Assembly (NCBI GenBank): GCA_002722245.1
Contig: PBLA01000003.1
Coordinates: 23,190 to 87,189, forward strand
Reading direction: 5' to 3'
DNA from: Flavobacteriales bacterium
GTDB lineage: Bacteria > Bacteroidota > Bacteroidia > Flavobacteriales_C > GCA-002722245
DNA length: 64,000 nt
Of the stretch, positions 1-64,000 are shown piece by piece. Below the pieces are notes generated by a model. That model ran no database searches. It had not been told where the DNA came from and saw nothing but the letters and a program-made list of their open reading frames with translations. Positions within the stretch are counted from its first letter, which is position 1. Each line of letters opens with the position of its first letter. The translations under genes and the position numbers were made by a program.

Positions 1-141
1 GTGGTTCATTTATTACTGAAATTAAATAAAGAAGCTGGAACTACACTTGTGATTGTAACTCATGATCTAGATTTAGCAAAAAAAACCCAACGAATGGTAG
101 TGCTTAAAGGAGGAAAAGTTTTTGAGGAAGTGAAAAATGGA
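1..141 (+). CDS. ABC transporter ATP-binding protein (LolD/MacB-like), C-terminal fragment; 5' end lies outside the window
   Basis: Frame 1 translates to ...LVIVTHDLDLAKKTQRMVVLKGGKVFEEVKNG*, the typical C-terminal H-loop region of an ABC ATPase. Its stop overlaps the ATG of the downstream FtsX permease (ATGGATAA). Confidence 0.7.
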
Positions 142-2674
142 TAATAAACTAAAACAAAATATTCAACTCGTCTGGTTATTTAAAATGGCATGGCGCGACT
201 GGAGGGCTAGCCGTAAAAAGCTTTATCTTATAATTGCATCGATTGTTTTAGGAATTTCCGCGGTTGTTGCCATCCAGTCCTTTGGAACGAACTTGGTCCA
301 GAAAATAAAGGAGGATTCTAAAAGTTTAATGGGGGCCGATTATATTGTTAGCGCTCGACAACGCCCTACGCCAAAAGTTATTCAAATCGTTGATTCTTTA
401 GGGTATAAAGCACGTGAAATTAATTTTGCATCTATGGCTTTTTTCCCGGCAAATGGAGGAAGTAAGCTTATGAAAATAAGTGCTTACGATGGTATATTCC
501 CTATTTACGGAGAAGTTGAAACAGAGCCCTCAAATGCCTTCAAGAATTATGGCAAAAAAAATGGGGCACTCGTGGATGCTACAGCCATGTTACAATTTAA
601 TTTAGCACTTGGTGACTCCATCAAGATCGGGGAAATTATCCTTCCCATCACTGGGATTTTAAAATCTATACCAGGAAAATCTGCCATTTCAACATCAATC
701 ATACCGCCTGTTTTTATTCCGTTTGAATATATTGCACAAACTGGATTAATTCAGAAGGGAAGCAGGATTGAATATAAATATTATTTCCAAGATGTTGCTT
801 CCAACCTAAAAAAATTAGAAGAAAACTTACTTCCTATTTTAGATTTAGAAAGTGCTGATATAGATACACACATATCTGCTGGACAACAATTGGGTCAGGG
901 ATACAGTAGCTTTGGAAAATTCCTTAAACTCGTTGCATTTACTGCTCTTCTTTTAGGATGCCTAGGTATAGCAAGCGCTACGAACATTTACATCAAGGAA
1001 AAGAAAAAAGCAATTGCTGTTTTAAAATGTGTTGGCTTAACAAGAAAACAAACCTTTTTGATTTATTTGTTTCAAATTATTCTAATAGGATTAATAGGCA
1101 GTATACTTGGTACAGGACTTGGGGTTGCTTTGCAACAGCTATTCCCTATATTACTTCAAGATTTCCTTCCCGTTAATGTCCAATTCTCCATCAATTATAA
1201 TGTAATTGGATTAGGTTTGCTATTGGGTGTAATGATGTCCATTGTGTTCTCCTTATACCCTTTAATAAGTACTTGGTTTGTTACACCTAATGAAGTTTTA
1301 AGAGCACAAGTAAAAACAAATTATAAAATCCGAGTGTTGGCTTTTATAGTAGGGCCAGTAATAGCTATTACTGTTTTTTTATTTTCATTTTTGCTTTTAG
1401 GACAATTGCTCTATTCCATCATTTTCTTAGCTGGAATTTTAGTTGTTTTTGGTTTAATTCGATTAATGGCGGGCCTGTTTATAAAACTTGTCCAAAATTT
1501 ATTTCCAAAAAAATGGAGTTTTCCTGCTCGACAAGGTCTTTCCAATTTGTTCCGACCAGGAAACCAAACCATCACTTTAATTCTTTGTATTGGTGTGGGG
1601 GTATTTTTAATGAATACATTGTATTTAGCGAAAGATGCATTAATAGGAAGTACTTCTTTTCAAAAAGATTCCGACACGCCGAATATTTTATTACTGGATA
1701 TTCAAAAAAACGAACTTGTCCCTGTTTCCAATACTGTTAAATCCTTTAATCAACCGGTTATTGATAAAATTCCTGTTATTGCCATGAAGGTACATAGTAT
1801 AAATGGAATAAGGGCTACTACTCTAAAAGCAGATTCTACCAATGGAATTAAAAATTGGATATTGGATGGGCAGTTCCGTTCCAGTTACAGAGACTCCTTA
1901 ATTGACTCCGAAAATCTTATTGATGGCATATGGATTGGAGAGGTTGAAAACCCAGAAATAATTCCTATTTCTATTGACATCGGATTTAAAAAAGATGCGA
2001 ATCTTGAATTGGGAGATCGTATCGTTTTTAACATTCAAGGCGTTTTTATGGAAACAATAATAGCGAGTATACGAAGAATAGAATGGTCACAAATGAAAAT
2101 GAACTTTTCTGTTCTTTTCCCGAAAGGCGCACTTGAAAATGCTCCTCAATCTAGTGTAATCACTACACAAGCTCCTACGGATTCTATTGCTGCTAAAATG
2201 CAACAAACTTTGGTAGTAAAACATCCAAGCGTAACTGTAATTGACGTGCGATCAGTAATGGGGTTAGTCGCTGGTATTCTGGATAAAATTGCTTGGGTAA
2301 TAAATTTCCTGGCCTTATTTAGTATTCTTACAGGGTTTATCGTTTTAATTGGTGCGGTTCGCACAAGTAAATTTCAACGATTACAAGAGAACGCCATGCT
2401 TAGGACAATAGGTGCACTTAGTAAACAGATTTTTAGAATGACCGCGGTAGAGTATTTAATTTTAGGAATATTGGGCTCCATTTCCGGGGTAGCGCTTTCT
2501 ATTCTTGGGGCATTTCTATTATCTACTTTTTCTTTTAAAATTCCTTTTACAATTTCATGGGAACCCGTAATTACTGTGCCTTTAGTGGTTACAATTGCTG
2601 TTACTTTAATTGGGGTTTTAAATAACCGAGAAATCATAAAAACTTCCCCGAAAGAAATTTTAAGAACAAGTTAA
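137..2674 (+). CDS. ABC transporter permease, duplicated FtsX/MacB-like (845 aa)
   Basis: Long ORF with two FtsX-like 4-TM modules and large periplasmic loops. Translationally coupled to the upstream ABC ATPase. Confidence 0.8.
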   Translation: MDNKLKQNIQLVWLFKMAWRDWRASRKKLYLIIASIVLGISAVVAIQSFGTNLVQKIKEDSKSLMGADYIVSARQRPTPKVIQIVDSLGYKAREINFASMAFFPANGGSKLMKISAYDGIFPIYGEVETEPSNAFKNYGKKNGALVDATAMLQFNLALGDSIKIGEIILPITGILKSIPGKSAISTSIIPPVFIPFEYIAQTGLIQKGSRIEYKYYFQDVASNLKKLEENLLPILDLESADIDTHISAGQQLGQGYSSFGKFLKLVAFTALLLGCLGIASATNIYIKEKKKAIAVLKCVGLTRKQTFLIYLFQIILIGLIGSILGTGLGVALQQLFPILLQDFLPVNVQFSINYNVIGLGLLLGVMMSIVFSLYPLISTWFVTPNEVLRAQVKTNYKIRVLAFIVGPVIAITVFLFSFLLLGQLLYSIIFLAGILVVFGLIRLMAGLFIKLVQNLFPKKWSFPARQGLSNLFRPGNQTITLILCIGVGVFLMNTLYLAKDALIGSTSFQKDSDTPNILLLDIQKNELVPVSNTVKSFNQPVIDKIPVIAMKVHSINGIRATTLKADSTNGIKNWILDGQFRSSYRDSLIDSENLIDGIWIGEVENPEIIPISIDIGFKKDANLELGDRIVFNIQGVFMETIIASIRRIEWSQMKMNFSVLFPKGALENAPQSSVITTQAPTDSIAAKMQQTLVVKHPSVTVIDVRSVMGLVAGILDKIAWVINFLALFSILTGFIVLIGAVRTSKFQRLQENAMLRTIGALSKQIFRMTAVEYLILGILGSISGVALSILGAFLLSTFSFKIPFTISWEPVITVPLVVTIAVTLIGVLNNREIIKTSPKEILRTS

Positions 2675-4779
2675 TCATAAAATAAATTCCTCTCCTTATT
2701 GATGAATTCCATTAATGAATCAGATGAACAGATGCTTTCCGGAAGTCTTTTTGCTACAACAGAGGGAATATTTTTATCATACATTCGAATAACATCTTCA
2801 TTATTAATGTAAAACAACCCTTCTGTAGAGAACACAAATATAACCTCCATAGAAGGCTTTGGCAAAATAACCCTACCACTTGGATAAGAAAGTGCTGAAT
2901 TAAAATTTAATGAAACTACACTTATTTTTTTTATTTCTTTTATGGACCTCTTATTTATATTTTTAAACACTGTTGAAATTGGTTTAAACGCTTCATCATT
3001 TATTAATCGAATGCCATCTAAGTTTGAACGTCCGAATCTAACACTCCTTAATGATACCGTACTTTTTGCTGTTAAACCATTTGATTTAATATTAATTTGA
3101 TATAAACTATCACTCGGTGTATCACCCATTATTGCTTCTATAATTTGTTCTTTATTTTCCCGACTACTTGTTCCGTTTCTTTTCTTTACGATATTATTTA
3201 AGGAATCTGTGTTGTATAATGGAGCATACAACATGGCTACTTTATTTGGAGGGGCTATATGTGTTTTGTGGTTACAGGTATTACAGTTTTTATCCAACAG
3301 TTTAAACAATAATTCTCTAGCTTCATAACACATAATAGGGTTTTTATTGTAAACAGCAACCTCATCAATATGTACTTTAGCCTGAACTTTTTTTCGTCTA
3401 CCCTTATTTGGAATTTTTACCTCAAATTCCATAACACCATAAACATCTCTTTTCATATCGTAAGGATCGGGAAGACCTCTTTTCTTTGCTCTATTTTGGC
3501 GGTATTTTTTCCAAAGAAAATTAGCTACAAGAGCATAAGGATTCGAAGAGCTAGATGTTTGGCGATCAACTAAATCTTTTCTTCTGGCTATTTCAGTATT
3601 TAAAGCCTCTGACTTAACAGTTCCTTTCACCCAGAAGTCACATATTTTTTCAGTATCACATTTCAATCTTAATGGTTTTCTTTTACCACCTTTCTCTTGT
3701 TTTACTTTTGCTTTTCGTATCCATTTCCCCCCTCTGAATTCATAATAATCCATATCAATATTTGGGTCTGTTAAAACAAACTCAATTTCAACTGAATCTC
3801 TCATTTTAGGATTCATTTTTAGTGATTCATCTAAAGGAATAAACTCAAACATACCAGCACTTTCAAACTGGTATTCTTTTCCATTTTCATTATAAATCAT
3901 TGGTATTCCTGAAAATGCTATCTCAGCTTGATTCCGATATTCTCGATATAGCAGTTTTATTGGTTCTATACCTTCAAAATTCGCATCTCTTTTGAATAAG
4001 TTTCTAGGTAATTTAATTTTTGTCCCCGATCTTTTGTACTCATGAACCATCTCGTTTGAAGGATCATAACATATCGTGTCATATTCTGGAATAAAATCTT
4101 CCATTTTAACGTGTGATATTCCACTTGTTGTATCTAAATCTTTAATTAAATCTAATGAAGATATTTCTTCTGAATCTTCACTTAAAGTTTGAGATTCTTT
4201 TGGAGTTAAGGAATCAGAAAAATTAGAGACTGAGGTTAAAAAAACATCTCTTTTTTTACTAGATTGATCCTCAATTTCATCCTCATTATAAACTAAATTA
4301 TCCGAAATTATTGATTGCTCAATATTCAATGAATTTGAATCCTCAGGAACATTTATCATATTTAATGTTTGAGCTGCTTTTTCTTCATTAAGAACTTCAG
4401 ATTCCTTTTTTGATTCAAAAACTCCCATTTGGGATTTTGATTCTACTTGAAGAGACGTTTTTACTGATTCTTTAGTTGACCAAGTTATACCCCAAAAAAC
4501 TCCTCCCGCAACCAAAAGGACTAAAATACTATTCAACCAAATATTCTTCTGCCACCATTTTTTTCCATTCTTTTCAAAATGAGTTTCATGAAATACATTT
4601 AATTGATTTTTAAATGCTAATCGCTCACTTCTCTTTATTAACTGTCGCTGGAATTCAACTTCTTTTGCTAATTCTGGACTAGTTATTATTTCATCTTCAA
4701 AATTGGCGACCTCATCTTGAGGCAGATTACCTGTTAAATATTCCTCTATGTATTTAAACTTCTCTAACTCTGGCCTCAT
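2671..4779 (-). CDS. Putative membrane-anchored anti-sigma factor with a large (~600 aa) uncharacterised extracytoplasmic domain
   Basis: Start overlaps the stop of the upstream ECF sigma gene (ATGA). The N-terminal ~75 aa resemble a zinc-less anti-sigma N-domain (KYIEEYLTGNLPQDEVANFEDEI...). A single TM follows (NIWLNSILVLLVAGGVFWGITW). The remaining ~600 residues are K/R- and Cys-containing with no motif I recognise. Confidence 0.45.
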   Translation of the reverse strand: MRPELEKFKYIEEYLTGNLPQDEVANFEDEIITSPELAKEVEFQRQLIKRSERLAFKNQLNVFHETHFEKNGKKWWQKNIWLNSILVLLVAGGVFWGITWSTKESVKTSLQVESKSQMGVFESKKESEVLNEEKAAQTLNMINVPEDSNSLNIEQSIISDNLVYNEDEIEDQSSKKRDVFLTSVSNFSDSLTPKESQTLSEDSEEISSLDLIKDLDTTSGISHVKMEDFIPEYDTICYDPSNEMVHEYKRSGTKIKLPRNLFKRDANFEGIEPIKLLYREYRNQAEIAFSGIPMIYNENGKEYQFESAGMFEFIPLDESLKMNPKMRDSVEIEFVLTDPNIDMDYYEFRGGKWIRKAKVKQEKGGKRKPLRLKCDTEKICDFWVKGTVKSEALNTEIARRKDLVDRQTSSSSNPYALVANFLWKKYRQNRAKKRGLPDPYDMKRDVYGVMEFEVKIPNKGRRKKVQAKVHIDEVAVYNKNPIMCYEARELLFKLLDKNCNTCNHKTHIAPPNKVAMLYAPLYNTDSLNNIVKKRNGTSSRENKEQIIEAIMGDTPSDSLYQINIKSNGLTAKSTVSLRSVRFGRSNLDGIRLINDEAFKPISTVFKNINKRSIKEIKKISVVSLNFNSALSYPSGRVILPKPSMEVIFVFSTEGLFYINNEDVIRMYDKNIPSVVAKRLPESICSSDSLMEFINKERNLFYD

Positions 4780-5345
4780 GACTTATAATTTTTAGGTTCA
4801 ACATTTTTTTGAATGACTACTGCTAATTTTTTTGCCCTTTCAATACACTTGTATTTTTGGGTTTTAGCAGCATTTTCTGAACTAAAATTCAAGTCACGAG
4901 CAATTTCTCGCATAGACTTTTTTAAAAAATAGAAATGCTTAAATACAGCTTGGCATTTTTCGCTTAACTGAAGTATTATATTATCTAAATATCCGTATAA
5001 TTTTTCCTCCTCTTGATAGGCTTCTACTTCTTCCTCTGTGTCAATTATATTTTCAACTTTCGACCCAATCTTTTTGCCTCGATCTCTTAATCTTGATCGC
5101 CATAAATTTTTGGCAATTGCATGAACGTATGTATTGGCCTGACAAGTTAATTCAAAGGTTGGTTTCTTTGCCTGCTCATAAAAAATGACCATAGCTTCCT
5201 GAAAAACATCTTTAGCCTCATCTTCATCTCCTGAGTTCTTAATAATATAACTTTTCACCACGGGATAGTACAAATAAATCTCTTCTATGAATTCAGAAGA
5301 ATTTCCTTGTCGGATGGCAGTTAATAATGTGTTGTTATTCATCAC
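4776..5345 (-). CDS. RNA polymerase sigma-70 factor, ECF subfamily
   Basis: 189 aa, with sigma-2 and sigma-4 regions (…FQEAMVIFYEQ…, …MREIARDLNFSSENAAKTQKYKCIERAKKL). Forms an operon with the downstream anti-sigma-like gene. Confidence 0.85.
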   Translation of the reverse strand: MMNNNTLLTAIRQGNSSEFIEEIYLYYPVVKSYIIKNSGDEDEAKDVFQEAMVIFYEQAKKPTFELTCQANTYVHAIAKNLWRSRLRDRGKKIGSKVENIIDTEEEVEAYQEEEKLYGYLDNIILQLSEKCQAVFKHFYFLKKSMREIARDLNFSSENAAKTQKYKCIERAKKLAVVIQKNVEPKNYKS

Positions 5346-5536
5346 TTTACTTTCCCATTAATGCAGAGGATAGCAAAAGTAACCTCTTTTTTTATAAAAA
5401 AATAAATTACTCGATTTAATGTGCTGTATATCAGAAACATAAAAAGTTTGTTCTGCATAAATAGCCACTCTTAATTTCGATACATAATGCCGTAAAACTA
5501 ATTAGTTAACGATAAATAATTCATTATATTAAAGCA

Positions 5537-7345
5537 ATGAAAATAACCTTGGCTATACTCCTATTCTCGTTTATTACCAACCAGTCCTATTCCCAATGCT
5601 TTGGCGCAGGAGGTAATGGTGATTTTGAAGGAGAAGATGCTTTAAATCAATTTGTAGCGAATACTCAAGGAAATGGTTCTTTTGATGTTACTTCAGAAAC
5701 TAGTTATACGGGTAGTCAATCACTAAAGGTAGATGTTACTGTAGCGGGTAATTGGCAAGTAAGAATATTTAATGGTGGAGTATGTTATTTCGATTTGATT
5801 CCAAATGAAAACTATACCGTCTCTTTTTACATGAAAGGTGAAATAGGTAAGAATGTCAATGTTTCAATAATGGATAATACAACAGTTGATCAAGAGCAGG
5901 AGGTTGTCATTTCATCTTCAGATTGGAAACTATATACTGTTACCCTGAAAGCCAGTAAGACTTCCTCTTCTGGAAGAATAAAAGTTATTTTTAAAGACGC
6001 AGGTGTTTACTTTATAGATGATCTCCGATTAAATGCCTTTGATTGTAATGGAGACATAGGAGGAACTGCTTCACTGGACGGATGTGGAATTTGTTCAGGC
6101 GGTAATACAGGAGTTTCACCCATTAGCGATTGCTCTTTTCAAGCCATCGATCCCACAAATCAATTTATTGTGTATGAAGGAGTAGTTGAAAAGGAGATTT
6201 CTTCAGAAAAAGCTACTTTGTTCAGATTTACAAAAGACTATGCAACATCAGAAGTTTCAGGTTTTTACCAACAAAAAAGAGCCGCTGCATCTAGTGGAAT
6301 TAAAATTCGATTCAAAACGTCAAGTCCAAAAATAAAAGCCTATTTCCAAGAAAATTTAACGCATGGAGATGACGTTTTTTGGCACACATTTGATGTATTT
6401 AGAAATGGAACTTTTCTTTTTGACGATCAAGGATGGGAAATTGAAGGGGAAAATCCTACTCAAGAAGTTGTAGAATGGGCCATTACTTTACCCTCTTATT
6501 CTATGATTGAATTTCTAAAACTAGAAATCATCAATGGATTTGAACTAGAACCTATTAGTAAGGATAAACCTGTTTATATAGCTATTGGGAACTCCATCAC
6601 GCACGGAATGGGAATTGACTCTTTCTCTACACGAAAAACATATCCCCATGTGGTTGCAGATTCTTTAGGTTATGAATTGTATAATTGGGGAATTGGTGGG
6701 TCTAAGATCTATGAAGGTATTTTAAGCAATTTTATTCCTGAATTAGACCCGGATTTAATTACAATACTTTGGGGCTATAACGATGTTCACTATTCGGGAC
6801 ATGACTCTTATTTATCCTTAAATACTTTTCCAAAGTATGAAACGCTCATTGGCACCATGGCGCAAAACTTTCCTGAAGCTTGTATAATGGCTGTTTTGTC
6901 ACCATACACAACGAATCCTGTTCATACAGATGCACGTACAATTGACAGTTTAAAAAGTGGTCAATTAGAGGTAATTAGGAAACTACAGCAAACTTATTCA
7001 AATCTTAATTTTATGGACGGATTGGATTACACAGGTCAAGAGGATTTAAATGATGATGTTCATTTAAATTCTAACGGGAATAAGTCACTTGCCTATGGTA
7101 TTATTTCAGAATTACCCTGTTCAACACCTACCAATACATTTAAAAAACAAATAGAATTAAACCCCATAATTTTTTATCAATCGGATGTTTTGTCTTGGAA
7201 AAAAACATCCACATATAGTCTTATTGATTTCAGTGGTAAAATCGTTGCGTCTGGGGAAGGCAACCAAGTACATATAAATGGATTTGTTCATGGTATTTAC
7301 TTCTTAAAAATAGGGGAGAATTTCACAAAACTACTTTTGAATTAG
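5537..7345 (+). CDS. Secreted SGNH/GDSL-type hydrolase (carbohydrate esterase-like) with N-terminal CBM-like domain and T9SS type-A C-terminal sorting domain
   Basis: Signal peptide MKITLAILLFSFITNQSYSQ. SGNH block I VYIAIGNSITHG and block V DDVHLN. C-terminal ~80 aa match the T9SS CTD pattern (…SGKIVASGEGNQVHINGFVHGIYFLKIGENFTKLLLN). Confidence 0.75.
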   Translation: MKITLAILLFSFITNQSYSQCFGAGGNGDFEGEDALNQFVANTQGNGSFDVTSETSYTGSQSLKVDVTVAGNWQVRIFNGGVCYFDLIPNENYTVSFYMKGEIGKNVNVSIMDNTTVDQEQEVVISSSDWKLYTVTLKASKTSSSGRIKVIFKDAGVYFIDDLRLNAFDCNGDIGGTASLDGCGICSGGNTGVSPISDCSFQAIDPTNQFIVYEGVVEKEISSEKATLFRFTKDYATSEVSGFYQQKRAAASSGIKIRFKTSSPKIKAYFQENLTHGDDVFWHTFDVFRNGTFLFDDQGWEIEGENPTQEVVEWAITLPSYSMIEFLKLEIINGFELEPISKDKPVYIAIGNSITHGMGIDSFSTRKTYPHVVADSLGYELYNWGIGGSKIYEGILSNFIPELDPDLITILWGYNDVHYSGHDSYLSLNTFPKYETLIGTMAQNFPEACIMAVLSPYTTNPVHTDARTIDSLKSGQLEVIRKLQQTYSNLNFMDGLDYTGQEDLNDDVHLNSNGNKSLAYGIISELPCSTPTNTFKKQIELNPIIFYQSDVLSWKKTSTYSLIDFSGKIVASGEGNQVHINGFVHGIYFLKIGENFTKLLLN

Positions 7346-7374
7346 AACAACGTAAAATTCATCAAAAGAGGTGG

Positions 7375-10122
7375 TTATTTTACTACTAATTCCTTGACAG
7401 TCGTTTTGTTCATAACAACGGAGTAAATACCCGCCTTTAAATCTGAAATGTCGAGTTTGTTAATGTTACGTTCATTCACTATTCGTTGTCCAATATGATT
7501 ATATACTTGGAGTTGAGTAAGCGTTTGTGAAAAATGAATTGTTGTAATTGATGGATTAGGATAAAAACTTATCGTTTCATTAAGCTTTTCTTCTAATGAA
7601 ACAAGTGTGCTATTATGTTCAAAGTAGGCAGATGTTCCTGTTTCCGGACTTAATTCTTTTCCTTCACAAATCATATGACTTCCTTCTCCGATATACATCG
7701 TAATTAATGAATCCAAATCATCGGTGTTTTTGTACTTTCTAACAATCCCAAATCTTCCTGTAAATTGTATTGATTCACTTGGCATGTTAAAAGACGATGA
7801 TGCATTATCGTGTGAAATGATAAAATCAACAATTGATCTTCCATGAACATGTGAAGTGACTTTTGCTCCAACAATTTGATGATTTGTGTAGAGGTTTTCA
7901 ATGGATTGGATGGATGTCGCCACTTTTGATGGCTCAAATGCTAAAATAAACGGACGATTCCATGCTTCTCCATATTGGCGAATAATCATGACCTGAGCAG
8001 AATCATTTTGAGAAGGATCGCTTTGCTCAGCTTTATATTCGCTTTCTGTTTCCAAAATAGGAGGTGCAATACAACTGGTGTATTCTCGATGAATTCCTCC
8101 TGGTATCTGCACATGCATAGCCGCACCAATTTTATCTACATCAAACTTAGCCTTTATAGGTGAATCGGTAGAATCACTTGTGTTCAGTGCGCGAAAATAT
8201 TGCCATCCGGGGAAATCAATGTGTGCTGTATCGGTAGTTGTTCTGGCTTCCACTCTAGTGATATTTGATGAAAATCTGGTTTGATCAGAACTTAAAACGC
8301 CAGGGGTTATTTCTTCATTATTTGAAGTAAGCGTGACACGCTCACCGTAATTATGGTATAAATAATCATGGTAATTATTGCTGTCTTTTGATTGAGACCG
8401 AAAGATATCGAGATAATATCCTGTTTCAGGCCCTGTTCGAATAATGGTAAACGTTCGTTGTTGTAGTGCATTATTAATTTCATCATCTAATTCAACGGTA
8501 ACAAATGAAAAATTAGTTGAAACTGGAGCAAATGGTCCGTCAGAATTGGTTTGATCCATATTTACATCAGGCTCAATGGCTAAAATTTGTGCCGTATTTT
8601 GATACAATGCATTATCCCACTTCCAAGATTTTCCATCATGGACACCTTTGGAATTACCATTTACAATAACGGTATTCTTATTTGCATAAATTCGATGATA
8701 ATTCCGGTAAACTTCAGAGCTTCTGGTGGAGGAGGCCTTCGGATCTCCACTTCCTGCGCCCATTACCATGCCGCTTCCATAGAGCTCCATTTCAATTCCT
8801 GTGAGGTGAGAATGAACATAATGTGCACCACCTATATATCCCATGAGTCCAAATGTTTCAATATCCGGAGTTTCATAGTTTCGTAATACCCCAACTCCTG
8901 CATGTGGAAACTTAGCACTACGATGGTATTCAACCGTTTCGAAATTGTTTTCTAAATCAATATTGTCTCCAAAAAACAACATACATGGATTGTCCCATTC
9001 TAATCCTTCATTTTCAATAATTGGTTCAAATTTTTGCTCATTGTTATACACGCCTTGAATTCGCTCCATTGCTAAATTTTTATAAGTATTTAACCCATTA
9101 CTGTGTGCGATCTCAAATACACGTAAATAGAGGTTTTCAAAGTGGGTATGCTTTGTTCTCCTCGAATCTCCATATCGAACCATTGCCTCGTAATTCGGAT
9201 ACTTCAAATTTTCATACAAAAAAGCACCTTTTAATACTTTTCTACTGACATTAATCAAATTAAGAGAGGGATCATAGCGACTCGCAATATGAAGCATATG
9301 CAAGGTTACTTCATGGGTTTCTTTTCCATAACTAGTGGATTCTGGCCATAAAAAATCATGATCTTTAATGGTTTGTAACATGAGGTGTAAACCATCCTGA
9401 TTGGGTGTCCCGTTCATAAATTTATCAAAGTACTCATTTCGCACACTATCCTCTTCAATAACCAAGAGATTAAATAAGGCACCACTTGCCTCAAGCATAG
9501 GATGATTGGATCCTGTATTTCCTCTATTAAATACTTCATCAGCGAGTTTAATGAATGAGGCCTGTGCTTTGTCCTGATTGAATAGTTCCCTTTGTGCTGT
9601 TTTTAAATTGTATATGGTCGTTCCAGAATCAATTAAAAAGGGTTGAATAAAGTCGTATGTCATACCAACTTTTGGATATAAATCTCTACTTTCAATCCAA
9701 TGACCTGTTTTAGAAAAGTATAAATTCCCTGTTTCCAGTGAAATTTGCAAGGTGTAGTGAGATAGTATATCTGCTGCAAACTGGGCGTATTTATCCTCCT
9801 GATCTAAAAAATATAAGAACCCTGCCTGAACAGCATCAAACAATGCTTTACTGTGATCATTTCGCGTGTTTTCATCTTTTGATAAATCCGGAAGCGTAAG
9901 TAAATAAGTAGTAGGATCAACAATATGAGCATCCACCAATTCATCAATTGATTCATGAAGATCGTTGTATAACTTCGCACACCATTTTTGATTGGTATCT
10001 GCATTTATTTTATCCAAAACCGTTTGTCGTTCAGATGGAGAAGTCCAAATATGGGGGTGTGTTAATGATTGACCTTTACTTATCAAACTACACAATATCA
10101 CAAAATATAAAAGGAATTTCAT
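7375..10122 (-). CDS. Putative polysaccharide lyase (heparinase II/III- or alginate-lyase-like alpha/alpha toroid) with T9SS type-A CTD
   Basis: Likely start at the internal Met MKFLLYFVILCSLISKGQS (signal peptide); the track ORF begins at 10170. N-terminal HPHIWTSPSERQ... resembles lyase N-domains. C-terminal FYPNPS…AGIYSVVMNKTTVKELVVK is a T9SS CTD. The lyase family call is tentative. Confidence 0.5.
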   Translation of the reverse strand: MKFLLYFVILCSLISKGQSLTHPHIWTSPSERQTVLDKINADTNQKWCAKLYNDLHESIDELVDAHIVDPTTYLLTLPDLSKDENTRNDHSKALFDAVQAGFLYFLDQEDKYAQFAADILSHYTLQISLETGNLYFSKTGHWIESRDLYPKVGMTYDFIQPFLIDSGTTIYNLKTAQRELFNQDKAQASFIKLADEVFNRGNTGSNHPMLEASGALFNLLVIEEDSVRNEYFDKFMNGTPNQDGLHLMLQTIKDHDFLWPESTSYGKETHEVTLHMLHIASRYDPSLNLINVSRKVLKGAFLYENLKYPNYEAMVRYGDSRRTKHTHFENLYLRVFEIAHSNGLNTYKNLAMERIQGVYNNEQKFEPIIENEGLEWDNPCMLFFGDNIDLENNFETVEYHRSAKFPHAGVGVLRNYETPDIETFGLMGYIGGAHYVHSHLTGIEMELYGSGMVMGAGSGDPKASSTRSSEVYRNYHRIYANKNTVIVNGNSKGVHDGKSWKWDNALYQNTAQILAIEPDVNMDQTNSDGPFAPVSTNFSFVTVELDDEINNALQQRTFTIIRTGPETGYYLDIFRSQSKDSNNYHDYLYHNYGERVTLTSNNEEITPGVLSSDQTRFSSNITRVEARTTTDTAHIDFPGWQYFRALNTSDSTDSPIKAKFDVDKIGAAMHVQIPGGIHREYTSCIAPPILETESEYKAEQSDPSQNDSAQVMIIRQYGEAWNRPFILAFEPSKVATSIQSIENLYTNHQIVGAKVTSHVHGRSIVDFIISHDNASSSFNMPSESIQFTGRFGIVRKYKNTDDLDSLITMYIGEGSHMICEGKELSPETGTSAYFEHNSTLVSLEEKLNETISFYPNPSITTIHFSQTLTQLQVYNHIGQRIVNERNINKLDISDLKAGIYSVVMNKTTVKELVVK

Positions 10123-10277
10123 GTTCTGAAAAAGGTTTTGGCTAATCCTGTTATCTCCAAAATCGTTCAAAAAACTATTTTGACAAGGGACCTTAATCCC
10201 TTTTAATAATCAGAATCAATATAATGTTTTTTCTACGCGATTGAGGAACTTTTGATTCAAAAGGATGTGGAAGAAAT

Positions 10278-11564
10278 TTATTTTACCATCAAGGGCATTG
10301 AACAGGTTTGATTCATGACCAAAAAATAATTGCCTGGCGTAAGTTGACCTACATCTAATTGTTGTACATTTTCTTTAATCATTAAACGTTGACCATGATT
10401 ATTAAAAATTTCAACCAAATCAAATTCTGTAGTGAAACGAATAATTCCAATGGTAGGATTTGGATAGAAAACATGCTCTGAAAGACTAATTAATGAAGTA
10501 TTTGTGGCTACGTCTTCCACAGTAATTAGTATTTGATCTTCTGTTATTATCACGCCATCTTTCTTACCTCGCACAAGTACAGTATAAATTCCTGCTTCTT
10601 GGGGTGTCCATGGTGCATAAAATAATGAATCACTATTCACTCCAATATTTCTAACCTGAAGTAGTTCTTCTGACAAATCTTCTTTTTTCGTTGAAAATTC
10701 TACTGTTGTTAGGTAATCAAAACTTCCGTCAACGAGCGCTTTCAAACTTTGTTTTTTTCCAGCATTTATGGTGGCGTTATTTGATGGAATCGTGAATGAT
10801 ATCGCCGGTTTTTTCATCCCATAGGCATAGGTTCTCACATAGTCAATTGCCCAAGTAATGGGTTTAGTAGTCTGTTCGTTCCAATTGCCAGGCCATGTTT
10901 GATTGGAAACTTCCATGGTTAATTTCATATACTGTTCTACATCCGAAACTCCTCCCGCAGATGTTCGCCATGTTTCAATATCATCAATATAAAAAATATA
11001 TTCTTCTGGCGTCCACATCATTCCGAATTTATGGTAATTACCATCATACAATCCCCAATCGGTCATTGATTTGCTCGCTTTTTGATGCTCTGCGCCATAA
11101 CCATCCCAATGCAAAGCGTGTTGAATTTTTCCATTCCACCCATTGATTGATTCAAAAATATCCAGTTCGGTTCCATCATTTCCTTGACTTCCTACTTTAT
11201 TGCCATAAGGCATCATCCAAAACGCGGCCCAACCTCCTTTAATTTGAGGGACTTTACACCTTACTTCAAAATATCCGTATTTCTGATTATATCGATTATG
11301 CGTCCTTACTGCACCTGCATATACAGTGCCATTAATTTCAGAAACTTTTAACTTTAAATTCCCCTGACCATCCACCCAGGCATTATCATCATGCCAATAA
11401 CTTTTCCCTTGGCGAAACCAATTTGGACAATGATCCCATTTCGTGTTATCCAGTGTTACGCCGTTGAACTCATCATTCCAGATCATGATTAATGTATCCG
11501 CAACTTGTGCATTTAAAGAAGCCATCATTCCCAAAAAAAGGGTGAAAAATACGCGTTGTTTCAT
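10278..11564 (-). CDS. Glycoside hydrolase family 16 (laminarinase-type beta-glucanase) with T9SS type-A CTD
   Basis: Signal peptide present. GH16 catalytic motif E-L-D-I-F-E (GTELDIFE) in laminarinase ExDxxE form. C-terminal VFYPNPTIGIIRF…GNYFLVMNQTCSMPLMVK is a T9SS CTD. Confidence 0.85.
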   Translation of the reverse strand: MKQRVFFTLFLGMMASLNAQVADTLIMIWNDEFNGVTLDNTKWDHCPNWFRQGKSYWHDDNAWVDGQGNLKLKVSEINGTVYAGAVRTHNRYNQKYGYFEVRCKVPQIKGGWAAFWMMPYGNKVGSQGNDGTELDIFESINGWNGKIQHALHWDGYGAEHQKASKSMTDWGLYDGNYHKFGMMWTPEEYIFYIDDIETWRTSAGGVSDVEQYMKLTMEVSNQTWPGNWNEQTTKPITWAIDYVRTYAYGMKKPAISFTIPSNNATINAGKKQSLKALVDGSFDYLTTVEFSTKKEDLSEELLQVRNIGVNSDSLFYAPWTPQEAGIYTVLVRGKKDGVIITEDQILITVEDVATNTSLISLSEHVFYPNPTIGIIRFTTEFDLVEIFNNHGQRLMIKENVQQLDVGQLTPGNYFLVMNQTCSMPLMVK

Positions 11565-11717
11565 AAGGTTTTTTCTTGTGAACTAGGGTAAGATGAAATC
11601 AGTCAATTTAGGCGCTACACAAGATAGTGAATTTTTAAAATCCATCCTTGATTTATCCTCATGAAAGAGGCTTCCTATTGTTAGGGGAGTCTTCCAAATA
11701 ATCTCTAATTTAGTCCT

Positions 11718-13334
11718 ATGAAAAATCTGTTTTTCTTTCTTTTCGCTGTTTTTTTCCTTCTCGCTTGCACAGAAAAAAAACAAACCTCTCCATCCGAATC
11801 ACACGTCAATAAAAAGTCTCCAAATATTCTGTTCATCATGACCGATGATCACTCACGACATGCAATTAGTGCATACGGTAGTAAACTCATTAAAACTCCA
11901 AATATTGACGAAATCGCGAAATTCGGTGTTACGTTTACCAACTGTGCAGTGACGAACTCTATTTGTGGACCGAGTAGAGCTGTAGCCTTAACAGGAAAAT
12001 ACAGTCATATCAATGGATTTAAAGACAATCGTTCATCCTTTGATGGGAATCAGCAAACATTTCCTAAACTCTTACAAAAAGCAGGTTATCACACCATGAT
12101 GATTGGAAAATGGCATCTACATTCACCACCACAAGGATTTGATTATTGGAATATTCTAATTGGACAAGGTCAATATTACAAACCGATTATGATTGAAAAT
12201 GGAGATACATCAGAATTGGACGGATATGTCACCGATGTTGTCACGGACATTTCATTAAAGGAATTAAAAAAACGTGATCAAAAAAAACCTTTTTGTTTGA
12301 TGTATCATCAAAAAGCACCACACAGAAACTGGATGCCTAACGTGAAACATTTGAATCTGTATAAAGATGACACCCTACCTATTCCAGACAATTTTTTTGA
12401 TGACTATACTAATCGATCAAAAGCGGCTTTAGAACAGGATTTAAAAGTGAAAGATATGTATATGTCGTTTGATATGAAACTTCATCCTGATTCCTTTTTA
12501 AATGGGAGAGATTCTTTTGTTGATTACTCCGGAACGAAACATCAATACAAAAAAGAAACAGGAACAGGAGGCAGCGAAACGTGGGATCCTGTTTTTAATT
12601 GGAAACATTCCTACGATCGCCTTTCCGCTGAACAAAAGAAAGAATGGGACAAACATTATCAACCTATTTCAGAAGAGTTTTTCACGTCTAGTTATTCCGA
12701 TAAAGAATTAGCCGTGTGGAAATACCAGCGCTACATTAAAGATTATCTGCGATGCATTGTCTCTGTTGATGAAAATATCGGAAGGATGATTGCCTATTTG
12801 AAAAGTACGGGTGAATGGGAAAACACATTGGTGATATACACATCCGATCAAGGATTCTTCTTGGGTGAGCATGGATGGTATGATAAACGTTTCATGTATG
12901 AAGAATCGCTTATCACTCCATTCCTTATGAAAATTCCAAATTCCAATTCATCCTCTACAAATTCCGATTTGGTTATGAATCTTGATTTTGCGCCAACCAT
13001 CCTAGATTATGCGGGTATTGAAATTCCATATGATATGCAAGGAGCTTCACTAAAATCCTCTGTGGAAGGAAATCCCCTTTCTCGACAAGGACAATATTAT
13101 CATTATTATGAATTTCCGCATGGATGGCATAAAGTGAAAAAACACTACGGAGTGAGAACAAAAAATTTTAAACTTATTCACTATTACTCGGACATTGATG
13201 AGTGGGAAATGTTCGACTTGAAAAATGACCCACATGAAATGAATAATCTTTACGGTAAGTTAGCATATGCGGAGAGGCAAGAAGAATTGCATCATCTTTT
13301 AGATTCTTTAAGAGCACATTACAAAGATCAATAA
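11718..13334 (+). CDS. Formylglycine-dependent sulfatase (arylsulfatase / N-acetylglucosamine-6-sulfatase-like), lipoprotein
   Basis: Lipoprotein signal MKNLFFFLFAVFFLLAC. Sulfatase signature NILFIMTDDHS … CAVTNSICGPSRAVALTGKY (the C-x-P-x-R formylglycine motif). Confidence 0.9.
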   Translation: MKNLFFFLFAVFFLLACTEKKQTSPSESHVNKKSPNILFIMTDDHSRHAISAYGSKLIKTPNIDEIAKFGVTFTNCAVTNSICGPSRAVALTGKYSHINGFKDNRSSFDGNQQTFPKLLQKAGYHTMMIGKWHLHSPPQGFDYWNILIGQGQYYKPIMIENGDTSELDGYVTDVVTDISLKELKKRDQKKPFCLMYHQKAPHRNWMPNVKHLNLYKDDTLPIPDNFFDDYTNRSKAALEQDLKVKDMYMSFDMKLHPDSFLNGRDSFVDYSGTKHQYKKETGTGGSETWDPVFNWKHSYDRLSAEQKKEWDKHYQPISEEFFTSSYSDKELAVWKYQRYIKDYLRCIVSVDENIGRMIAYLKSTGEWENTLVIYTSDQGFFLGEHGWYDKRFMYEESLITPFLMKIPNSNSSSTNSDLVMNLDFAPTILDYAGIEIPYDMQGASLKSSVEGNPLSRQGQYYHYYEFPHGWHKVKKHYGVRTKNFKLIHYYSDIDEWEMFDLKNDPHEMNNLYGKLAYAERQEELHHLLDSLRAHYKDQ

Positions 13335-13404
13335 ACGATGCTTTGGGCATTGTTTCTACACAAAATGTTTTTCAATTAAATAGTGCCAATCAAGCGAAAC
13401 AATT

Positions 13405-14583
13405 TTGCACTATTTGAATACAAGTAGATTGGTGAAAACTTGTTTCCAATATGGTTCATTCCTTCTTTCATATCTGTTTTTATTTGGATTAAATCTCACA
13501 ATAAAAGCACAATATTCTGTTGCAACCTTTACTGGAACAGGTGATGGATTAAGTTGGATGGACCCTCTGAACTGGGACACTAAAAAGATCCCAAACCCTA
13601 AAAAACAAAGTGTCATAATACCTGCTAACCATTCCGTTTTTTATAATGGTTCCATGAGTTTGGATTTTAGAGACTCTACAAAATTTAAAGTCTTTGGAAA
13701 TGTTGATTTAGGAAATGCACATCTTCATATGAAAGAAAATAGTTTCTTTCTACTTTCACAACATGCAAAATTTATAGGTTATGAAATAAAATTAGGACAA
13801 AATGCACAAGGCAAAATCGAAAACAATACAATTTTTAAGGTAGAGGAAATTGAAACTCGTGACAATGCATCTCTTACCATAAATGCACAATGCGTTACCG
13901 TTACTCGTGAATTGAAAAATATTGAAAATGGATCAATCAATGGAATGGGATGCTTAAATTTTACAGGAATTAATTTCATTAATTCCGGAAAAGGGGGTGT
14001 TTTCAACTGTTTCTCGTCCAATTTTGAGGATTGTAATTTTTTAAAGGTAATTCGCCCAACACTTTCCCATTTCGAAAGTAGAGTGGTCAACAATGCTGTT
14101 CTTCTTCATTGGGTTTCTGATAAAGAACCTATTGGTGGTTATTATGAAATTCTCACCCGATCAAACAACGAAGAATTCGAATCACATAAAATGATTGAAG
14201 GAAAAGGCAATTACGAATATAAAGAGGGCTTCAAGCTTAATTTTAAAGGCGAAATAGCACTCCAACTTCACTATATTGACCCCTATGGAATAACTTCAAC
14301 CTTAATAGACACTTCTATTTCAAATCATTATTCCGAACAAGAAAAAAAACTATCCATTTATCCTAATCCATCCAAGAATGCTATTTCGATTATGAATTTG
14401 AAATTAGATGAAGACTACTTACTAAATATATATTCCCTTGACGGAATCTTGCTTTATAATACCTCTATAAATCTCCAAAAAAACACCCTATCAATTGCAC
14501 AGTTTAAACCAGGAAACTATTTTGTAGAAGTTGTTAATTCAGAGGGAGTTAAAACTGTTCTTCGATTTGTTAAATCAAATTAA
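13405..14583 (+). CDS. Hypothetical secreted protein with T9SS type-A CTD
   Basis: N-terminal hydrophobic signal. C-terminal LSIYPNPSKNAISI…GNYFVEVVNSEGVKTVLRFVKSN is a T9SS CTD. No catalytic motif recognised. Confidence 0.6.
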   Translation: MHYLNTSRLVKTCFQYGSFLLSYLFLFGLNLTIKAQYSVATFTGTGDGLSWMDPLNWDTKKIPNPKKQSVIIPANHSVFYNGSMSLDFRDSTKFKVFGNVDLGNAHLHMKENSFFLLSQHAKFIGYEIKLGQNAQGKIENNTIFKVEEIETRDNASLTINAQCVTVTRELKNIENGSINGMGCLNFTGINFINSGKGGVFNCFSSNFEDCNFLKVIRPTLSHFESRVVNNAVLLHWVSDKEPIGGYYEILTRSNNEEFESHKMIEGKGNYEYKEGFKLNFKGEIALQLHYIDPYGITSTLIDTSISNHYSEQEKKLSIYPNPSKNAISIMNLKLDEDYLLNIYSLDGILLYNTSINLQKNTLSIAQFKPGNYFVEVVNSEGVKTVLRFVKSN

Positions 14584-14652
14584 CATGAGTTAATTTCATA
14601 CTTTTTTGAATAGGTATAATCTGTATAGTTCAGCAAAACGTATATTCGTCTT

Positions 14653-16824
14653 ATGTCAGAAAAAATAAAGCGTAGTCAAGAGTTTGATTTGGCTTTCAAA
14701 TTCATCACACAAACCCAAAAAAACATTTTTTTGACAGGGAAAGCTGGTACCGGTAAAACGACTTTTTTAAAATATCTTAAAGAAAATTCAAATCAGCATA
14801 TTGTTACTGCCGCACCTACGGGAGTTGCTGCTATTCAAGCAGGAGGAGTAACATTGCACTCTCTTTTTCAATTACCATTTGCCCCATATGTACCCACTGA
14901 AGATTCATCAAAAAATACCTTGTCAAAACATCCTTTGCTTTCACAAATTAAGTTGAATGCTCAAAAACGAAAAGTCCTTATTAATATGGATCTTCTTGTG
15001 ATTGATGAAATAAGTATGGTAGCATCAAACACATTAGATGCTATCGATATTATTCTCAAGAGTTTAAGGAAAAATTTTAATTATCCATTCGGTGGTTGTC
15101 AAATCTTATTCATTGGGGATTTAAGACAATTACCTCCTGTGATTAAGAACCTAACGCCTCATATTTTTCAAAAAATTTATCGCTCAGTTTTTTTCTTCGA
15201 TAGCCACGTTTTAATACAGAATCCTCCTGTAATGATCGAATTAAAAAAAATCTACCGACAAAACGATAACATCTTTGTGAATATACTTAATGCAGTGAGA
15301 GAGAATTCATTAACTGTTAAACATCTTGAGCACCTTAATTCTAGACTCCAACCATCGTTCAATAAAACAAATAAGGACGGTTACATTACATTAACTACGC
15401 ACAATGCTCAGGCGGACGAAATAAATACTCTTCAAATTAACCAACTTACAGGAACTAAACATTTATTGAAGGCTTCAATCAAGGGTGATTTTCCTGAATC
15501 AATGTACCCAGCAGAAGAGCAAATGATTTTGAAAAAAGGAGCACAGGTAATGTTTCTAAAGAATGACACAGAAGAAAAAAAATACTTTAATGGTAAAATT
15601 GGGCAGGTAGAGTCATTATCGGATAATGAGATTTTTATTCGATGTGAAAATGAAAATGAACTTATTTCAGTAAAAAAAGAAAGATGGGAAAACGTACATT
15701 ATAAAATAGATGATAAAACACGTAATATTGAACAAGAAACCCTCGGAACATTTATTCAATTCCCACTACGTTTAGCTTGGGCTATAACTATACATAAAAG
15801 TCAGGGGTTAACATTTGACAAGTTAATTGTTGATGCTCAAAAAGCTTTTGCAAATGGTCAAGTATATGTAGCGCTTTCAAGAGTGCGTTCACTAAATGGA
15901 TTGGTACTCACGAGTCCAATTTCACAATCATTTCTAGGTGCAAGCCAAAACCTTCAAAATTGGGAGGTTCAACACAACAAACCTCATCAATTACCTTCTC
16001 TTTTGAAAGCTGCTAAAATTGATGCCATACAGAGAGAATGTATAATGATTTTTGATTGGAATAGGCTGGTAGATAATGTTGTTAAAATAAATGAAAAGGC
16101 TCATTTCAACAAGGATCAACTTAATCCTGATGTACTCCACTGGACACAAAATATCTTAAAAGAGGTTGTAGAAATAAATTACGTTGCTCAAAAGTTTCAG
16201 CAAAATATACATAAGTTAACTTGCTTTAATGAATTCAAAGAAAATCAACGTTTATTTCAACAAAGACTAAAAGATGCTTCTACATATTTTCAACCAAAAA
16301 TTGACTTCATTAAAGCGCTCTTAATAGCGCACCCTATAGCGTGTAAAACCAAAAAATTAGCATCAGAATTTGATGGGCCTTTTGAAGAAATAGCAGAGTT
16401 TATCCATCATATTACTCACCATTTTATATATCTTAAAAAAGGGACTTTTGATTTAGAAAATTTTACAAACAATTGGAAAGTAAATAAGGCCCCTATATTC
16501 ATCATTAAAAAATGTTATGTTGGTAGAAAATCCAAATCACAAACGCTTATTTCAGCGAGTGAGATAGAGCATATTGAGTTGTACCAGCAAATTGCCTTAT
16601 ATAGAAAAGAAAAATCAGAAGAAAAAAATATTCCTATCTATCGAATTTTCTCAAATAAAGCATTAAAAGAGATGTGCAATTTTCTTCCAAAAACAAAGGA
16701 TGCTCTTCTTATGATTAATGGATTCGGAAATAAAAATGTAGAACTTTATGGAGAAAATCTTCTTCATATTATTAATCAATACTGTGAAGAACATCATATC
16801 CAACCTAAGAGTTTATTTGGTTAA
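14653..16824 (+). CDS. PIF1/RecD-family SF1 DNA helicase with C-terminal HRDC-like domain
   Basis: Walker A LTGKAGTGKTTFL, motif Ia AAPTGVAA, Walker B LLVIDEISMV, motif V ITIHKSQGLTFD, motif VI VALSRVRSL. The C-terminal ~70 aa (IELYQQIALYRKEK…NKALKEMCNF…LLMINGFGNKNVELYGENLL) look HRDC-like. Confidence 0.8.
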   Translation: MSEKIKRSQEFDLAFKFITQTQKNIFLTGKAGTGKTTFLKYLKENSNQHIVTAAPTGVAAIQAGGVTLHSLFQLPFAPYVPTEDSSKNTLSKHPLLSQIKLNAQKRKVLINMDLLVIDEISMVASNTLDAIDIILKSLRKNFNYPFGGCQILFIGDLRQLPPVIKNLTPHIFQKIYRSVFFFDSHVLIQNPPVMIELKKIYRQNDNIFVNILNAVRENSLTVKHLEHLNSRLQPSFNKTNKDGYITLTTHNAQADEINTLQINQLTGTKHLLKASIKGDFPESMYPAEEQMILKKGAQVMFLKNDTEEKKYFNGKIGQVESLSDNEIFIRCENENELISVKKERWENVHYKIDDKTRNIEQETLGTFIQFPLRLAWAITIHKSQGLTFDKLIVDAQKAFANGQVYVALSRVRSLNGLVLTSPISQSFLGASQNLQNWEVQHNKPHQLPSLLKAAKIDAIQRECIMIFDWNRLVDNVVKINEKAHFNKDQLNPDVLHWTQNILKEVVEINYVAQKFQQNIHKLTCFNEFKENQRLFQQRLKDASTYFQPKIDFIKALLIAHPIACKTKKLASEFDGPFEEIAEFIHHITHHFIYLKKGTFDLENFTNNWKVNKAPIFIIKKCYVGRKSKSQTLISASEIEHIELYQQIALYRKEKSEEKNIPIYRIFSNKALKEMCNFLPKTKDALLMINGFGNKNVELYGENLLHIINQYCEEHHIQPKSLFG

Positions 16825-16833
16825 ATCAATCGA

Positions 16834-19800
16834 TCATCGTACCAATGTTACTGTTCCCATCTTTTGTTTTACATTGAAATATCCATTTTGATCCTCAGCC
16901 TTATACGAAAGTTTCCAAACATAAACATCCAATTGACAAGGTCGTCCTAAATGTGTTCCATCCCATTTTATATCCATATTGGTTGAATGAAAGAGTTGTT
17001 CTCCCCAACGATCAAAAATGTAAAAATTAAAATCGTAAACATTCACCCCTTTTGGGCCAAATTCATCATTGTTTCCATCGCCATTAGGTGTGAAAGCGTT
17101 AGGAACAAATAGAGCGTTTATACATTCTCTTGTCACAACAACCGTATCTGTTGTTTTACAACCAAACTCATTGGTTAAAGTCACACTGTATGTTCCTTCC
17201 TCATCAATTACAATTTCGTTATCCATTTCTCCAGAACTCCAAAGAACTTGCTCTCTCCCATATGAGGACACGGCTAATTCAAGAGTTTCTATTTCATCAA
17301 AACAAACCGCTGTATCAGGTGTTGCTTCTGCAATAGGGGATGGAGAAACATAAACATCAATCGTATCCTTTGAAGCGCATCCTGCGGAATTGGTTCGTGT
17401 TGCAATATAACTACCCGATTGATTTACTATAATATAATCTTGTTCCAATCCAATATTCCACGTTAAAACATCATCCGTTGAATGCTCACCAACTATGGCT
17501 GTATCACCAAAACAAATACTTCTGTTCTCTCCTAATTCTATCTCTGGAACAGGTTTAAAAACCGCTTGTACTCCCAGTGAATCAACACATCCAAATACAT
17601 TGGAAACCAATACTTTATACTCTCCTGAAACACTTACCTCCAAACTGGAATTTGAGCTGCCATCATATGTCCATTCATAGGATCCTGATGGCAATTCAGG
17701 AGACAGGATTAATGTATCTCCTATACAGGCTAATTGGGTTTCATATTCCGTTATTACCGGAGTTGGATGGACAATTAACTCCCCTTGTACTGATCCAACG
17801 CATCCATTTTCATCTACAACAGTTACGGTATATTCTCCTGCTTCAGCGGGTGTAATTTCCTGCGTTGTTTCACCAGAATTCCAAGAATATGATTCATATT
17901 CTCCTGTTTTTAAGAGCGCCTTTTCGCCAGCACATATGGTTGCGTCCTCAACAACTGGTTGTGGATTTGAATAAAATATAATTGAAACGGTATCCTGCCC
18001 TTCACATCCATCATTATTGCTCACGATAACCGAATAGTCATTGGTTTCATTCACAAGGAGTGTAGAGGCATTGGATTGATCACTCCATAAAAATTCATAT
18101 TCTCCCGATTCAAAACCAGAAGCGGTAATTTCGTATGATTCACCTTCGCAAAAATACAAATCGTCACCCAACTGTATATCTAATCCCATTCTATTCGTTA
18201 AAGCTACCGTATCAAAAGCGATACAGCCATTTTCATCTGTTGCCTCCACTGAAATATCTTGGGGTGTTGAAGTAATAAATACTTCACCAGTGGAGCCATC
18301 ATGCCAACGATAAGAAACAAATTCAAATTCGGCTACCGATATAGTAATTTCTTTTCCTTCACAGACCTCAAGGTCATCCCCTAATTCAATACTCAAAGGA
18401 GAATCAACAGTTAAAATTCCTTCATCATACCCTTCACATCCTTTATCATTTGTGACAGTTACAGCATAATTTTTAGATGCAGTGGCCTTTAAAAATCGAT
18501 CATTCGTACCGTCATCCCAGATAACCGATGACCAATTCCCTGCATCCAGCAAAAGCGTATCTCCTTCACATATGCTTCTGGGCAAATCTAACGTGACCAC
18601 TGGCAGTAAATTAACTATTAATTCAACAGTGTCGGTCCCTTTACATCCGTTTTGATCCGTCACCTCCAACCCATAGATTCCAGAATCAGACAAAAGAACA
18701 CTTTCAGTAGTTGCGTTTGTAGTCCATAAAAATGTATTGCCTTGCCCTTGGTACCCTGAACTTAGTTCAATTGAATCCCCATTACAAATTTCTAAATCTG
18801 GCCCCAAATCTACCAGTAATTCATCTCGAACAAATATTCTTGCAGTATCCGAACCCTTACATCCTTTCTCGTCTACTACTTCCACCCAAACGTCCTCTTC
18901 CTTAACACTTGAATAATTCGAGGCAGTAGATGCGTCGTGCCATGTAAAACTGCTGTAAGGCCCTGCTTCAAAATATGCTGAAACACCCGAACATAGTGTT
19001 TGATCCGCACCTAAATTTGGTTGAGGACGCGCATTAACAATTACTTGGATGCTGTCTGTATTCTCACACCCATGAATATTTGTTACAACCGCAGTATAAA
19101 CATCAGCTTCATAAACAAGTATGGTTTGACCTGATTCCATTGTACTCCATACAACCGACGTCCATCCCGAACCAGCGTTAAGTATAATCTCTTCTCCTTC
19201 ACATATTTCCTGATTTGCTCCTAAATTAATATCGGGCACCTCATTTACAATAATTTCAACCGAATCCGAACCTGAGCATCCTGTGAGATCTTCTACTGAC
19301 ACGCTATATATTCCTGTTTCACTTGCAATGATTTCAGAAGTAGTTTCATTATTCGACCAATTAATCGTATAATTTTCGGAAGAATACCCTGCACTTAATT
19401 CAATTGCTTGACCATCACAGATTGCTGTATCAGGAATTAAATTCACTGATAAACTGGAGGCGATTAAGATTTCTGCCGTATCAGAAGCGGTACATCCATT
19501 TTCGTCTATAATATTCACCCATATTACCTCTGCATCAGTTCCTTGGTAAGTAGACAATGAAGATTGATTTTGCCATGAATAGGAAGTAAAACCAGAACCC
19601 GCATCAAAATAAGCTGATGCTCCCTCGCAGATTGTTCGATCTTCACCCAATTCAAGCGAAGGTGATGGAAAAAAATCAAAGAGGACTGTATCGGTTGTTG
19701 AACATAAATTATCATCGGTTACCGACACATAATATGTTCCTGCAACATTCAATTCCAACTCCTCATTTGAACTAAAATCATTCCATTGAATTGATTGCCA

Positions 19801-22431
19801 GCCTGTTCCAACTGACAATGATGTGTCTAAACCAGGACAAATATTAATATCTGACCCTAAATCAAGCGTTGGCAAATTAAACATTACCACGTCTATGGTA
19901 TCTTTTCCTGAACATCCAGTTGAATTTGAAACCGTAACGGTATAATTACCTGATGCTTTTATAACTAATTCTTGCGATGTACCAGAGGGCGTCCAAGTAT
20001 ATGTGGCCCCTTCCACAAAACCAGCATCTATTACTACAGAGTCTCCTTGACAAATTGAGCGATCTTCACCCAAATCAACTTCTATTTCACTGGCTATCGC
20101 CACTTCTAAAGTATCTCTACTAGAGCATCCATATGAACTGGTTACTGTAACATGCAAAACACCACTATTTTCAGTAGTAACAAGAAGCTCTTGCTGATTA
20201 GAGCCATCACTCCATAAATAACTTTCATGATTAGAGCCCGCATTCAATAAAAGAGAACTTCCTCCGCAAATAGTGGTGTCTTTTCCCAAAGATAGTTCCG
20301 GTAATGGGTGAACAGTAAGGTTAACCGTATCCGAGCCAACACATAAATGTACATCTGTGACCTCAACAATATATTCTCCTGAAGTTGACGTTTGAATTGT
20401 TGAAGTTGTTTCTCCACCTTTTATCCAATTATATTGTTCATATTCCCCTGCAATAAAAGTAATTTCTGGTTCGCCATCACAGATAAATTGATCGGGGCCT
20501 ATATTAGGGGTCGGATTTTGATTTATTGTAAGGTCCACCGAATCTCTATTTGAACACCCTATTGCGTCTTCCACCTGAACCCAATAGGTTCCCGTTGAGC
20601 TAGCGATTAATGTGGGCGATGAGGAACCATCGTTCCAGATGTATGAGGTAAATACTCCTGGGTTAAGCAACAGGTCTTTTCCCTGGCACAAAGCTGTATC
20701 ATTCGGCAGACCCATTTCCGGTATTGGATGAACATTGATGTAAATGGAATCATAACATGCGGAACCTCCATCATCTACGGTGTAGAGTAGTTTGTATATT
20801 CCAGGACTTGTTTCTTTACTCGATGCATCGAAAGTAATATCCCCTGCGTGGTTAATCGTAGGTAAATTACCCACTAAAAATGAATCAATGGTCCATAAAC
20901 CTGTTGCACTAGCAGCACTAATCAAACCATCTAATACATAGGTTTGACCCACACATATTTCGGGTTGAAGATCTTCTAAATTGGATGTACAAGATGTACA
21001 ATTATTCACCGTAATCCATATCGTATCATTCACTGAACAATATTCAAATGTTATTTGATGGGTTCCAGGTCCTGCAACGGAAGGATCAAAAATCCCGTTT
21101 GCCCTGTCTGTTATTCCATTTCCTGTATATGCGAAAGGATTTTCCACTGGATTTTCTGCGTCATTTCCAGAACAAATCCATGTTGTACTTAGATCTATCG
21201 CTGGATCAGTGGTGCAATAAGTCCCTACATCTTGAATATCGGGTTCATCACTTGGTGGAATATAGATTGTTGGAAGACCTAAGTGAGACATTCCTGCAGT
21301 ACCCGCAACATTTGAAACTGAAAATGATGTGGCGGTATTTAGATCACCATTCATTTTTTTTAGATATCCTCCTCCTGCTATTCCATGAGAAACATACATT
21401 GACCCGTCATAACCAACTTCAATGGCTGAAAATGCTGAGCTAATTCCTGTTGAAGTCCAGGAATTTTTAATTGTAGTCGCATTCCATGAGGAGATGTCTA
21501 AATAATGAATTGAACTATTTTGCATCGAAACATATACCCTTTTATTGTTTGGAGACCACGTGATATCATAAGGGGAGCCCCAAACACCAGAAACATTCTT
21601 GGCATCATACAACTCACCAGTTGACTTATTAAATTTATAAATCGAGACTATTTTATTTCCATCAGGCCACCAATTTGGGTGTGCTTGAGCTAAATATTCA
21701 CCATCCCATGAATAGGCCATCCCTCCTCGCTCCCTGTTGGAAGTAACCTTAGGTCCTATAGAGGATACAACGGGCGTATTATCAAATCCATCACATTTTA
21801 ACAAATAAGTATAAAATTGCCCTCCTCCAGATGCAAGACAAGTCACCCAGATATCTACACCATTGGAATGGAGTGTTGCTGAAATTGCTTCTGAGGTTCT
21901 AAATGATCCTAATCGAGTTGGTCCAGACAACAGGTTTCCTGCTTTATCAAAAGAAAAAGCATTCATTCCCTTTGTTGCAGCGATCGCATCATCGGTGGTA
22001 ATAACCCAATATCGATCGGAGTCTAGGGGATGCCTTACTGTAATAACCCCTTGTGAGGCTGATCCATTATTAATTCCACCTTCATTACCCGTTAATAATC
22101 CGCTAAATGTTTTTGTAACACCACTACCTGTACCTTTCCATAAAGACCTACCATTCGTATAAAATAATAACTCTCCATTATCGTCGCTTGCTGCTGAAAC
22201 ACCTTCATAGGAAGTAACTGCATTTCCAGGACCTCCAACAGAGGTTACTCCCATGGTTTGCATGTTAATCACAATTCCACTGTATAAATTGGGCGCCATG
22301 AACCAATTGCGTTGACTTGGCCACTCGTAAGGCTGTGAGGAGTTAGAGGCGCACGTTTCTTGAGCTTGTCCATAATTTGAACAAAAAATAAAGGCAATTA
22401 AACCTGTAATGAATTGAACTTTACCAAACAT
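16834..22431 (-). CDS. Giant (1865 aa) cell-surface adhesin-like protein: N-terminal beta-propeller-like region, ~16 tandem ~78-aa Cys-containing repeats, T9SS type-B (gliding-motility-associated) C-terminal domain
   Basis: Signal peptide MFGKVQFITGLIAFIFCSNYGQAQ. Repeats follow the pattern LG.D…C.G….L.AG….Y.W..G……….G.Y.V.V.D..GC…D.V.V. The C-terminus (CINALFVPNAFTPNGDGNNDEFGP…WDGT…) matches the type-B CTD seen in SprB-like proteins. Confidence 0.85.
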   Translation of the reverse strand: MFGKVQFITGLIAFIFCSNYGQAQETCASNSSQPYEWPSQRNWFMAPNLYSGIVINMQTMGVTSVGGPGNAVTSYEGVSAASDDNGELLFYTNGRSLWKGTGSGVTKTFSGLLTGNEGGINNGSASQGVITVRHPLDSDRYWVITTDDAIAATKGMNAFSFDKAGNLLSGPTRLGSFRTSEAISATLHSNGVDIWVTCLASGGGQFYTYLLKCDGFDNTPVVSSIGPKVTSNRERGGMAYSWDGEYLAQAHPNWWPDGNKIVSIYKFNKSTGELYDAKNVSGVWGSPYDITWSPNNKRVYVSMQNSSIHYLDISSWNATTIKNSWTSTGISSAFSAIEVGYDGSMYVSHGIAGGGYLKKMNGDLNTATSFSVSNVAGTAGMSHLGLPTIYIPPSDEPDIQDVGTYCTTDPAIDLSTTWICSGNDAENPVENPFAYTGNGITDRANGIFDPSVAGPGTHQITFEYCSVNDTIWITVNNCTSCTSNLEDLQPEICVGQTYVLDGLISAASATGLWTIDSFLVGNLPTINHAGDITFDASSKETSPGIYKLLYTVDDGGSACYDSIYINVHPIPEMGLPNDTALCQGKDLLLNPGVFTSYIWNDGSSSPTLIASSTGTYWVQVEDAIGCSNRDSVDLTINQNPTPNIGPDQFICDGEPEITFIAGEYEQYNWIKGGETTSTIQTSTSGEYIVEVTDVHLCVGSDTVNLTVHPLPELSLGKDTTICGGSSLLLNAGSNHESYLWSDGSNQQELLVTTENSGVLHVTVTSSYGCSSRDTLEVAIASEIEVDLGEDRSICQGDSVVIDAGFVEGATYTWTPSGTSQELVIKASGNYTVTVSNSTGCSGKDTIDVVMFNLPTLDLGSDINICPGLDTSLSVGTGWQSIQWNDFSSNEELELNVAGTYYVSVTDDNLCSTTDTVLFDFFPSPSLELGEDRTICEGASAYFDAGSGFTSYSWQNQSSLSTYQGTDAEVIWVNIIDENGCTASDTAEILIASSLSVNLIPDTAICDGQAIELSAGYSSENYTINWSNNETTSEIIASETGIYSVSVEDLTGCSGSDSVEIIVNEVPDINLGANQEICEGEEIILNAGSGWTSVVWSTMESGQTILVYEADVYTAVVTNIHGCENTDSIQVIVNARPQPNLGADQTLCSGVSAYFEAGPYSSFTWHDASTASNYSSVKEEDVWVEVVDEKGCKGSDTARIFVRDELLVDLGPDLEICNGDSIELSSGYQGQGNTFLWTTNATTESVLLSDSGIYGLEVTDQNGCKGTDTVELIVNLLPVVTLDLPRSICEGDTLLLDAGNWSSVIWDDGTNDRFLKATASKNYAVTVTNDKGCEGYDEGILTVDSPLSIELGDDLEVCEGKEITISVAEFEFVSYRWHDGSTGEVFITSTPQDISVEATDENGCIAFDTVALTNRMGLDIQLGDDLYFCEGESYEITASGFESGEYEFLWSDQSNASTLLVNETNDYSVIVSNNDGCEGQDTVSIIFYSNPQPVVEDATICAGEKALLKTGEYESYSWNSGETTQEITPAEAGEYTVTVVDENGCVGSVQGELIVHPTPVITEYETQLACIGDTLILSPELPSGSYEWTYDGSSNSSLEVSVSGEYKVLVSNVFGCVDSLGVQAVFKPVPEIELGENRSICFGDTAIVGEHSTDDVLTWNIGLEQDYIIVNQSGSYIATRTNSAGCASKDTIDVYVSPSPIAEATPDTAVCFDEIETLELAVSSYGREQVLWSSGEMDNEIVIDEEGTYSVTLTNEFGCKTTDTVVVTRECINALFVPNAFTPNGDGNNDEFGPKGVNVYDFNFYIFDRWGEQLFHSTNMDIKWDGTHLGRPCQLDVYVWKLSYKAEDQNGYFNVKQKMGTVTLVR
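17120..20740 (-). repeat. Protein-level tandem array (~16 copies x ~234 nt) encoding the Cys-containing Ig/HYR/SprB-like repeats of the giant adhesin
   Basis: Repeated LGxDxxxCxGxxxxLxAG … GCxxxDxxxV units are visible in the translation. Copies are diverged at DNA level rather than identical. Confidence 0.7.
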
Positions 22432-22594
22432 CGACCCCTCCTTTTAAGAGGAATAAACCCCTTGATAACCAAAAAACGTACATTTAGTGTACGACAGAGG
22501 GTTCATTTTGTTGCTAAAACAAAAGGCAAATACAATTAGTTAAATAATACACGATTTTTTAACCATTCAAATAGGTTTTATTAATAAGAAACGT

Positions 22595-23815
22595 TTATTT
22601 ATTGGCAATCCACAAACTAGGGTTCTGTTTTTGATTTCCCTGCCAAATTTCAAAATGAATTTCTGTTTTACCATTATCATCGGTGATAATCGCTCCAATA
22701 TCCTCTTGAGTGGACACGTTATCCCCCTTCTCTACAAATACTTTACTCAAATTAGAATACATCGTAAAAAACTCTCCATGTTGTATCAAAACTGCTTTTT
22801 TACCCCCAGGAAGAACAATCACTGCAGCTACTTTACCATTAAAAACCGCTCGTGCTTTAGTACCTTTATTCGTAAGAATATCTATTCCATTATTAATGGT
22901 GGTTAGGTGCTCGTATACTTCGTGCTTCTGATTTCCAAATTTTCCGCTTACCATTCCTCGGGTAACAGGCCAGGGTAATTTCCCTTTATTATTCAAAAAA
23001 TCTTTCGAAAGTTTTACTGTTTTTGGAGTTAAACCTATCCCTCCTTTTCTTTTTTCTTCTTCGGCTCGTTTCTTCGCTTCGGCAATTTCTCGCTCTATAA
23101 TTTTTTTAATCGCCGCATTTAATTTCTGTGATTCTTTTTTCTTTTTGTTAATGTTCTCCTTGAGTTTCTTTTCATCTTGTCTCAATGCATTATACAACGA
23201 TGTTCGCTCACCTTGCTCCTCTTGTAGTTGACTGAATTCGAGTTTTTTATTTTCTTTCAAACGAATTTTACGTTCTTTTTTTTCCTCTAACTCATCAATT
23301 TTTTCCTTTATTTTTTCCTGTGTCGTTTTAATTTGTTCAACTTGATACTCTCGATATTCTGCAATTTCATGGATATATTTTAATCGCTTATACGCCTGAT
23401 TAAAATCATCTGCGGAAAAAATGAAAATTAATTTATTCGTCGCGTTTCTATTCCTGTAGGCAAATTGAACCATCTTTGTATACTGAACTCTGAGTTGTTG
23501 TAATTTACTTTGAAGAGTATCAATAAAAACACGTTGATGCTCAATTTCTTGATTAATAAATCGAACCTCATTATCAATAGCAACAATTAGGTCTTTTCGA
23601 ACACCAATTTTTTTATTCAGAATTAAAAGCTGAATTTCTGATTTCCTTTTGTTGGTTCGGGTTTCACCCAAAAGGCCATTTAATTTTCTAAGCTCTTTTT
23701 GAATCTTTGCTTTCTTCTGTTTAAGTTGAGACTTCGATTGAGAAAATGACGGACTAATGCCTATTAAAAAGACAAAAAAGAGAATACTATTTAATTTCCA
23801 ACCTTTTATAGTCAT
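22595..23815 (-). CDS. EnvC-like murein hydrolase activator (coiled-coil + degenerate LytM/M23 domain)
   Basis: Signal peptide, then a long K/E-rich coiled coil. The C-terminal LytM-like domain (GIDILTNKGTKARAVFNGKVAAV…IHFEIWQ) lacks the HxxxD His, suggesting a non-catalytic activator. Confidence 0.7.
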   Translation of the reverse strand: MTIKGWKLNSILFFVFLIGISPSFSQSKSQLKQKKAKIQKELRKLNGLLGETRTNKRKSEIQLLILNKKIGVRKDLIVAIDNEVRFINQEIEHQRVFIDTLQSKLQQLRVQYTKMVQFAYRNRNATNKLIFIFSADDFNQAYKRLKYIHEIAEYREYQVEQIKTTQEKIKEKIDELEEKKERKIRLKENKKLEFSQLQEEQGERTSLYNALRQDEKKLKENINKKKKESQKLNAAIKKIIEREIAEAKKRAEEEKRKGGIGLTPKTVKLSKDFLNNKGKLPWPVTRGMVSGKFGNQKHEVYEHLTTINNGIDILTNKGTKARAVFNGKVAAVIVLPGGKKAVLIQHGEFFTMYSNLSKVFVEKGDNVSTQEDIGAIITDDNGKTEIHFEIWQGNQKQNPSLWIANK

Positions 23816-24578
23816 CAGGAATATCTATAGGAGCCATTAAATCATCAAATGTTTTGATTCTTTTCAACTCTATATCTGCCAATATAATTGGAAATTCTCC
23901 TTTCATTCCATGTATGTAAATTTTTTTATTCAAGGGGTAACCGTTAATATCCCCATATTTATCATAGTTAACGCGGACCTCTTTTTCTGTTTTTCCGTCG
24001 AATACAGACACAGATTTTAATCGTAAACTATCGCAAGTAAATGATTGGGTTTGGTGGAAATTCGAATCCTTTTTTTCTGTATCAAATGCTTTACTGGAAT
24101 ACGTAATCAAGGGCTCTTGTACCTTTTTAAATCCGTTGTCTTTAAATAAAAAAGTAGGCTGACTTAAAAAAAGATTTTGGATAAATCCAAATGGAACGCT
24201 TACATTAATAAGCTTTTGCAACTCGCTATAATGACCGTTAAAGTAATTTTTGTTAATGCGATCAACAAAAACTACAGTATCCTTGGTGACAAGAAGCTTA
24301 ATGGCTGTTATTCCTGATTTAGAAACTTTTGCAAAGACAGCACTATCATTTCTCACCCTTAACTGAACTTGAAGATTGTATTTTTTCTCTTGATACTCTA
24401 CATCAACTTTTGTTTTAATTTTCATCCAATTAAAATGAATGCTTGAGGAATCTAATTTATGAATGACATCATCCTTTGAATATGTCCCATATTTACAGTT
24501 GGGGTATTCATTACCAAGGTATTGTTTAGACTTACATCCTGCCAGACAAATTAATGCTAATAAAAGAAACCTCCACAT
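23787..24578 (-). CDS. Hypothetical lipoprotein (DUF4292/LolA-like fold suspected)
   Basis: Lipobox MWRFLLLALICLAGC. Conserved Bacteroidota neighbourhood TPR protein - this gene - M23/EnvC. Confidence 0.5.
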   Translation of the reverse strand: MWRFLLLALICLAGCKSKQYLGNEYPNCKYGTYSKDDVIHKLDSSSIHFNWMKIKTKVDVEYQEKKYNLQVQLRVRNDSAVFAKVSKSGITAIKLLVTKDTVVFVDRINKNYFNGHYSELQKLINVSVPFGFIQNLFLSQPTFLFKDNGFKKVQEPLITYSSKAFDTEKKDSNFHQTQSFTCDSLRLKSVSVFDGKTEKEVRVNYDKYGDINGYPLNKKIYIHGMKGEFPIILADIELKRIKTFDDLMAPIDIPDDYKRLEIK

Positions 24579-24583
24579 AAAGT

Positions 24584-26290
24584 CTACATTTTTAGTTTTT
24601 CCTTCAACTTTTCCGAATCTTCACCAAGTTCTTTGGCCTTTAACCAATACGTTTTAGCGGCATCAATATCACCGGTTTTATGAAGCACATCACCAATATG
24701 TTCATTAATCACTCTACTTTGACTCCCTCCATTTTTCTCCGCTAACCTTAACCAAAGAAGTGCATTTTCATAATCACCCAATTGAAATAAAATCCATCCA
24801 TATGTATCCTGAAAAGAGGCTTCGTCAGGATGCAAACGATTTGATTTTTCACTCATTAATTTAGCCTTTTCCAGTTTTTGATTTCTCTCTGAAAGATAGT
24901 ATGCATAATTATTTAACACATAAAAATTATCCGGATCCAATTCCAAACTAAGTTCAAAATATTCATCCGATTTTTCGTGCTGCTGATTCGCATGATAAGC
25001 ATCACCTAATGAACTTAAAAATTGTGCTTTCAATTTTTGGTCGGTCTCTACGACCAAATCATTTCCCTCTTCCAGCATTTCTATCGATTTTTCAACTTCA
25101 TCCATTTGAATATGAGCCATTCCTCCATAAAAATAAAAAAGAGGTTGAATAGGGAATAATTCTATGGCCTCGTCTATTTTAACAGACATCGTTCTATAAT
25201 CACCAATACTTTGATAAGCAATCACCAATTGAATCCAAGCATTATAATTGTTCGGATTCAAATCTATTGTTCGTAAATAATAGTCAATAGATGACTTATA
25301 ATTACCTGCTTCAAACATAAAGTCAGCAGCGAACATGTTAATTGAAAAATCATACGGATGAATTGAGGCTGCAGACTCTGTTAATTCACTCGCCAATGGA
25401 TAAAACTGCGGATCGGAATCGGAAAGATGCACAAATTTTCTGAGGATTTGCTTTTTCTCAGCCACCTTAAATGAAGGATCACTGATAATTATTTTATATC
25501 GCTCAAATGCTTGTTCATGTTTATGAATTCTCATATAGTAACGCGCTTGCTCATTCAGTATATAAGGATCCTGAGGCTTTATTGTTAACGCTTGTTTATA
25601 AATTTGTAATGCATCATATTCCTGACCATGATCCATTTTAAAGTCTGCATATTGGATATAGTAGGTCATTTTTGCAGGAAATATTTTAATGAGTTGCTTA
25701 ATTTCCTTTTCTGATTTCTCATACTCACCTAGCCCCTTATATATAAGAAACTTATTAAAGTTAATGTCGTGTGAAACACCTATTTTTTGCTCAATTTTCT
25801 CATAGAGTTTTAGCGCCTTAAAATATTTTTTGAATGTGATATAGAAATCAGAGAATTCAATGTCGTAATCAGTATTATTAGGATATATCTTTTGGCGAAG
25901 CAAGTATGATTTTTCACATTCTTCATAGAGCCCGAGTTGTTTGGTTAAACTAATTTTATAGTTTAAAAACCATTTGTTTTTTGAATTTAGATCAACAGCA
26001 GAATTAATGTATTTTAATGCCTTTTCTGACTCATTTTTTTGAGCATACATTTTAGAAAGCTCAAAATAAATAGGTGCATGATTGCCTTTGGATTTAAGAA
26101 TATCCAATAAAATTGATATTGATTTTTCGAAATCTCCCGCGTTTTTTAGAGCGATAGCATCAATAAATCTTGCATCATTTACAAGTTCTTTTTCGTTATC
26201 TGAGGAAGGTACAAAAAAAGAAAGTCCTTTCTTGACTGCACAGCCAGAAAGGACGTTCATTATTAGTATAAGTATAAAAAATTGTTTCAA
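24584..26290 (-). CDS. Tetratricopeptide-repeat lipoprotein
   Basis: Lipobox (…VLSGCAV) and multiple TPR-like helix pairs (…ALKYINSAVDLNSKNKWFLNY…). Confidence 0.75.
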   Translation of the reverse strand: MKQFFILILIMNVLSGCAVKKGLSFFVPSSDNEKELVNDARFIDAIALKNAGDFEKSISILLDILKSKGNHAPIYFELSKMYAQKNESEKALKYINSAVDLNSKNKWFLNYKISLTKQLGLYEECEKSYLLRQKIYPNNTDYDIEFSDFYITFKKYFKALKLYEKIEQKIGVSHDINFNKFLIYKGLGEYEKSEKEIKQLIKIFPAKMTYYIQYADFKMDHGQEYDALQIYKQALTIKPQDPYILNEQARYYMRIHKHEQAFERYKIIISDPSFKVAEKKQILRKFVHLSDSDPQFYPLASELTESAASIHPYDFSINMFAADFMFEAGNYKSSIDYYLRTIDLNPNNYNAWIQLVIAYQSIGDYRTMSVKIDEAIELFPIQPLFYFYGGMAHIQMDEVEKSIEMLEEGNDLVVETDQKLKAQFLSSLGDAYHANQQHEKSDEYFELSLELDPDNFYVLNNYAYYLSERNQKLEKAKLMSEKSNRLHPDEASFQDTYGWILFQLGDYENALLWLRLAEKNGGSQSRVINEHIGDVLHKTGDIDAAKTYWLKAKELGEDSEKLKEKLKM

Positions 26291-26291
26291 A

Positions 26292-27299
26292 TTAAAGCTC
26301 TGTACTAAAGCCCCCCAAACTCAACTCTCTCACCTGACCTTTTAACGTAACATCAGTACCAATCATTGAATTTGCAATAACTTCATTTTCAATTGTTGTA
26401 TTTCCGTATATAATTGAGTTTTTAATCACCGAATTAGATACTTTGGTTCCTTCACTTAAGGTAACATGAGGACCTACAACTGAATTCTCAATTTCCACTC
26501 CTTCACCAATTAAACAAGGCTCAATAATCATTGAATTCCTTGATTGGGCAGAAGCTGCAACCATCGTTTCAGTATCTTTAATAAATTCAAGCACTCGTTG
26601 ATTGGTATACACTGTAGCTTTATAATTACCGCAATCCAACCACTCCTTCACTTGTCCTGGAACAAACTTTGTTCCTTTTTGCTTTAAGGCTTCTAGCGCA
26701 TTGGTTAATTGATACTCCCCTTTATCTTTTATATCGTTATCAATTAAATAATTTAATTCTGACTTCAATGCAGCACCATCTTTCACGTAGTAAATTCCAA
26801 TAATTGCCAAATCACTTACGAACTCTTCTGGCTTCTCAACAAAGTCGGTAATCTCATTATTTTCATTCAACTTCACTACTCCAAAAGCTCTTGGGTCATC
26901 AATTTGCTGCACCCAAATAATCCCGTCTGCATCCCCATCTAATTTAAAATCGGCTCTAAATAATGTGTCAGCAAAAGCAATAATTGTTTTCCCATCTAAT
27001 GCCTCCTCAGCACACAAAATAGCATGAGCAGTACCCAAAGCTTCCTCTTGGTAACAAATTGTTCCTTTAGCACCAAGTCCCTCCGCAACATTTACAAGCA
27101 TTTGTTCAACATCCTTTCCAAATGATGGTCCGATAATAAACGCAATCTCTTCTATTGATTCTTCACATACTCCAGCAATATCTTCAACCAATCGCTGTAC
27201 AATTGGCTTCCCTGCAACAGGGATTAATGGCTTTGGCACCTTTAATGTGTGAGGTCTCATTCTTTTCCCCATTCCTGCCATTGGAACAATAATCTTCAT
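26292..27299 (-). CDS. Sugar-phosphate nucleotidyltransferase (NTP-transferase N-domain + left-handed beta-helix C-domain)
   Basis: N-terminal MKIIVPMAGMGKRMRPHTLKVPKPLIPVAGKPIV. C-terminal hexapeptide repeats (VIKNSIIYGNTTIENEVIANSMIG). Confidence 0.75.
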   Translation of the reverse strand: MKIIVPMAGMGKRMRPHTLKVPKPLIPVAGKPIVQRLVEDIAGVCEESIEEIAFIIGPSFGKDVEQMLVNVAEGLGAKGTICYQEEALGTAHAILCAEEALDGKTIIAFADTLFRADFKLDGDADGIIWVQQIDDPRAFGVVKLNENNEITDFVEKPEEFVSDLAIIGIYYVKDGAALKSELNYLIDNDIKDKGEYQLTNALEALKQKGTKFVPGQVKEWLDCGNYKATVYTNQRVLEFIKDTETMVAASAQSRNSMIIEPCLIGEGVEIENSVVGPHVTLSEGTKVSNSVIKNSIIYGNTTIENEVIANSMIGTDVTLKGQVRELSLGGFSTEL

Positions 27300-27326
27300 T
27301 TTTATTTACTTTAATTGGTTTTATTA

Positions 27327-27764
27327 TTAGTTAAGTCCAGTACTGCCAAAACCACCAGCACCTCTTTTTGTTTCGCTTAAAATTTCCACTTCTTTCCAAT
27401 CTGCTTGTTCGTATTTAGCAATCACAAGTTGAGCAATACGTTCTCCATCTTCCAGTAAAAAATCTTCCTGAGATAAATTTACCAATATAACACCAATTTC
27501 TCCTCGATAATCGGCATCAATTGTTCCAGGTGAATTTAAAACCGAAATTCCTTTTTTTAATGCTAACCCACTTCTTGGTCGAACCTGAGCCTCATATCCC
27601 TCTTGCAATGCGATAAAAAGACCTGTTTTAACTAAAACTCGTTCCATCGGTTTGAGCGTAATAGCATCATCAATATTGGCCCTAATATCCATACCTGCGG
27701 ATTGACTTGTGGCATAATGCGGTAAGGGATGCTTAGATTTATTGATAATCTGAATAGGAGTCAT
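27327..27764 (-). CDS. dut: dUTP diphosphatase
   Basis: Motifs [37 protein letters not shown]. Confidence 0.9.
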
Positions 27765-29260
27765 TGCGTAGATTTATTTTTAGATTTCTCAAAGATATAA
27801 GCAATCCCCAAATAGCCCAACAAAATAAGTGTATTTAAAGATAATTTAACGATTAAACTAGAATCACTAAGAAGGAGGTCCGAGATCAAATAAAGCATAA
27901 CTGCACTTAAAAAATACCCCAAAATCCTTTTTAAATTATAGGGTATTGGATAATGTTTTTTACCAGCAATATAAGCAACAATAACCATACACAAATAGCA
28001 TATTAGAGTTGCCCAAGCCGCACCATAATAGCCTAAAGATGGAATAAGTACCAAATTCAGGACTACGGTAATAATTGCCCCCATTATAGACACTAAAGCG
28101 CCATAACCTGTTTTATGAGAAAGTTTATACCAAATTGATAAATTATAATATATCCCTAAAAAAACATTTGCCAACAACAAAATAGGAACAACTTTAAGGC
28201 CAACCCAAAAATCCTTATTAGGAATAAAATATTTGAAAAGATCAATATAGCCAGTTACCATTAAAAAAAGAACTGATACAACAACCACAAAGTAATTCAT
28301 AATTCGGGCATACATTTCCTTGGAATTTTTCTTCTTCTCCTGAGCAAAAAAGAAGGGCTCCGCGGCATACCTGTAAGCTTGAATAAATAAAGTAATCGCG
28401 ATCGATAGTTTATAATTTGCGCCATAAATACCCAATTGACTCATTGCATCATCCAGCCCAATATCACTTACCAATAACCTCTTTAATAAAATGCGATCCA
28501 ATGTTTCATTAACGATTCCTGCTAAACCTACAAACAGTAATGGAATTGAGTATTTAAAAAATGGTTTTAAATAAGAACGAATAAACACTCCTGTGCGAAG
28601 AATTACAATTTGTGGAGCGACTGCAATTAACTTAAATATACTCGCAATCAAATTTGCTATGAATACATAACCCACGCCAATATCAGGATTATATACTAAA
28701 TCAATAAGCCAATTTGTGTGTTGAGCATCATAATTTGATTTACAGTAACTAATAAAAAATAAATTCAGTCCAATATTCACTGCAACATTACCGAGATTGA
28801 CAACAGCAAATTTGTTGGCTTTGTTTTCTTTTCTTAAATACGCTAACGGCAATGAAGATATAGCATCAAAACCTACAATAATTGCAAACCAAACGACGTA
28901 TTCGCTATGATCAGGGTACATCAACCAAACAGCAATCTCTTGAGCAAAAAATGAGGAGATCAAAATAAATCCTATACTTGAAAAAAGTAAGGTTGATAAA
29001 ATTGTTGTATACACATTTTTTGAATTGTACTCTTCTTTTGAAGAATATCTAAAATAAGTGGTTTCCATGCCATAGGTCAATAGCACTACCAAAAATGCAA
29101 CATATGCATACATCTCAGTCACCACACCAAATTGGTCAGTTGAGAATTTCCCATATGCGATCCAATATGGAGTAAGAAGATAATTCAGAAATCTTCCAAC
29201 AATACTGCTTAATCCATAGATGGCTGTTTGACTAGCTAATTTTTTAATTGGACTCCCCAC
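27761..29260 (-). CDS. Polysaccharide biosynthesis / lipid-linked oligosaccharide flippase (Wzx/MATE-like)
   Basis: 499 aa with ~12-14 predicted TM helices. Start overlaps the dut stop. Confidence 0.7.
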
Positions 29261-29276
29261 TAATTTAATTTAGCTT

Positions 29277-30050
29277 TTACTTAAATTCAGGTTTTCTTTT
29301 ATTCAAGAAAGCATCTACACCCTCCTTGAAATCATCGGTTCCGAAACATTTACCAAATTCTTCAACCTCTACCTCAAAGCCACCTTTGTTTTCATACCCT
29401 TTATTGATTGCATTAATGGCTGCTTTCATGGCAATAGGGGAATTGTTGGAAATTTTGATGGCCAATTTCAGCGCTTCCATTAAAAGATTTTGTGATGGAA
29501 CCACATTATTCACTAATCCCGACACATAGGCTTGTTTCCCATCCACAAAGTTTGCAGAAAGAATCATTTCCATTGCTCTCCCTCTACCAACTAATTGAGC
29601 CAACCTCTGCGTACCTCCATAACCTGGAATAAGTCCAAGGGTAACCTCAGGAAGCCCCATCTGGGCCTTATCACTTGCAAGCCGAATATGACACGCCATC
29701 GCAAGTTCCAGTCCTCCGCCAAGTGCAAATCCATTGATGGCTGCAATAACTGGAGTTGTTAAATTTTCGACGGTATTAAACAACTGCTCTTGACCAGTTC
29801 TTGCCAACTCTTTTCCTTCAGCCTCTGAAAATCCTGCAAACTCTTTTATATCAGCTCCAGCTACAAAAGCTTTATCTCCTGAACCTGTTAAAATAATAGC
29901 TCTTACAGTTGTATTTTCTTCTAACTCCAACAGACAGGATCTTAACTCCTGAATGGTTTGCTTATTTAAGGCATTAAGGTTTTCAGGGCGATTAATGGTA
30001 ACAACCGCAATTTTATCCTTATAATTAACAACTAAATTTTCAAATGACAT
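29277..30050 (-). CDS. Enoyl-CoA hydratase/isomerase (crotonase) family protein
   Basis: AINGFALGGGLELAMACHIRLAS…GLPEVTLGLIPGYGGTQRL. Confidence 0.85.
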   Translation of the reverse strand: MSFENLVVNYKDKIAVVTINRPENLNALNKQTIQELRSCLLELEENTTVRAIILTGSGDKAFVAGADIKEFAGFSEAEGKELARTGQEQLFNTVENLTTPVIAAINGFALGGGLELAMACHIRLASDKAQMGLPEVTLGLIPGYGGTQRLAQLVGRGRAMEMILSANFVDGKQAYVSGLVNNVVPSQNLLMEALKLAIKISNNSPIAMKAAINAINKGYENKGGFEVEVEEFGKCFGTDDFKEGVDAFLNKRKPEFK

Positions 30051-30243
30051 GGGGACTTTGTTTTTCTTAAATGTAATGATTTCTTCTAGAAATTCTCTAA
30101 CGGATTCATAAAGTGATTATGCTTGTCACTATCTTTTTCTTTTTTAATATCTCTCTTTTTGTTAGATCATACATTTTGATTAACAAATAATCTTTAATTT
30201 TAAATGGATTTTTATGTTTTGTGAATTTACGCTCAAAATATAA

Positions 30244-30317
<74 letters not shown>

Positions 30318-30320
30318 CAA

Positions 30321-30357
30321 AAAAACCCAGCATTTATTGCTGGGTTTTTTTGTTTTT
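30321..30357. terminator. Bidirectional rho-independent terminator shared by tRNA-Ala (+) and purF (-)
   Basis: AAAAACCCAGCAtttatTGCTGGGTTTTTTTGTTTTT: a GC-rich hairpin flanked by A-run and T-run. Confidence 0.65.
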
Positions 30358-30367
30358 AATCATCTTT

Positions 30368-32269
<1,902 letters not shown>

Positions 32270-32355
32270 TTCCCAAGTTATGGATTTAATAGCGTAAAAA
32301 TAATGTATTTATCCATTCGAAATACAGGATTTATAAATGTTGAGTTGATTCCTTT

Positions 32356-33756
32356 TCACAACCCTCCAATATAACTCAATAATTCTTCTATTTTCTTTTT
32401 GACCTTTTCTTCGTTAGCATCAGCATCATTCACAACAATGGCAAAAGAGAACTGCTTTCCAGAGGTGTTTTTTAGATACCCTGCATAACTTCTTACTCCT
32501 TGCATTGAACCACTTTTACATGTTATACTACCATTGATTTTTGCATTTTTCATGAAGGATCGAACCGTCCCGGACTCTCCTGCCACAGGAAGTGATTTGG
32601 TAAACGCCTTGATGTCTTTCATCGATAATAAAACTTCTACCAATTGTTTTGCTGAAACAGCATTAAAATGGGACAATCCACTTCCGTCCTTTAGGCGCAT
32701 ACCTGTCACATTGACCCCTAATTTTTCCTTAAGGTATTTCTTTGCCCATTCACCTTGTCCAATTAATGAACCAGAGGCTAAATAACTATTTTGAAGTAAA
32801 TTCTCTGCTAATATATTGACACTTTTGAAGTTCGTTTCTTTTACAATTGCGCGTAAGGGGGCACTCTTTACAACTCCAAATATATTCACCTTTTTTTTCT
32901 TAGGCTGATCCCAGGCACCATAACGTCCTTTCATTAAAATTCCTTCTTTTTCAAGAGCTTTAAATACCATATAAGCCAGTGCCATTTGCGGGTTTTGCAA
33001 AGAAGCTTTCACTTTGAAATTTTTTCGATTTGCAGGAATAGTTCCATGCACTGTCATTCCTCTTCCATAAGGACCTCCAAAGGCATAGGCTTGATCTCTT
33101 TGATCCGTTGATCCTGTTACTCGATTGGTTATTTTAAGCAATGGTAAGTTGGGAGTGGTTTTCACAATCTCCGTAGGTTCATCGGGTGCACCACTTTTAA
33201 ACTCAAGTTCCAAAATATTTTCATTAATAATAGTTCCTGCAGGATTAGCGCCATAATAATTTCCTATGTCTTCCCATATCCATGTGCGAGGTAAGGTTTC
33301 CGCGGTGAGTGTAGGATCAATCACTTTTACCCCTCTTAAGACTTTTAAATTATTTTGCTTGAGCCACGATTTGATGACGTTAATAATCTCATTTAAATTT
33401 CTATTAAACCGTTTGCTTCCGAGCGTTGGATTATAATTCGGATAAATATAAATTTCACCATATAGGCTTCCATCTTTAATGGTTCCTGTATACCCAATTT
33501 GTGTTTCAAATTGATGATCTGAAGGAAAACTATTTAATGCGATTGCAGTACTCAAGAGTTTTTGTGTAGATGCGACAGTAAGTACTTTTTCTGAATTTTC
33601 TTCCATGATATATTTCCCGTCTGTCATGTCATAAACTGCTACACCAACATTTGCAGGTATAAACATATCATCAGACAACCATTCTTTTAAAGAATCTGAT
33701 GGTGTTAATGCACACAATAGTAATGTAAAGGGAAGCAAATACACGATTTTTCTCAT
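32356..33756 (-). CDS. dacB: D-alanyl-D-alanine carboxypeptidase/endopeptidase, PBP4 family (S13)
   Basis: Signal peptide. SxxK ASTQKL, SxN KSVN, KSG motifs. Confidence 0.8.
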   Translation of the reverse strand: MRKIVYLLPFTLLLCALTPSDSLKEWLSDDMFIPANVGVAVYDMTDGKYIMEENSEKVLTVASTQKLLSTAIALNSFPSDHQFETQIGYTGTIKDGSLYGEIYIYPNYNPTLGSKRFNRNLNEIINVIKSWLKQNNLKVLRGVKVIDPTLTAETLPRTWIWEDIGNYYGANPAGTIINENILELEFKSGAPDEPTEIVKTTPNLPLLKITNRVTGSTDQRDQAYAFGGPYGRGMTVHGTIPANRKNFKVKASLQNPQMALAYMVFKALEKEGILMKGRYGAWDQPKKKKVNIFGVVKSAPLRAIVKETNFKSVNILAENLLQNSYLASGSLIGQGEWAKKYLKEKLGVNVTGMRLKDGSGLSHFNAVSAKQLVEVLLSMKDIKAFTKSLPVAGESGTVRSFMKNAKINGSITCKSGSMQGVRSYAGYLKNTSGKQFSFAIVVNDADANEEKVKKKIEELLSYIGGL

Positions 33757-33886
33757 AGTATTGAAGTATGTTTCAAATGCAATACCAAAAACGTAAAATA
33801 ATTCAAGACTTTTTAAAATCGTTGATTTTATTTGCTAAGATCATACCGTGAACAAATTTCTTTTTGAAAAAAATGAATAGTCATTC

Positions 33887-36800
33887 TTATTTGGATATTC
33901 CTAAAATTCTATACTTTATTCTTAGTGATAGGTAAAAACATACAGGAACAATAACCAAGGTAAGAAAAGTAGCAAAGGTTAATCCAAAAATAATCGTCCA
34001 AGCCATTGGTCCCCAAAAGATCACATTGTCTCCACCAATCGTAATATTTGGCTCAAAGGCAGAAAACAATCCGAGAAAATCAATATTTAAACCAATGGCC
34101 AATGGTAATAATCCAAGAACAGTCGTAATTGCAGTGAGCAATACTGGCCTTAACCGTGTCCTACCAGCATCCACAATGGCTTGTATTACAAGTTGTACAG
34201 GCAGTCGGTCTTTTCCTTTTCCTGATAAATCCAATTCCAATTCTTTTCGGTGAATCAATAATTTAGTATAATCTACCAATACAATGGCGTTATTCACTAC
34301 AACTCCTGCAAGAGAAATAATTCCAATCATCATCATGATAATTACGAACTCCATTCCAGCAAAAATAAGCCCTGAAAATACGCCTGTAAAACTTAATAAT
34401 ACAGCCGATAGAATAACAAATGGTGCGGCGATAGAATTAAATTGAGCGACAATGATGATTAAAATCAAAAAAACTGCAATTGCTAAAGCCTTTCCAAGAA
34501 AAGCAAATTCTTTAGATTGCTCTTCTTGTTGTCCGGTAAATTTCCATTTTGTTCCATCTGAAATTTCGTAATTTTCAAGCGCTTCTTTAATCTCAGCAAC
34601 TACTTCGTTCGCATTATACCCTTCTATAATATTCGATTGTAGAGAAATTGTTCGTTTCAAATCAATTCGTTTTACGGCAGAAATGGTAGATGATTTTTTT
34701 ATTTGAGCAATCGATGAGATAGGAACTTGTCTAATTTGACCATTTAACATATCTCTGAATGTTATTCGCTGATTCATTAAATTATCCACATTATTTCGCG
34801 TATACTCATCGAGTCGCAGGGTGATGTCATATTCGTCTTCTCCCTGTTTAAATTTTGATATGTTCTTCCCAAATAGGGCCGTTCGAATTGTCATTCCAAT
34901 TTGTGCCGTGGAAACATTCAACCTACGCGCCTTTTGTTCATCAATATCAATAATCATCTCAGGCTTTCCTGTTTGAATATTCATCTTTAATTCCTCAATA
35001 CCAGGTATATTTCGTGTTTTTATGAATGATAACATTTTTTCAGATTCCGATACCAACAATTCATAATTATCTCCTGCTATTTCAATATTTATTGGTTTTC
35101 CTTGAGGAGGACCAGCAGGATCTTTATCAACCATTACTCTAATTCCAGGGTATCCTGCCACCAACTCCCGAACAGTATTCATAATATCTGAGGTGTATAC
35201 GATCTCTTTGGCTTTTCTCCCGTTTACATGAAGTTTCCGTTCAGCATATTCTTTAAAGGAAACTTGAATTCTCGACTTTTCGGGTGTATTGGCCATGGAG
35301 GGACCTTCAGCAGGATCAGATGTTCCATTCCCTACCTGAGCAATAATGGAGTTCACTATACTTGCGTAACCAGAGTCAATAGTTAAAGTATCTCTTATCC
35401 CTTTTTTATTTGTTCGATATAAGTATCCTGGAACTTGTTCAAAAAACTCAATTACCTTCTGTTCAACAGTGACTGTTTCCCCATTGGTATTGTTAATATC
35501 TGTCCCAATTGATTTCTCTATAAAAATATTCAAATAAGAAGGTTCATTTGAAGGAAAGAATACCACTTTAGGCGGCAGCACGCTAACTAAAATGATCGAA
35601 CCTATAAATAAGCCAAAAACACCAACTAGAAAATACACTGGACGGTACTTTACAAATGCATATCCGAGGAATTTTTTGTATCCATTTTCCAACCTTGGGA
35701 GGAAAGAATACTGAAATTTCAACGTTACAGGACTCACCACCCGTGGATTGATAAAAATAAAAACTCCAACAAAAATGAACATGTTACCAGCACCAACTCC
35801 TCCAGAAAGGGTAATTAAAAGTCCCAATATTAAAATCGCCCACGCCAATCTTTTTACACCTTTATTACTCAGTTTAGCCATTAGAGCAATTAACACAGGA
35901 TTAATCACTAGTGCTACAAATAAAGAGGATCCTAAAACAATGATTAAGGTAATTGGAAGGTACTTCATAAACTCTCCTATAATACCTGGCCACAGAGCTA
36001 ATGGAAGAAAAGCGGCTAGAGTAGTAGCCGTTGATGCAATAATTGGCCATGCCACCTCTCCTGCTCCATATTTAGCGGCTTCAAAAGGTTTATACCCTTC
36101 ATCCATCAAACGATAAATATTCTCAACAATTACAATTCCATTATCTACTAACATTCCCAACGCTAAAACCAATGAAAACAGCACCATGGTATTCAACGTT
36201 ACACCCATAGAATTAAGGATAAAAAACGAAATCAACATAGAAAGAGGAATCGCAATTCCTACAAAGGAAGCATTTCGAAGCCCAAGGAAAAAAAGCAATA
36301 CAGTTACTACAAGAAGGGTTCCGAAGATGATTGAATTTTCAAGTTCTTCCACCTGTGTTTGCGTTTTTCCACTTAAGTCATTTGTAGTTGTTATCGTTAA
36401 ACTCTCAGGAAATTCATTTTTTTGTGCCGATTGAATAATTTCTTTAACCGCATTAGAACACTCAATTAAATTTGAACCTGCTCGCTTCATAACATCAAGC
36501 ATGACAACCGGAGCCCCATATTCTCTTGCGTAGCTTACACGTTCTTTTTCTTCAAATCGAACATCAGCAACATCCTTTAGTCGAACAATATTAAATTTTT
36601 CATTTTTAACAATAATGTTGGAAATATCTCTCCAATCACTAAATTCCCCCACGAGTCGTACATTTCTTCGAATTCCATCAACAACTACATCTCCTCCGGA
36701 TATTGTCATGTTTTCTGAAGTAATCGCATTTTCTATATCATTGAATGTTACTTCCATACTTTCCATCTTATAGAGATGGACATCTACTTTGACTTCTTTT

Positions 36801-37381
36801 TCCTGTATTCCTCGAATATCAACACTTGTTACCTGCGGAATATCCTCAATTCGATCTTCAAGAATTTCCGCATATTCTTTTAACATATCCATGGAAAAAT
36901 CTCCGGATAAATTCACATTTAAGGCCGGAGTTAATTCACTGATGTTTAATTCGAAAACATTTGGATCTGCAGGCAGATCCTTTGGAAAAGCGGGCTCACT
37001 TTTGACTTTATCCACAGCATCCTTCACTTTTCGCAACGCTTGAGTAGGAGTAACAGAAAAATCAAACTTTACATCAATCGTGGAATAACCTTGAACAGAA
37101 GTTGATGTGATCTTATCAATTCCCGATATTGTATTAATTTCTTTTTCAAGAGGCCGAGTAATAAGCTTTTCAATATCCAGTGGAGAATTTCCCGGATAAG
37201 GAGTCCCTACATAAATCTCTGGAATAACAATTTCTGGAAAGGCTTCTCGCGGCATACTATTGTATGAGGTAATACCTGCCAATGCCAAAATAAATGTTAA
37301 AACAATTATCGTAGTTGGATTTTTTAACGATAGCGCAGATAATCCAAACGATTTTAACCCTTTCTTTTTATCTTCTTCCAT
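33887..37381 (-). CDS. Efflux RND transporter permease subunit (AcrB/CzcA family)
   Basis: 1164 aa with 12 TM helices and two large periplasmic loops. Last gene of the tetR-tolC-mfp-rnd operon. Confidence 0.9.
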   Translation of the reverse strand: MEEDKKKGLKSFGLSALSLKNPTTIIVLTFILALAGITSYNSMPREAFPEIVIPEIYVGTPYPGNSPLDIEKLITRPLEKEINTISGIDKITSTSVQGYSTIDVKFDFSVTPTQALRKVKDAVDKVKSEPAFPKDLPADPNVFELNISELTPALNVNLSGDFSMDMLKEYAEILEDRIEDIPQVTSVDIRGIQEKEVKVDVHLYKMESMEVTFNDIENAITSENMTISGGDVVVDGIRRNVRLVGEFSDWRDISNIIVKNEKFNIVRLKDVADVRFEEKERVSYAREYGAPVVMLDVMKRAGSNLIECSNAVKEIIQSAQKNEFPESLTITTTNDLSGKTQTQVEELENSIIFGTLLVVTVLLFFLGLRNASFVGIAIPLSMLISFFILNSMGVTLNTMVLFSLVLALGMLVDNGIVIVENIYRLMDEGYKPFEAAKYGAGEVAWPIIASTATTLAAFLPLALWPGIIGEFMKYLPITLIIVLGSSLFVALVINPVLIALMAKLSNKGVKRLAWAILILGLLITLSGGVGAGNMFIFVGVFIFINPRVVSPVTLKFQYSFLPRLENGYKKFLGYAFVKYRPVYFLVGVFGLFIGSIILVSVLPPKVVFFPSNEPSYLNIFIEKSIGTDINNTNGETVTVEQKVIEFFEQVPGYLYRTNKKGIRDTLTIDSGYASIVNSIIAQVGNGTSDPAEGPSMANTPEKSRIQVSFKEYAERKLHVNGRKAKEIVYTSDIMNTVRELVAGYPGIRVMVDKDPAGPPQGKPINIEIAGDNYELLVSESEKMLSFIKTRNIPGIEELKMNIQTGKPEMIIDIDEQKARRLNVSTAQIGMTIRTALFGKNISKFKQGEDEYDITLRLDEYTRNNVDNLMNQRITFRDMLNGQIRQVPISSIAQIKKSSTISAVKRIDLKRTISLQSNIIEGYNANEVVAEIKEALENYEISDGTKWKFTGQQEEQSKEFAFLGKALAIAVFLILIIIVAQFNSIAAPFVILSAVLLSFTGVFSGLIFAGMEFVIIMMMIGIISLAGVVVNNAIVLVDYTKLLIHRKELELDLSGKGKDRLPVQLVIQAIVDAGRTRLRPVLLTAITTVLGLLPLAIGLNIDFLGLFSAFEPNITIGGDNVIFWGPMAWTIIFGLTFATFLTLVIVPVCFYLSLRIKYRILGISK

Positions 37382-37414
37382 GATTTTAAACCTTAGAAAT
37401 TTGAATGAGTAATT

Positions 37415-38572
37415 CTATTTTAATTGAACAAGGTCACCTTCTTGAACGGATTTAGAACCCTTGTCAATTAAAATTGTAGTAGAGTCTAAACCAGCAATAA
37501 CCTCTACATAATTTTCATACGTGTTGCCAAGCTGTAATTCCAATTTTTTCACCTTCCTTAAATCATCTTCAGTGGCATAGGTATAAACATAATCTTTTCC
37601 ACTTCTGTCCTGTTGAATAATTCGTGACGGGATTACCAAGGCATTATCTGACTTGTAGTCTCTTATTTTTAAAACTGCGAGTTGATTGGGTTTATATTTA
37701 CCATTTGGATTGTTAAATTCCACTTTGACTTTAAACGTTCTGTTTGCGGGATTAATGTAATTTCCAACCCGAGTAACTCTTGCCTTAACTGACTCTCCTA
37801 AGGAAGGGAATTTTACTTCAACATAGCTGTTCTTTTTAACTGATGAAACATACGCCTCAGAAACATCTCCCTCTAAAAACACCCGATTTAAATTCATGAT
37901 TCGTGCTACAGGAAATTGTCCCCCTGCTGGCTCACCAACCTTTGGGTTAATTTGATCAACCATTCCATCAAAAGGCGCTCTAATATTATACATGTCCAAC
38001 TGCTCGTTTAATGTGATTAGTTTTTGTTCAAGCGCTTCTTTATTGTTTTTCGATTCTAGAAATTGTAGTTCAGAACCTATTTTTTGATCCCACAATGTTT
38101 TTTGTTTTTCAAAAACTTTTACTGCCAGTTCTAACCCTTTTTCTAATTCTTTAATGCCCGACTCTAGCTGAGCAGCATCTAACGAAATTAAAATCTGTCC
38201 TTTGCGCACACCATCTCCTTCAGCGATGTGAATTTTCTTTACCATACCTGGTGCCTCAGCAAATAACGCAGCATTCTCAACAACCTCTACATTTCCGTGA
38301 ACTTCAAAAAAATGCTCAAATGTTTTTACTTCAACTTTTTTTACTGTGACAGGAATCTTTTTTACTTCCACAACTGCTTCCTTATTTTGAGGGTGCACAT
38401 TGATTAAAGAATCAAGGGTAGAAAGTTCTTGGTTATATTCCTTTAAGGCCGTTTTATGAGCAAGTTCCAACTCCTTACGTTCACCTATAAGATCTTGCAA
38501 TGATTTTTGTTGCTCTCCACAGGAACCAATTAAAACCGATATTCCTACTGCGATTATTCCAAACTTTTTCAT
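37415..38572 (-). CDS. Efflux RND periplasmic adaptor (membrane fusion protein)
   Basis: Lipoprotein-like N-terminus, coiled-coil hairpin, beta-barrel/MP domains (…RVFLEGDVSEAYVSSVKKNSYVEVKFPSLG…). Confidence 0.85.
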   Translation of the reverse strand: MKKFGIIAVGISVLIGSCGEQQKSLQDLIGERKELELAHKTALKEYNQELSTLDSLINVHPQNKEAVVEVKKIPVTVKKVEVKTFEHFFEVHGNVEVVENAALFAEAPGMVKKIHIAEGDGVRKGQILISLDAAQLESGIKELEKGLELAVKVFEKQKTLWDQKIGSELQFLESKNNKEALEQKLITLNEQLDMYNIRAPFDGMVDQINPKVGEPAGGQFPVARIMNLNRVFLEGDVSEAYVSSVKKNSYVEVKFPSLGESVKARVTRVGNYINPANRTFKVKVEFNNPNGKYKPNQLAVLKIRDYKSDNALVIPSRIIQQDRSGKDYVYTYATEDDLRKVKKLELQLGNTYENYVEVIAGLDSTTILIDKGSKSVQEGDLVQLK

Positions 38573-38591
38573 GAGTAATGGTTTAAATACT

Positions 38592-39920
38592 TTATTGCTT
38601 TTTAAGTTTATCCAATTCCGCCTTAGCGTTCAGTAAATTAAATAATGATTGAATATATTTTCCTTGAGTTTGTAGCACTTGATTTTTCATTTGCGATAAT
38701 TCAAAACTCGACGCTAAACCTTCCTTATGTTTAACCTGAGTCCGCGTATATATTTTATTGGCAATCTTTAAACTTCTTTTTGCATTATCAAAATTGATGC
38801 TTTTCGTACTTAAATTATTTAGAGCATTGGTATATTGGATACTCATAGCCTTCTGAGCATGAATTAGGTTGTTTTCCATTTTAGTCAACTCCAACTTGGC
38901 TTGTTTTATAATTGTAGTTTGTTTACCGCTACTCCATATAGGCATGCTTACCGATAAACCCACATTGTGTTGATCAAACCATGTCGCATCTTTCAACCAA
39001 TCCCAATCAAATTGATAAGCAGTCCCTTGAGCCTGATAAAAACTTGCTATTGTGGGGAGTCGTTGCCATTTATACCGCTTAAGATCGAGTGCCAAAAGGT
39101 CTCTTTGAATCTCCATAACACGTAAATCAGGATTATTCGATTGATCAAACTTTTTAGCCAGTAAAGCCTGTAAATTAATTTGTTCTACGATCGTATTTAA
39201 ACTGTCTGAAAGATTTAGGGTATTATCCAAGTTCATACCCATATTCAGCTTTAACATTTTAAGTGAAACATCTTTGGTTTGCTGAGCGCTTTGAATCGAA
39301 CTTTCAAGATCTGATTTCATCAACTCCAGCTGATCCAGCTCTGTCTCCTCTATAAATCCTTGCTCAACAAGAGCACTTGATTCTGTTATGGATTGGTTCA
39401 ATGCGTTAAAACTACCATTCAACACCTCAAGGTTTTCATCTGCTACTAACACTAAATAATATGATGAAGCCACCATACTTCTTACATCATTATCTGTTTT
39501 TTCCTTTCCAGCTTTTGAAAACTCATGGAATTTTTTTGCAGCCATTAACCCCACTACATAGCTCCCATCAAATAAGAGTTGATTAACTTGGGCACTACCA
39601 CGTGTGATATTGTCCGCTGCGAAAACCGCTATGAAATCCTGACCCGGAGGAATACCTTGGGACAAATCAAAATCAAATTCCAAATCAGCTGCAAATCGAT
39701 AACTTCCGCCAACTTCAACTTGAGGAAGTCCAAGAGCAGTAGTTTCCCAAATTTTGGCTTTAGACTTTTGAATATCTAACCCTGCATTGACCGATTCATA
39801 GTAATGCTCAACTGCGTAATCTTGAGCTTGCTTTAAGGTGAAATCTTGAGCATTTACATTCATACTGAACAATGCTGTTACAACTGCTATTAGATAAAGA
39901 GTGCTTTTACTTAACCGCAT
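38592..39920 (-). CDS. TolC-family outer-membrane efflux protein
   Basis: Signal peptide and duplicated TolC repeat architecture. Confidence 0.85.
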   Translation of the reverse strand: MRLSKSTLYLIAVVTALFSMNVNAQDFTLKQAQDYAVEHYYESVNAGLDIQKSKAKIWETTALGLPQVEVGGSYRFAADLEFDFDLSQGIPPGQDFIAVFAADNITRGSAQVNQLLFDGSYVVGLMAAKKFHEFSKAGKEKTDNDVRSMVASSYYLVLVADENLEVLNGSFNALNQSITESSALVEQGFIEETELDQLELMKSDLESSIQSAQQTKDVSLKMLKLNMGMNLDNTLNLSDSLNTIVEQINLQALLAKKFDQSNNPDLRVMEIQRDLLALDLKRYKWQRLPTIASFYQAQGTAYQFDWDWLKDATWFDQHNVGLSVSMPIWSSGKQTTIIKQAKLELTKMENNLIHAQKAMSIQYTNALNNLSTKSINFDNAKRSLKIANKIYTRTQVKHKEGLASSFELSQMKNQVLQTQGKYIQSLFNLLNAKAELDKLKKQ

Positions 39921-39921
39921 T

Positions 39922-40551
39922 TTATATTTGTTTAAAATCCAACGTGGAAAAAATCTTTTTACCTTTTTCTGAGGTTATGGAATTGATGTGATAAATTAAA
40001 AATTCCAGATAAACATCTACAAAACTAAATCGATCGTTAGGAAATAATTCCCCGTCAAAAATCATATCTACTCGTCTTGTAAAAAACTTTGCCACTATTT
40101 CAGGATGAAATCCCTTGTGGTAATATCCTTCCTTTTGTCCCCTTTTAAGATTTTTAAATACACTTTCAAAAATAAATCCATTAAAATAAATATTTAAGAA
40201 CTCCCAGGCCTCAGGGAAATAATGTTCCATATCATGGTGCAATACCGGATTAATCTTCGAAATTGTATGAATATAATACCTGGACAATTGATAATGCTCC
40301 TCAATTGGGTTCAATTCCCTTTCTTGAATTTCTGTCACATTTCTACGTTCACGCTGGACGTGAAATTGGGTAGATTTCATAACCAACTCCTTCCTGTTTT
40401 TCACATATTTGTATAAGGTTTTTTTCGAAACAGTTAGCTTTTTCGCCATATCATCCATGGTGATCCGTTTCATTCCCTCGTTTAAATACACATCCGTAAC
40501 CCTTTCAATAAGGGATAATTCTTTAGGATCTATCGATTCAATGTTTTGCAT
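39922..40551 (-). CDS. TetR/AcrR-family transcriptional regulator (likely repressor of the downstream efflux operon)
   Basis: HTH region ERVTDVYLNEGMKRITMDDMAKKLTVSKKTLYKYVKNRKEL. I place the start at the internal Met MQNIES (40551), not the extended 40734 start in the track. Confidence 0.75.
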   Translation of the reverse strand: MQNIESIDPKELSLIERVTDVYLNEGMKRITMDDMAKKLTVSKKTLYKYVKNRKELVMKSTQFHVQRERRNVTEIQERELNPIEEHYQLSRYYIHTISKINPVLHHDMEHYFPEAWEFLNIYFNGFIFESVFKNLKRGQKEGYYHKGFHPEIVAKFFTRRVDMIFDGELFPNDRFSFVDVYLEFLIYHINSITSEKGKKIFSTLDFKQI

Positions 40552-40794
40552 ACGACTACAAAAGTAAAATAATTTTATCTCAAAGGAAACATTTTTTGTT
40601 TTTTTTGTTTCTTTTTTAAATTTTAAGCATACCACAAAGCTGATGACCATTTTCGATGAAATGCAAATAAAAGTGTTGAGTGGAGTATTTCTAAGTTTAA
40701 AAGGCATCAAGATTGGGCAAACAAATTTTAACATTGTTAAGAGAGGTTAAGATTACGTTGGAATCCTGAAAATGACTTTATTCTCGTTAATATT

Positions 40795-42759
40795 TTGATT
40801 AAATTTGTGTTTAATATTATGGAGTTTAAGCAAGGTGAATTATTAAGAAGTGTGAACGATCCGCGAGATCTCAAACAACTTCATTCAAAAAGTCTACCGC
40901 AGTACTGCAAAGAACTAAGAGAATACATCATTGAAGTTGTATCGAGAAAGGGAGGTCACTTTGGCGCCAGTTTAGGAGTTGTTGAATTAACTACAGCTCT
41001 CCACTATGTATTTAATACACCAGAAGATCAACTCGTGTGGGATGTTGGTCATCAAGCCTATGGTCATAAAATTATTACCGGTCGTAAGGACGAATTCCCT
41101 TCTCAGCGATTGTATGGAGGTTTAAGCGGGTTTCCAAAGCGATCGGAAAGTAAATATGATACGTTCGGGGTTGGTCATTCCTCCACGTCAATATCCGGCG
41201 CATTAGGAATGAGTGTTGCAAGCAAATATCTCGGCGAAAAAGATAAGCAGCACATAGCTGTAATAGGTGATGGTGCTATGACAGCAGGACTGGCATTTGA
41301 GGCGCTCAATCATGGAGGGGTTGAGAACAGTAACTTACTTATTGTGTTAAATGATAATTGTATGTCAATCGACCCAAATGTTACCGCACTCAATGAATAT
41401 CTTACCGATATCACAACATCTCAAGCGTATAACAAAGTAAAAGACGAATTATGGAACTTATTGGGTCATATCAGTAAGTTTGGCCCTAATGCGCAGGCCA
41501 TTGCCTCTAAAATTCAGGACGCGGTCAAAAGTTCAGTATTAGGTACATCAAACTTATTTGAATCATTCAATTTTAGATATTTTGGTCCTGTTGATGGACA
41601 CGACGTAAAGCATCTCGTAAAAACTTTTAAAGATTTAAAAGAAATTCCAGGGCCTAAAATTCTTCATGTCTTAACTAAAAAAGGAAAAGGATATAAACCT
41701 GCCGAAAGTGGTAATCAAACGCAATGGCATGCACCTGGTATCTTTAATAAAGATACTGGTGAAATTGTAAAAGTTGCTCCCAAAAATCCGGAGCCACCTA
41801 AATATCAAGATGTTTTTGGTCACTCCATTGTAGAGCTTGCCGAGAAAAATGATAAAATCATGGGAATTACCCCTGCAATGCCTACAGGCAGCTCATTGAA
41901 TATCATGATGAAAGCAATGCCCGATCGTTCGTTTGACGTTGGAATTGCAGAGCAACACGCAGTTACTTTCTCTGCGGGTTTATCAACACAAGGACTCGTT
42001 CCCTTTTGTAATATCTACTCCACGTTTATGCAACGTGCATATGATCAAGTTATTCATGATGTAGCACTTCAAAACCTTAATGTAGTTTTCTGTTTAGATC
42101 GTGCTGGATTAGCCGGGGCCGACGGTCCAACACATCATGGAGCATACGATTTAGCCTATATGCGTTGTATCCCTAATATGGTTGTTAGTGCTCCTATGAA
42201 TGAAGAAGAGTTAAGAAATTTAATGTATACGGCTCAACTACCAGATCAAGGTCCATTCTCTATTCGATACCCAAGAGGAAAAGGTGTTATGACAAATTGG
42301 AAAACACCATTTAAAGCGATTAAAATAGGAACTGGAAGAAAAATAAAAAATGGTAATGATATTGCTATACTCTCAATTGGGCATGTTGGAAACTATGCTG
42401 TAGAAGCATGTAATGACTTAAGTCAACTAGGAATTGATGCCGCTCATTACGATATGCGTTTTGCCAAGCCATTAGATTCTATACTTTTACATGAGGTTTT
42501 CGGCAAATTCAAACACATTATAACTGTTGAAGATGGTTGTTTAGTAGGAGGTTTGGGAAGTGCGATTATTGAATTCATGGCGGATCATGGATATTCATCC
42601 CAAGTTAGCCGATTAGGTATTCCTGACAAATACATTGAACATGGAAGTCAATCAGAGTTACACGCCGAATGTAATTATGATAAACATGCTATTGTGAAAA
42701 TGACGAAAAAAGTGCTGAATATTAAAGAGTCATCTAAAACGAAATCACAAACAGCTTAA
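40795..42759 (+). CDS. dxs: 1-deoxy-D-xylulose-5-phosphate synthase
   Basis: GGHFGASLGVVELTTALHYVFNTPEDQLVWDVGHQAYGHKI…; TPP-binding GDGAMTAG. The true start may be the Met at 40819 (MEFKQGELL). Confidence 0.95.
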   Translation: MIKFVFNIMEFKQGELLRSVNDPRDLKQLHSKSLPQYCKELREYIIEVVSRKGGHFGASLGVVELTTALHYVFNTPEDQLVWDVGHQAYGHKIITGRKDEFPSQRLYGGLSGFPKRSESKYDTFGVGHSSTSISGALGMSVASKYLGEKDKQHIAVIGDGAMTAGLAFEALNHGGVENSNLLIVLNDNCMSIDPNVTALNEYLTDITTSQAYNKVKDELWNLLGHISKFGPNAQAIASKIQDAVKSSVLGTSNLFESFNFRYFGPVDGHDVKHLVKTFKDLKEIPGPKILHVLTKKGKGYKPAESGNQTQWHAPGIFNKDTGEIVKVAPKNPEPPKYQDVFGHSIVELAEKNDKIMGITPAMPTGSSLNIMMKAMPDRSFDVGIAEQHAVTFSAGLSTQGLVPFCNIYSTFMQRAYDQVIHDVALQNLNVVFCLDRAGLAGADGPTHHGAYDLAYMRCIPNMVVSAPMNEEELRNLMYTAQLPDQGPFSIRYPRGKGVMTNWKTPFKAIKIGTGRKIKNGNDIAILSIGHVGNYAVEACNDLSQLGIDAAHYDMRFAKPLDSILLHEVFGKFKHIITVEDGCLVGGLGSAIIEFMADHGYSSQVSRLGIPDKYIEHGSQSELHAECNYDKHAIVKMTKKVLNIKESSKTKSQTA

Positions 42760-42840
42760 CATCTCTTTAGAGTAGAAAATTACGCCAAATTTCAACGATT
42801 TGAAACCAATTAAACTTCAACGATACACAATATATTTTGA

Positions 42841-43974
42841 ATGAACCATCGCGTTCAATGCATTAATGTTGTAACTTGCAAGCAGATGAGATTAAAAAAA
42901 ATTAAGTTCGAAGCGAACGTTAGACCAGAATTTGCAAAGGTTCTGAAAGCAAGAGTAGACGATTATTTTAAAACCAACAAGATTGATCGTTACGGAAATT
43001 TAAATATGTTCTTGAAAGCAATAACAATGATATCATTGTTCTTTATCCCACTTGTTGTCATTTTTACTAAAACAGTTATTAATCCTTTGGGAGTAATAGG
43101 CTTATGGTGTTTAAGTGGCATTGGAATGGCAGGTATCGGCTTATCCATTATGCATGACGGTAATCATGGAGCATTTTCTCGCAATAAAACGGTAAACCGC
43201 TGTATGGGTTTAATGCTAAATGTTGTTGGTGGTAGTGCAAAATTATGGAAATTGCAGCATAATGTATTACATCATACATTTACTAATGTAGAAGGTATGG
43301 ATGAAGATATTGATGGCCCAGGTTTTTTTAGATTTTCGCCTCACCATAAGCACAAAACAGTACATAAATATCAACATTTATTTTTTGTATTTGCCTACGG
43401 CTTAATGACTTTTGGTTGGGTTATGTGGAAAGATTATCTACAAGTATTTCGATTCAAAAAGAAAGGGTTAATTAAAGAGCAAGAGTTTAAAAAAGAATTG
43501 TCTTTAATCATTATCTGGAAACTGGTTTACTTTACATACATATTACTATTTCCCTTAGTTGTTCTCAAATTGCCGGTTGGATTAACTCTTCTGGGATGGT
43601 TTTTGATGCACTATGTATGTAGCCTCATTTTAAGTTTAATATTTCAATTAGCTCATGTAATGCCAGAAATGGAATTCCCCAAAGAAAATTCAAAAAACAT
43701 GATTGAAAATAACTGGACTATTCACCAGTTAGAAACTACAGCTAACTTTTCTCAAAAAAGCAGATTATTCTCTTGGTATATTGGTGGTTTAAATTATCAA
43801 ATTGAACACCACTTATTCTCTGGAATATGTCACGTTCATTATCGCAAATTATCCAATATTGTAAGAGATACTGCCAAAGAATATAACATTCCATATTATA
43901 CAAACGGAAGTTTTTTCGCGGCTTTAGGAAGGCATTATCAAATATTAAAAAAATTCGGAAAGGTTCCAGCCTAA
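42841..43974 (+). CDS. Membrane fatty-acid/lipid desaturase (three His-box)
   Basis: His boxes HDGNHG, HNVLHH(T), QIEHHLF, with TM helices between them. Alternative start at Met 42886. Confidence 0.85.
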   Translation: MNHRVQCINVVTCKQMRLKKIKFEANVRPEFAKVLKARVDDYFKTNKIDRYGNLNMFLKAITMISLFFIPLVVIFTKTVINPLGVIGLWCLSGIGMAGIGLSIMHDGNHGAFSRNKTVNRCMGLMLNVVGGSAKLWKLQHNVLHHTFTNVEGMDEDIDGPGFFRFSPHHKHKTVHKYQHLFFVFAYGLMTFGWVMWKDYLQVFRFKKKGLIKEQEFKKELSLIIIWKLVYFTYILLFPLVVLKLPVGLTLLGWFLMHYVCSLILSLIFQLAHVMPEMEFPKENSKNMIENNWTIHQLETTANFSQKSRLFSWYIGGLNYQIEHHLFSGICHVHYRKLSNIVRDTAKEYNIPYYTNGSFFAALGRHYQILKKFGKVPA

Positions 43975-43975
43975 C

Positions 43976-44743
43976 TTACAAATTGAATAATTTTTTAGCA
44001 TTTTCAGTTGTTGCCTCAGCCACAGTTTGAACGGTTTCTCCTTTTACTTGCGATAATTTCTCTGCAATATACATTAGATAGGAAGGCTCATTCCTTTTCC
44101 CTCTCTTTGGGGTAGGTGCTAAGTATGGAGAATCTGTTTCCAGAACCAGTTCATTTAAAGGAACTTGAGCAATTGTTTTATCCAAACCTGATTTTTTATA
44201 GGTTAATACTCCTCCTACACCCATTTTAAATCCTCCGTAGCTCATTATCTTTCGAGCTTCATCGAGGCCACCGGTAAAGCAGTGAAAAACTCCGGTTAAA
44301 GACTCGGTATTTTCCTCGTCAATAATTTGAAAAATTTCTTGAAAGCTCTCTCGTGCGTGAATCGCAATTGGTTTTCCCAATTCTCTTGCCCATTGTATTT
44401 GTTGACGGAATGCATCTTGCTGGATTCCTAAAGTTGTTTTATCCCAATATAAATCAATTCCTATCTCTCCAACAGCGCAATAATTCCGCTTTTTAAACCA
44501 GGTTTTACATGCAGAGAGTTGCTGCAGATAGTCATCCTTAACATAACAAGGATGAACTCCCATCATACTCTTAAAAAAGTCTGGGTTTTCATCCTCCAAC
44601 AAATGCATTCTCTCAATCGATTCAACATCAACATTAGGCATCAAAACTTGCTGTACCCCGTGATTTTTAAACCGATTTATACACTCAACCAGATCCTCAT
44701 TGAATTCCTTTAAGTATAAATGAGCATGGGTATCAATTAGCAT
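43976..44743 (-). CDS. tatD: TatD-family metal-dependent hydrolase/DNase
   Basis: MLIDTHAHL…; conserved His/Asp/Glu metal ligands typical of TatD. Confidence 0.9.
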   Translation of the reverse strand: MLIDTHAHLYLKEFNEDLVECINRFKNHGVQQVLMPNVDVESIERMHLLEDENPDFFKSMMGVHPCYVKDDYLQQLSACKTWFKKRNYCAVGEIGIDLYWDKTTLGIQQDAFRQQIQWARELGKPIAIHARESFQEIFQIIDEENTESLTGVFHCFTGGLDEARKIMSYGGFKMGVGGVLTYKKSGLDKTIAQVPLNELVLETDSPYLAPTPKRGKRNEPSYLMYIAEKLSQVKGETVQTVAEATTENAKKLFNL

Positions 44744-44800
44744 GTGACAAAATTATTAAAAACTTTGACTCTTCTCTAATAAGATTAACCATCCGAATAA

Positions 44801-47287
44801 TTATTCCTGAAAATAGACTCTTTTCACTCTTGGAGAAATACCCGTTAAAGCCTCATAGGGTATCGTATCCATTAACTTAGCAAATTTTTGGATAGGAAAT
44901 CCTTCACCAAATACAACCACTTCATCACCTTCCTCTGCATCAATATTAGAGATGTCCAGCATACACATATCCATACATACATTACCCACAATAGGAGCTT
45001 TATGACCTTTAATCATCATATATCCCCTTCTCCTTCCTAAACTTCTTCTCAAACCATCTGCATAACCAATTGGAACAGTAGCAATAATAATATCTCGTGT
45101 TGGCATTTCCATTCGTGAATACCCCACAGAGTCATGAGCAGGAATATGCTTAATTTGAGAAATGGTTGTTTTTAACTCTGAAACAGGCTTCAGTTTCGCT
45201 TGATGCTCAGGAAAACTACTTACCCCATACATACCTATCCCCAATCTTACCATGTCAAATTGTGCTTCAGGAAATGCAAGAGCACCCGCTGAATTAACAA
45301 TATGGCGAAAGATTTTTCCGCCTAATATTTCAACAATTTTTTTGCTCATTCGAGCAAATAATTCAATTTGATCATGGGTGAACAATCGATGAATCGGTTC
45401 GTCGGCAGTTGACAAATGACTAAATACACTCTTAACACGAAGAAACTTATGATTTTTAATGTGAATGATTAACTTGTGTAAATCCGTTTCCTCAAAACCC
45501 AATCGGTGCATACCGGTGTCTAACTTTAAATGAATAGGATACCCTTCTGGCTTATTGTAGCCACTGCGCTTTAGTGCTTTAATAAATAAATCAAATACTT
45601 TAAACGAATAGATTTCTGGTTCCAAGTAATTTTGAATCATTAAATCATAAGACTGTTGCTCAGGATTCATAACCATAATAGGCAAAGTAATTCCGGCTCT
45701 CCTCAACTCCACACCCTCATCTGCATAAGCAACTGCTAAATAATCAACACGGTTAAATTGAAGCACATTGGCAATTTCAAAAGAACCACTACCATATGAG
45801 AAGGCTTTTACCATAGCCATTACTTTCGTAGATGCGTTCAATTGGGCTTTAAAATAGTTTAGATTATCAACAATGGCGTTTAAATTAATTTCCAAAACTG
45901 TTTCGTGGACACGCTTTTGAAAAAGTGCACTAATTCGTTCAAATCCAAAAGGCCTAGCTCCCTTTAATAAAATAGTTTCATTTTTAAACTTTGAAAGATC
46001 AATAGATGCAATAAAATCATTTGTTGTAGTAAAAAACTGCGTGTCTTTTGGGAATAAATCTTGTTGGGCGCAGATGTTTTTTCCAATACCGATAATTTTT
46101 TTAACCCCTTTGTTAGCCAACAAGCTAGACACTAACCCATAAAGTTCTTCATCGAGTTTTCCAGATTGTAAAATATCGGATATAATAATCGTTTTATGAA
46201 GATGTTGCTTTTGTTGCTCCATGAAATCTAGAGCGATTTCTAAACTCCCAAAGTCCGAATTGTAATAATCATTAATAATAGAGCAATTGTTTAATCCTTC
46301 TTTGAGCTCTAATCGCATAGCAACAGGAGCTAAGGTCTTCATACGTGAATTAATCCATTCATTATCATATCCTAAATGAAGTAAAACAGCCCAACAACTT
46401 ATGCAGTTTTCAATACTTGCTGTATCATTAAAAGGAATGTGTAACTTTAAAAACTCATTTTTAAACACAGCTTGAACTGTACTATCAACATCCGTTTTAC
46501 TAACTTTCCCAATCATTAAATCTGCAGGGAGTTTTCTACTCCATGTAAAAGTATTAAGGGTTCTATATTTTGCTTTTTTAGTGAGTGAATTGTGAACCGG
46601 AAGAAAATCTCTACAATAAATTAATGATTGTGCATTTTCAAATAATCGCAATTTTTCCTTCGCTTTTTCATCCCAATTTTTAAAATTCTCATCATGGGCT
46701 CCACCAAGGTTTGTTAGCACCCCCAATGTAGGCTGAATCATGAATTCCAATTTCCCCATTTCACCGGGTTGAGAAATCCCCGCCTCGAAAATCCCAAAGT
46801 TGTTTTTCTCCTCTGTTTGCCAAATACTTAACGGTACACCAACTTGAGAATTATAGCTTTTAGGGCTTTTAACAATATTGTATTCCTCCTTTAGCAACTG
46901 ATACAACCATTCTTTCACGATTGTTTTCCCATTACTTCCTGTAATTCCAATCACTGGAAAGTCAAAACGCTTCCGATGATTATGCGCCATCAACTGAAGT
47001 GCAATCAATGTATCTGGCACTTTAATTACCCAAGCATCTTTTAAAAGTGTTAAATTAATCGACTGATCAACTATAAATGTTCTTATTCCTTTTTGATAAA
47101 CCTCCGATAAAAAATCATGTCCATCGTGACGATCACCCTTCACCGCAATAAAAACCGAGCTATCGGTGTTTGCAACTCTCCGGCTATCAATTAAAATAGA
47201 CTGTATAGTTAAATTATTACCTCCTTTCTGGATAACACTTCCATCACAAAGACTAACAAGATCATTTATCACATAGGGTTGACTCAT
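44801..47287 (-). CDS. murF: Bifunctional UDP-MurNAc-tripeptide--D-Ala-D-Ala ligase (MurF) / alanine racemase (Alr) fusion
   Basis: N-terminal Mur ligase P-loop GITGSNGKT. The C-terminal half carries the alanine-racemase PLP motif VMAMVKAFSYGSG and a TIM-barrel-like region. Confidence 0.85.
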   Translation of the reverse strand: MSQPYVINDLVSLCDGSVIQKGGNNLTIQSILIDSRRVANTDSSVFIAVKGDRHDGHDFLSEVYQKGIRTFIVDQSINLTLLKDAWVIKVPDTLIALQLMAHNHRKRFDFPVIGITGSNGKTIVKEWLYQLLKEEYNIVKSPKSYNSQVGVPLSIWQTEEKNNFGIFEAGISQPGEMGKLEFMIQPTLGVLTNLGGAHDENFKNWDEKAKEKLRLFENAQSLIYCRDFLPVHNSLTKKAKYRTLNTFTWSRKLPADLMIGKVSKTDVDSTVQAVFKNEFLKLHIPFNDTASIENCISCWAVLLHLGYDNEWINSRMKTLAPVAMRLELKEGLNNCSIINDYYNSDFGSLEIALDFMEQQKQHLHKTIIISDILQSGKLDEELYGLVSSLLANKGVKKIIGIGKNICAQQDLFPKDTQFFTTTNDFIASIDLSKFKNETILLKGARPFGFERISALFQKRVHETVLEINLNAIVDNLNYFKAQLNASTKVMAMVKAFSYGSGSFEIANVLQFNRVDYLAVAYADEGVELRRAGITLPIMVMNPEQQSYDLMIQNYLEPEIYSFKVFDLFIKALKRSGYNKPEGYPIHLKLDTGMHRLGFEETDLHKLIIHIKNHKFLRVKSVFSHLSTADEPIHRLFTHDQIELFARMSKKIVEILGGKIFRHIVNSAGALAFPEAQFDMVRLGIGMYGVSSFPEHQAKLKPVSELKTTISQIKHIPAHDSVGYSRMEMPTRDIIIATVPIGYADGLRRSLGRRRGYMMIKGHKAPIVGNVCMDMCMLDISNIDAEEGDEVVVFGEGFPIQKFAKLMDTIPYEALTGISPRVKRVYFQE

Positions 47288-47362
47288 ACTTACAAAAGTA
47301 ACATTTTCATTAAGCTAATTTTGAACTCCCTTATACCGCTATTTAAATTAAATTGCACATTT

Positions 47363-48796
47363 TTAATGTAAAGACAAATTAATCTGTTTGATTAACCATT
47401 TTTTATCGGCCAGTTGTTTTTCGGATTCAATTTCCTTAGATAACTCACTTACTTTTACTGTTAGTTCCTCCCTTGAATAATGTACTCTTTTATCAAAAAT
47501 TCTAGATAACTTAAGAATATATTTTAAGAATGAAGTGTAGGAATTTTTTTGAATCTCAGCCAAAGAATCCTCTCTTTTTAAATAGGACTTAAAATTTTTC
47601 ACCGAACTTTCGACCGATAAGGTATCTTTCGTTTCCAAATAAATTTTTATTTGCAAAGATCTATAGGCCAATTGGTAGAAAACATCCTTAAAATTAACAA
47701 AAGTTAAGTTTCTTTGAGCCCCTTTATAATCTCCTTGAGCAAATAATATATTTGCCTGATTATAATTGTATATCATAGATTTGTCTTCACTAGGAATATA
47801 TTGAATATATGAATCAAGAAATTTCTCAGCCCATATGAATTCTTTTGCTCTGATGGCAACTTCAATAATATTCTTATAAGACCGATCATGAACGAAAGAA
47901 TTTACCACCAAAAAATCATTATCTACCTGAAATTTCATGATATTAAATAATTCTTGAATATAATCTTCACCATTGTTAACCTTCTTAATACAATGATTAA
48001 TCGAATGTTGGATGAAATTCGTTATTTCCGATCGCGGAGAAACATCTATATTTTCCTTAATTGAATTTAAAAAAACATTAAACTCTTCTCGCGTAAACTC
48101 TTCTGTAAATAAATCTATCAATCTTAAATAAAGATGAAGAGATGGATACTTGCTAAACTCATTTGGCCTATTTTCAATAAATGCTCTTATCTCATCAAAA
48201 AATGTCTTTTTATATTTAGCACTTATTAATCGCTCTCTGACACTCATTTCAATATAAATTTGTAATTTATTGAAGACATAAAAAGCATCTAATGAGTAAG
48301 ACTTGTCTTGAAGTACTTCTGAATATGGTAAGCTAGTATCCTTATTGTACCCTTTATCTATTTCTACATCTGCCAAAAAATCAAATAATAGTTCTTCATT
48401 TGATTTAATCTTGGATTCATCAATTTGTTTCTTTGTTTCCTTAAAGTGCTTCTGAATTGATTTTCCAGAAATTCTCATATTCAATTCTGACACTTTAATA
48501 TATTGTTTCAAATGAGGTCTGTTTTCTGTGTGAACAGTGATTAGATATTGCTCGGCCAACTTATATAAAGCTGACATATCATTATTTAAATTTTTAGATT
48601 TCGTTACTAATTCCAACTTTTCCTTTTTAATCTTTGAAAAATTAGGATGAACCTTTTCCATTACCCTTACAATATCAACAAAGACTTGATTTTTATTATA
48701 ATAAGGGGACGCTATGAAATCAACAAACTTGGACATCTCCTTTGAGGAAAATGTTTCCAAAAGAACACATAATTTACTTCCAGCAATATCTGACAT
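47363..48796 (-). CDS. Hypothetical cytoplasmic alpha-helical (TPR-like) protein, paralog 1 of a divergent pair
   Basis: 477 aa with no signal peptide. Clear paralogy to 49199..50653 (e.g. DRSYKNIIEVAIRAKEFIWAEKFL…MIYNYNQANILFAQGDY…FYQLAYRSLQIKIY versus DRTIKNIIEVAIRAEKYQWAENFL…MIYNYNFANINFGMNN…FYQLSYRILLIKIY). No family recognised. Confidence 0.7.
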   Translation of the reverse strand: MSDIAGSKLCVLLETFSSKEMSKFVDFIASPYYNKNQVFVDIVRVMEKVHPNFSKIKKEKLELVTKSKNLNNDMSALYKLAEQYLITVHTENRPHLKQYIKVSELNMRISGKSIQKHFKETKKQIDESKIKSNEELLFDFLADVEIDKGYNKDTSLPYSEVLQDKSYSLDAFYVFNKLQIYIEMSVRERLISAKYKKTFFDEIRAFIENRPNEFSKYPSLHLYLRLIDLFTEEFTREEFNVFLNSIKENIDVSPRSEITNFIQHSINHCIKKVNNGEDYIQELFNIMKFQVDNDFLVVNSFVHDRSYKNIIEVAIRAKEFIWAEKFLDSYIQYIPSEDKSMIYNYNQANILFAQGDYKGAQRNLTFVNFKDVFYQLAYRSLQIKIYLETKDTLSVESSVKNFKSYLKREDSLAEIQKNSYTSFLKYILKLSRIFDKRVHYSREELTVKVSELSKEIESEKQLADKKWLIKQINLSLH

Positions 48797-48933
48797 CTAC
48801 AATAGCTAAGTATATCAAAATTAAGATTTTAGTTTTAAACCCTGTATTTCTTAAAAAGAAATATATTTAATCAAAGTAACTAATAAATGAGGTTCTTATT
48901 CTCCGTTATAAGATTACAAATTTAACAAGTAAT

Positions 48934-49130
48934 TTACTGCACAAAAACCCATCCGTAAGCAGTTAAATTTCCAGACTGGAATTCTATAAGATATACCCCC
49001 TTCTCGAATTCAGAAAGGTTCAAAACCTGAGTTGGAGGTTATATAATAATTATGCCAATTTATTTTTTCCAAGATTATAATAATTTCAGGGTCTCCAATA
49101 AATAACATTTGTGTATCTCCTATCACAATC
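48934..49130 (-). pseudogene. Orphan remnant of a T9SS type-A C-terminal sorting domain (3' gene fragment, stop-interrupted)
   Basis: Reverse-strand translation gives PPTQVLNLSEFEKGVYLIEFQSGNLTAYGWVFVQ*, preceded in-frame by a TAA. About 80-85% nucleotide identity to the real 3' end of the FG-GAP cargo gene (54468-54570) and to the fragment at 56772-56880. Confidence 0.55.
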
Positions 49131-49198
49131 ATTTCTTACAAAAAGTATATCAAAATCGAGTAATAAAAGATTTTTTTACATTTTGCTAATTTTATAAG

Positions 49199-50653
49199 AT
49201 GATTGAAAAAGAAATATCCAAAAGTAAATTAGGTGTTTTGCTGAAGGCTTTATCTAAAAAGGAATATAACTCTTTTATTAAATACCTAGATTCCCCATTA
49301 TTTAACAAAAAAAAAGAATTTCACGAAGCAGCTAAGTTTTTATTCAAATTTCACCCCTCGTTTGAAAATAAGGACTTATCGAAAGAATTATTAAAAAAAC
49401 ATCTGAATAAGAGTACAAAAAAACTAAATAATATAAACTCATTAATGAATGGACTCTTGAGGCATGGAGAGGAGTTTCTTGTTCATAATCATGTATCAGA
49501 GTCACAAGGACTAAAGGATTTAATCTTACTATCAGAATTTAATAACAGATCGATTAAAAAAGGTTTTGAAAATCATGTTAAAAGCTCTGATCATAGAATT
49601 GAAAAAATATCTGTTCAATCATTTGATCAAATTCTCAATTCATTCCTTATTGAGCACGAAATCGATGTAGCTTTTTCAAAAGATCAGAGTCTTCCATTTG
49701 ATCAAGCTATCATTTCTAAAACTACACAATTAGATGTATTCTTTTTTTATTGCAAACTAAAAACCTATTGCGAAATAATTTCGCGTTCTCAATTTTTAAA
49801 GGTCAAATATCCTACTGATAATTTTGAAAAAACATTAGAATGGCTAAAAAACTTTCCCGAACTAATAAAAAATCCTTCTATAAAAATATACTTTGGTCTA
49901 GTTCAATTACTGAAAAACTTCGAAAATGATGAGATCTATTCGAAATATATAATCACCCTAAAAGAAGAATACAATAACTTCAATAAAGATGAATGCATAA
50001 ACCTTTTTCAAACCGTATCAAATCATTGTATTAGAAGAATAAACAACGGTTCAAGTCATTACTTAAAAGAACTGTTTAATATTTATGAATTTCAAGCAGA
50101 AAAAGACCTGCTTGTAAAGGAAGGTTTTCTACACGACAGAACAATCAAAAACATTATAGAAGTTGCTATCCGAGCTGAAAAATATCAGTGGGCTGAAAAT
50201 TTTCTTGTGCAACATATTGATTTTGTTGACAAAGATCAAAAAGAGATGATTTACAACTATAATTTTGCAAACATAAATTTTGGTATGAACAATTTAAAAA
50301 CGGCAAAAAAACATTTAGTGTTTGTTAATATAAAAGACCCCTTTTACCAACTATCTTACAGAATCTTACTAATTAAGATATATTATTCAATTAATGACTT
50401 TGAAGCTCTATCTAGTACTATTTCAAATTTCAAAGCATTTTTTAATAGAGAAAAAAACATCTCAGAAATTCAAAAAGCTATTTTCTCAAACTTACTTTTT
50501 TTCATACACAAGTTGGTTTTGTTAAAGGAGAAAAAAAATCATCTTGAAACCAAAAAATTCTCAATTAAAAAAGAAGAGCTTAAGGCCCAAATTAATAGTG
50601 AAAACAAGATAGCCGATAGAGGGTGGTTACTAAATGAATTTGAAAAAGTATAA
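49199..50653 (+). CDS. Hypothetical cytoplasmic alpha-helical (TPR-like) protein, paralog 2 of a divergent pair
   Basis: 484 aa with no signal peptide. N-terminal SKLGVLLKALSKKEYNSFIKYLDSPLFNKKKEF parallels SKLCVLLETFSSKEMSKFVDFIASPYYNKNQVF of paralog 1. The C-terminal helical repeats are also conserved between the two. Confidence 0.7.
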   Translation: MIEKEISKSKLGVLLKALSKKEYNSFIKYLDSPLFNKKKEFHEAAKFLFKFHPSFENKDLSKELLKKHLNKSTKKLNNINSLMNGLLRHGEEFLVHNHVSESQGLKDLILLSEFNNRSIKKGFENHVKSSDHRIEKISVQSFDQILNSFLIEHEIDVAFSKDQSLPFDQAIISKTTQLDVFFFYCKLKTYCEIISRSQFLKVKYPTDNFEKTLEWLKNFPELIKNPSIKIYFGLVQLLKNFENDEIYSKYIITLKEEYNNFNKDECINLFQTVSNHCIRRINNGSSHYLKELFNIYEFQAEKDLLVKEGFLHDRTIKNIIEVAIRAEKYQWAENFLVQHIDFVDKDQKEMIYNYNFANINFGMNNLKTAKKHLVFVNIKDPFYQLSYRILLIKIYYSINDFEALSSTISNFKAFFNREKNISEIQKAIFSNLLFFIHKLVLLKEKKNHLETKKFSIKKEELKAQINSENKIADRGWLLNEFEKV

Positions 50654-50795
50654 TTTAAGGTAATATTTTTTTTGATAATACTCCTTTCGAAGAAGTATTT
50701 AATTCAAAACTTAAGCTGAAATTGTCATTGAAAATGGTCTTTGAATTGAATTAGGAGAATTCCATTATTACTAAAAAAATGTATTTATTTACATA

Positions 50796-50830
50796 AAAAA
50801 GCCGAGGTAAAATTGGCCTCGGCTTTTATT
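50796..50830. terminator. Bidirectional rho-independent terminator between convergent genes
   Basis: AAAAAAGCCGAGGtaaaattgGCCTCGGCTTTTATT. Confidence 0.65.
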
Positions 50831-50844
50831 AAGTTTTTCAAATT

Positions 50845-53800
50845 TTATTTTTTAATAAAGGAAATTGTCTCAACTTTAGCATCTCCAGAAACAACTATTG
50901 AATAATAACCTGATACTAGGCCAGAAACATCAATTTTTGATTTCCCTATTACCATATCCATCTCTTGAGATAAAACTATTTGTCCATGCGCATTAAACAC
51001 CTGAAGCTTCATTCCCTCTGATTGCTCATTATCCGAAAATAAAGACACATTTAACTCGTTTTCAGCAGGATTTGGATAGACTTCTAACATACTGCTCTCA
51101 ATAGACTTAACAGCCGTTCCTTCTTCATATACTGGATCTAAAATTTCAGCATATGAAATGACTTCTGTGTCAAACGATCTCGGAGTAAACATAGGATTAT
51201 TCTCATCGTCATCACACGTCAAGTTAGTATTTAGTTGCATTTGCTGATTAAACCCGTTTAATTGCGCAGCACACGAGGCAGTTGAATGATACTGGAAATT
51301 TTGAGTGATGTTTACCGTATTAAACGTAAAAGTATTTACTCCAAAGTTATTAGCCATGTTCATGGTTCCGCTAATACAAAATACATCAATTGCTGTGTTT
51401 GAATTACTCCAGAAGGTATTTAAACCTGGCGAAATTGCGGTTCCAAAATCAATGTTTTGTGAATTATTTACATATAAACCAGCATTTGAATAGTTATAAA
51501 GGAAGTTATTTCTGACAGAACCTCCTGAATTTCTGAATAAATATATTGGATTGCTAGAATCGTATATACAGTTTGAATGAATGTTACACCCATTTCCATC
51601 TCTAATAAACATTCCTACTCCGCTTCTAGCTGTTCTTCCGTTAAATTTGTTCATATCAATCTTATTGCACATAACATTCAAATCACTTCTTCTAGAAAAA
51701 ATCCCATAAAGCTCATTGTTTAACAAATCATTACTTGTAATTTGACCTGTACTATTAATTGTACTGATTCCTGTATTAAATCCAGAAATTTCATTTTCTT
51801 TTACTTTAAAGTTATTACTATTCCATAATGAAACAGCAGGAATTCGAACTGTATTACCTCTGTTAAGTATGCCGTTTGATATGGTATTATTTAACATCCA
51901 AACTTGGTTTCCACCACGAATTGAAATCTGAATATCAAAATTAAATGCTCCATTATTGGATAAACCGTTACTTACAGAAATAGTATTTGCTTCAATGTTT
52001 AAAGGATAAACTGATCGTCTACCAAGATTAGCCTCTATGGATGTTGAATTTCCAGAAAAATTATTTTGAGAAATTGTAGCTCCAGAAGCATTCATTTTAA
52101 TTCCGTGAAATTGTATTGATGTATTTGAGGAATATGATACAAAGTCGTTTTGACTAATACCTCCTGAGATCTCTGAACGAGAAATGTTAACTCCACTTGG
52201 TTCATTGTTGTTGATTGATACTTGACGTCCACAATCCTCATATAAAGGAAAGTCTGTATCTACCTTAAACTCATTCCCCGTAATACTTCTTGCAAAGTCT
52301 GTTCTGGAATCGACATTTACACCATACAAACAATTCTCGAATAAGTTGTTTGTTACCGAACCTTCTGTACTTTGAAAATCTAACGCCATAGTTGCATTGA
52401 TAAACGTACTGGAATTTACATCAACAGTATTTACGTTGTTAAAAACCAAACCATGCCAGGTATTAACCAAGTCGCATGGTCTAAAAACAGAGTTGTTTGC
52501 TTTTAACGTTGCACCGTTGTTAAATACAATTGCGGCACATTTTCCAAACACAACATCAACGTTTGTAATGTCTAATTCAGCAGCATCCACTGTAACAGTT
52601 ATATTGTCTCCGATCAAAATTTTACCCTCCCAAACTGTACCACTGGATATTATTTGATCCGCCAAAATCTGCTGTAATTCATTAATATTTGCTGATTGCA
52701 ACAAGCAGCAATTATTTGATTCTTCAACCTCAATAGTAGCAATATCCTGACATCCATTAATATATGTTACTACAGATTGATACGAGCCCGTCTCATCAAT
52801 TTCTAACGTATTACCACCAATTTCAATGAGTTGTCCATCTAAAAACCACTCATATGTTTGCACTAAATGGTTTATATTAACGTCAAGCCCTGAAATTATG
52901 GCATGAGCTTCTACCGCTAATTCAGCTGTTTCTCCGGGACAAATTGACTCCTCTGTACTCGTTAATATTGTATTCAATGCAGATTCACTAGTAAAATTAG
53001 GAAGACCAAAACCTCGTGTTGCAGTATTTGTATTTTGAAAAACATTTGGATTATAATTTGGATTAGCGCTACCCGTATTAGTTATTCTACCAACTGTTTG
53101 AGAGGCAGCGGCTACCCATCCCGCATTACTAACATGATAAATATTTCCATCCACACCAGTTTGAAGTCCACCGCCAAGATCGTTCCAACCGGATCCTTGA
53201 CCTGACCACCATATTCGGCTAATAGAATTGTTATTGTTTAGGTCAATTTGGTACAACTCACTCGGGCCATAACACCCATAGTATAAATATTGTCCATTTA
53301 TAGAGTATTCCAAATCAACTACGGCTGAAGTTGCTCCAGGGAAAGTTGTTGCTCCAATTGTATTACCAACTCCATTAAATGTACCTGTTTGCGTATTAAA
53401 TGTCTCCATCATAATAATGCTTGATCTAGGAGCTGCTGTGAAAACCGACCATGCTACTTCTACATTTATATTATCATTTAGTCTTGTTGCAGAATATGTA
53501 GGGTTTAAAACCGCATTATTAGGAACGTTTCCTATGTTAAACTGATTAGAATATTGTATTCCGTTTGAACTAATTTTATATACTGCAAAGGTTGATGCAT
53601 TATCAACAACTTTCGTAATTAACCAGTATTCAAAAGGGTTTGTAAGATTTGGAATGGCTATAATACCTTCTTGTACATTAACTCCAGATAAAGGATTATT
53701 TAATGTTGGTAAAGCCCCATTAAATTGAGAAAAAACACCTGTTGCAGCATCATAAACGTGAACTAATAAATCTCTACCGTTACCATTATTTGTTGGATCC

Positions 53801-54195
53801 GAAAAAATATAATATTGATCACTACAATTAATAACAGGAACAACTGTAACTGCTGTTGACGAGGAAGGATCTGCTCCTAAAGGTTCAATATTTGGCGTAT
53901 TAAGATTTGGATCAACCCTTTGATGGTTTGAGTTATACAAATTAATCCCATCTGTGTAAAATAATAAGTCACCAGTATTTGGGTCGGATACAACTGTAAT
54001 ACCTTCAGTACTATTTAAAGCACCAGCATTCGGACCAGCTCCTACTAATGCTCCGATATTACCAGTATTATCAATTGAAAATTCAGAGGGGTCAGCACCG
54101 CTTCCGAATATCCAGTTCGTTCGCTCTAATTGGGCTTTACCTGTTAACCAGGAGAGTAATATTAAAGCTGCGATAAAAGTGTATTGTTTTTTCAT
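50845..54195 (-). CDS. Secreted 1116-aa protein with N-terminal beta-propeller-like region, right-handed parallel beta-helix (PbH1-like) repeats and T9SS type-A CTD
   Basis: Signal peptide MKKQYTFIAALILLSWLTGKAQ. Asn/Gly-rich beta-helix-like repeats (…NNTISNGILNRGNTVRI…NNFKVKENEISGFNTGIS…). C-terminal VYPNPAENELNVS…GYYSIVVSGDAKVETISFIKK. Confidence 0.75.
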   Translation of the reverse strand: MKKQYTFIAALILLSWLTGKAQLERTNWIFGSGADPSEFSIDNTGNIGALVGAGPNAGALNSTEGITVVSDPNTGDLLFYTDGINLYNSNHQRVDPNLNTPNIEPLGADPSSSTAVTVVPVINCSDQYYIFSDPTNNGNGRDLLVHVYDAATGVFSQFNGALPTLNNPLSGVNVQEGIIAIPNLTNPFEYWLITKVVDNASTFAVYKISSNGIQYSNQFNIGNVPNNAVLNPTYSATRLNDNINVEVAWSVFTAAPRSSIIMMETFNTQTGTFNGVGNTIGATTFPGATSAVVDLEYSINGQYLYYGCYGPSELYQIDLNNNNSISRIWWSGQGSGWNDLGGGLQTGVDGNIYHVSNAGWVAAASQTVGRITNTGSANPNYNPNVFQNTNTATRGFGLPNFTSESALNTILTSTEESICPGETAELAVEAHAIISGLDVNINHLVQTYEWFLDGQLIEIGGNTLEIDETGSYQSVVTYINGCQDIATIEVEESNNCCLLQSANINELQQILADQIISSGTVWEGKILIGDNITVTVDAAELDITNVDVVFGKCAAIVFNNGATLKANNSVFRPCDLVNTWHGLVFNNVNTVDVNSSTFINATMALDFQSTEGSVTNNLFENCLYGVNVDSRTDFARSITGNEFKVDTDFPLYEDCGRQVSINNNEPSGVNISRSEISGGISQNDFVSYSSNTSIQFHGIKMNASGATISQNNFSGNSTSIEANLGRRSVYPLNIEANTISVSNGLSNNGAFNFDIQISIRGGNQVWMLNNTISNGILNRGNTVRIPAVSLWNSNNFKVKENEISGFNTGISTINSTGQITSNDLLNNELYGIFSRRSDLNVMCNKIDMNKFNGRTARSGVGMFIRDGNGCNIHSNCIYDSSNPIYLFRNSGGSVRNNFLYNYSNAGLYVNNSQNIDFGTAISPGLNTFWSNSNTAIDVFCISGTMNMANNFGVNTFTFNTVNITQNFQYHSTASCAAQLNGFNQQMQLNTNLTCDDDENNPMFTPRSFDTEVISYAEILDPVYEEGTAVKSIESSMLEVYPNPAENELNVSLFSDNEQSEGMKLQVFNAHGQIVLSQEMDMVIGKSKIDVSGLVSGYYSIVVSGDAKVETISFIKK

Positions 54196-54467
54196 AACCT
54201 TCTTTTATTTTAAATTTTAATTGTAAAACAGGACTCAAAAGTAGATAGGTAGAGCCTTAAAAGTTTCGGTATTTTTTTTACATAATTTTAGAAAACCGAA
54301 CAAAAAAAATACGTAAATACCTGTAAAACAAGTACTTATCTGTGTTATAAGTTTAAAAAAAGAATCAAATTGAATGTGATAAAAAACCTAGTATTTAAGG
54401 TTTAACACTTTGAATTAATAAAAAGGGATTAGGAATTATTAGAAATAACTTTATTAACCTATAGTCT

Positions 54468-56738
54468 TTAATTAACAAAAACCCTTTCGTAAGTGATTAA
54501 GTTTCCGGACTGAAATTCTATGACATACACTCCTTTCTCAAAACTAGAAAGATTCAACACTTCATGTTGAGCAGGAGTAAGCAACTGATTAATTACTCTT
54601 CCCGACAAGTCCATAATCCTAATTTTATCAAGTTGCAACTTAGAATCTATATTAAATACCCCTGAGTTAGGATTAGGATATACCTTTAATCCTTTTTCAA
54701 GCAAATTTATATTGTGATCTTCTTTATTTAAAACAACAATAGGGTCTCCATAAACAACATTTGGTAATATCGTATCACCTTCATAGCTTACAATAATTAG
54801 GTCCGTTAATCTAATATCAAAATCTTTTACAATCTCTCCTAAGTTATCTGGAATAACGATTATACCTGTGGCTAAGTATCCCTGACCAGTTCTATTAATT
54901 TGGTCTGTTCTTGACATCCCAATATCAATTCCGTCGGTTAGTGGAAAACCATCAGCAATCATATCAACATTTTTTGTACCTAACCAACTGCCATTAAAAT
55001 TGGATGAGTTATCACTTCCAAAAACTTCTTCAAGGTCATGCTGCCATTTCATACTCAAACCATATACATTTTCAGCAGGTGTCACCGAGTCCCCTAAATA
55101 AATTTGGTAAACAATAGAGTCTGAACTTGACACTGTATCTGTTTTTGATGAAATGTAAAGAGGTGGACCAAAAGGATTTGTAGGTACGTTTTTATCCACT
55201 TTAAAAGAAACTTGCGAATAGTTTTGACGAACAGCTAATACATCATCAAAATCTATTTTTCCATCTCCATCTGTATCCGCATGTTTCAAATCAACTTCAT
55301 AATGTTTATTCCCCCAATCATCGCAGGTTTGATCTGTCCATGAGATAAGAGGTAATATTCTTCTTATACCATCAGAAACTCCAATACCTGCACCAATATT
55401 AATATAATCAGAGCTATTAACTTTACCATCATTATTTGCATCGCCAGGCCAAACACAATCATCCTCTATACATTTTCTGGGTTTCAATGTTATAAAATGA
55501 ATTGCTCCTCCTAAATATGCAGAGTCAGACCTCCATGATTCTCCAACAGCTACTTCAGGATAGCCGTCTGAATTTATATCTCCTACATGATATATCAGAC
55601 TGCCAAACTGTTGCTCTGGAAGATAATCCAATCCAGAAACCGTATTTCTATTTATTAACTCATACGCGGTAACATCACCTGATGAATCTAAAAAAAACAC
55701 ATAGGCCTCTCCATAATTATCAGGTGAAAATCCTTTATATGCAGTAACTAAAAGCTCATTTAGCCCATCAAAATTCAAATCAGGAAGAGATCTTAAAACT
55801 CTTCCAAAAGCAGAGCCGCTAACACTTAACCCACCAACAACAGGGTGAGAATTATCAATTCGTTTTGATGATTTCACCGAACCATCTGTATTTAATAAAA
55901 CAATCCAAAATCGATCTCCTTTTGTACCAGCGACTATGTCAGTCATTCCGTTCCCATCAATATCGCCTATATTTGCTAATCCATCACCAAATCCAGCATT
56001 TGGATATTTAATACCGGGAAAGTCCTCAAATGTTGGTAAAATCTTTTTGTAACCCTTTACTGTACCATTGGAATTTAAGTACAAAATATAGATTACTCCC
56101 ATATCAGCACCCACATCATGTGCTTCAAAAGCAGAGACAAAAACATCGGTATTTCCGTCATTGTCTAAGTCTCCTGCGGCAGAAACTTCCATTCCAAATT
56201 TATCGCCTAATGTAATATCTAAAATTGAGTTGTTTTGAGATATCTTAACATCATCCTTAACCGTTCCATCAGTATTCAAAAACAAGATATAAACCGCACC
56301 AGAATATAATCCAAAACCATTATCGTCCTGAGGCGCACCTACGACGACATCCATATTCCCATCTCCATCTAAATCACCTAATGTGTCAACTGATATTCCA
56401 AATGCAGCCTGCCTATGGATCAAACCTGAAAAACCACCTTTTCCTTCCCCAATAAATTGATAGGATTTAAATGTTCCATCAGAATTCATGAACGCAACAA
56501 CTAACTCACCCCGAGTAGTATGACCTAAGCCTGGTCCGGCAATAACCAAATCATTTATCCCATCCTTATCTAAATCACCTATTACTGTTGCTCCATGCAA
56601 ATAGGCGCTGTCCTCTTTAGGAATAAGTAACTCTTCGTTATTCAATTGAAAAGTTTTTAATAATTCAAAACTAAGTTGCTGACTGAATACAAAATTGGAA
56701 AACAGTATTAAAACTAATGATATATGTAATTTGTTCAT
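54468..56738 (-). CDS. Secreted FG-GAP (integrin-alpha-like beta-propeller) repeat protein with dockerin/EF-hand-like Ca-binding loops and T9SS type-A CTD
   Basis: Repeated GDLDKDGINDLVIAG / GDLDGDGNMDVVVGA / GDLDNDGNTDVFVSA / GDIDGNGMTDIVAG / GDINSDGYPEVAVGE motifs; DANNDGKVNSSD and DTDGDGKIDFDD loops. C-terminal KVYPNPNSGVFNI…GVYVIEFQSGNLITYERVFVN. Confidence 0.75.
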   Translation of the reverse strand: MNKLHISLVLILFSNFVFSQQLSFELLKTFQLNNEELLIPKEDSAYLHGATVIGDLDKDGINDLVIAGPGLGHTTRGELVVAFMNSDGTFKSYQFIGEGKGGFSGLIHRQAAFGISVDTLGDLDGDGNMDVVVGAPQDDNGFGLYSGAVYILFLNTDGTVKDDVKISQNNSILDITLGDKFGMEVSAAGDLDNDGNTDVFVSAFEAHDVGADMGVIYILYLNSNGTVKGYKKILPTFEDFPGIKYPNAGFGDGLANIGDIDGNGMTDIVAGTKGDRFWIVLLNTDGSVKSSKRIDNSHPVVGGLSVSGSAFGRVLRSLPDLNFDGLNELLVTAYKGFSPDNYGEAYVFFLDSSGDVTAYELINRNTVSGLDYLPEQQFGSLIYHVGDINSDGYPEVAVGESWRSDSAYLGGAIHFITLKPRKCIEDDCVWPGDANNDGKVNSSDYINIGAGIGVSDGIRRILPLISWTDQTCDDWGNKHYEVDLKHADTDGDGKIDFDDVLAVRQNYSQVSFKVDKNVPTNPFGPPLYISSKTDTVSSSDSIVYQIYLGDSVTPAENVYGLSMKWQHDLEEVFGSDNSSNFNGSWLGTKNVDMIADGFPLTDGIDIGMSRTDQINRTGQGYLATGIIVIPDNLGEIVKDFDIRLTDLIIVSYEGDTILPNVVYGDPIVVLNKEDHNINLLEKGLKVYPNPNSGVFNIDSKLQLDKIRIMDLSGRVINQLLTPAQHEVLNLSSFEKGVYVIEFQSGNLITYERVFVN

Positions 56739-56771
56739 GTGCTAAAAAGACCTAATAAATAAAATTATCTA

Positions 56772-56990
56772 TTATTTAACAAAAACCCTTTCGTAAGCAG
56801 TTAAATTCCCGGACTGGAATTCTTAATAATATACCCCTTTCTCAAAACTTTATAATTCAAATCCTGCCCAATTAGTAAAGTGGGTAAAACATGATTAAAA
56901 GAAAAACCAACATTATGTAATTCCTGTAATTAGTAACTGAATTTATTCAACATTTTTTATGCCTTATGAAAGAAACATTAATAAAAATTA
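56772..56990 (-). pseudogene. Orphan, degenerated remnant of a T9SS type-A CTD (3' gene fragment with in-frame stop)
   Basis: Reverse-strand translation gives …DLNYKVLRKGVYY*EFQSGNLTAYERVFVK*. The first ~100 nt are ~80-85% identical to 54477-54570 and 48941-49037. Further upstream, similarity to the CTD-coding region of the FG-GAP gene is decayed but recognisable. Confidence 0.55.
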
Positions 56991-56993
56991 TTC

Positions 56994-57030
56994 AAGAAAC
57001 AAAAAAGCCGGCAAGTTATGCTTACCGGCT
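56994..57030 (-). terminator. Rho-independent terminator of the sdh operon
   Basis: Minus-strand AGCCGGTAAGcataaCTTGCCGGCTTTTTTTGTTTCTTG, immediately 3' of the sdhB stop. Confidence 0.6.
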
Positions 57031-57049
57031 ACAACTTATTTAGTAAATA

Positions 57050-57805
57050 TTATTTATCCTTTGATAACACGGAAGCGCTCAAAAAGTCTCTATTCATTCG
57101 AGCTATATTGTCTAAAGAAATTCCTTTAGGACATTCCACCTCACACGCACCGGTATTGGTACAGTTACCGAAACCTTCTGTGTCCATTTGATCAACCATA
57201 TTCAATACTCTTCGATCTTTTTCTACCTGACCTTGAGGCAATAATGAAAATTGCGAAACCTTCGCGGAAACGAATAACATAGCAGATCCATTCTTACATG
57301 TAGCAACGCATGCTCCGCAACCTATACAAGTTGCTGCGTCAAAAGCCTTATCGGCATCTACTTTAGGGATTGGAATAGCATTAGCGTCTTGCGTATTTCC
57401 GGAAGTATTTACCGAAACATATCCTCCTGCTTGCTGAATTCTATCAAACGCACTTCTATCAACCACTAAATCTTTCACCACAGGAAATCCTGCCGATCGA
57501 AATGGCTCAATGGTAATGGTGTCGCCATCTTTAAACATTCGCATATGAAGTTGACACGTCGTTACTTTACGATCGGGTCCATGCGCCTCACCATTTATAT
57601 ACAATGAACACATTCCGCAAATTCCTTCTCTACAATCGTGGTCAAAGGCAACTGGCTCAATGTCATTGTTAATTAATTGTTCATTTAAGATATCCATCAT
57701 CTCTAAAAAAGAAGAATCAGGGCTTATATCTTTTACGTTATAAGTTTCAACTTTTCCTTTTGCTTTGGCATTTTGCTGACGCCAAACTTTTAAAGTTAAA
57801 TTCAT
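57050..57805 (-). CDS. sdhB: Succinate dehydrogenase / fumarate reductase iron-sulfur subunit
   Basis: [2Fe-2S] [10 protein letters not shown], [4Fe-4S] [11 protein letters not shown], [3Fe-4S] [12 protein letters not shown] cysteine clusters. Confidence 0.9.
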
Positions 57806-57850
57806 GTCTTTACGTTTTTATGTTGCATATTTAAAAGCAACTGTTCACTA

Positions 57851-59866
57851 CTACTTGTAAGATCTTTGTTTTAATTCGATGTCATTAAATTCTAATTGCT
57901 CTTTATGCAAAACAGCATCGCTTGGTTCTCCTTTATATTCCCAAGCAGCAACATACCTAAAGTTTACATCGTCTCTTAACGCCTCACCATCTTGCTCGCC
58001 TCCAACTTCAACCGATTCTTCTCGGAAATGTCCTCCGCACGATTCGTTTCTGTGTAAAGCATCTTTTGCAAATAATTCACCCAATTCTAAGAAATCGGCC
58101 ACTCTTCCAGCTTTTTCTAATTCAGGATTCAATCCGTTTGCAACACCAGGAACTTTCACTTCTTTCCAAAATTCCTCTCTTATCTGTTTAATTTCGTCGA
58201 TTGCCTCTTTGAGACCTTGTTCGTTTCTAGACATCCCAACTTTGTTCCACATAACATTTCCTAAACGTTTGTGGAAATGGTCAACAGATTTAGACCCCTT
58301 GTTATTAATAAAGAAATCTAGTCGCTCCTTAACCTCTTTCTCAGCATCATCGAATTCTGTTGTATCAGTTGGAATTTCACCTGTTCGAATATCCTTTGAT
58401 AAGAAATCTCCAATGGTATACGGCAATACGAAGTATCCATCCGCTAGTCCCTGCATTAATGCTGAAGCACCAAGTCGGTTTGCACCATGCTCTGAAAAGT
58501 TCGCTTCACCAGCTGCATAACAACCCGGTACCGTTGTCATTAAATTGTAATCTACCCAGATACCTCCCATTGTGTAATGAACGGCAGGATAAATTTTCAT
58601 TGGTGTTTTGTAAGGATTCTCATCAGCGATTTTTTCGTACATCTGAAATAAGTTTCCGTACTTAGCCTCCACTACTTTAGTTCCAAGATCATTGACTAAT
58701 TTTTTATCATTAGCATCCAATCCTTTAATATTTGCCTCTGTTTTCCCATAACGTTCAATAGCTGAAGCAAAATCTAAATACACTGCTTCACCTGTTTGGT
58801 TAACACCAAAACCAGCATCACATCGCTCTTTTGCAGCTCTGGATGCTACATCACGTGGTACAAGGTTTCCAAAAGCAGGATATCTTCTTTCGAGGTAGTA
58901 ATCTCTATCTTCTTCTTTAATTTGAGTAGGCTTTAGTTTACCTTCTCTAATGGCCTGTGCATCTTCTAGCTTTCCTGGCACCCATATCCTACCATCATTT
59001 CTTAATGATTCAGACATTAAAGTTAACTTCGCTTGATCCTCACCAGAACGAGGAATACAAGTAGGGTGAATTTGTGTGTAACAAGGGTTCGCAAAAAAGG
59101 CGCCTCTTTTGTGCGCTTTCCATGCTGCGGATACATTTGAACCCATAGCATTGGTGGACAGGAAAAATACATTTCCATACCCCCCAGTACAAAGCACTAC
59201 AGCATGTGCAGAGTGTCTTTCTATCTCGCCTGTAACAAGATTTCGAGCAATAATTCCTCTTGCCTCGCCATTAATCTTGACCAAATCCATCATTTCATGA
59301 CGGTTGTACATTTTGATTTTCCCCTTATTGATTTGGCGATTCATTGCAGAATAAGCGCCTAACAAAAGCTGCTGTCCTGTTTGACCTTTCGCATAAAATG
59401 TACGGGACACTAATACCCCTCCAAATGAACGGTTATCCAACAAGCCACCGTAATCTCTGGCAAAAGGAACACCTTGCGCTACACATTGATCAATAATGTT
59501 CGCTGAAACCTCAGCTAATCGATATACATTAGCTTCTCGTGCTCTATAATCGCCTCCTTTCACGGTATCATAAAACAGTCGATAAACTGAATCTCCATCA
59601 TTTTGATAGTTTTTCGCCGCATTGATTCCTCCTTGTGCAGCAATAGAGTGCGCACGCCGAGGAGAATCCTGATAACAAAAAGCTTTAACATTGTAACCCA
59701 TCTCAGCTAATGAAGCAGCAGCAGAACCTCCTGCTAAACCTGTACCCACAACAATTACATCAATTAATCTTTTGTTCGCAGGGTTTACAACATTGATTTT
59801 ATTTTTATGATTGGTCCATTTATCTTTAATTGGACCTTCTGGTATGTTTGATTTTAATACTGACAT
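57851..59866 (-). CDS. sdhA: Succinate dehydrogenase / fumarate reductase flavoprotein subunit
   Basis: FAD-binding [17 protein letters not shown]; covalent-FAD His region [14 protein letters not shown]; active-site …HYTMGGI…. Confidence 0.9.
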
Positions 59867-59882
59867 AACACGTAATATATAT

Positions 59883-60566
59883 TTAGTGGGTTAGTACATG
59901 AAACCATGCAATAACTATAAATAATAAAGGAACAAATACCGAATAAGCCTTTCCAAACTTTTCCAACCCCGGTGTATATTTTTTATCTCTAAAACCAACG
60001 GATTGGAATGTAGAGGCAAAACCATGTGCCAAGTGAAGCCCCAAGAAAATAAATGCTAAGGTGTAAACTCCTGCATTAATGGGATTACCCATAGTATGAT
60101 GTAATTCTTCCCAATACCTGAATTCTCCATTAGGTAATTTTCCTGACCAATCTCCTTTGAAAAATTTCGTGGCAATTTCATTGGCCCAAAACTGGATCAT
60201 ATGCACCACTAGGAAAAAGAAAATCATTAGTCCTGTGATAATCATATTTCTCGATACCCAAGAGGAATTGGCTGCTTGATTATCTGCCAAATAAGCCACT
60301 GGTCTTGCTTTTTTATTTTTTACAGTTAAAATAAGACCCATAGCATAGTGTACTAATATACCCGCAATTAAAATGGGTTGAGCGATGAACTGTACAATTG
60401 GGTTCGTTCCCATAAATTGGGATGCTTCATTAAATGCTTCCGGATTAATCACGGACAAAAAGTTAATGATAAGGTGTTGTAAGAGGAAAACCAATAGAAA
60501 CAATCCAGAGAGAGCCATGATGACTTTTCTACCGATTGATGTTTTCCCTAATCCTGATTTACTCAT
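59883..60566 (-). CDS. sdhC: Succinate dehydrogenase cytochrome b subunit (Bacteroidota b558-type membrane anchor)
   Basis: 227 aa with five predicted TM helices and conserved His; first gene of the sdhCAB operon. Confidence 0.75.
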
Positions 60567-60805
60567 AGATTCAAAGTTTATGTTCTCAAATGAAATTTAG
60601 ATTCATACCACAAAAATACAACACAAATCGTTTATAACCTTGAATGGTACTTTGCAGTAGAAGGGGTATTCATAGACAGAAGTTATTAAAACATGTTGAA
60701 AAAGCCTTTAAACCCCTATTAATACTTATATTTGAGCGTGTTTACACCCTCATTTCCAGTTGGTATTGATGGTTTTTATTTAGAATCTTTCTAAACAAAT
60801 AAATT

Positions 60806-62101
60806 ATGAATGTGCGATATGACAAGATTGATTCAAATCTGTTTGTAACAAACAGAAACCGATTCAACAATCTAATGAAGGCTAATAGCCTAGCCCTCTT
60901 TCATTCCAATGATGAAATGCCCAGAAATGGGGATTGTTTTTTTCCCTTTCGACAAAATTCCGATCTCTTTTTTTTAAGCGGCATCGATCAAGAGCAATCT
61001 ATCCTGCTCTTATTCCCAGACTGTCCCAACCCTTCCTATCGAGAAGTACTCTTTATAAGAGAAACATGCGAACATACAAAAGTTTGGGAAGGACCGAAAT
61101 ACAGTAAAAAAGAAGCCATAGAGGTATCAGGAGTTAAAACCGTTTTTTGGCTAGAAAATTTCGATTCGATCTTCAATATGCTGACGAATTGGGCTACAAA
61201 TATTTACGTAAACCAAAATGAACATGACCGCGCAATTTCAAAGGTAGATTCTCGAAATCTAAGATTCACGCGTCAATTAAAAGATCAATTACCGGCTCAC
61301 AATTTTGAGAGAGCTACCCCCCTTTTAACACAACTACGAGCCATTAAGTCCTCTCTTGAAGTTGATTTAATTAAGCAAGCCTGCAGGATTACAGAAAAAG
61401 GGTTTAGACGAATTTTAGATTTTGCAAAACCTGGTGTTTGGGAATATGAATTAGAGGCTGAAGCTACACATGAATTTATTAAAAATCGTGCAAACGGCCA
61501 TGCTTACACACCTATTTTTGCTTCAGGTTCTAATGCCTGTATATTGCACTACACCCACAATAACAAGCAATGCAAAGAAGGAGAACTTGTTCTCATGGAC
61601 TTTGGTGCAGAGTATGCCAACTATGCGTCAGACTTAACGCGTACCATTCCTATAAATGGACGCTACTCTCCAAGACAAAAGGCCGTTTACCAAGCGGTTC
61701 GAAGAGTGATGACTGAGGCAACACAAATGCTCACTGTTGGCAACCTGTTGGATGATTACCACAAAGAAGTATGTAAATTAATGGAATCCGAATTAATCGG
61801 TTTGGGGATTTTAGACAACACGAAAGTGGCAAGACAATCAGCTCAAAAACCATTGTATAAAAAATACTACCCACATGGAACGTCTCATTTTTTGGGATTA
61901 GATGTGCATGATGTAGGTAATCGATACAATGCCTTTAAACCTGGAATGGTTTTTACTTGTGAACCGGGCATCTATATCCCTGAGGAAGGAATAGGAATTC
62001 GTATTGAAAATGATATTTTAATAACAGAAGATGGACCGGTTGACCTCATGAATTCCATACCAATAGAGATTGAGGAAATAGAGGATTTAATGAACAAATA
62101 A
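60806..62101 (+). CDS. Xaa-Pro aminopeptidase (M24B family)
   Basis: M24 pita-bread metal ligands (…LVLMDFGAEYANYASDLTRT…, HGTSHFLGLDVHDVG, …FTCEPGIY…, IRIEND). Confidence 0.85.
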   Translation: MNVRYDKIDSNLFVTNRNRFNNLMKANSLALFHSNDEMPRNGDCFFPFRQNSDLFFLSGIDQEQSILLLFPDCPNPSYREVLFIRETCEHTKVWEGPKYSKKEAIEVSGVKTVFWLENFDSIFNMLTNWATNIYVNQNEHDRAISKVDSRNLRFTRQLKDQLPAHNFERATPLLTQLRAIKSSLEVDLIKQACRITEKGFRRILDFAKPGVWEYELEAEATHEFIKNRANGHAYTPIFASGSNACILHYTHNNKQCKEGELVLMDFGAEYANYASDLTRTIPINGRYSPRQKAVYQAVRRVMTEATQMLTVGNLLDDYHKEVCKLMESELIGLGILDNTKVARQSAQKPLYKKYYPHGTSHFLGLDVHDVGNRYNAFKPGMVFTCEPGIYIPEEGIGIRIENDILITEDGPVDLMNSIPIEIEEIEDLMNK

Positions 62102-62102
62102 A

Positions 62103-62137
62103 AGGCCTTGCAAGAAGCAAGGCCCTTAGATTTTTGA
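62103..62137. terminator. Bidirectional rho-independent terminator between convergent genes
   Basis: GGCCTTGCaagaaGCAAGGCCCTTAGATTTTTG. Confidence 0.6.
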
Positions 62138-62150
62138 TTGGAGTTAAAAT

Positions 62151-63233
62151 TTAACGATGCAAAGCGTATCCAAAAGAGAATCCAAATAACCAACCATCAT
62201 TATCCGGAATAGCATATACATTAACAGGTATATTCATATTTCCTGCGTGAAAGGTTTTTCCAACTGCCCAAATCCATCCAGGCTGTAAAACAAACTCACC
62301 TCTATTGTCTAATCGATCTGAATATACACCTTGATAATTTGCATCATCTCTTTTTAAAATCCATTCCCCATTTTCATTTTCATATCCTCTAAGAATTTTC
62401 TTAAACCTAAATACAGGACCAAAACCTACTTCCCAACCATATTTAGTACTTCTGAAACCGTTTAGAAAGGATAAAGAAGGAATAGCCATCTGTTGATCTA
62501 AGCCTGTTAACGAGAAGTTCGTTTGAAAAACTGCCTGAACAGCACCGGTGTAAAGGTATGACTGCTCATACTGATACCCTATTACAGTCATTGATGGTGA
62601 CTTTCCAAACCCTCCTTCATCTTTACTCATTAGGATGTCTTGATTAATTCCCGTCATGTGTGACACTCCAAACCTTGGCCCCGAAAGGTTATAAGGCTTA
62701 ATTGTAGGACCTTCCAATTCTGCATTTTTCGCTTTATCAAAATCAAAAACGGCTAAATTCTCTAACTTAATCTTCTCATCAAAAAGACGTTTAACAGACA
62801 TCTCCATGAATTTCCAAATGTAATCCTCCTCAAATAAATATTCAGAGTAATCACTCTCTACCACCTTTTGTGTAGAAGGGTCAATCAACCTTAAATTAAT
62901 GGAGAGTTTATCTCCAGTAAGCTCTGCTGAACCTGTTAATGCATAGTCTACATCAAGAGCTTTTCCTAAATCAGATATACATTTCACACCAAAGCATTTC
63001 TTATCTGATGGAACATTTTCTTGAACTAATTCTGCCACGGTATATTTATCCACTACATCAAGGGTGTCCAGTTTTCGGATTTCAGCCGTAACCATTGAAA
63101 TATATTGTGCCTCTTTAAAATTTGAACCAATAACATCAAAATTTACAATTGCGATTGTTTCCTTTGCCATAATTGCGAATTGCGTTAAAATAAATAACCC
63201 AATTAATCCCATTTTTAATCTTACCTTTTTCAT
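62151..63233 (-). CDS. Hypothetical secreted/outer-membrane protein (N-terminal CsgG/LpoB-like alpha/beta domain suspected)
   Basis: Signal peptide MKKVRLKMGLIGLFILTQFAIMA. N-terminal IAIVNFDVIGS…AEIRKL…LDVVDKYTV pattern. Gly/aromatic-rich C-terminus ending …GFSFGYALHR, reminiscent of beta-barrel terminal strands. Function unknown. Confidence 0.55.
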   Translation of the reverse strand: MKKVRLKMGLIGLFILTQFAIMAKETIAIVNFDVIGSNFKEAQYISMVTAEIRKLDTLDVVDKYTVAELVQENVPSDKKCFGVKCISDLGKALDVDYALTGSAELTGDKLSINLRLIDPSTQKVVESDYSEYLFEEDYIWKFMEMSVKRLFDEKIKLENLAVFDFDKAKNAELEGPTIKPYNLSGPRFGVSHMTGINQDILMSKDEGGFGKSPSMTVIGYQYEQSYLYTGAVQAVFQTNFSLTGLDQQMAIPSLSFLNGFRSTKYGWEVGFGPVFRFKKILRGYENENGEWILKRDDANYQGVYSDRLDNRGEFVLQPGWIWAVGKTFHAGNMNIPVNVYAIPDNDGWLFGFSFGYALHR

Positions 63234-63335
63234 AATGTATTGTTTTGAATTTAAAACAAAGTTCAGGCAATAGAAGAGGGATTCGTAATTGATTTACGCA
63301 CTCGAAATTTATTTTTTTGCATTTTTTGCAAATTG

Positions 63336-64000
63336 TTACTTTATGTAACAACCCAGATGTTTGGCTATGATAACACGCTGAATTTCTGATGTACCTTCTC
63401 CAATTTGAAGCATTCGTTGATCTCGAAAGAATCGTTCAATTGGATATTCCTTAATGAGTCCATAACCACCATGGATTTGAACTGCTTCGTCCGCCACCTC
63501 TTTGGCAACCTCAGAACTATAGAGTTTCGCAATGGTCGCTTCGAGTGAAAATTTTTGTTGATTGTCTTTCAGCCAACAAGCCTTGTATAGCATTGTTCGT
63601 GCTAACTCTATTTTCATATGCATATCGGCAAGTTTAAAAGAAATGGCTTGATGATTAGAGATCGATTTTCCAAATTGTTTTCTACTCTTCGCGTATTGAA
63701 GAGCCATTTCATAGGCGCCTTGAGCTAAACCTACCCCTATAGCCGCAACACCAAGTTTCCCTGCATCTAGAGATTGAAGCATGATTTTTGAACCTTCACC
63801 CTGAGGGCCTAAAATATTTTCTTTAGGGACCTTACAGTCATTAAAAAAAAGCTGTGCTGTATTTGTTCCCCTCCACATCATTTTGTCATGAATCGTCTCG
63901 GCTGTAAACCCTTCTGTTCCTTGCTCAACAATAATCGTAGAGAACGTCTTCTTTCCTTCATTTATTCCCGTAACCGCCTGTAAAGTAACGCCTCTGGTAA
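63336..64000 (-). CDS. Acyl-CoA dehydrogenase, C-terminal portion (5' end beyond window)
   Basis: …IHGGYGLIKEYPIERFFRDQRMLQIGEGTSEIQRVII… The reading frame stays open to the window edge (…LQAVTGINEGKKTFSTIIVEQGTEGFTAETIHDK…). Confidence 0.8.
   Translation of the reverse strand, partial: TRGVTLQAVTGINEGKKTFSTIIVEQGTEGFTAETIHDKMMWRGTNTAQLFFNDCKVPKENILGPQGEGSKIMLQSLDAGKLGVAAIGVGLAQGAYEMALQYAKSRKQFGKSISNHQAISFKLADMHMKIELARTMLYKACWLKDNQQKFSLEATIAKLYSSEVAKEVADEAVQIHGGYGLIKEYPIERFFRDQRMLQIGEGTSEIQRVIIAKHLGCYIK

Follow-up and report, generated by a model that had tools for sequence, protein, structure and literature searches.

The window analysed here is a 64-kb stretch of DNA from an uncultured marine member of the Flavobacteriales, and the island that concerns us is its interval 47288–57049, with murF-alr on one side and sdhB on the other (Table 1). 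The murF-alr gene, of which genome_contigs contains 596 relatives, is a conserved flank of the island. Between the flanks lie two paralogous genes transcribed back to back (par477 and par484), two genes for T9SS cargo and two gene remnants, which we call remA and ghostC. All the genes of the original prediction, together with exactly three copies of a repeat that corresponds to the 3' end of a CTD-coding sequence, are found where it had put them. The hairpin at 50797–50827 sits between the convergent par484 and 1116-aa cargo genes.

Table 1. Features of the island and its flanks, in window coordinates
Feature	Position	Strand	Description
murF-alr	44801–47287	−	fusion gene, 828 aa; Pfam Mur_ligase_M, Ala_racemase_N, Ala_racemase_C
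par477	47363–48796	−	all-alpha TPR-like, predicted cytoplasmic; large undescribed family
remA	48934–49147	−	degraded 3' piece of a cargo gene (756 family)
par484	49199–50653	+	paralog of par477 (37% identity)
Hairpin	50797–50827		GC-rich, flanked by A and T runs; terminator-like on both strands
1116-aa cargo	50845–54195	−	T9SS type A; Por_Secre_tail/TIGR04183
756-aa cargo	54468–56738	−	T9SS type A; FG-GAP repeats, dockerin-/cohesin-like module, CTD
ghostC	56771–56965	−	collapsed cargo gene
Hairpin	57006–57030	−	terminator-like, of the sdh operon, directly 3' of sdhB
sdhB	57050–57805	−	conserved island flank; 97% identical to sdhB of L007

Two T9SS cargo genes had been predicted and both stand, each encoding a C-terminal CTD above the cutoffs: PF18962 gives 47.3 bits (cutoff 27) and TIGR04183 38.7 bits (cutoff 23) for the 756-aa protein, and 42 and 37.5 bits, respectively, for the 1116-aa protein. 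Judged by eye, the N-termini of the cargo proteins (MNKLHISLVLILFSNFVFSQ and MKKQYTFIAALILLSWLTGKAQ) resemble signal peptides. The 756-aa protein, 76–88% identical to its ortholog in the related locus L104, has its dockerin-/cohesin-like module at residues 427–646 (about 54801–55460); the Pfam Cohesin and Dockerin families do not match the protein itself, which gives only a weak EF-hand match, and the module is absent from the 1116-aa protein. The latter shares 32% identity over ∼680 aligned residues with cargo proteins of 1688 and 1695 aa that follow a par gene in L100 and L101. The beta-helix label given to it fared less well than its status as cargo, as the match to NosD is below threshold (E = 0.024) and a homolog matches Beta_helix just under the cutoff (E = 1.6e–5). 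Four further CTD-bearing ORFs occur in the window, at 5537–14583.

The last ∼105 nt of the 756-aa gene (54468–54571) are the intact copy of the CTD repeat. A BLAST search of the 64-kb window with the last 135 nt of this gene returned two extra copies, at 56860–56772 (80% identity, E = 5e–17) and at 49034–48933 (76%, E = 1.4e–16), while the next best match had an E-value of 0.15. Both extra copies lie on the minus strand, 33 nt (the ghostC copy) and 137 nt (the remA copy) upstream of the next minus-strand gene, and both carry in-frame stops or frameshifts. Such disrupted frames together with significant homology to intact genes make the CTD segments real remnants of deleted cargo genes, as had been supposed. 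We rejected a candidate fourth remnant at ∼50660–50730, downstream of the 1116-aa gene, for which local alignments beat shuffled sequences only marginally (1–5 of 500), the CTD HMM gave E = 7 and the L103 ortholog shows nothing CTD-like. Downstream of par484, an apparent relic of the 5' end of murF-alr was equally marginal (3 of 500) and was also dropped; it would imply an inverted segmental duplication, which is implausible because the paralogs are only 37% identical.

The 5' part of ghostC (about 56965–56842) corresponds to a decayed upstream region and the signal-peptide-coding 5' end of a cargo gene, and matches intact cargo genes at their 5' ends with 84–88% identity (88%, E = 6e–14, for the cargoB gene of L103). 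Its 3' part (56875–56771) holds the last CTD strands, that is the last ∼100 nt of a cargo gene, at 80–82% identity to CTD ends. The two parts join at TTGAAT...GTTTTGA, where ∼19 nt align to both, and the remnant carries several in-frame stops. ghostC is what an internal deletion at a short microhomology left of a complete cargo gene. It was originally taken for a 3' cassette left by recombination between CTD-coding ends; this description does not suit a remnant that retains the 5' signal-peptide end as well, and ghostC shows that deletion can occur without homology between two CTDs.

In the other remnant, remA, what is left is the end of the pre-CTD domain, followed by the last CTD strands up to the stop codon at 48934–48936; ∼118 nt are missing internally and the frame is shifted. 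L103 and L096 have orthologous stubs, the decayed CTD of L096 at this site being longer and more complete; remA is an older fragment common to three lineages. It is collinear with the order 756-like 3' end, par, murF-alr in L097 and L104, and also with the stub that adjoins par484 in L103. Three independent comparisons, with L096, L103 and L093, place their breakpoints within 48855–49040, an interval of ∼190 nt: the L093 strain is 98.8% identical to the window up to position 48863 and unrelated beyond it, and across the zone dS jumps from 0.18 to saturation. Between the window and L096, par484 has a dS of 0.18 beside a saturated par477 (pS 0.86), which points to exchange between lineages. The par484 orthologs of L096 and L103 are 95% identical to that of the window (dS 0.18–0.20), and the 756-aa gene differs from its L104 ortholog by a dS of 0.44–0.95 with saturated flanking genes. 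Homologous recombination at CTD ends, the mechanism originally favoured, thus agrees with remA and its clustered breakpoints and dS jump but not with the microhomology deletion of ghostC.

What happens to the stubs once formed was compared in one pair, the window and L103: remA with its upstream spacer is 76% identical (54 gap columns of 299), against 82% at the synonymous sites of par484. The stubs diverge at about the synonymous rate, and we regard them as decaying pseudogenes rather than maintained cassettes. One could argue that selection keeps them, if each cargo gene carries at its 3' end a promoter or another regulatory element for the next gene downstream and losses of that element were not tolerated. 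The distance from the end of each stub to the next gene downstream is indeed 33–137 nt, preservation within every stub is best over the final ∼55 nt, and tandem cargo genes in L007 and L103 are separated by only 56–57 nt, so that cargo promoters likely overlap the upstream CTD end. We nevertheless consider selective maintenance improbable, given the near-synonymous divergence of remA with lineage-specific indels, the stub of L093 that is ∼70% identical although the adjacent par477 is 98.8% identical, and the degeneration in ghostC of a TAnnTTTG-like box that precedes the intact cargo genes of L081 and L103. Our promoter scan covered sigma-70-type sites only and is uninformative for Bacteroidota.

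Relatives carry differing sets of 756-family cargo between sdhB and murF-alr, so the interval is indeed the variable accessory region between core loci that had been proposed. L007 has two tandem 756-family genes and neither the paralogs nor the 1116-aa gene; L104 combines a cargo fragment with the 756 ortholog and a single paralog; in L081 one paralog follows a gene for a 993-aa cargo; and L103 contains par484, the stub and two intact cargo genes. Together with L097 and L096, each of these loci shows a different gene content. All comparators are metagenome contigs or MAGs, L096 being just 2.9 kb long, and among 80 murF-alr loci from genome_contigs, a set from which the species of the window is absent, sdh adjoins murF-alr only in L007. 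In other samples, five contigs match the window with 100% identity, which indicates that its arrangement is stable in the sampled population.

We therefore read the interval, with a probability of roughly 0.7, as a hypervariable T9SS surface-protein locus between sdhCAB and murF-alr, remodelled by deletion and by exchange between lineages. Its core would be a tandem array of 756-family cargo paralogs, built of a variable N-terminal part, the dockerin-/cohesin-like module and a type-A CTD, with one or two par genes. Content may shift through deletion and through homologous exchange among related lineages, for which the similar 3' ends of cargo genes would be the preferred crossover zone. At ghostC the entire gene body was lost between two short similar sequences, one just past the signal peptide and the other in the CTD. 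remA would derive from a cargo gene that lost its body, but not its 3' end, in a common ancestor of three lineages, and would mark the junction of the recently exchanged par484 and upstream part of remA with the older par477/murF-alr side. Deletion or replacement of cargo bodies, as first envisaged, is thus largely right, with recombination at CTD ends fitting one stub and not the other.

Two other accounts of the same data fare worse. The identity discontinuities might be assembly artefacts, chimeric contigs joined at the CTD repeat; the contigs of L096, L103 and L093 are short and come from short-read assemblies, and those of L093 and L095 both terminate no more than 345 nt upstream of par477. 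We hold this highly unlikely, as three independent contigs from different assemblies break in the same ∼190-nt interval, L096 and L103 are 92% identical to each other across par484, and the stubs of different lineages, just ∼70–80% identical, are too diverged to be merged by a k-mer assembler. Insertion by a mobile element (integrative element, transposon or phage) that left the stubs as target-site debris is hardly credible: the low GC content of the par genes (27–28%, against 33–40% in the flanks) and the variable content would suit it, but 40000–64000 contains no tRNA gene, the four island proteins match no integrase or transposase family in Pfam or NCBIfam, which bears out the predicted lack of mobile-element genes, a repeat search detected no inverted or direct flanking repeats besides the CTD copies, and the cargo family is already at the site in L007, which lacks par genes. 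As a hypervariable locus, the island is a clear case of surface-protein turnover without mobile elements, useful if not surprising. It proceeds by internal deletion at microhomology and by exchange between lineages, and the crossovers cluster at the conserved end of the genes, which encodes the secretion signal.

The par genes raise a different question. par477 and par484 are 37% identical over their full length (E = 4e–105) and match no Pfam or NCBIfam family; for the par family as a whole neither these libraries nor PDB gave a match. The family comprises >11 000 clusters at 50% identity of ∼475-aa proteins, which we found solely in metagenome contigs and MAGs of Bacteroidota and which the sequence sources consulted name only ‘hypothetical protein’. 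The predicted fold is an all-alpha TPR-like solenoid with generic TPR fold matches and no recognisable DNA-binding domain, preceded by a conserved N-terminal three-helix region that has no family match. There is no hydrophobic segment (maximum KD19 values 0.66 and 1.48), and the proteins, having no predicted membrane-spanning segment, are probably cytoplasmic.

It had been suggested to check whether par homologs neighbour CTD-bearing genes, and they do: a T9SS cargo with a CTD is encoded immediately upstream in 46 of 75 loci, as opposed to 54 of 1210 control ORFs (4.5%). With the par sequences dereplicated at 50% identity, 30 of 39 clusters have a CTD-bearing neighbour, and Pfam Por_Secre_tail was confirmed in all nine neighbours sampled. 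The module of the 756-aa protein is present in 42 of the 75 upstream neighbours versus two control ORFs, with E-values of 1e–60 to 1e–87 save for three matches (one weak and partial, two in neighbours cut by a contig end). The partner cargo are 436–2265 aa long; among the nine sampled, two exceed the Pfam Cohesin cutoff (26.2 and 24.6 bits; cutoff 24.1) and one reaches 21.4 bits for Dockerin_1 (cutoff 22.9). Of the 46 CTD-bearing neighbours 42 are transcribed divergently from par across a gap whose median is about 200 nt, and 16 of 37 divergent par–cargo spacers contain a conserved oriented motif near the cargo start. The window departs from this canonical pair: its cargo gene and par477 are co-oriented, as in near relatives, where par lies only 39–90 nt downstream of the cargo gene in the order cargo, par, murF-alr, and par484 stands beside a dead stub. 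Since most genomes examined have a single par copy per cargo gene, the idea that the two paralogs form a module as a pair does not hold, and their back-to-back arrangement is a secondary juxtaposition.

We infer that par proteins act on the neighbouring cargo gene; the role of regulator or chaperone first proposed for the pair has the same standing. Most likely they control its transcription from the shared divergent promoter region, our working guess being a cargo-specific regulator; a role as cytoplasmic partner of the cargo before export ranks below this. In its chaperone form, par would serve cargo with the dockerin-/cohesin-like module before Sec, much like the TPR chaperones of type III substrates. 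The TPR-like solenoid with no identifiable DNA-binding domain, the linkage to one specific ∼220-aa module rather than to any CTD protein and the co-oriented layout in near relatives speak for such a factor. We think it unlikely, however, because the dominant divergent layout with its ∼200-nt gap is typical of regulator–target pairs, because of the oriented motif in the spacers, and because T9SS cargo pass the inner membrane via Sec and we know of no dedicated cytoplasmic chaperone for them.

Regulation of the cargo gene thus remains our preferred role for par. Tentatively, and at somewhat short of even odds, par is a new and widespread family of dedicated cytoplasmic partners of module-bearing T9SS type-A cargo; it might be a transcription regulator of a new, TPR-based type, or might couple the cargo to export. 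In that case a cargo-specific cytoplasmic component would be linked to T9SS for the first time, and the locus in the window would be a place where par–cargo modules swap between lineages. To our knowledge no cytoplasmic cargo-specific factor has been described for type IX secretion, which turns the linkage into a concrete hypothesis with a candidate gene, and in the literature on T9SS cargo pseudogenes and recombination and on T9SS with cohesin or dockerin we found nothing about this pairing. The larger point is that a very large family unmatched in curated libraries lies mostly head-to-head with cargo of one module.

Among known systems, the TPR/SUPR regulators of RRNPP (Rap, NprR, PlcR) and MalT type score against par in a range that many unrelated TPR proteins give; par has neither sequence similarity to them nor a recognisable HTH, and unlike the RRNPP proteins of Firmicutes it comes from Bacteroidota and neighbours a gene for large cargo, not for a small signalling peptide. 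PorP/SprF proteins reside in the outer membrane, and their genes lie downstream of those for type-B CTD cargo; SprF, for example, is the cognate partner of SprB in Flavobacterium johnsoniae. par shows a similar one-to-one genomic pairing with a T9SS cargo gene, but is all-alpha, probably cytoplasmic, mostly divergent and paired with type-A, module-bearing cargo. The module of the partner cargo recalls the cohesin–dockerin system of cellulosomes in having Ca-binding dockerin-like DxNxDGxV motifs and, after them, a beta domain, the part that exceeds the Pfam Cohesin cutoff in two of the nine proteins sampled; unlike there, both modules are held in one polypeptide ahead of a T9SS CTD, and the N-termini are adhesin-like (FG-GAP, SprB, PKD, Big_9) instead of glycoside hydrolases. 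A close parallel to the locus is with rgpA, kgp and hagA of Porphyromonas gingivalis, hypervariable loci remodelled by recombination between paralogs with exchange of adhesin domains. The island shares with such loci the tandem paralogous secreted or surface proteins, the homologous crossover segments, a content that varies among relatives and the lack of a dedicated recombinase. It differs in that its common segment is the CTD-coding 3' end with the spacer, and in having one deletion by microhomology only, dead stubs and the accompanying cytoplasmic par family.

The interval between murF-alr and the sdh operon contains two genes for paralogous cytoplasmic TPR-like proteins of ~475 aa (par477 and par484; par is used below for their family), two T9SS type-A cargo genes, named 756 and 1116 after the length of their products, and two remnants of cargo genes, the stubs remA and ghostC. 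The original prediction had described an accessory island here; this observation is confirmed, and its interpretation is upheld in part. Its beta-helix label for the 1116-aa product is weak, however, as it draws on a NosD match at E=0.024 and a Beta_helix match just below threshold in a homolog. GC content is 27–28% across both par genes (47363-50653) versus 33–40% in cargo genes and flanks, and no tRNA is found in positions 40000-64000 of the window. The murF-alr product joins MurF and alanine racemase in one 828-aa protein, a fusion common in Bacteroidota (596 confirmed relatives in species-representative genomes, the best 80 of which match near full-length across both halves).

Features of the window, with positions, strands and supporting evidence
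Feature	Position	Strand	Remarks
CTD ORF	5537-7345	plus	C-terminal T9SS sorting domain
CTD ORF	7375-10170	minus	C-terminal T9SS sorting domain
CTD ORF	10278-11564	minus	C-terminal T9SS sorting domain
CTD ORF	13405-14583	plus	C-terminal T9SS sorting domain
murF-alr fusion	44801-47287	minus	ORF listing and translation; flank confirmed by Pfam and NCBIfam
par477	47363-48796	minus	ORF listing and translation
remA	48934-49147		stub of cargo gene
par484	49199-50653	plus	ORF listing and translation
terminator-like hairpin	50797-50827		between par484 and 1116, which converge
1116	50845-54195	minus	C-terminal type-A T9SS sorting domain (Pfam, NCBIfam)
756	54468-56738	minus	FG-GAP repeats and C-terminal type-A T9SS sorting domain (Pfam, NCBIfam)
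ghostC	56771-56965		stub of cargo gene
terminator-like hairpin	57030-57006		after sdhB
sdhB	57050-57805	minus	followed by sdhA and sdhC; flank confirmed by Pfam and NCBIfam

The repeat of DNA coding for the T9SS C-terminal sorting domain (CTD) is real and is present in exactly three copies, as had been predicted: a search of the whole window with the final 135 nt of gene 756 finds just two other places, 56860-56772 (80%, E=5e–17) and 49034-48933 (76%, E=1.4e–16), and the next match has E=0.15. Downstream of 1116, a possible fourth copy failed testing. Translation of 56771-56875 ends in SFEKGVYY, a stop, EFQSGNLTAYERVFVK and two further stops, that of 48934-49037 ends in LNLSEFEKGVYLIEFQSGNLTAYGWVFVQ and a stop, and gene 756 itself ends in LNLSSFEKGVYVIEFQSGNLITYERVFVN and a stop. 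The remA copy lacks ~118 nt of the CTD and runs upstream into the pre-CTD domain in a different frame. A separate cluster of four ORFs with C-terminal sorting domains lies at 5537-14583; both the DNA repeat and a dockerin/cohesin-like module are absent from all four.

The content of the interval varies among relatives. The nearest genome representative, the Flavobacteriales MAG L007 (MurF-Alr 76% and SdhA 98% identical), has the order sdhCAB, X1 (368 aa), X2 (784 aa), murF-alr, where X1 and X2 belong to the 756 family and neither par gene nor 1116 is present. Metagenome contig L104 reads sdhCAB, an X1-like gene of which a 767-nt 3′ fragment survives, a 756 ortholog that frameshifts break into three ORFs of 148, 250 and 344 aa (6835-9135), one par and murF-alr; the split ortholog and the fragment are either true pseudogenes or assembly frameshifts. 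Contigs L097 and L081 have, respectively, a 756-like 3′ end and a 993-aa cargo gene before par and murF-alr. L096 has par484 back-to-back with par477 like the window. In L103, par484 and the remA stub are present, but what comes next is a pair of intact cargo genes (1003 aa and at least 648 aa) in place of par477. Five contigs assembled from several different marine samples (L086–L089 and L095) match the window with 100% identity over 2.4–21 kb, which suggests either that the population is widespread and highly clonal or that one such assembly is the source of the window. A sixth, L093, shares 98.8% identity at 48863 and below, par477 included; beyond this point come a much more diverged CTD stub (~70% identical; L093:1-345, corresponding to ~48863-49140) and then an unrelated gene end with a terminator hairpin (AGCCGATAAG...CTTATCGGCT) that has no match among the other sequences compared. 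Therefore, structural variation exists even at about species level.

Breaks of homology or identity fall within 48855-49040 in three independent comparisons: against L096 identity is 91% down to 49040 and 75% from 48855, and homology stops at 48922 in L103 and at 48863 in L093. Synonymous divergence jumps across the same zone. Between the window and L096 dS is 0.18 in par484, and pS in the adjacent par477 is 0.86 (saturated). The par484 segment is of recent shared ancestry, with dS 0.20 between the window and L103 and 92% agreement between L096 and L103, and par477 DNA of the window, L096 and L081 is 20–25% different. For gene 756 and its L104 ortholog dS is 0.44–0.95, below the saturated values of flanking core genes. 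The stub remA is collinear on one side with the 756-like 3′ end, par and murF-alr of L097 and L104, and on the other with the L103 stub adjoining par484. At this position L096 has a CTD that is longer and fully decayed, so the decay is lineage-specific. Compared with L103, the region is 76% identical and has many indels, against 82% identity at synonymous sites; the stub as a whole therefore shows no sign of selection. Of the two stubs remA is the older, and it marks a recombination junction. We conclude that homologous recombination has moved island segments from one lineage to another, one crossover zone being the CTD end together with its spacer.

The second stub has another history. Positions 56906-56842 of ghostC share 84–88% identity with the 5′ ends that encode the signal peptide in intact cargo genes (nt 63-126 in L081; the cargoB gene of L103; E=6e–14), the decayed region upstream aligns with sequence upstream of X1 in L007, and the 3′ part is 80–82% identical to CTD ends. 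At its position L007 has a short, intact gene and L104 the 767-nt fragment. At the junction ~19 nt (TTGAATTATAAAGTTTTGA) can be aligned both to the 5′ site (LNYKVL; TTGAATTATAAGGTTTTGA in L103) and to the CTD site (LNLSGFE; TTGAATCTTTCCGGTTTTGA in L097), and the stub contains several stops. ghostC is a collapsed gene, more than a 3′ cassette; the simplest reading is an internal deletion within one gene between two short imperfect direct repeats, and then decay. The original prediction had invoked recombination between CTD-coding ends that left 3′ cassettes behind. This holds for remA, with its clustered breaks and dS jump, but not for ghostC, which keeps a 5′ end. Similar CTD-coding ends of tandem cargo paralogs would supply homology for exchange and deletion, and deletion at microhomology would occur as well.

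The two paralogs share 37% identity over their full length and are members of a family that is very large and undescribed. They have no match in Pfam or NCBIfam and no hydrophobic segment. A word-based search recovered just 23 relatives; a profile search of 1.84 billion representatives gave 11,390 clusters at E≤1e–3 and 5,705 at E≤1e–30. Almost all of the 150 matches listed are 445–500 aa long and align end to end. Of the members tested, none falls into a Pfam or NCBIfam family, distant ones giving sub-threshold TPR matches only, and the profile has zero matches among PDB sequences. Every name given by the sources is 'hypothetical protein', in each case from a Bacteroidota MAG; one MAG contains three copies or more. 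AF2 predicts, with good confidence (pLDDT 88.4), a structure that is helical throughout.

The family shows genetic pairing with a single class of T9SS cargo, that with a dockerin/cohesin-like module. We called ORFs in 80 metagenome loci retrieved by means of the family alignment, plus those that par homologs had already retrieved, and proteins of this analysis served to build a CTD HMM. The gene directly upstream of par has a C-terminal CTD in 46/75 cases, compared with 6–13% elsewhere around par and 54 of 1210 ORFs at murF-alr control loci. Twelve of the 18 divergent neighbours lacking a CTD begin with signal peptides and are cut by a contig end, so the true fraction is higher. An HMM of the ~220 residues preceding the CTD of gene 756 matches 42/75 upstream neighbours, with E of 1e–60 to 1e–87 in all but three (a weak partial match in L112, and neighbours cut by contig ends in L127 and L149); among control ORFs it finds the two L007 genes only. 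After dereplication of par at 50% identity, 30 of 39 clusters have a CTD neighbour and 26 the module. Pfam detects Por_Secre_tail in 9/9 sampled neighbours, varied N-terminal parts (SprB repeats, PKD, DUF7948, Big_9) and marginal Cohesin and Dockerin matches in the module. The pair is co-oriented in near relatives of the window (cargo, par, murF-alr). In the lineage of L100, L101, L083 and L102 (par ~47% identical to par477) the par start codon overlaps the stop of an upstream 881-aa GH63-like (MGH1-like_GH) gene; L083 and L102 end at par, and in L100 (1-8131) and L101 (1-7607) a 1688- or 1695-aa 1116-like cargo follows, with 756-like cargo nearby. A distant homolog (27% identity; L084:6927-16507) is divergent from a DUF7619 protein whose sorting domain is detected by our CTD HMM, and next come a MORN-repeat protein and two CTD cargo genes (cadherin-like/GEVED; Porph_assoc).

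The par proteins would act on the adjacent cargo, and we favour transcriptional control because of the divergent arrangement (42/46 CTD neighbours), the spacers (median ~200 nt) and an oriented element near the cargo start. The motif TCAYRNTACAA (TTGTAnYRTGA on the cargo strand), a pattern derived post hoc from the same data, lies 10–95 nt from the cargo start codon in 16/37 divergent par-cargo spacers (L107, L110, L113, L114, L118, L119, L123, L133, L135, L139, L142, L143, L148, L149, L150 and L171) versus 2/183 control spacers. It may act as an operator or as a promoter-proximal element; the island in the window lacks it. A serious rival is that par binds cargo in the cytoplasm instead of regulating its transcription, since no DNA-binding domain is recognisable in par. 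The island with its gene ghosts is a well-documented but ordinary sort of genome plasticity; what is worth follow-up is that T9SS cargo of the dockerin/cohesin-like class has a conserved partner in a TPR-like family both very large and undescribed.

Follow-up and report, generated by a model that had tools for sequence, protein, structure and literature searches.

The window, i.e., the whole stretch of 64,000 nucleotides that was analyzed, carries two head-to-head genes coding for the proteins that we call A and B, separated by a short region with the traces of a third gene (Table 1). The original prediction had placed a divergent pair of open reading frames (ORFs) here, and both proved intact and full length; neither A nor B is disrupted. 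It had also described the pair as paralogues with 30 to 35% identity. They are indeed true paralogues over their full length, but their end-to-end alignment gives a slightly higher identity than claimed (175 of 477 positions, 37%; E 4e-105, BLASTP). Their surroundings are rich in T9SS cargo genes, with six of type A and one of type B among about 41 ORFs of the window.

Table 1. Positions of the genes and sequence elements around A and B in the window.
Feature	Position	Strand	Description
murF-alr fusion gene, then tatD		−	3′ neighbors of A, on the same strand
Paralogue A	47363..48796	−	Intact ORF, 477 aa; A-type member of the unnamed family of cargo-associated helical proteins
Putative −7 box of A, TAATTTTG	about 22 nt upstream of A start	−	Fits the Bacteroidota −7 consensus TAnnTTTG
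Shared A-B region	48797..49198	.	402 bp; both putative promoters and a decayed cargo fragment
14-nt exact direct repeat AAGTATATCAAAAT, copy 1	48808..48821	+	Coincides in part with the putative −7 box of A, which is on the opposite strand
Cargo pseudogene fragment	48933..49147	−	FG-GAP-type cargo gene reduced to its 3′ end with the T9SS type-A CTD tail; internal deletion
14-nt exact direct repeat AAGTATATCAAAAT, copy 2	49143..49156	+	43 to 56 nt upstream of the B start codon
Paralogue B	49199..50653	+	Intact ORF, 484 aa; B-type subfamily
GC-rich hairpin, 12-bp stem	50797..50827	.	Between the convergent 3′ ends of B and a cargo gene; terminator-like
T9SS type-A CTD cargo gene	50845..54195	−	1116 aa; convergent with B; Por_Secre_tail 42 bits
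FG-GAP T9SS cargo gene, intact	54468..56738	−	756 aa; FG-GAP and Por_Secre_tail
Second decayed CTD-end fragment	56772..56907	−	Between the start of the FG-GAP cargo gene and sdhB; 80% identical to 48941-49029

Proteins A and B and their family

The N-terminal motif that had been read from the two translations is present as SKLcVLLetfSsKEmskFvdfiaSPyyNK in A and SKLgVLLkalSkKEynsFikyldSPlfNK in B, and so are the C-terminal motifs KNIIEVAIRA, WAE.FL, MIYNYN.ANI and FYQL.YR.L.IKIY. Both N termini are hydrophilic (MSDIAGSKL... in A, MIEKEISKSKL... in B). The highest mean hydropathy over 19 residues on the Kyte-Doolittle scale is 0.66 for A and 1.48 for B, in agreement with the predicted lack of transmembrane and signal segments. 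The reported lack of a P-loop and of a helix-turn-helix (HTH) also held, as A and B gave no such match, nor any other domain match, in Pfam, NCBIfam and PADLOC. Both genes are under purifying selection. B has a dN/dS of 0.11 relative to its counterpart at the related locus L092, and the dN of A is 0.118 relative to L093, with dS saturated. B has close relatives, P0001-P0003, with 90 to 96% identity.

A and B had been said to belong to no assignable family. No curated model matches them, but according to profile searches they are members of a very large unnamed family from Bacteroidota and related FCB bacteria. The search retrieved 11,498 cluster representatives at E ≤ 1e-3 and 5,850 at E ≤ 1e-30, about 475 aa long and all unannotated; the top 150 are all full length (454 to 511 aa). 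The profile for the genome scan was built from members sharing NYCI[KR]KIN. The family HMM detects both A and B at a cut-off of E ≤ 1e-10, the profile match is full length in both (~475 aa), and near-identical relatives reach an E of 3.1e-137 for the B type (L092) and of 5.1e-120 for the A type (L093). Both proteins fit the family motifs SP[YF]FN loop, N.C....N.G, KNI, W.e.F and Y.YN.A, and the invariant residues K10, S32, N36, N275, G284, N318, W331, F335, R417 and W476 are present. Asn, Arg, Lys, Asp and aromatic residues predominate at the conserved positions of the family. Judging from their sequences, the family proteins look cytoplasmic and non-enzymatic.

AF2 modeling predicts B to be a two-domain all-alpha protein (full-length pLDDT 83.1). 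Residues 1 to 160 make up an N-domain of 8 helices (pLDDT 88.6 and pTM 0.78 when modeled alone), and a low-confidence linker (160-173) leads to a TPR-like solenoid of residues 178 to 484. The earlier description of helical cytoplasmic proteins with a TPR-like C-terminal part is supported. In Foldseek searches against the PDB, the full B model found only generic solenoids, with many TPR proteins at a probability of about 1.0 (best E 6.9e-3, TM ≤0.35). The A3 family profile matches consensus TPR designs at E 1.9e-4 over one repeat-sized stretch (profile positions 332-372). The Pfam TPR threshold is not reached: the TPR_2 score of A is 12.4 bits (E 0.19; cutoff 27), B matches none of the Pfam TPR models, and the best homologue match has an E of 0.0015, below cutoff. 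Foldseek matched the N-domain model to no PDB entry at an E below 1.9 (8.8 for PrgX), and the predicted fold appears to have no solved relative. Among paralogues, the N-domain is less conserved (27%) than the C-domain (40%), which is the reverse of most transcription-factor families.

The profile searches suggested in the original prediction found no characterized family in Pfam, NCBIfam, PADLOC or PDB sequences. Scans of A, B and 40 homologues against Pfam, NCBIfam and PADLOC gave nothing above threshold, and PDB sequence searches with single proteins and profiles returned nothing beyond the weak consensus-TPR matches. No DNA-binding domain or fold was found for family proteins in Pfam, NCBIfam or the N-domain Foldseek search. 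We rejected several specific identities. A sigma factor with a C-terminal TPR extension (e.g., ECF42) would carry Sigma70_r2 or Sigma70_r4, neither of which matched in Pfam even at E ≤ 10, and no sigma factor is among the N-domain Foldseek matches. Neither Trans_reg_C nor BTAD, the domains of SARP/BTAD regulators, was detected in A, B or homologues. The T9SS components PorX, PorY, SigP, PorW/SprE and PorE are excluded by the lack of NCBIfam and Pfam matches and of a hydrophobic segment. RRNPP regulators were rejected on two counts: no XRE-type HTH was seen in Pfam, NCBIfam or the N-domain fold comparison, and the neighboring genes code for T9SS cargos with a signal peptide and Por_Secre_tail rather than for small propeptides. 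A defense system was also considered and rejected. A homologue search by word index with the N-domain as query returned one protein and no domain fusions, and a literature search found no description of the family or of the gene pair.

The intergenic region and the origin of the A-B arrangement

The spacer of about 400 bp with a remnant of a T9SS CTD gene that had been noted between A and B is real. The closest intact relative of the remnant is cargo gene 54468..56738. By DNA comparison, positions 48933-49029 are 77% identical to 54467-54560, the 3′ end of that gene, and positions 49088-49147 are 78% identical to 54741-54799 inside it. The former segment is also 80% identical to 56779-56866. 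In addition, the remnant shares 79% identity with the CTD end of the intact cargo gene in L092, and a 29-aa ORF within it (48934..49023) gives a sub-threshold match to Por_Secre_tail (E 0.016). The second decayed fragment matches CTD ends from L092 and L101 as well. The 14-nt direct repeat has no further copies in the window (blastn), and no Rfam element was found in its 44- to 55-kb portion.

The original prediction treated the divergent A-B pair as a unit, which the gene orders of relatives do not support. In L092, whose B is 95% identical, an intact T9SS cargo gene of 1003 aa lies head-to-head with B, which has no A next to it. Conversely, an A-type gene occurs without B in L101, L094 and L097, with a cargo gene upstream on the same strand, and L095 likewise has an A-type gene but no B. 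A orthologues keep the murF-alr/tatD synteny in L004/L094, L095 and L101, and the A-type subfamily has its cargo gene on the same strand, either upstream or downstream. In L101, the region orthologous to cargo gene 54468..56738 is directly upstream of the A-type gene. The B-type orthologue of L006 shows the same convergent cargo arrangement as in the window, the downstream gene ending in a CTD. Because of the gene orders in L092, L101, L094 and L097, the A-B arrangement seems to be a side effect of the decay of a cargo gene and not a functional divergent pair. Between the paralogues there would once have been one FG-GAP-type cargo gene, which faced B head-to-head and A tail-to-head and of which a decayed piece of about 215 bp would be left. 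A and B would thus now face each other because the cargo gene between them decayed.

Alternatively, A and B might be obligate partners in a heteromer, their genes being regulated together from a divergent promoter that they share, with the paralogous pair as the functional unit. The same head-to-head order in the close relative L093, the integrity of both genes and the purifying selection on them, and the 14-nt exact repeat upstream of each are consistent with such a pair. We nevertheless regard it as quite improbable, since B adjoins an intact cargo gene without A in L092, A-type genes occur without B in L101, L094, L095 and L097, none of 77 family loci besides the window has two family genes head-to-head, and what separates A from B is the remains of a gene, not DNA dedicated to regulation.

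Family genes are coupled to T9SS cargo genes

Across the 77 loci, the conserved partner of a family gene is not a paralogue but a T9SS cargo gene. Position −1 is occupied by a type-A-CTD cargo gene in 63 loci (82%), 62 of which have it in divergent orientation, whereas the other positions from −5 to +5 hold a cargo gene in 2 to 15% of loci (about 9% overall). This corresponds to an odds ratio of 44 for position −1, with a nominal p of 1.7e-40 for loci that are phylogenetically related. The canonical arrangement is found in 28 of 37 independent lineages (50% identity grouping), with a median gap of 268 bp and a shared divergent region of 130 to 540 bp, and precomputed Pfam annotation reveals the same pattern in L001, L003, L005, L009, L011, L104 and L106. 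All 10 partner cargos sampled score above the gathering threshold for Por_Secre_tail. The partners range from 165 to 2897 aa and have ordinary Sec signal peptides, and the linkage spans Chitinophagales, Saprospiraceae, Sphingobacteriales and Ignavibacteria. When two family proteins are at least 50% identical, the passengers of their cargos are homologous in 98 to 99% of pairs, a proportion that falls to at most 9% below 40% identity. These data show a physical coupling of family genes to type-A-CTD cargo genes, in the canonical case head-to-head, and the inheritance of family gene and cargo gene as a unit. The T9SS link of the original prediction was therefore right, but it is far stronger and more specific than had been thought. 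A and B themselves lack the intact divergent cargo gene directly upstream, with only the decayed fragment in its place; the B orthologue in L092 has one.

The family gene might merely hitch-hike in fast-evolving islands of cargo genes, with no functional link to its neighbor. The window is indeed rich in cargo genes, and the region from sdhB to murF-alr is dynamic, with cargo fragments and differing gene content in L092, L093 and L101. However, the enrichment is specific for position and orientation, it holds in 28 of the 37 lineages and across the four taxonomic groups named above, and cognate pairs are co-inherited, which makes hitch-hiking the least probable of the explanations that we weighed.

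The passengers of partner cargos are diverse and adhesin-like, and their CTDs belong to a relatively uniform subclass. The mean CTD local alignment score is 64.5 to 71.9 between partners, 49.7 between partner and unpaired cargos and 43.9 between unpaired cargos. Many cargos in the same genomes have no family partner, as is the case for four other CTD cargo genes of the window, which have no family gene nearby. The homogeneity of the partner CTDs, the only feature common to all partners, brings in the main rival to the regulatory function proposed below, namely a cytoplasmic chaperone or targeting factor dedicated to one cargo, whose conserved TPR-like groove would hold an extended stretch of the new cargo protein, either its signal peptide or its CTD tail, before Sec export, in the manner of the TPR class II chaperones of type III secretion. 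The C-domain is TPR-like according to both the profile match to consensus TPRs and Foldseek, it is better conserved than the N-domain and has conserved Asn, Arg and Lys in its repeat region, and the same-strand order of cargo and A-type genes is compatible with co-expression. Conversely, 62 of the 63 canonical pairs are divergent and not operonic, the cargos carry ordinary Sec signal peptides, the T9SS recognizes the CTD after export, a protein of 475 aa is far larger than known secretion chaperones, and many cargos do without a partner. The CTD subclass signal could also stem from duplication of whole pair modules. We consider a chaperone unlikely on balance.

Proposed function and comparison with known systems

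Exact direct repeats of at least 10 nt are present in 43% of the shared intergenic regions, compared with 15% of divergent controls and 21% of all controls, a modest enrichment among phylogenetically related loci. Orthologue groups have their own conserved repeated words, such as TCATTGCT in two to three copies, AATCGTGGAAT in two copies 100 nt apart and TTTATCGG in two copies about 97 nt apart. Some groups have one copy of the word downstream of the predicted −7 box of the family gene and ahead of its start codon. No family-wide operator word emerged from 6-mer enrichment, in which only the −7 box of the cargo promoter was enriched. In two lineages that share a TATCGG repeat, the N-domains are 30.5% identical, for a background of 25.3 ± 4.6%.

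Our tentative best guess is that the family proteins are cargo-gene-specific regulators. Each would be a dedicated local regulator of the adjoining cargo gene and probably also of its own gene. The variable N-domain would provide locus specificity by binding the locus-specific repeats in the shared intergenic DNA, and the conserved TPR-like domain would be the binding site for a common signal or partner, either a peptide or a protein. Conserved divergent gene pairs reportedly consist in most cases of a regulator and its target (Korbel et al. 2004, Nat Biotechnol 22:911). The position- and orientation-specific linkage, the co-inheritance, the locus-specific repeats and the 14-nt repeat upstream of both A and B argue for this function. 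The lack of a detectable DNA-binding domain, the lower conservation of the N-domain relative to the C-domain, the lack of a family-wide operator word in the 6-mer analysis and the modest repeat enrichment count against it, as do the cargo genes of the window without an adjacent family gene. The same-strand cargo genes of the A-type subfamily would also suit a co-expressed protein partner.

The location of some repeat copies in the leader of the family gene would also fit an RNA-binding helical-repeat protein acting post-transcriptionally on the adjoining cargo mRNA or on its own leader, and the best whole-protein Foldseek matches include IFIT2/IFIT5, the Rrp5 HAT domain, Ski3 and a designed PPR protein (E 0.007-0.05). 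Matches of this kind are what alpha-solenoids give in general (TM ≤0.35), not one of them is significant, and no Rfam element was found in the region; we regard RNA binding as improbable. The family may be an unrecognized class of cargo-dedicated cytoplasmic T9SS partner comprising thousands of pairs, its new N-terminal fold serving as a DNA-binding or specificity module or handling a CTD subclass before export, a broader proposal that we find possible but somewhat doubtful.

Much of the Bacteroidota cell surface consists of T9SS cargos, among them adhesins, gliding-motility proteins and enzymes. PorXY-SigP control the T9SS machinery genes; to our knowledge, almost nothing is known apart from this system about the control or the pre-export handling of individual cargo genes. 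With more than 11,000 clusters, no annotation and about 80% head-to-head cargo linkage, the family represents a concrete, testable candidate for the missing layer of cargo control. It also supplies a rule by which thousands of "hypothetical proteins" can be annotated in Chitinophagales, Saprospiraceae and their relatives from the sea and from soil. If the broader proposal is true, cargo expression or export would be controlled individually from the cytoplasm, by a mechanism without a described counterpart.

The known systems closest to the family each differ from it in some respects. Like the RRNPP proteins NprR, PlcR, Rap and PrgX, the family proteins are cytoplasmic, of similar size, endowed with a C-terminal TPR-like superhelix and encoded beside an exported product, and NprR and Rap are among the Foldseek matches, although not significantly (E ≥0.02, TM about 0.25). 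In contrast, they have no XRE-type HTH, their neighbor is a T9SS cargo of 165 to 2897 aa, and they come from another phylum. With divergent local regulators, e.g., of the LysR type, they share the head-to-head position relative to a presumed target over a common region of 130 to 540 bp, the locus-specific repeated words and the ratio of one regulator gene per target gene. There is no similarity in sequence or fold, however, the family N-domain being the less conserved domain and not a winged HTH. The type III TPR class II chaperones SycD, PcrH and IpgC are likewise TPR-like and encoded beside the secreted substrate to which they are dedicated, but those are proteins of about 160 aa, co-operonic with their substrates and serving a one-step secretion system, whereas the family proteins have about 475 aa and an extra N-domain, their genes are divergent and their cargo crosses the inner membrane by Sec. 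Finally, the T9SS proteins PorX/PorY/SigP, PorW/SprE and PorE have the link to this secretion system in common with the family, and PorW/SprE and PorE contain TPR motifs (PMC5053529, PMC8754138). Those components are a response regulator, a kinase, an ECF sigma factor or periplasmic and outer-membrane lipoproteins, whereas A and B have no receiver or sigma domain, no lipoprotein signal and no sequence similarity to the curated models.

Family and predicted fold of A and B

The original prediction described A and B as divergent paralogous ORFs flanking the remnant of a gene for a T9SS (type IX secretion system) cargo, and these observations were confirmed in every detail. Both ORFs match the six-frame ORF list exactly, and every motif quoted for them occurs in both sequences. 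They align end to end by BLASTP with 175/477 identities (37%, E = 4e-105) and are, by sequence, unquestionably paralogues. Both proteins lack a hydrophobic segment, with top 19-residue Kyte-Doolittle means of 0.66 (A) and 1.48 (B). Purifying selection acts on both genes (for B, dN/dS 0.11 against a 95% identical metagenomic orthologue; for A, dN 0.118 with saturated dS against its orthologue).

Searches with A and B against Pfam, NCBIfam, PADLOC, and PDB sequences returned noise only, and relatives numbered just 11 in a word-indexed search. When 1.84 billion cluster representatives were searched exhaustively with an HMMER profile, 11,498 proteins scored E ≤ 1e-3, and 5,850 of them E ≤ 1e-30; the top 150 matches are 454 to 511 aa long, and all aligned over essentially their full length. 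A and B are not orphans, and their family is very large. None of about 300 members checked carries a Pfam domain or a name beyond "hypothetical protein," and NCBIfam holds no model for the family. In species-representative genomes, family loci occur in Chitinophagales, in Saprospiraceae, Lewinellaceae, and Phaeodactylibacter, in Sphingobacteriales, and in unclassified Bacteroidia; a further member comes from an Ignavibacteria MAG, and several MAGs have at least two copies.

AlphaFold2 modeled B (13-sequence alignment) as an all-alpha protein of 24 helices (pLDDT 83.1), with a low-confidence linker at residues 160 to 173 between N- and C-terminal blocks. The N-domain alone (residues 1 to 168, 31 sequences) was modeled confidently, with 8 helices (pLDDT 88.6, pTM 0.78). 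The predictions show a two-domain helical fold, and the family proteins are cytoplasmic in character. In Foldseek searches, the full B model matched generic TPR-type solenoids only (IFIT, Ski3, NprR, Rap, and APC subunits; best E 6.9e-3, TM ≤ 0.35), and a profile of mainstream members matched designed consensus TPR proteins over one repeat-sized stretch (E 1.9e-4). On these two results, TPR-like is a fair label for the C-domain, although no Pfam TPR model scored above threshold for the family. The N-domain model gave a best E of 1.9 against 350,542 PDB chains, with no recognizable helix-turn-helix, sigma, or other DNA-binding fold. Asn, Arg, Lys, Asp, and aromatics make up most of the conserved residues of the family, and no constellation of them looks catalytic. 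Mean identity among paralogues is lower in the N-domain (27%) than in the C-domain (40%).

Linkage of family genes to T9SS cargo genes

In the precomputed annotation of the first distant homologues, five loci (L001, L003, L005, L009, and L011) have a gene with Por_Secre_tail, the Pfam model of the cargo C-terminal domain (CTD), directly upstream on the opposite strand. We took 80 genome loci, called their ORFs, and tabulated the neighbors by position with a family HMM and a CTD HMM built from ten Pfam-confirmed tails. Of 77 loci, 63 (82%) have a gene for a type-A CTD protein at the adjoining position -1; all but one of these partner cargo genes (62) are divergent from the family gene, a head-to-head layout that we call canonical. 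Each remaining position from -5 to +5 holds a CTD gene in 2 to 15% of loci (odds ratio for position -1, 44; nominal p 1.7e-40). After collapse at 50% identity, 28 of 37 lineages are canonical. Of three further loci with independent Pfam annotation, two show the canonical layout, and in the third the cargo gene is 2.4 kb distant. The linkage is specific in both position and orientation; mere hitch-hiking of the family gene is the least probable explanation that we considered.

The partner cargos are 165 to 2897 aa long, all have a Sec-type signal peptide, and Por_Secre_tail exceeded its gathering score in 10/10 sampled. Their passengers are diverse (PKD, SprB repeats, Big_9/Cadherin_5, FG-GAP/LamG, BNR-like, or none recognizable). 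One small lineage of 165 to 169 aa, at position -1 in nine loci (L047, L049, L054, L055, L058, L060, L067, L075, and L078), consists of a signal peptide, about 70 residues with a conserved PEIDNLSG motif, and the CTD. Two loci, L011 and L046, have two family genes within 10 kb; the two in L011 are each paired with a divergent cargo gene of their own, so that pair modules can cluster. Genes for a LytS-type histidine kinase (PF06580) and/or a LytTR response regulator lie within a few kilobases of the pair in three loci, which could be chance, such systems being common in Bacteroidota.

Cognate pairs are inherited as units: cargo passengers are homologous in 98 to 99% of pairs at family-protein identities of at least 50%, in 44% at 40 to 50%, and in at most 9% below 40%. 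The mean local alignment score of CTDs is 64.5 to 71.9 between partner cargos, 49.7 between partner and unpaired cargos, and 43.9 among unpaired cargos from the same loci. In 54/62 cases, the CTD closest to a partner CTD, orthologues aside, belongs to another partner cargo. Either duplication of whole pair modules or a relationship at the protein level could account for this likeness. The distinct CTD subclass, like the TPR-like groove, would suit a cytoplasmic protein that serves its cognate pre-cargo as chaperone or targeting factor, which is the chief rival to the regulator proposed below; divergent transcription and Sec-dependent cargo export argue against such a role, and we consider it unlikely.

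The shared spacers have a median of 268 bp (range, 127 to 543 bp), and alignments within orthologue groups revealed conserved, group-specific repeated words. Spacers of the Lewinellaceae/Phaeodactylibacter group have two or three copies of TCATTGCT, and those of the L020/L027/L030/L032 group have two copies of AATCGTGGAAT at a distance of 100 nt. In the small-cargo group, TTTATCGG occurs twice, about 97 nt apart, and a conserved TTGAnAATCAA palindrome lies between two TATCGG words. Exact direct repeats of at least 10 nt are present in 43% of 61 shared spacers, compared with 15% of 71 divergent control regions and 21% of 250 controls taken from the same loci, an enrichment that is suggestive but modest, the loci being non-independent. 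The only family-wide word in the shared spacers is ACAAAT, the -7 box of the cargo promoter (TAnnTTTG) on the other strand.

A conserved head-to-head pair with a private spacer and locus-specific repeats is a classical sign of a dedicated local regulator and its target, and conserved divergent pairs are reportedly of this kind as a rule (Korbel et al. 2004). Because the family shows all three features, we tentatively propose, at somewhat below an even chance, that its proteins are cargo-gene-specific regulators. Locus specificity would come from the variable N-domain, and a common signal or partner would be bound by the conserved TPR-like domain. The regulator role has genuine weaknesses: no DNA-binding fold was detected, and the two domains differ in conservation in the opposite sense to those of most transcription-factor families. 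An RNA-binding role has a slim chance.

History of the A-B spacer

The 402-bp spacer holds, on its minus strand, a decayed T9SS cargo fragment with two segments matching an intact FG-GAP cargo gene of the window. A 29-codon ORF of this remnant, MNLSEFEKGVYLIEFQSGNLTAYGWVFVQ, closely resembles the intact cargo tail LNLSSFEKGVYVIEFQSGNLITYERVFVN and matched Por_Secre_tail below threshold. An exact 14-nt direct repeat, AAGTATATCAAAAT, has one copy just upstream of A and one just upstream of B, with no third copy in the 64-kb window; it may be an operator or a duplication relic.

Coordinates of features in the window and in comparison loci
Feature	Sequence	Position	Strand	Length	Remark
A	window	47363..48796	-	477 aa	six-frame ORF list
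B	window	49199..50653	+	484 aa	six-frame ORF list
Remnant, CTD end	window	48933-49029	-		77% identity with final 94 nt of FG-GAP cargo gene
Remnant, inner part	window	49088-49147	-		78% identity with stretch ~180 nt deeper in FG-GAP cargo gene
14-nt repeat	window	48808-48821; 49143-49156		14 nt
FG-GAP cargo gene	window	54468..56738			intact
Second CTD-end fragment	window	56772-56907			between FG-GAP cargo gene start and sdhB; 80% identical to remnant
MurF-like Mur ligase-alanine racemase fusion	window	44801-47287	-	828 aa	directly downstream of A, then tatD
Further cargo ORFs	window	5537-7345; 7375-10170; 10278-11564; 13405-14583; 16834-22431			four type-A CTD, one 1865-aa type-B (CHU_C)
ORF without Pfam match	window	2671-4779	-	702 aa	4-nt overlap with end of next
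ORF	window	4776-5345	-	189 aa
Family genes	L011	3843-5270; 8767-10155
Family genes	L046	2517-3962; 10007-11458
LytS and/or LytTR genes	L001	4130-5902
LytS and/or LytTR genes	L003	797-3823
LytS and/or LytTR genes	L006	2-2177
FG-GAP cargo orthologue	L101	6841-9135			83% DNA identity to window 54472-56713; three ORFs (146, 219, 248 aa)

A metagenome scan with the A/B subfamily gave 12 loci. In L092, a B gene (95% identical) lies head-to-head with an intact, Pfam-confirmed 1003-aa FG-GAP/LamG cargo gene, 310 bp apart, with no adjoining A. L101, which keeps the synteny of the window between sdhA/sdhB and murF-alr/tatD, lacks B; its A-type gene has the FG-GAP cargo region immediately upstream, on the same strand. 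The A-B head-to-head layout recurs in L093 (DNA identity, 93% for B and 76% for A). A cargo gene precedes A on the same strand in L094 and L097, and A is followed by a large cargo gene in L096 and L098; in L006 (48% identical to B), a CTD gene lies downstream, convergent with B, as in the window.

On the simplest reading of these sequences, an FG-GAP-type cargo gene once stood between A and B, head-to-head with B in the canonical layout and tail-to-head with A, and would since have decayed to a fragment of about 215 bp (48933-49147). Given the comparison loci and the decayed cargo, the divergent A-B pair looks like an evolutionary by-product and not the unit of function. An obligate A-B heteromer is unlikely, its chance being about as slim as that of an RNA-binding role. 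As an instance of the family pattern, the pair in the window is atypical and partly degenerate, yet it is what exposed that pattern.

The second CTD-end fragment shows that cargo-gene turnover in this island is fast, and together the two fragments show repeated duplication and decay of cargo-gene 3' ends. The split cargo orthologue of L101 is either a pseudogene or a metagenomic assembly error. The MurF-alanine racemase fusion and its synteny are kept in L004, L095, and L101. About 1 ORF in 6 of the window encodes a T9SS cargo, and none of the five further cargo ORFs adjoins a family gene. The overlapping 702- and 189-aa ORFs resemble a sigma/anti-sigma pair in arrangement.

Comparison with known systems

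No account of the family or the family-cargo gene pair turned up in full-text literature searches. It is less likely than not, though not remote, that the family amounts to a cytoplasmic layer of control over T9SS cargo that is new in kind. Functionally, divergently transcribed one-component regulators come nearest, with RRNPP regulators and type III TPR chaperones as looser parallels, but the family departs from each in defining sequence and fold features. The family is best described as a TPR-containing local partner or regulator whose N-domain and target class are unprecedented.

Follow-up and report, generated by a model that had tools for sequence, protein, structure and literature searches.

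Gene order at the locus

The window, by which we mean the whole 64-kb stretch of DNA that was analysed, carries a strain-variable islet (47303..57049) between sdhB and a murF-alr fusion. On one side lie sdhC, sdhA and sdhB (60566..57050, minus strand), and on the other murF-alr (47287..44801, minus) followed by tatD (44743..43976, minus). Read from the sdhB side, the islet consists of a gene remnant near 56.8 kb (relic A), which occupies a 311-bp spacer between sdhB and the next gene; a 756-aa FG-GAP gene with a Por_Secre_tail CTD (54468..56738, minus); a 1116-aa gene with a CTD of a different kind (54195..50845, minus); paralog-2 (49199..50653, plus, 484 aa); the fragment that is the subject of this report (relic B); and paralog-1 (47363..48796, minus, 477 aa). 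No recombinase or mobile-element gene is found among the islet genes. Relic B lies in the 402-bp spacer (48797..49198) that separates the divergent paralog-1 and paralog-2.

The two paralogs are 37% identical to each other, and the paralog-1 family, a small one, is confined to uncultured marine Flavobacteriales. Searches of Pfam and NCBIfam assign the paralogs to no family above a curated cutoff, a match to Sds3 being sub-threshold only, and a sequence search of the PDB returns nothing below E 0.09. The AlphaFold model (pLDDT 83.7), which for paralog-1 is all-helical, depicts a TPR-like solenoid; its Foldseek matches are generic (E >= 0.03).

The tail of relic B

On the minus strand, 49038..48934 reads as 34 codons and a TAA stop, PPTQVLNLSEFEKGVYLIEFQSGNLTAYGWVFVQ, beginning CCT CCA ACT CAG GTT TTG and ending GTG CAG TAA. 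The reverse-strand peptide given in the preliminary description is thus translated exactly as quoted, and the in-frame TAA that it placed upstream is read directly 5' of the tail frame, at 49039..49041 (minus). The frame has no ATG or GTG start, its sole candidate being an alternative TTG at the sixth codon. The fragment lies upstream of paralog-1 and ends 137 nt from its ATG at 48796, in keeping with the earlier estimate of about 135 bp.

The homologous intact sequence in the window is the CTD tail of the 756-aa FG-GAP gene (54468..54571, minus). When the spacer was compared by blastn with the whole 64-kb window, relic B matched 56866..56779, the tail of relic A, with 80.2% identity over 91 bp (E 2.9e-17) and the FG-GAP tail at 54560..54467 with 76.6% identity over 94 bp (E 4.3e-15); beyond the second collinear block described below, unrelated matches all had E >= 0.16. 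Over 98-104 aligned bases the corresponding identities are 74% with the FG-GAP tail and 79% with the 56.8-kb tail. The identity is therefore far above chance (E 4e-15 and 3e-17) and is not the background of AT-rich DNA. The figure of about 85% proposed earlier is nevertheless too high, the proper ranges being 74-77% for the FG-GAP tail and 79-80% for the 56.8-kb fragment. The similarity said to continue past the stop codon results from a misplacement: AACAAAAACCC as quoted shows on the plus strand what is GGGTTTTTGTT on the minus strand, namely the (R)VFV codons that precede the stop, where relic B itself reads CACAAAAACCC. The three tail copies of the window share little beyond the stop.

Among gene tails from the window and from related contigs (the window FG-GAP gene, L022, L028 and L029; the L numbers designate relatives, see below), relic B is 74-81% identical in DNA, and its 34 residues are 77-90% identical in protein to these intact FG-GAP cargo tails. 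The closest is the intact tail of L022 (81%, 84/104), with which it has in common the ending VFVQ-stop and some of the downstream flank. The last 31 codons of relic B differ from the L022 tail at 15 sites, distributed 1/2/12 over the first, second and third codon positions. They entail 3 amino-acid changes, 2 of which fall within the otherwise invariant YERVFV motif (YGWVFV). Such a pattern suggests that the tail was constrained as coding sequence until relatively recently.

The peptide aligns with positions 46-67 of the 75 positions of PF18962 (Por_Secre_tail) with E 0.005 and 17.6 bits, below the curated cutoff of 27 bits and the 42-47 bits of the intact neighbours, as is expected when one third of the domain remains. 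As regards membership of the type A CTDs, relic B does not reach the profile cutoff and is devoid of a complete ORF, a signal peptide and a passenger domain, while its descent from a bona fide CTD gene is borne out by the nucleotide matches (E down to 3e-17). The description as an orphan T9SS CTD fragment hence holds good, in the sense that the last beta-strands of a type A CTD survive here as a non-coding remnant.

The upstream block and the internal junction

The preliminary description delimited the fragment as 48934..49130. The CTD fragment is indeed there; the limits are not, since the relic B block continues to 49174. A second, upstream block (49075..49174, minus) is homologous to 54828..54728 of the FG-GAP gene, corresponding to amino acids 637-671 (...KDFDIRLTDLIIVSYEGDTILPNVVYGDPIVVLNK), with 71/102 identical positions; the aligned part sits just before the CTD. 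Its local alignment score is 36, as compared with 12.6 +/- 1.6 and a maximum of 18 in 500 shuffles. The frame of this block reads ...GDTQMLFIGDPEIIIILEKINWHNYYITSNSG and its counterpart in the intact gene ...GDTILPNVVYGDPIVVLNKEDHNINLLEKGLKVYPNPNSG. The distance from the end of the block to the paralog-2 ATG is 25 bp.

At 49024..49029 (minus), the upstream frame, reading ...YYITSNSG, gives way in the +1 frame to VLNLSEFEKG. The former is the counterpart of ...VYPNPNSG at the start of the CTD. Relative to the FG-GAP gene, relic B lacks about 111 bp at this junction, equivalent to the first two thirds of the CTD, and the loss shifts the frame; it also lacks the 5' ~1.9 kb of the gene. Since the ~111-bp deletion brings the two blocks together, former coding sequence makes up nearly all of the DNA between 48934 and a point 25 bp short of the paralog-2 ATG. 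Relic B accordingly shows three hallmarks of a pseudogene: its 5' part is cut off at paralog-2, an internal deletion shifts the frame, and a stop lies in frame. Across the junction runs a 40-aa ORF (49010..49132, minus; MIVIGDTQMLFIGDPEIIIILEKINWHNYYITSNSGFEPF and a stop) that metagenome annotations list as a gene. It has no Pfam match, and the same frame stops after 7 codons in L019; it is probably spurious and no more than the decayed upstream frame of relic B.

Relic A

In relic A (56775..56906, minus), a 5' end that specifies a signal peptide (...LLIGQDLNYKVL) passes, with a change of frame, into a CTD tail, which reads SFEKGVYY, a stop, EFQSGNLTAYERVFVK and another stop. This tail is 79-80% identical to relic B. 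The 5' part, 56906..56844, is 88% identical to the start of geneY of L028 and 84% identical to the start of the L001 gene. At the join, the heptamer GTTTTGA is common to both parents, since it occurs as AA(A/G)GTTTTGA near the N-terminus and in TAGTTTTGAG in the tail. We infer that relic A arose by a microhomology-mediated deletion of a whole gene body. Relic A, the FG-GAP gene and relic B thus provide three homologous CTD tails in direct orientation within 8 kb, so that no fewer than three members of a gene array, past or still present, are in evidence in the window.

Related loci and strain haplotypes

The genomic contexts of relatives were gathered by exact-protein look-ups and one metagenome scan. 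Among genome contigs, a single-protein search found nothing, and a profile search only two relatives, of 46% identity and with a different upstream gene.

In three relatives an intact or near-intact FG-GAP/CTD gene occupies the position of relic B, as expected if relic B is a pseudogene. In L001, whose paralog-1 is 77% identical to that of the window, a 993-aa FG-GAP/LamG/CTD gene ends 39 bp before paralog-1. In L022 and L029, where paralog-1 is 52-54% identical, the FG-GAP tails (...FEKGVYLIEFQSGNLTAYERVFVQ and ...SGNLTTRERVFVK, each followed by a stop) end ~87-90 bp ahead of the paralog-1 orthologue. The order in L029 is sdhA, sdhB, a 560-bp relic, the FG gene, paralog-1, murF/alr and tatD. 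L020 presents a different intact CTD gene and then, ahead of paralog-1, a 156-bp relic of an L001-type tail (114/156 identical, 73%; score 72 versus 12 +/- 1.6 in shuffles).

In L019 and L021, paralog-1 is 79% identical in protein and 75.7% in DNA, paralog-2 is likewise divergent from it, and the spacer of ~540-560 bp displays the same truncation against paralog-2 as relic B. It keeps the first half of the CTD (LNPNS...LDKIRI...), decayed by stops and indels. In L028, paralog-2 (94.7% DNA identity) adjoins a relic whose internal deletion is a different one and keeps the frame (NPVVILNREGQEITFREKDLYFIEFQSGSLTAYERVFVK and a stop), after which come two intact array genes. As the part of relic B next to paralog-2 is common to L019, L021 and L028, it must be old. 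The tail, with its coding-like substitution pattern, appears to have been under a constraint unlike that of this block.

At 97-99% identity of the flanks, the sdhB-to-murF/alr interval exists in three haplotypes. H2, the five-gene version of the window, is present in at least 15 contigs. In H1 (2 contigs, L003 and L015) the sdhB terminator is followed by ~55 bp, a degenerate relic and paralog-1. In H0 (6 contigs, L031-L036) only 168-169 bp separate sdhB from murF-alr, paralog-1 and the relic tail being gone; ~60 bp of the H1 relic are kept, after which the sequence jumps to ~45 bp before the murF-alr ATG. The four H2 contigs compared, which come from different samples, show 100% identity with the window across 11 kb, and the arrangement in the window is therefore not an assembly artefact.

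Compared in 40-nt windows, the window and L003 are 95-100% identical downstream of ~48852-48868 and on the sdhB side of ~57071, and 50-75% identical per 40 nt between these limits. The H1 relic is 60-70% identical to relic B. A recent origin of the L003 arrangement by recombination between the 56.8-kb and 48.9-kb tails was considered and rejected, as its relic has diverged from all the copies in the window. Elsewhere, the islet genes are more alike between lineages than their surroundings. On a single contig, L021, paralog-2 is 93% identical to that of the window as against 75.7% for paralog-1, and the FG gene of L029 is 82.6% identical as against 76% for sdh and 72.7% for murF. These figures are hints that island genes have moved from lineage to lineage and that the breakpoints of such exchanges lie near the relics.

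Does the fragment have a present-day role?

Relic B is very probably a non-functional pseudogene scar, the 3' end of a T9SS-secreted FG-GAP gene. Today it would encode nothing and would merely form the spacer between two divergent genes, at most providing, passively, AT-rich DNA upstream of a gene, with paralog-2 a more plausible beneficiary than paralog-1. Several kinds of element were sought in it. An Rfam scan of 48500..49500 (E <= 1) yielded only a sub-threshold RAGATH-30 match, inside paralog-2. Structured RNA was discarded because the minimum free energy is unexceptional, with z scores of -0.70 for the relic and +0.58 for the spacer between the relic and the ATG. So was a terminator, the single terminator-like match (49018..48998) being the coding hairpin of LSEFEKG without a T run. 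The palindrome TTCCAGNCTGGAA (48969..48981), a candidate operator, was equally rejected: it occurs at 6 sites with <=2 mismatches versus 2.7 expected, 7 of 100 shuffles do as well, and its three best sites are the CTD tails themselves. A sigma-70 scan gave 12 matches versus 3.9 expected; its consensus is uninformative for Bacteroidota, and AT-rich DNA matches it readily.

It seems to us hardly conceivable that the fragment specifies a small peptide with a function, be it the product of the 40-aa ORF (49132..49010) or one made up of the CTD alone. The ORF is annotated as a gene in metagenomes, and the tail frame is open over 34 codons with a coding-like substitution pattern. Against this, the tail frame is preceded by a stop and lacks ATG or GTG, and without a signal peptide T9SS targeting of the relic peptide is impossible. 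The 40-aa ORF for its part is not conserved in L019 or L021 and matches no family. In the NCBI annotation there is apparently no gene at this place, to judge from the accession numbers MBL55784-55789, which leave no slot for it.

The preliminary description also offered the fragment as promoter or 5'-UTR sequence of paralog-1, a proposal that our comparison does not support. The Bacteroidota -7 consensus is TAnnTTTG, with TTTG at -33, as known from promoter studies in Bacteroides and Flavobacterium, and the usual spacer between the two is ~19 nt. The only conserved -7 box of this type is a candidate, TAATTTTG (48816..48823, minus), 27 nt before the ATG at 48796. It is found at the same position in the window, L003, L015, L019 and L021, and lies ~110 bp downstream of relic B, within the flank that is 100% conserved. 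L003 and L015 match the window at 99-100% in their paralog-1 protein, yet their relic is only 60-70% identical. Both the position of the box and the 30-40% divergence of the relic beside an identical paralog-1 thus speak against such a role.

Co-option of the relic by paralog-1, with selection against deletions that remove it, is nonetheless a coherent idea, which we consider very unlikely. A second -7-like box, TAAATTTG (48924..48917), straddles the end of relic B just after its stop, and a TTTG lies 17 nt upstream, within the last relic codons; this spacing is shorter than usual. In L001 and L020, only 39 bp separate the CTD stop from the ATG, and the -7-like boxes TAATTTAG and TAAATTAG are placed 27 nt before the ATG, 4-12 nt past the stop, such that the -33 region overlaps the last codons; unless the genes are co-transcribed, the promoter there has to overlap the CTD tail. 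Moreover, the CTD tail is kept in the window, L003, L015, L019, L020 and L021. An intact or relic tail is found directly upstream of paralog-1 in the haplotypes with >=75% paralog-1 identity, and the same holds for some at ~52-54% (L022 and L029) among those with a readable paralog-1 upstream region, which could mean selection. However, the 48924 box is destroyed in L003 and L015 (TCAAATTTAC) in spite of their nearly invariant paralog-1 protein, and the box that is conserved in all five window-like haplotypes sits 100 bp further downstream. Relic B falls within the zone of 60-75% identity, while the 70 bp proximal to paralog-1 are 100% identical. Finally, the H0 strains have lost the rest of the relic along with paralog-1, so that nothing there is essential. 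What leaves the idea a low probability is the location of the L001 and L020 boxes: it suggests that the promoter ancestrally overlapped the gene end, which may account for deletions so often sparing the tail.

Promoter DNA derived from the relic is more likely for paralog-2, because relic B comes within 25 bp of its start. Except for the nearest ~24 bp, the ~125 bp before the paralog-2 ATG are relic B sequence of the opposite strand. The upstream block, read on the plus strand, may now be the paralog-2 promoter region, an exaptation of ex-coding DNA that we regard as possible without thinking it the probable state of affairs. The relic sequence from 49174 to 49075 covers positions -25 to -124 relative to the ATG. 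Its identity between the window and L021 is 65-78% when taken per 40 nt, and it lies within blast blocks of 88-93% identity with L019 and L021 that reach 49099, similarity collapsing beyond. A -7-like TAATTTTA is located 14 nt before the ATG. On the other hand, an exact TAnnTTTG is absent from the plus strand of the intergenic region, and the high identity of the stretch may reflect only a recent shared recombination tract. In L028, the similarity to the window ends 18 bp upstream of the ATG although paralog-2 is still 94.7% identical, so paralog-2 does not need the block in this form. A passive supply of AT-rich promoter DNA to paralog-2 is plausible on sequence grounds.

Origin of the relics and dynamics of the islet

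The reading of relic B as a pseudogene scar implies that its source gene once stood directly upstream of paralog-1, in the same orientation. In an uncultured marine Flavobacteriales lineage, the interval from sdhCAB to murF-alr would be a variable array of FG-GAP/CTD cargo genes that have their conserved ends in common, the signal peptide on the 5' side and the CTD tail on the 3' side. Deletions and recombination among array members would repeatedly destroy genes, leaving end-pieces behind. For relic B, the 5' ~1.9 kb would have been lost at the border with the inverted paralog-2, followed by ~111 bp of the CTD. The second junction can also be seen as a larger deletion, by which an old relic became attached to the tail of a gene that had been intact until more recently. 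In that version, which we take to be the simplest, the gene that contributed the tail would have abutted paralog-1 in an L028-like precursor. Alternatively, the ~111-bp gap could be a plain small deletion, or the tail could owe its state to gene conversion. The L003-type relic has diverged too far for its junction to be compared with that of relic B.

It may further be asked whether the CTD tails and signal-peptide starts serve as homology handles for the gain, loss and exchange of cassettes, the relic being both a by-product and a further substrate. This we hold to be rather unlikely. It would agree with the three direct-repeat tails within 8 kb and with gene ends that are 80-88% identical next to bodies that range from 28% (amino acid) to 75% (DNA). 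It would also agree with the GTTTTGA microhomology at which relic A was joined, with the greater likeness of island genes than of flanks between lineages (L021, L029) and with identity breakpoints within or next to the relic. However, tails that are only 74-80% identical over ~95 bp are a poor substrate for RecA-type recombination, the islet is without a recombinase or mobile-element gene, and conservation of the ends is expected from protein function alone. Nor is L003 a simple tail-by-tail recombinant of the window, given the divergence of its relic from all three copies. A broader version would make the sdhB-murF/alr interval a hotspot where co-occurring marine Flavobacteriales swap T9SS cargo genes, with the gene ends as handles and no dedicated recombinase. 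Its support consists of island genes that are 83-95% identical as against 72-76% for the flanks, and of breakpoints in or beside the relics; we think it improbable. Under the same version, the orphan tails would be displaced ends, a reversed-polarity analogue of the orphan modules of Rhs/CDI systems.

For annotation, relic B is best treated as a dead gene end, and no gene call is warranted there, the 40-aa ORF included. Together with relic A it marks variation in T9SS cargo at one fixed site in an uncultured, globally sampled population of marine Flavobacteriales. Haplotypes of 0, 1 and 5 genes coexist in it at 97-99% flank identity, and the loss of cargo leaves conserved ends. Should it be true that the conserved ends promote the exchange of cassettes, this would be a simple route to the diversification of surface proteins in streamlined marine bacteria.

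Comparison with known systems

With the type A T9SS CTD (PF18962 / TIGR04183), relic B shares an alignment to the last third of the domain. It amounts to about one third of that domain, with a stop and a frameshift before it, and is thus the remnant of a member rather than a member.

Relic B is typical of the gene scars in flexible islets of free-living marine bacteria. As in those, a short non-coding end-piece remains at a fixed site between housekeeping genes, gene content differs between strains (here by 0, 1 or 5 genes at 97-99% flank identity), and nested deletions are visible. Nothing essential sets the present locus apart from other such scars; its particularity is that the scars are always conserved ends of T9SS cargo genes, with three tails in direct orientation.

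The nearest conceptual analogue is found in the orphan C-terminal modules of Rhs and CdiA polymorphic toxin loci. These are likewise start-less pieces that stand beside an intact paralogue after recombination within a conserved region. Their loci likewise hold a variable cassette within conserved sequence, the orphans recording past replacements. The likeness is a resemblance (see bioRxiv 10.1101/2025.05.08.652813) and not an established relationship, and the reuse of orphans is not evidenced here. By the criteria of Rhs/CDI systems, the islet contains no toxin or immunity domain, and the downstream gene is TPR-like and present also without a relic. The polarity, moreover, is reversed in comparison with Rhs/CDI: at the present locus it is the export tag that is conserved and retained, and the passenger that varies.

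Gene content of the islet and possible gene exchange

The islet, the strain-variable interval between sdhB and murF-alr (47303..57049 in the window), contains 0, 1 or 5 genes in strains whose flanks are 97-99% identical: none in H0 (contigs L031-L036), one in H1 (L003 and L015) and five in H2, the version of the window. Its right-hand flank is conserved and consists of the murF-alr fusion (44801..47287, minus strand), which carries Mur ligase and alanine racemase domains in a single ORF of 828 aa and is annotated by NCBI as a bifunctional enzyme. H0 has lost paralog-1, retaining ~60 bp of the H1 relic; paralog-1 is therefore dispensable.

Identities to the window are discordant within single contigs of relatives. 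On L021, paralog-2 is 93% identical and paralog-1 75.7% (L021 1..928 versus 1344..2800). On L029, the FG-GAP gene (3650..5906) is 82.6% identical, versus 76% for sdhAB and 72.7% for murF-alr in the flanks. This discordance suggests that islet genes have been exchanged between lineages. The L029 FG-GAP/CTD gene (L029 3601..5910) is divided by two in-frame stop codons into three pieces (3601-4056, 4057-4830 and 4831-5910); in all other respects it matches the intact gene of the window, at the 82.6% given above. Either the gene became a pseudogene very recently or the stops reflect a sequencing error.

Over 11 kb (47000..58000), contigs L004-L007 match the window at 100% identity, although they derive from several metagenome samples with no relation to one another (ERR599160 and ERR594347, both Tara Oceans runs; SRR7617333; ERZ27286487). 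This match points to a very clonal and widely distributed population.

Relics and boundaries

In relic A (56775..56906, minus strand), a signal-peptide 5' end and a CTD tail are joined in different reading frames. Since the junction lies at a GTTTTGA microhomology common to both parts, we infer that deletion of the whole gene body between the gene's two conserved ends produced it. The 156-bp relic of L020 (L020 211..366) belongs to another CTD tail type (L001-like, ...IKIQSGIYMYKQSVVLK) and is flanked by an intact, unrelated CTD gene on one side and paralog-1 on the other. It looks like the outcome of an independent replacement event in which the old gene's tail was again left behind.

Upstream of paralog-1, the 17-bp palindrome ATTTCTTTTTAAGAAAT (48852..48868, minus strand) coincides exactly with the border at which identity between the window and L003 jumps from ~70% to 100%, and the conserved -7 box of paralog-1 follows ~30 nt downstream. 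The palindrome might act as a site for a regulator, or it might mark a boundary of recombination.

The paralog family

The 477- and 484-aa paralogs (47363..48796 and 49199..50653) are members of an uncharacterised family without a relative in Pfam, NCBIfam or PDB; the AlphaFold model (pLDDT 83.7) shows an all-helical, TPR-like fold. Members down to 46% identity (in the window and on L017, L025 and L026) adjoin FG-GAP/CTD T9SS cargo genes, and the persistence of this adjacency at such divergence hints at a functional link between the two.
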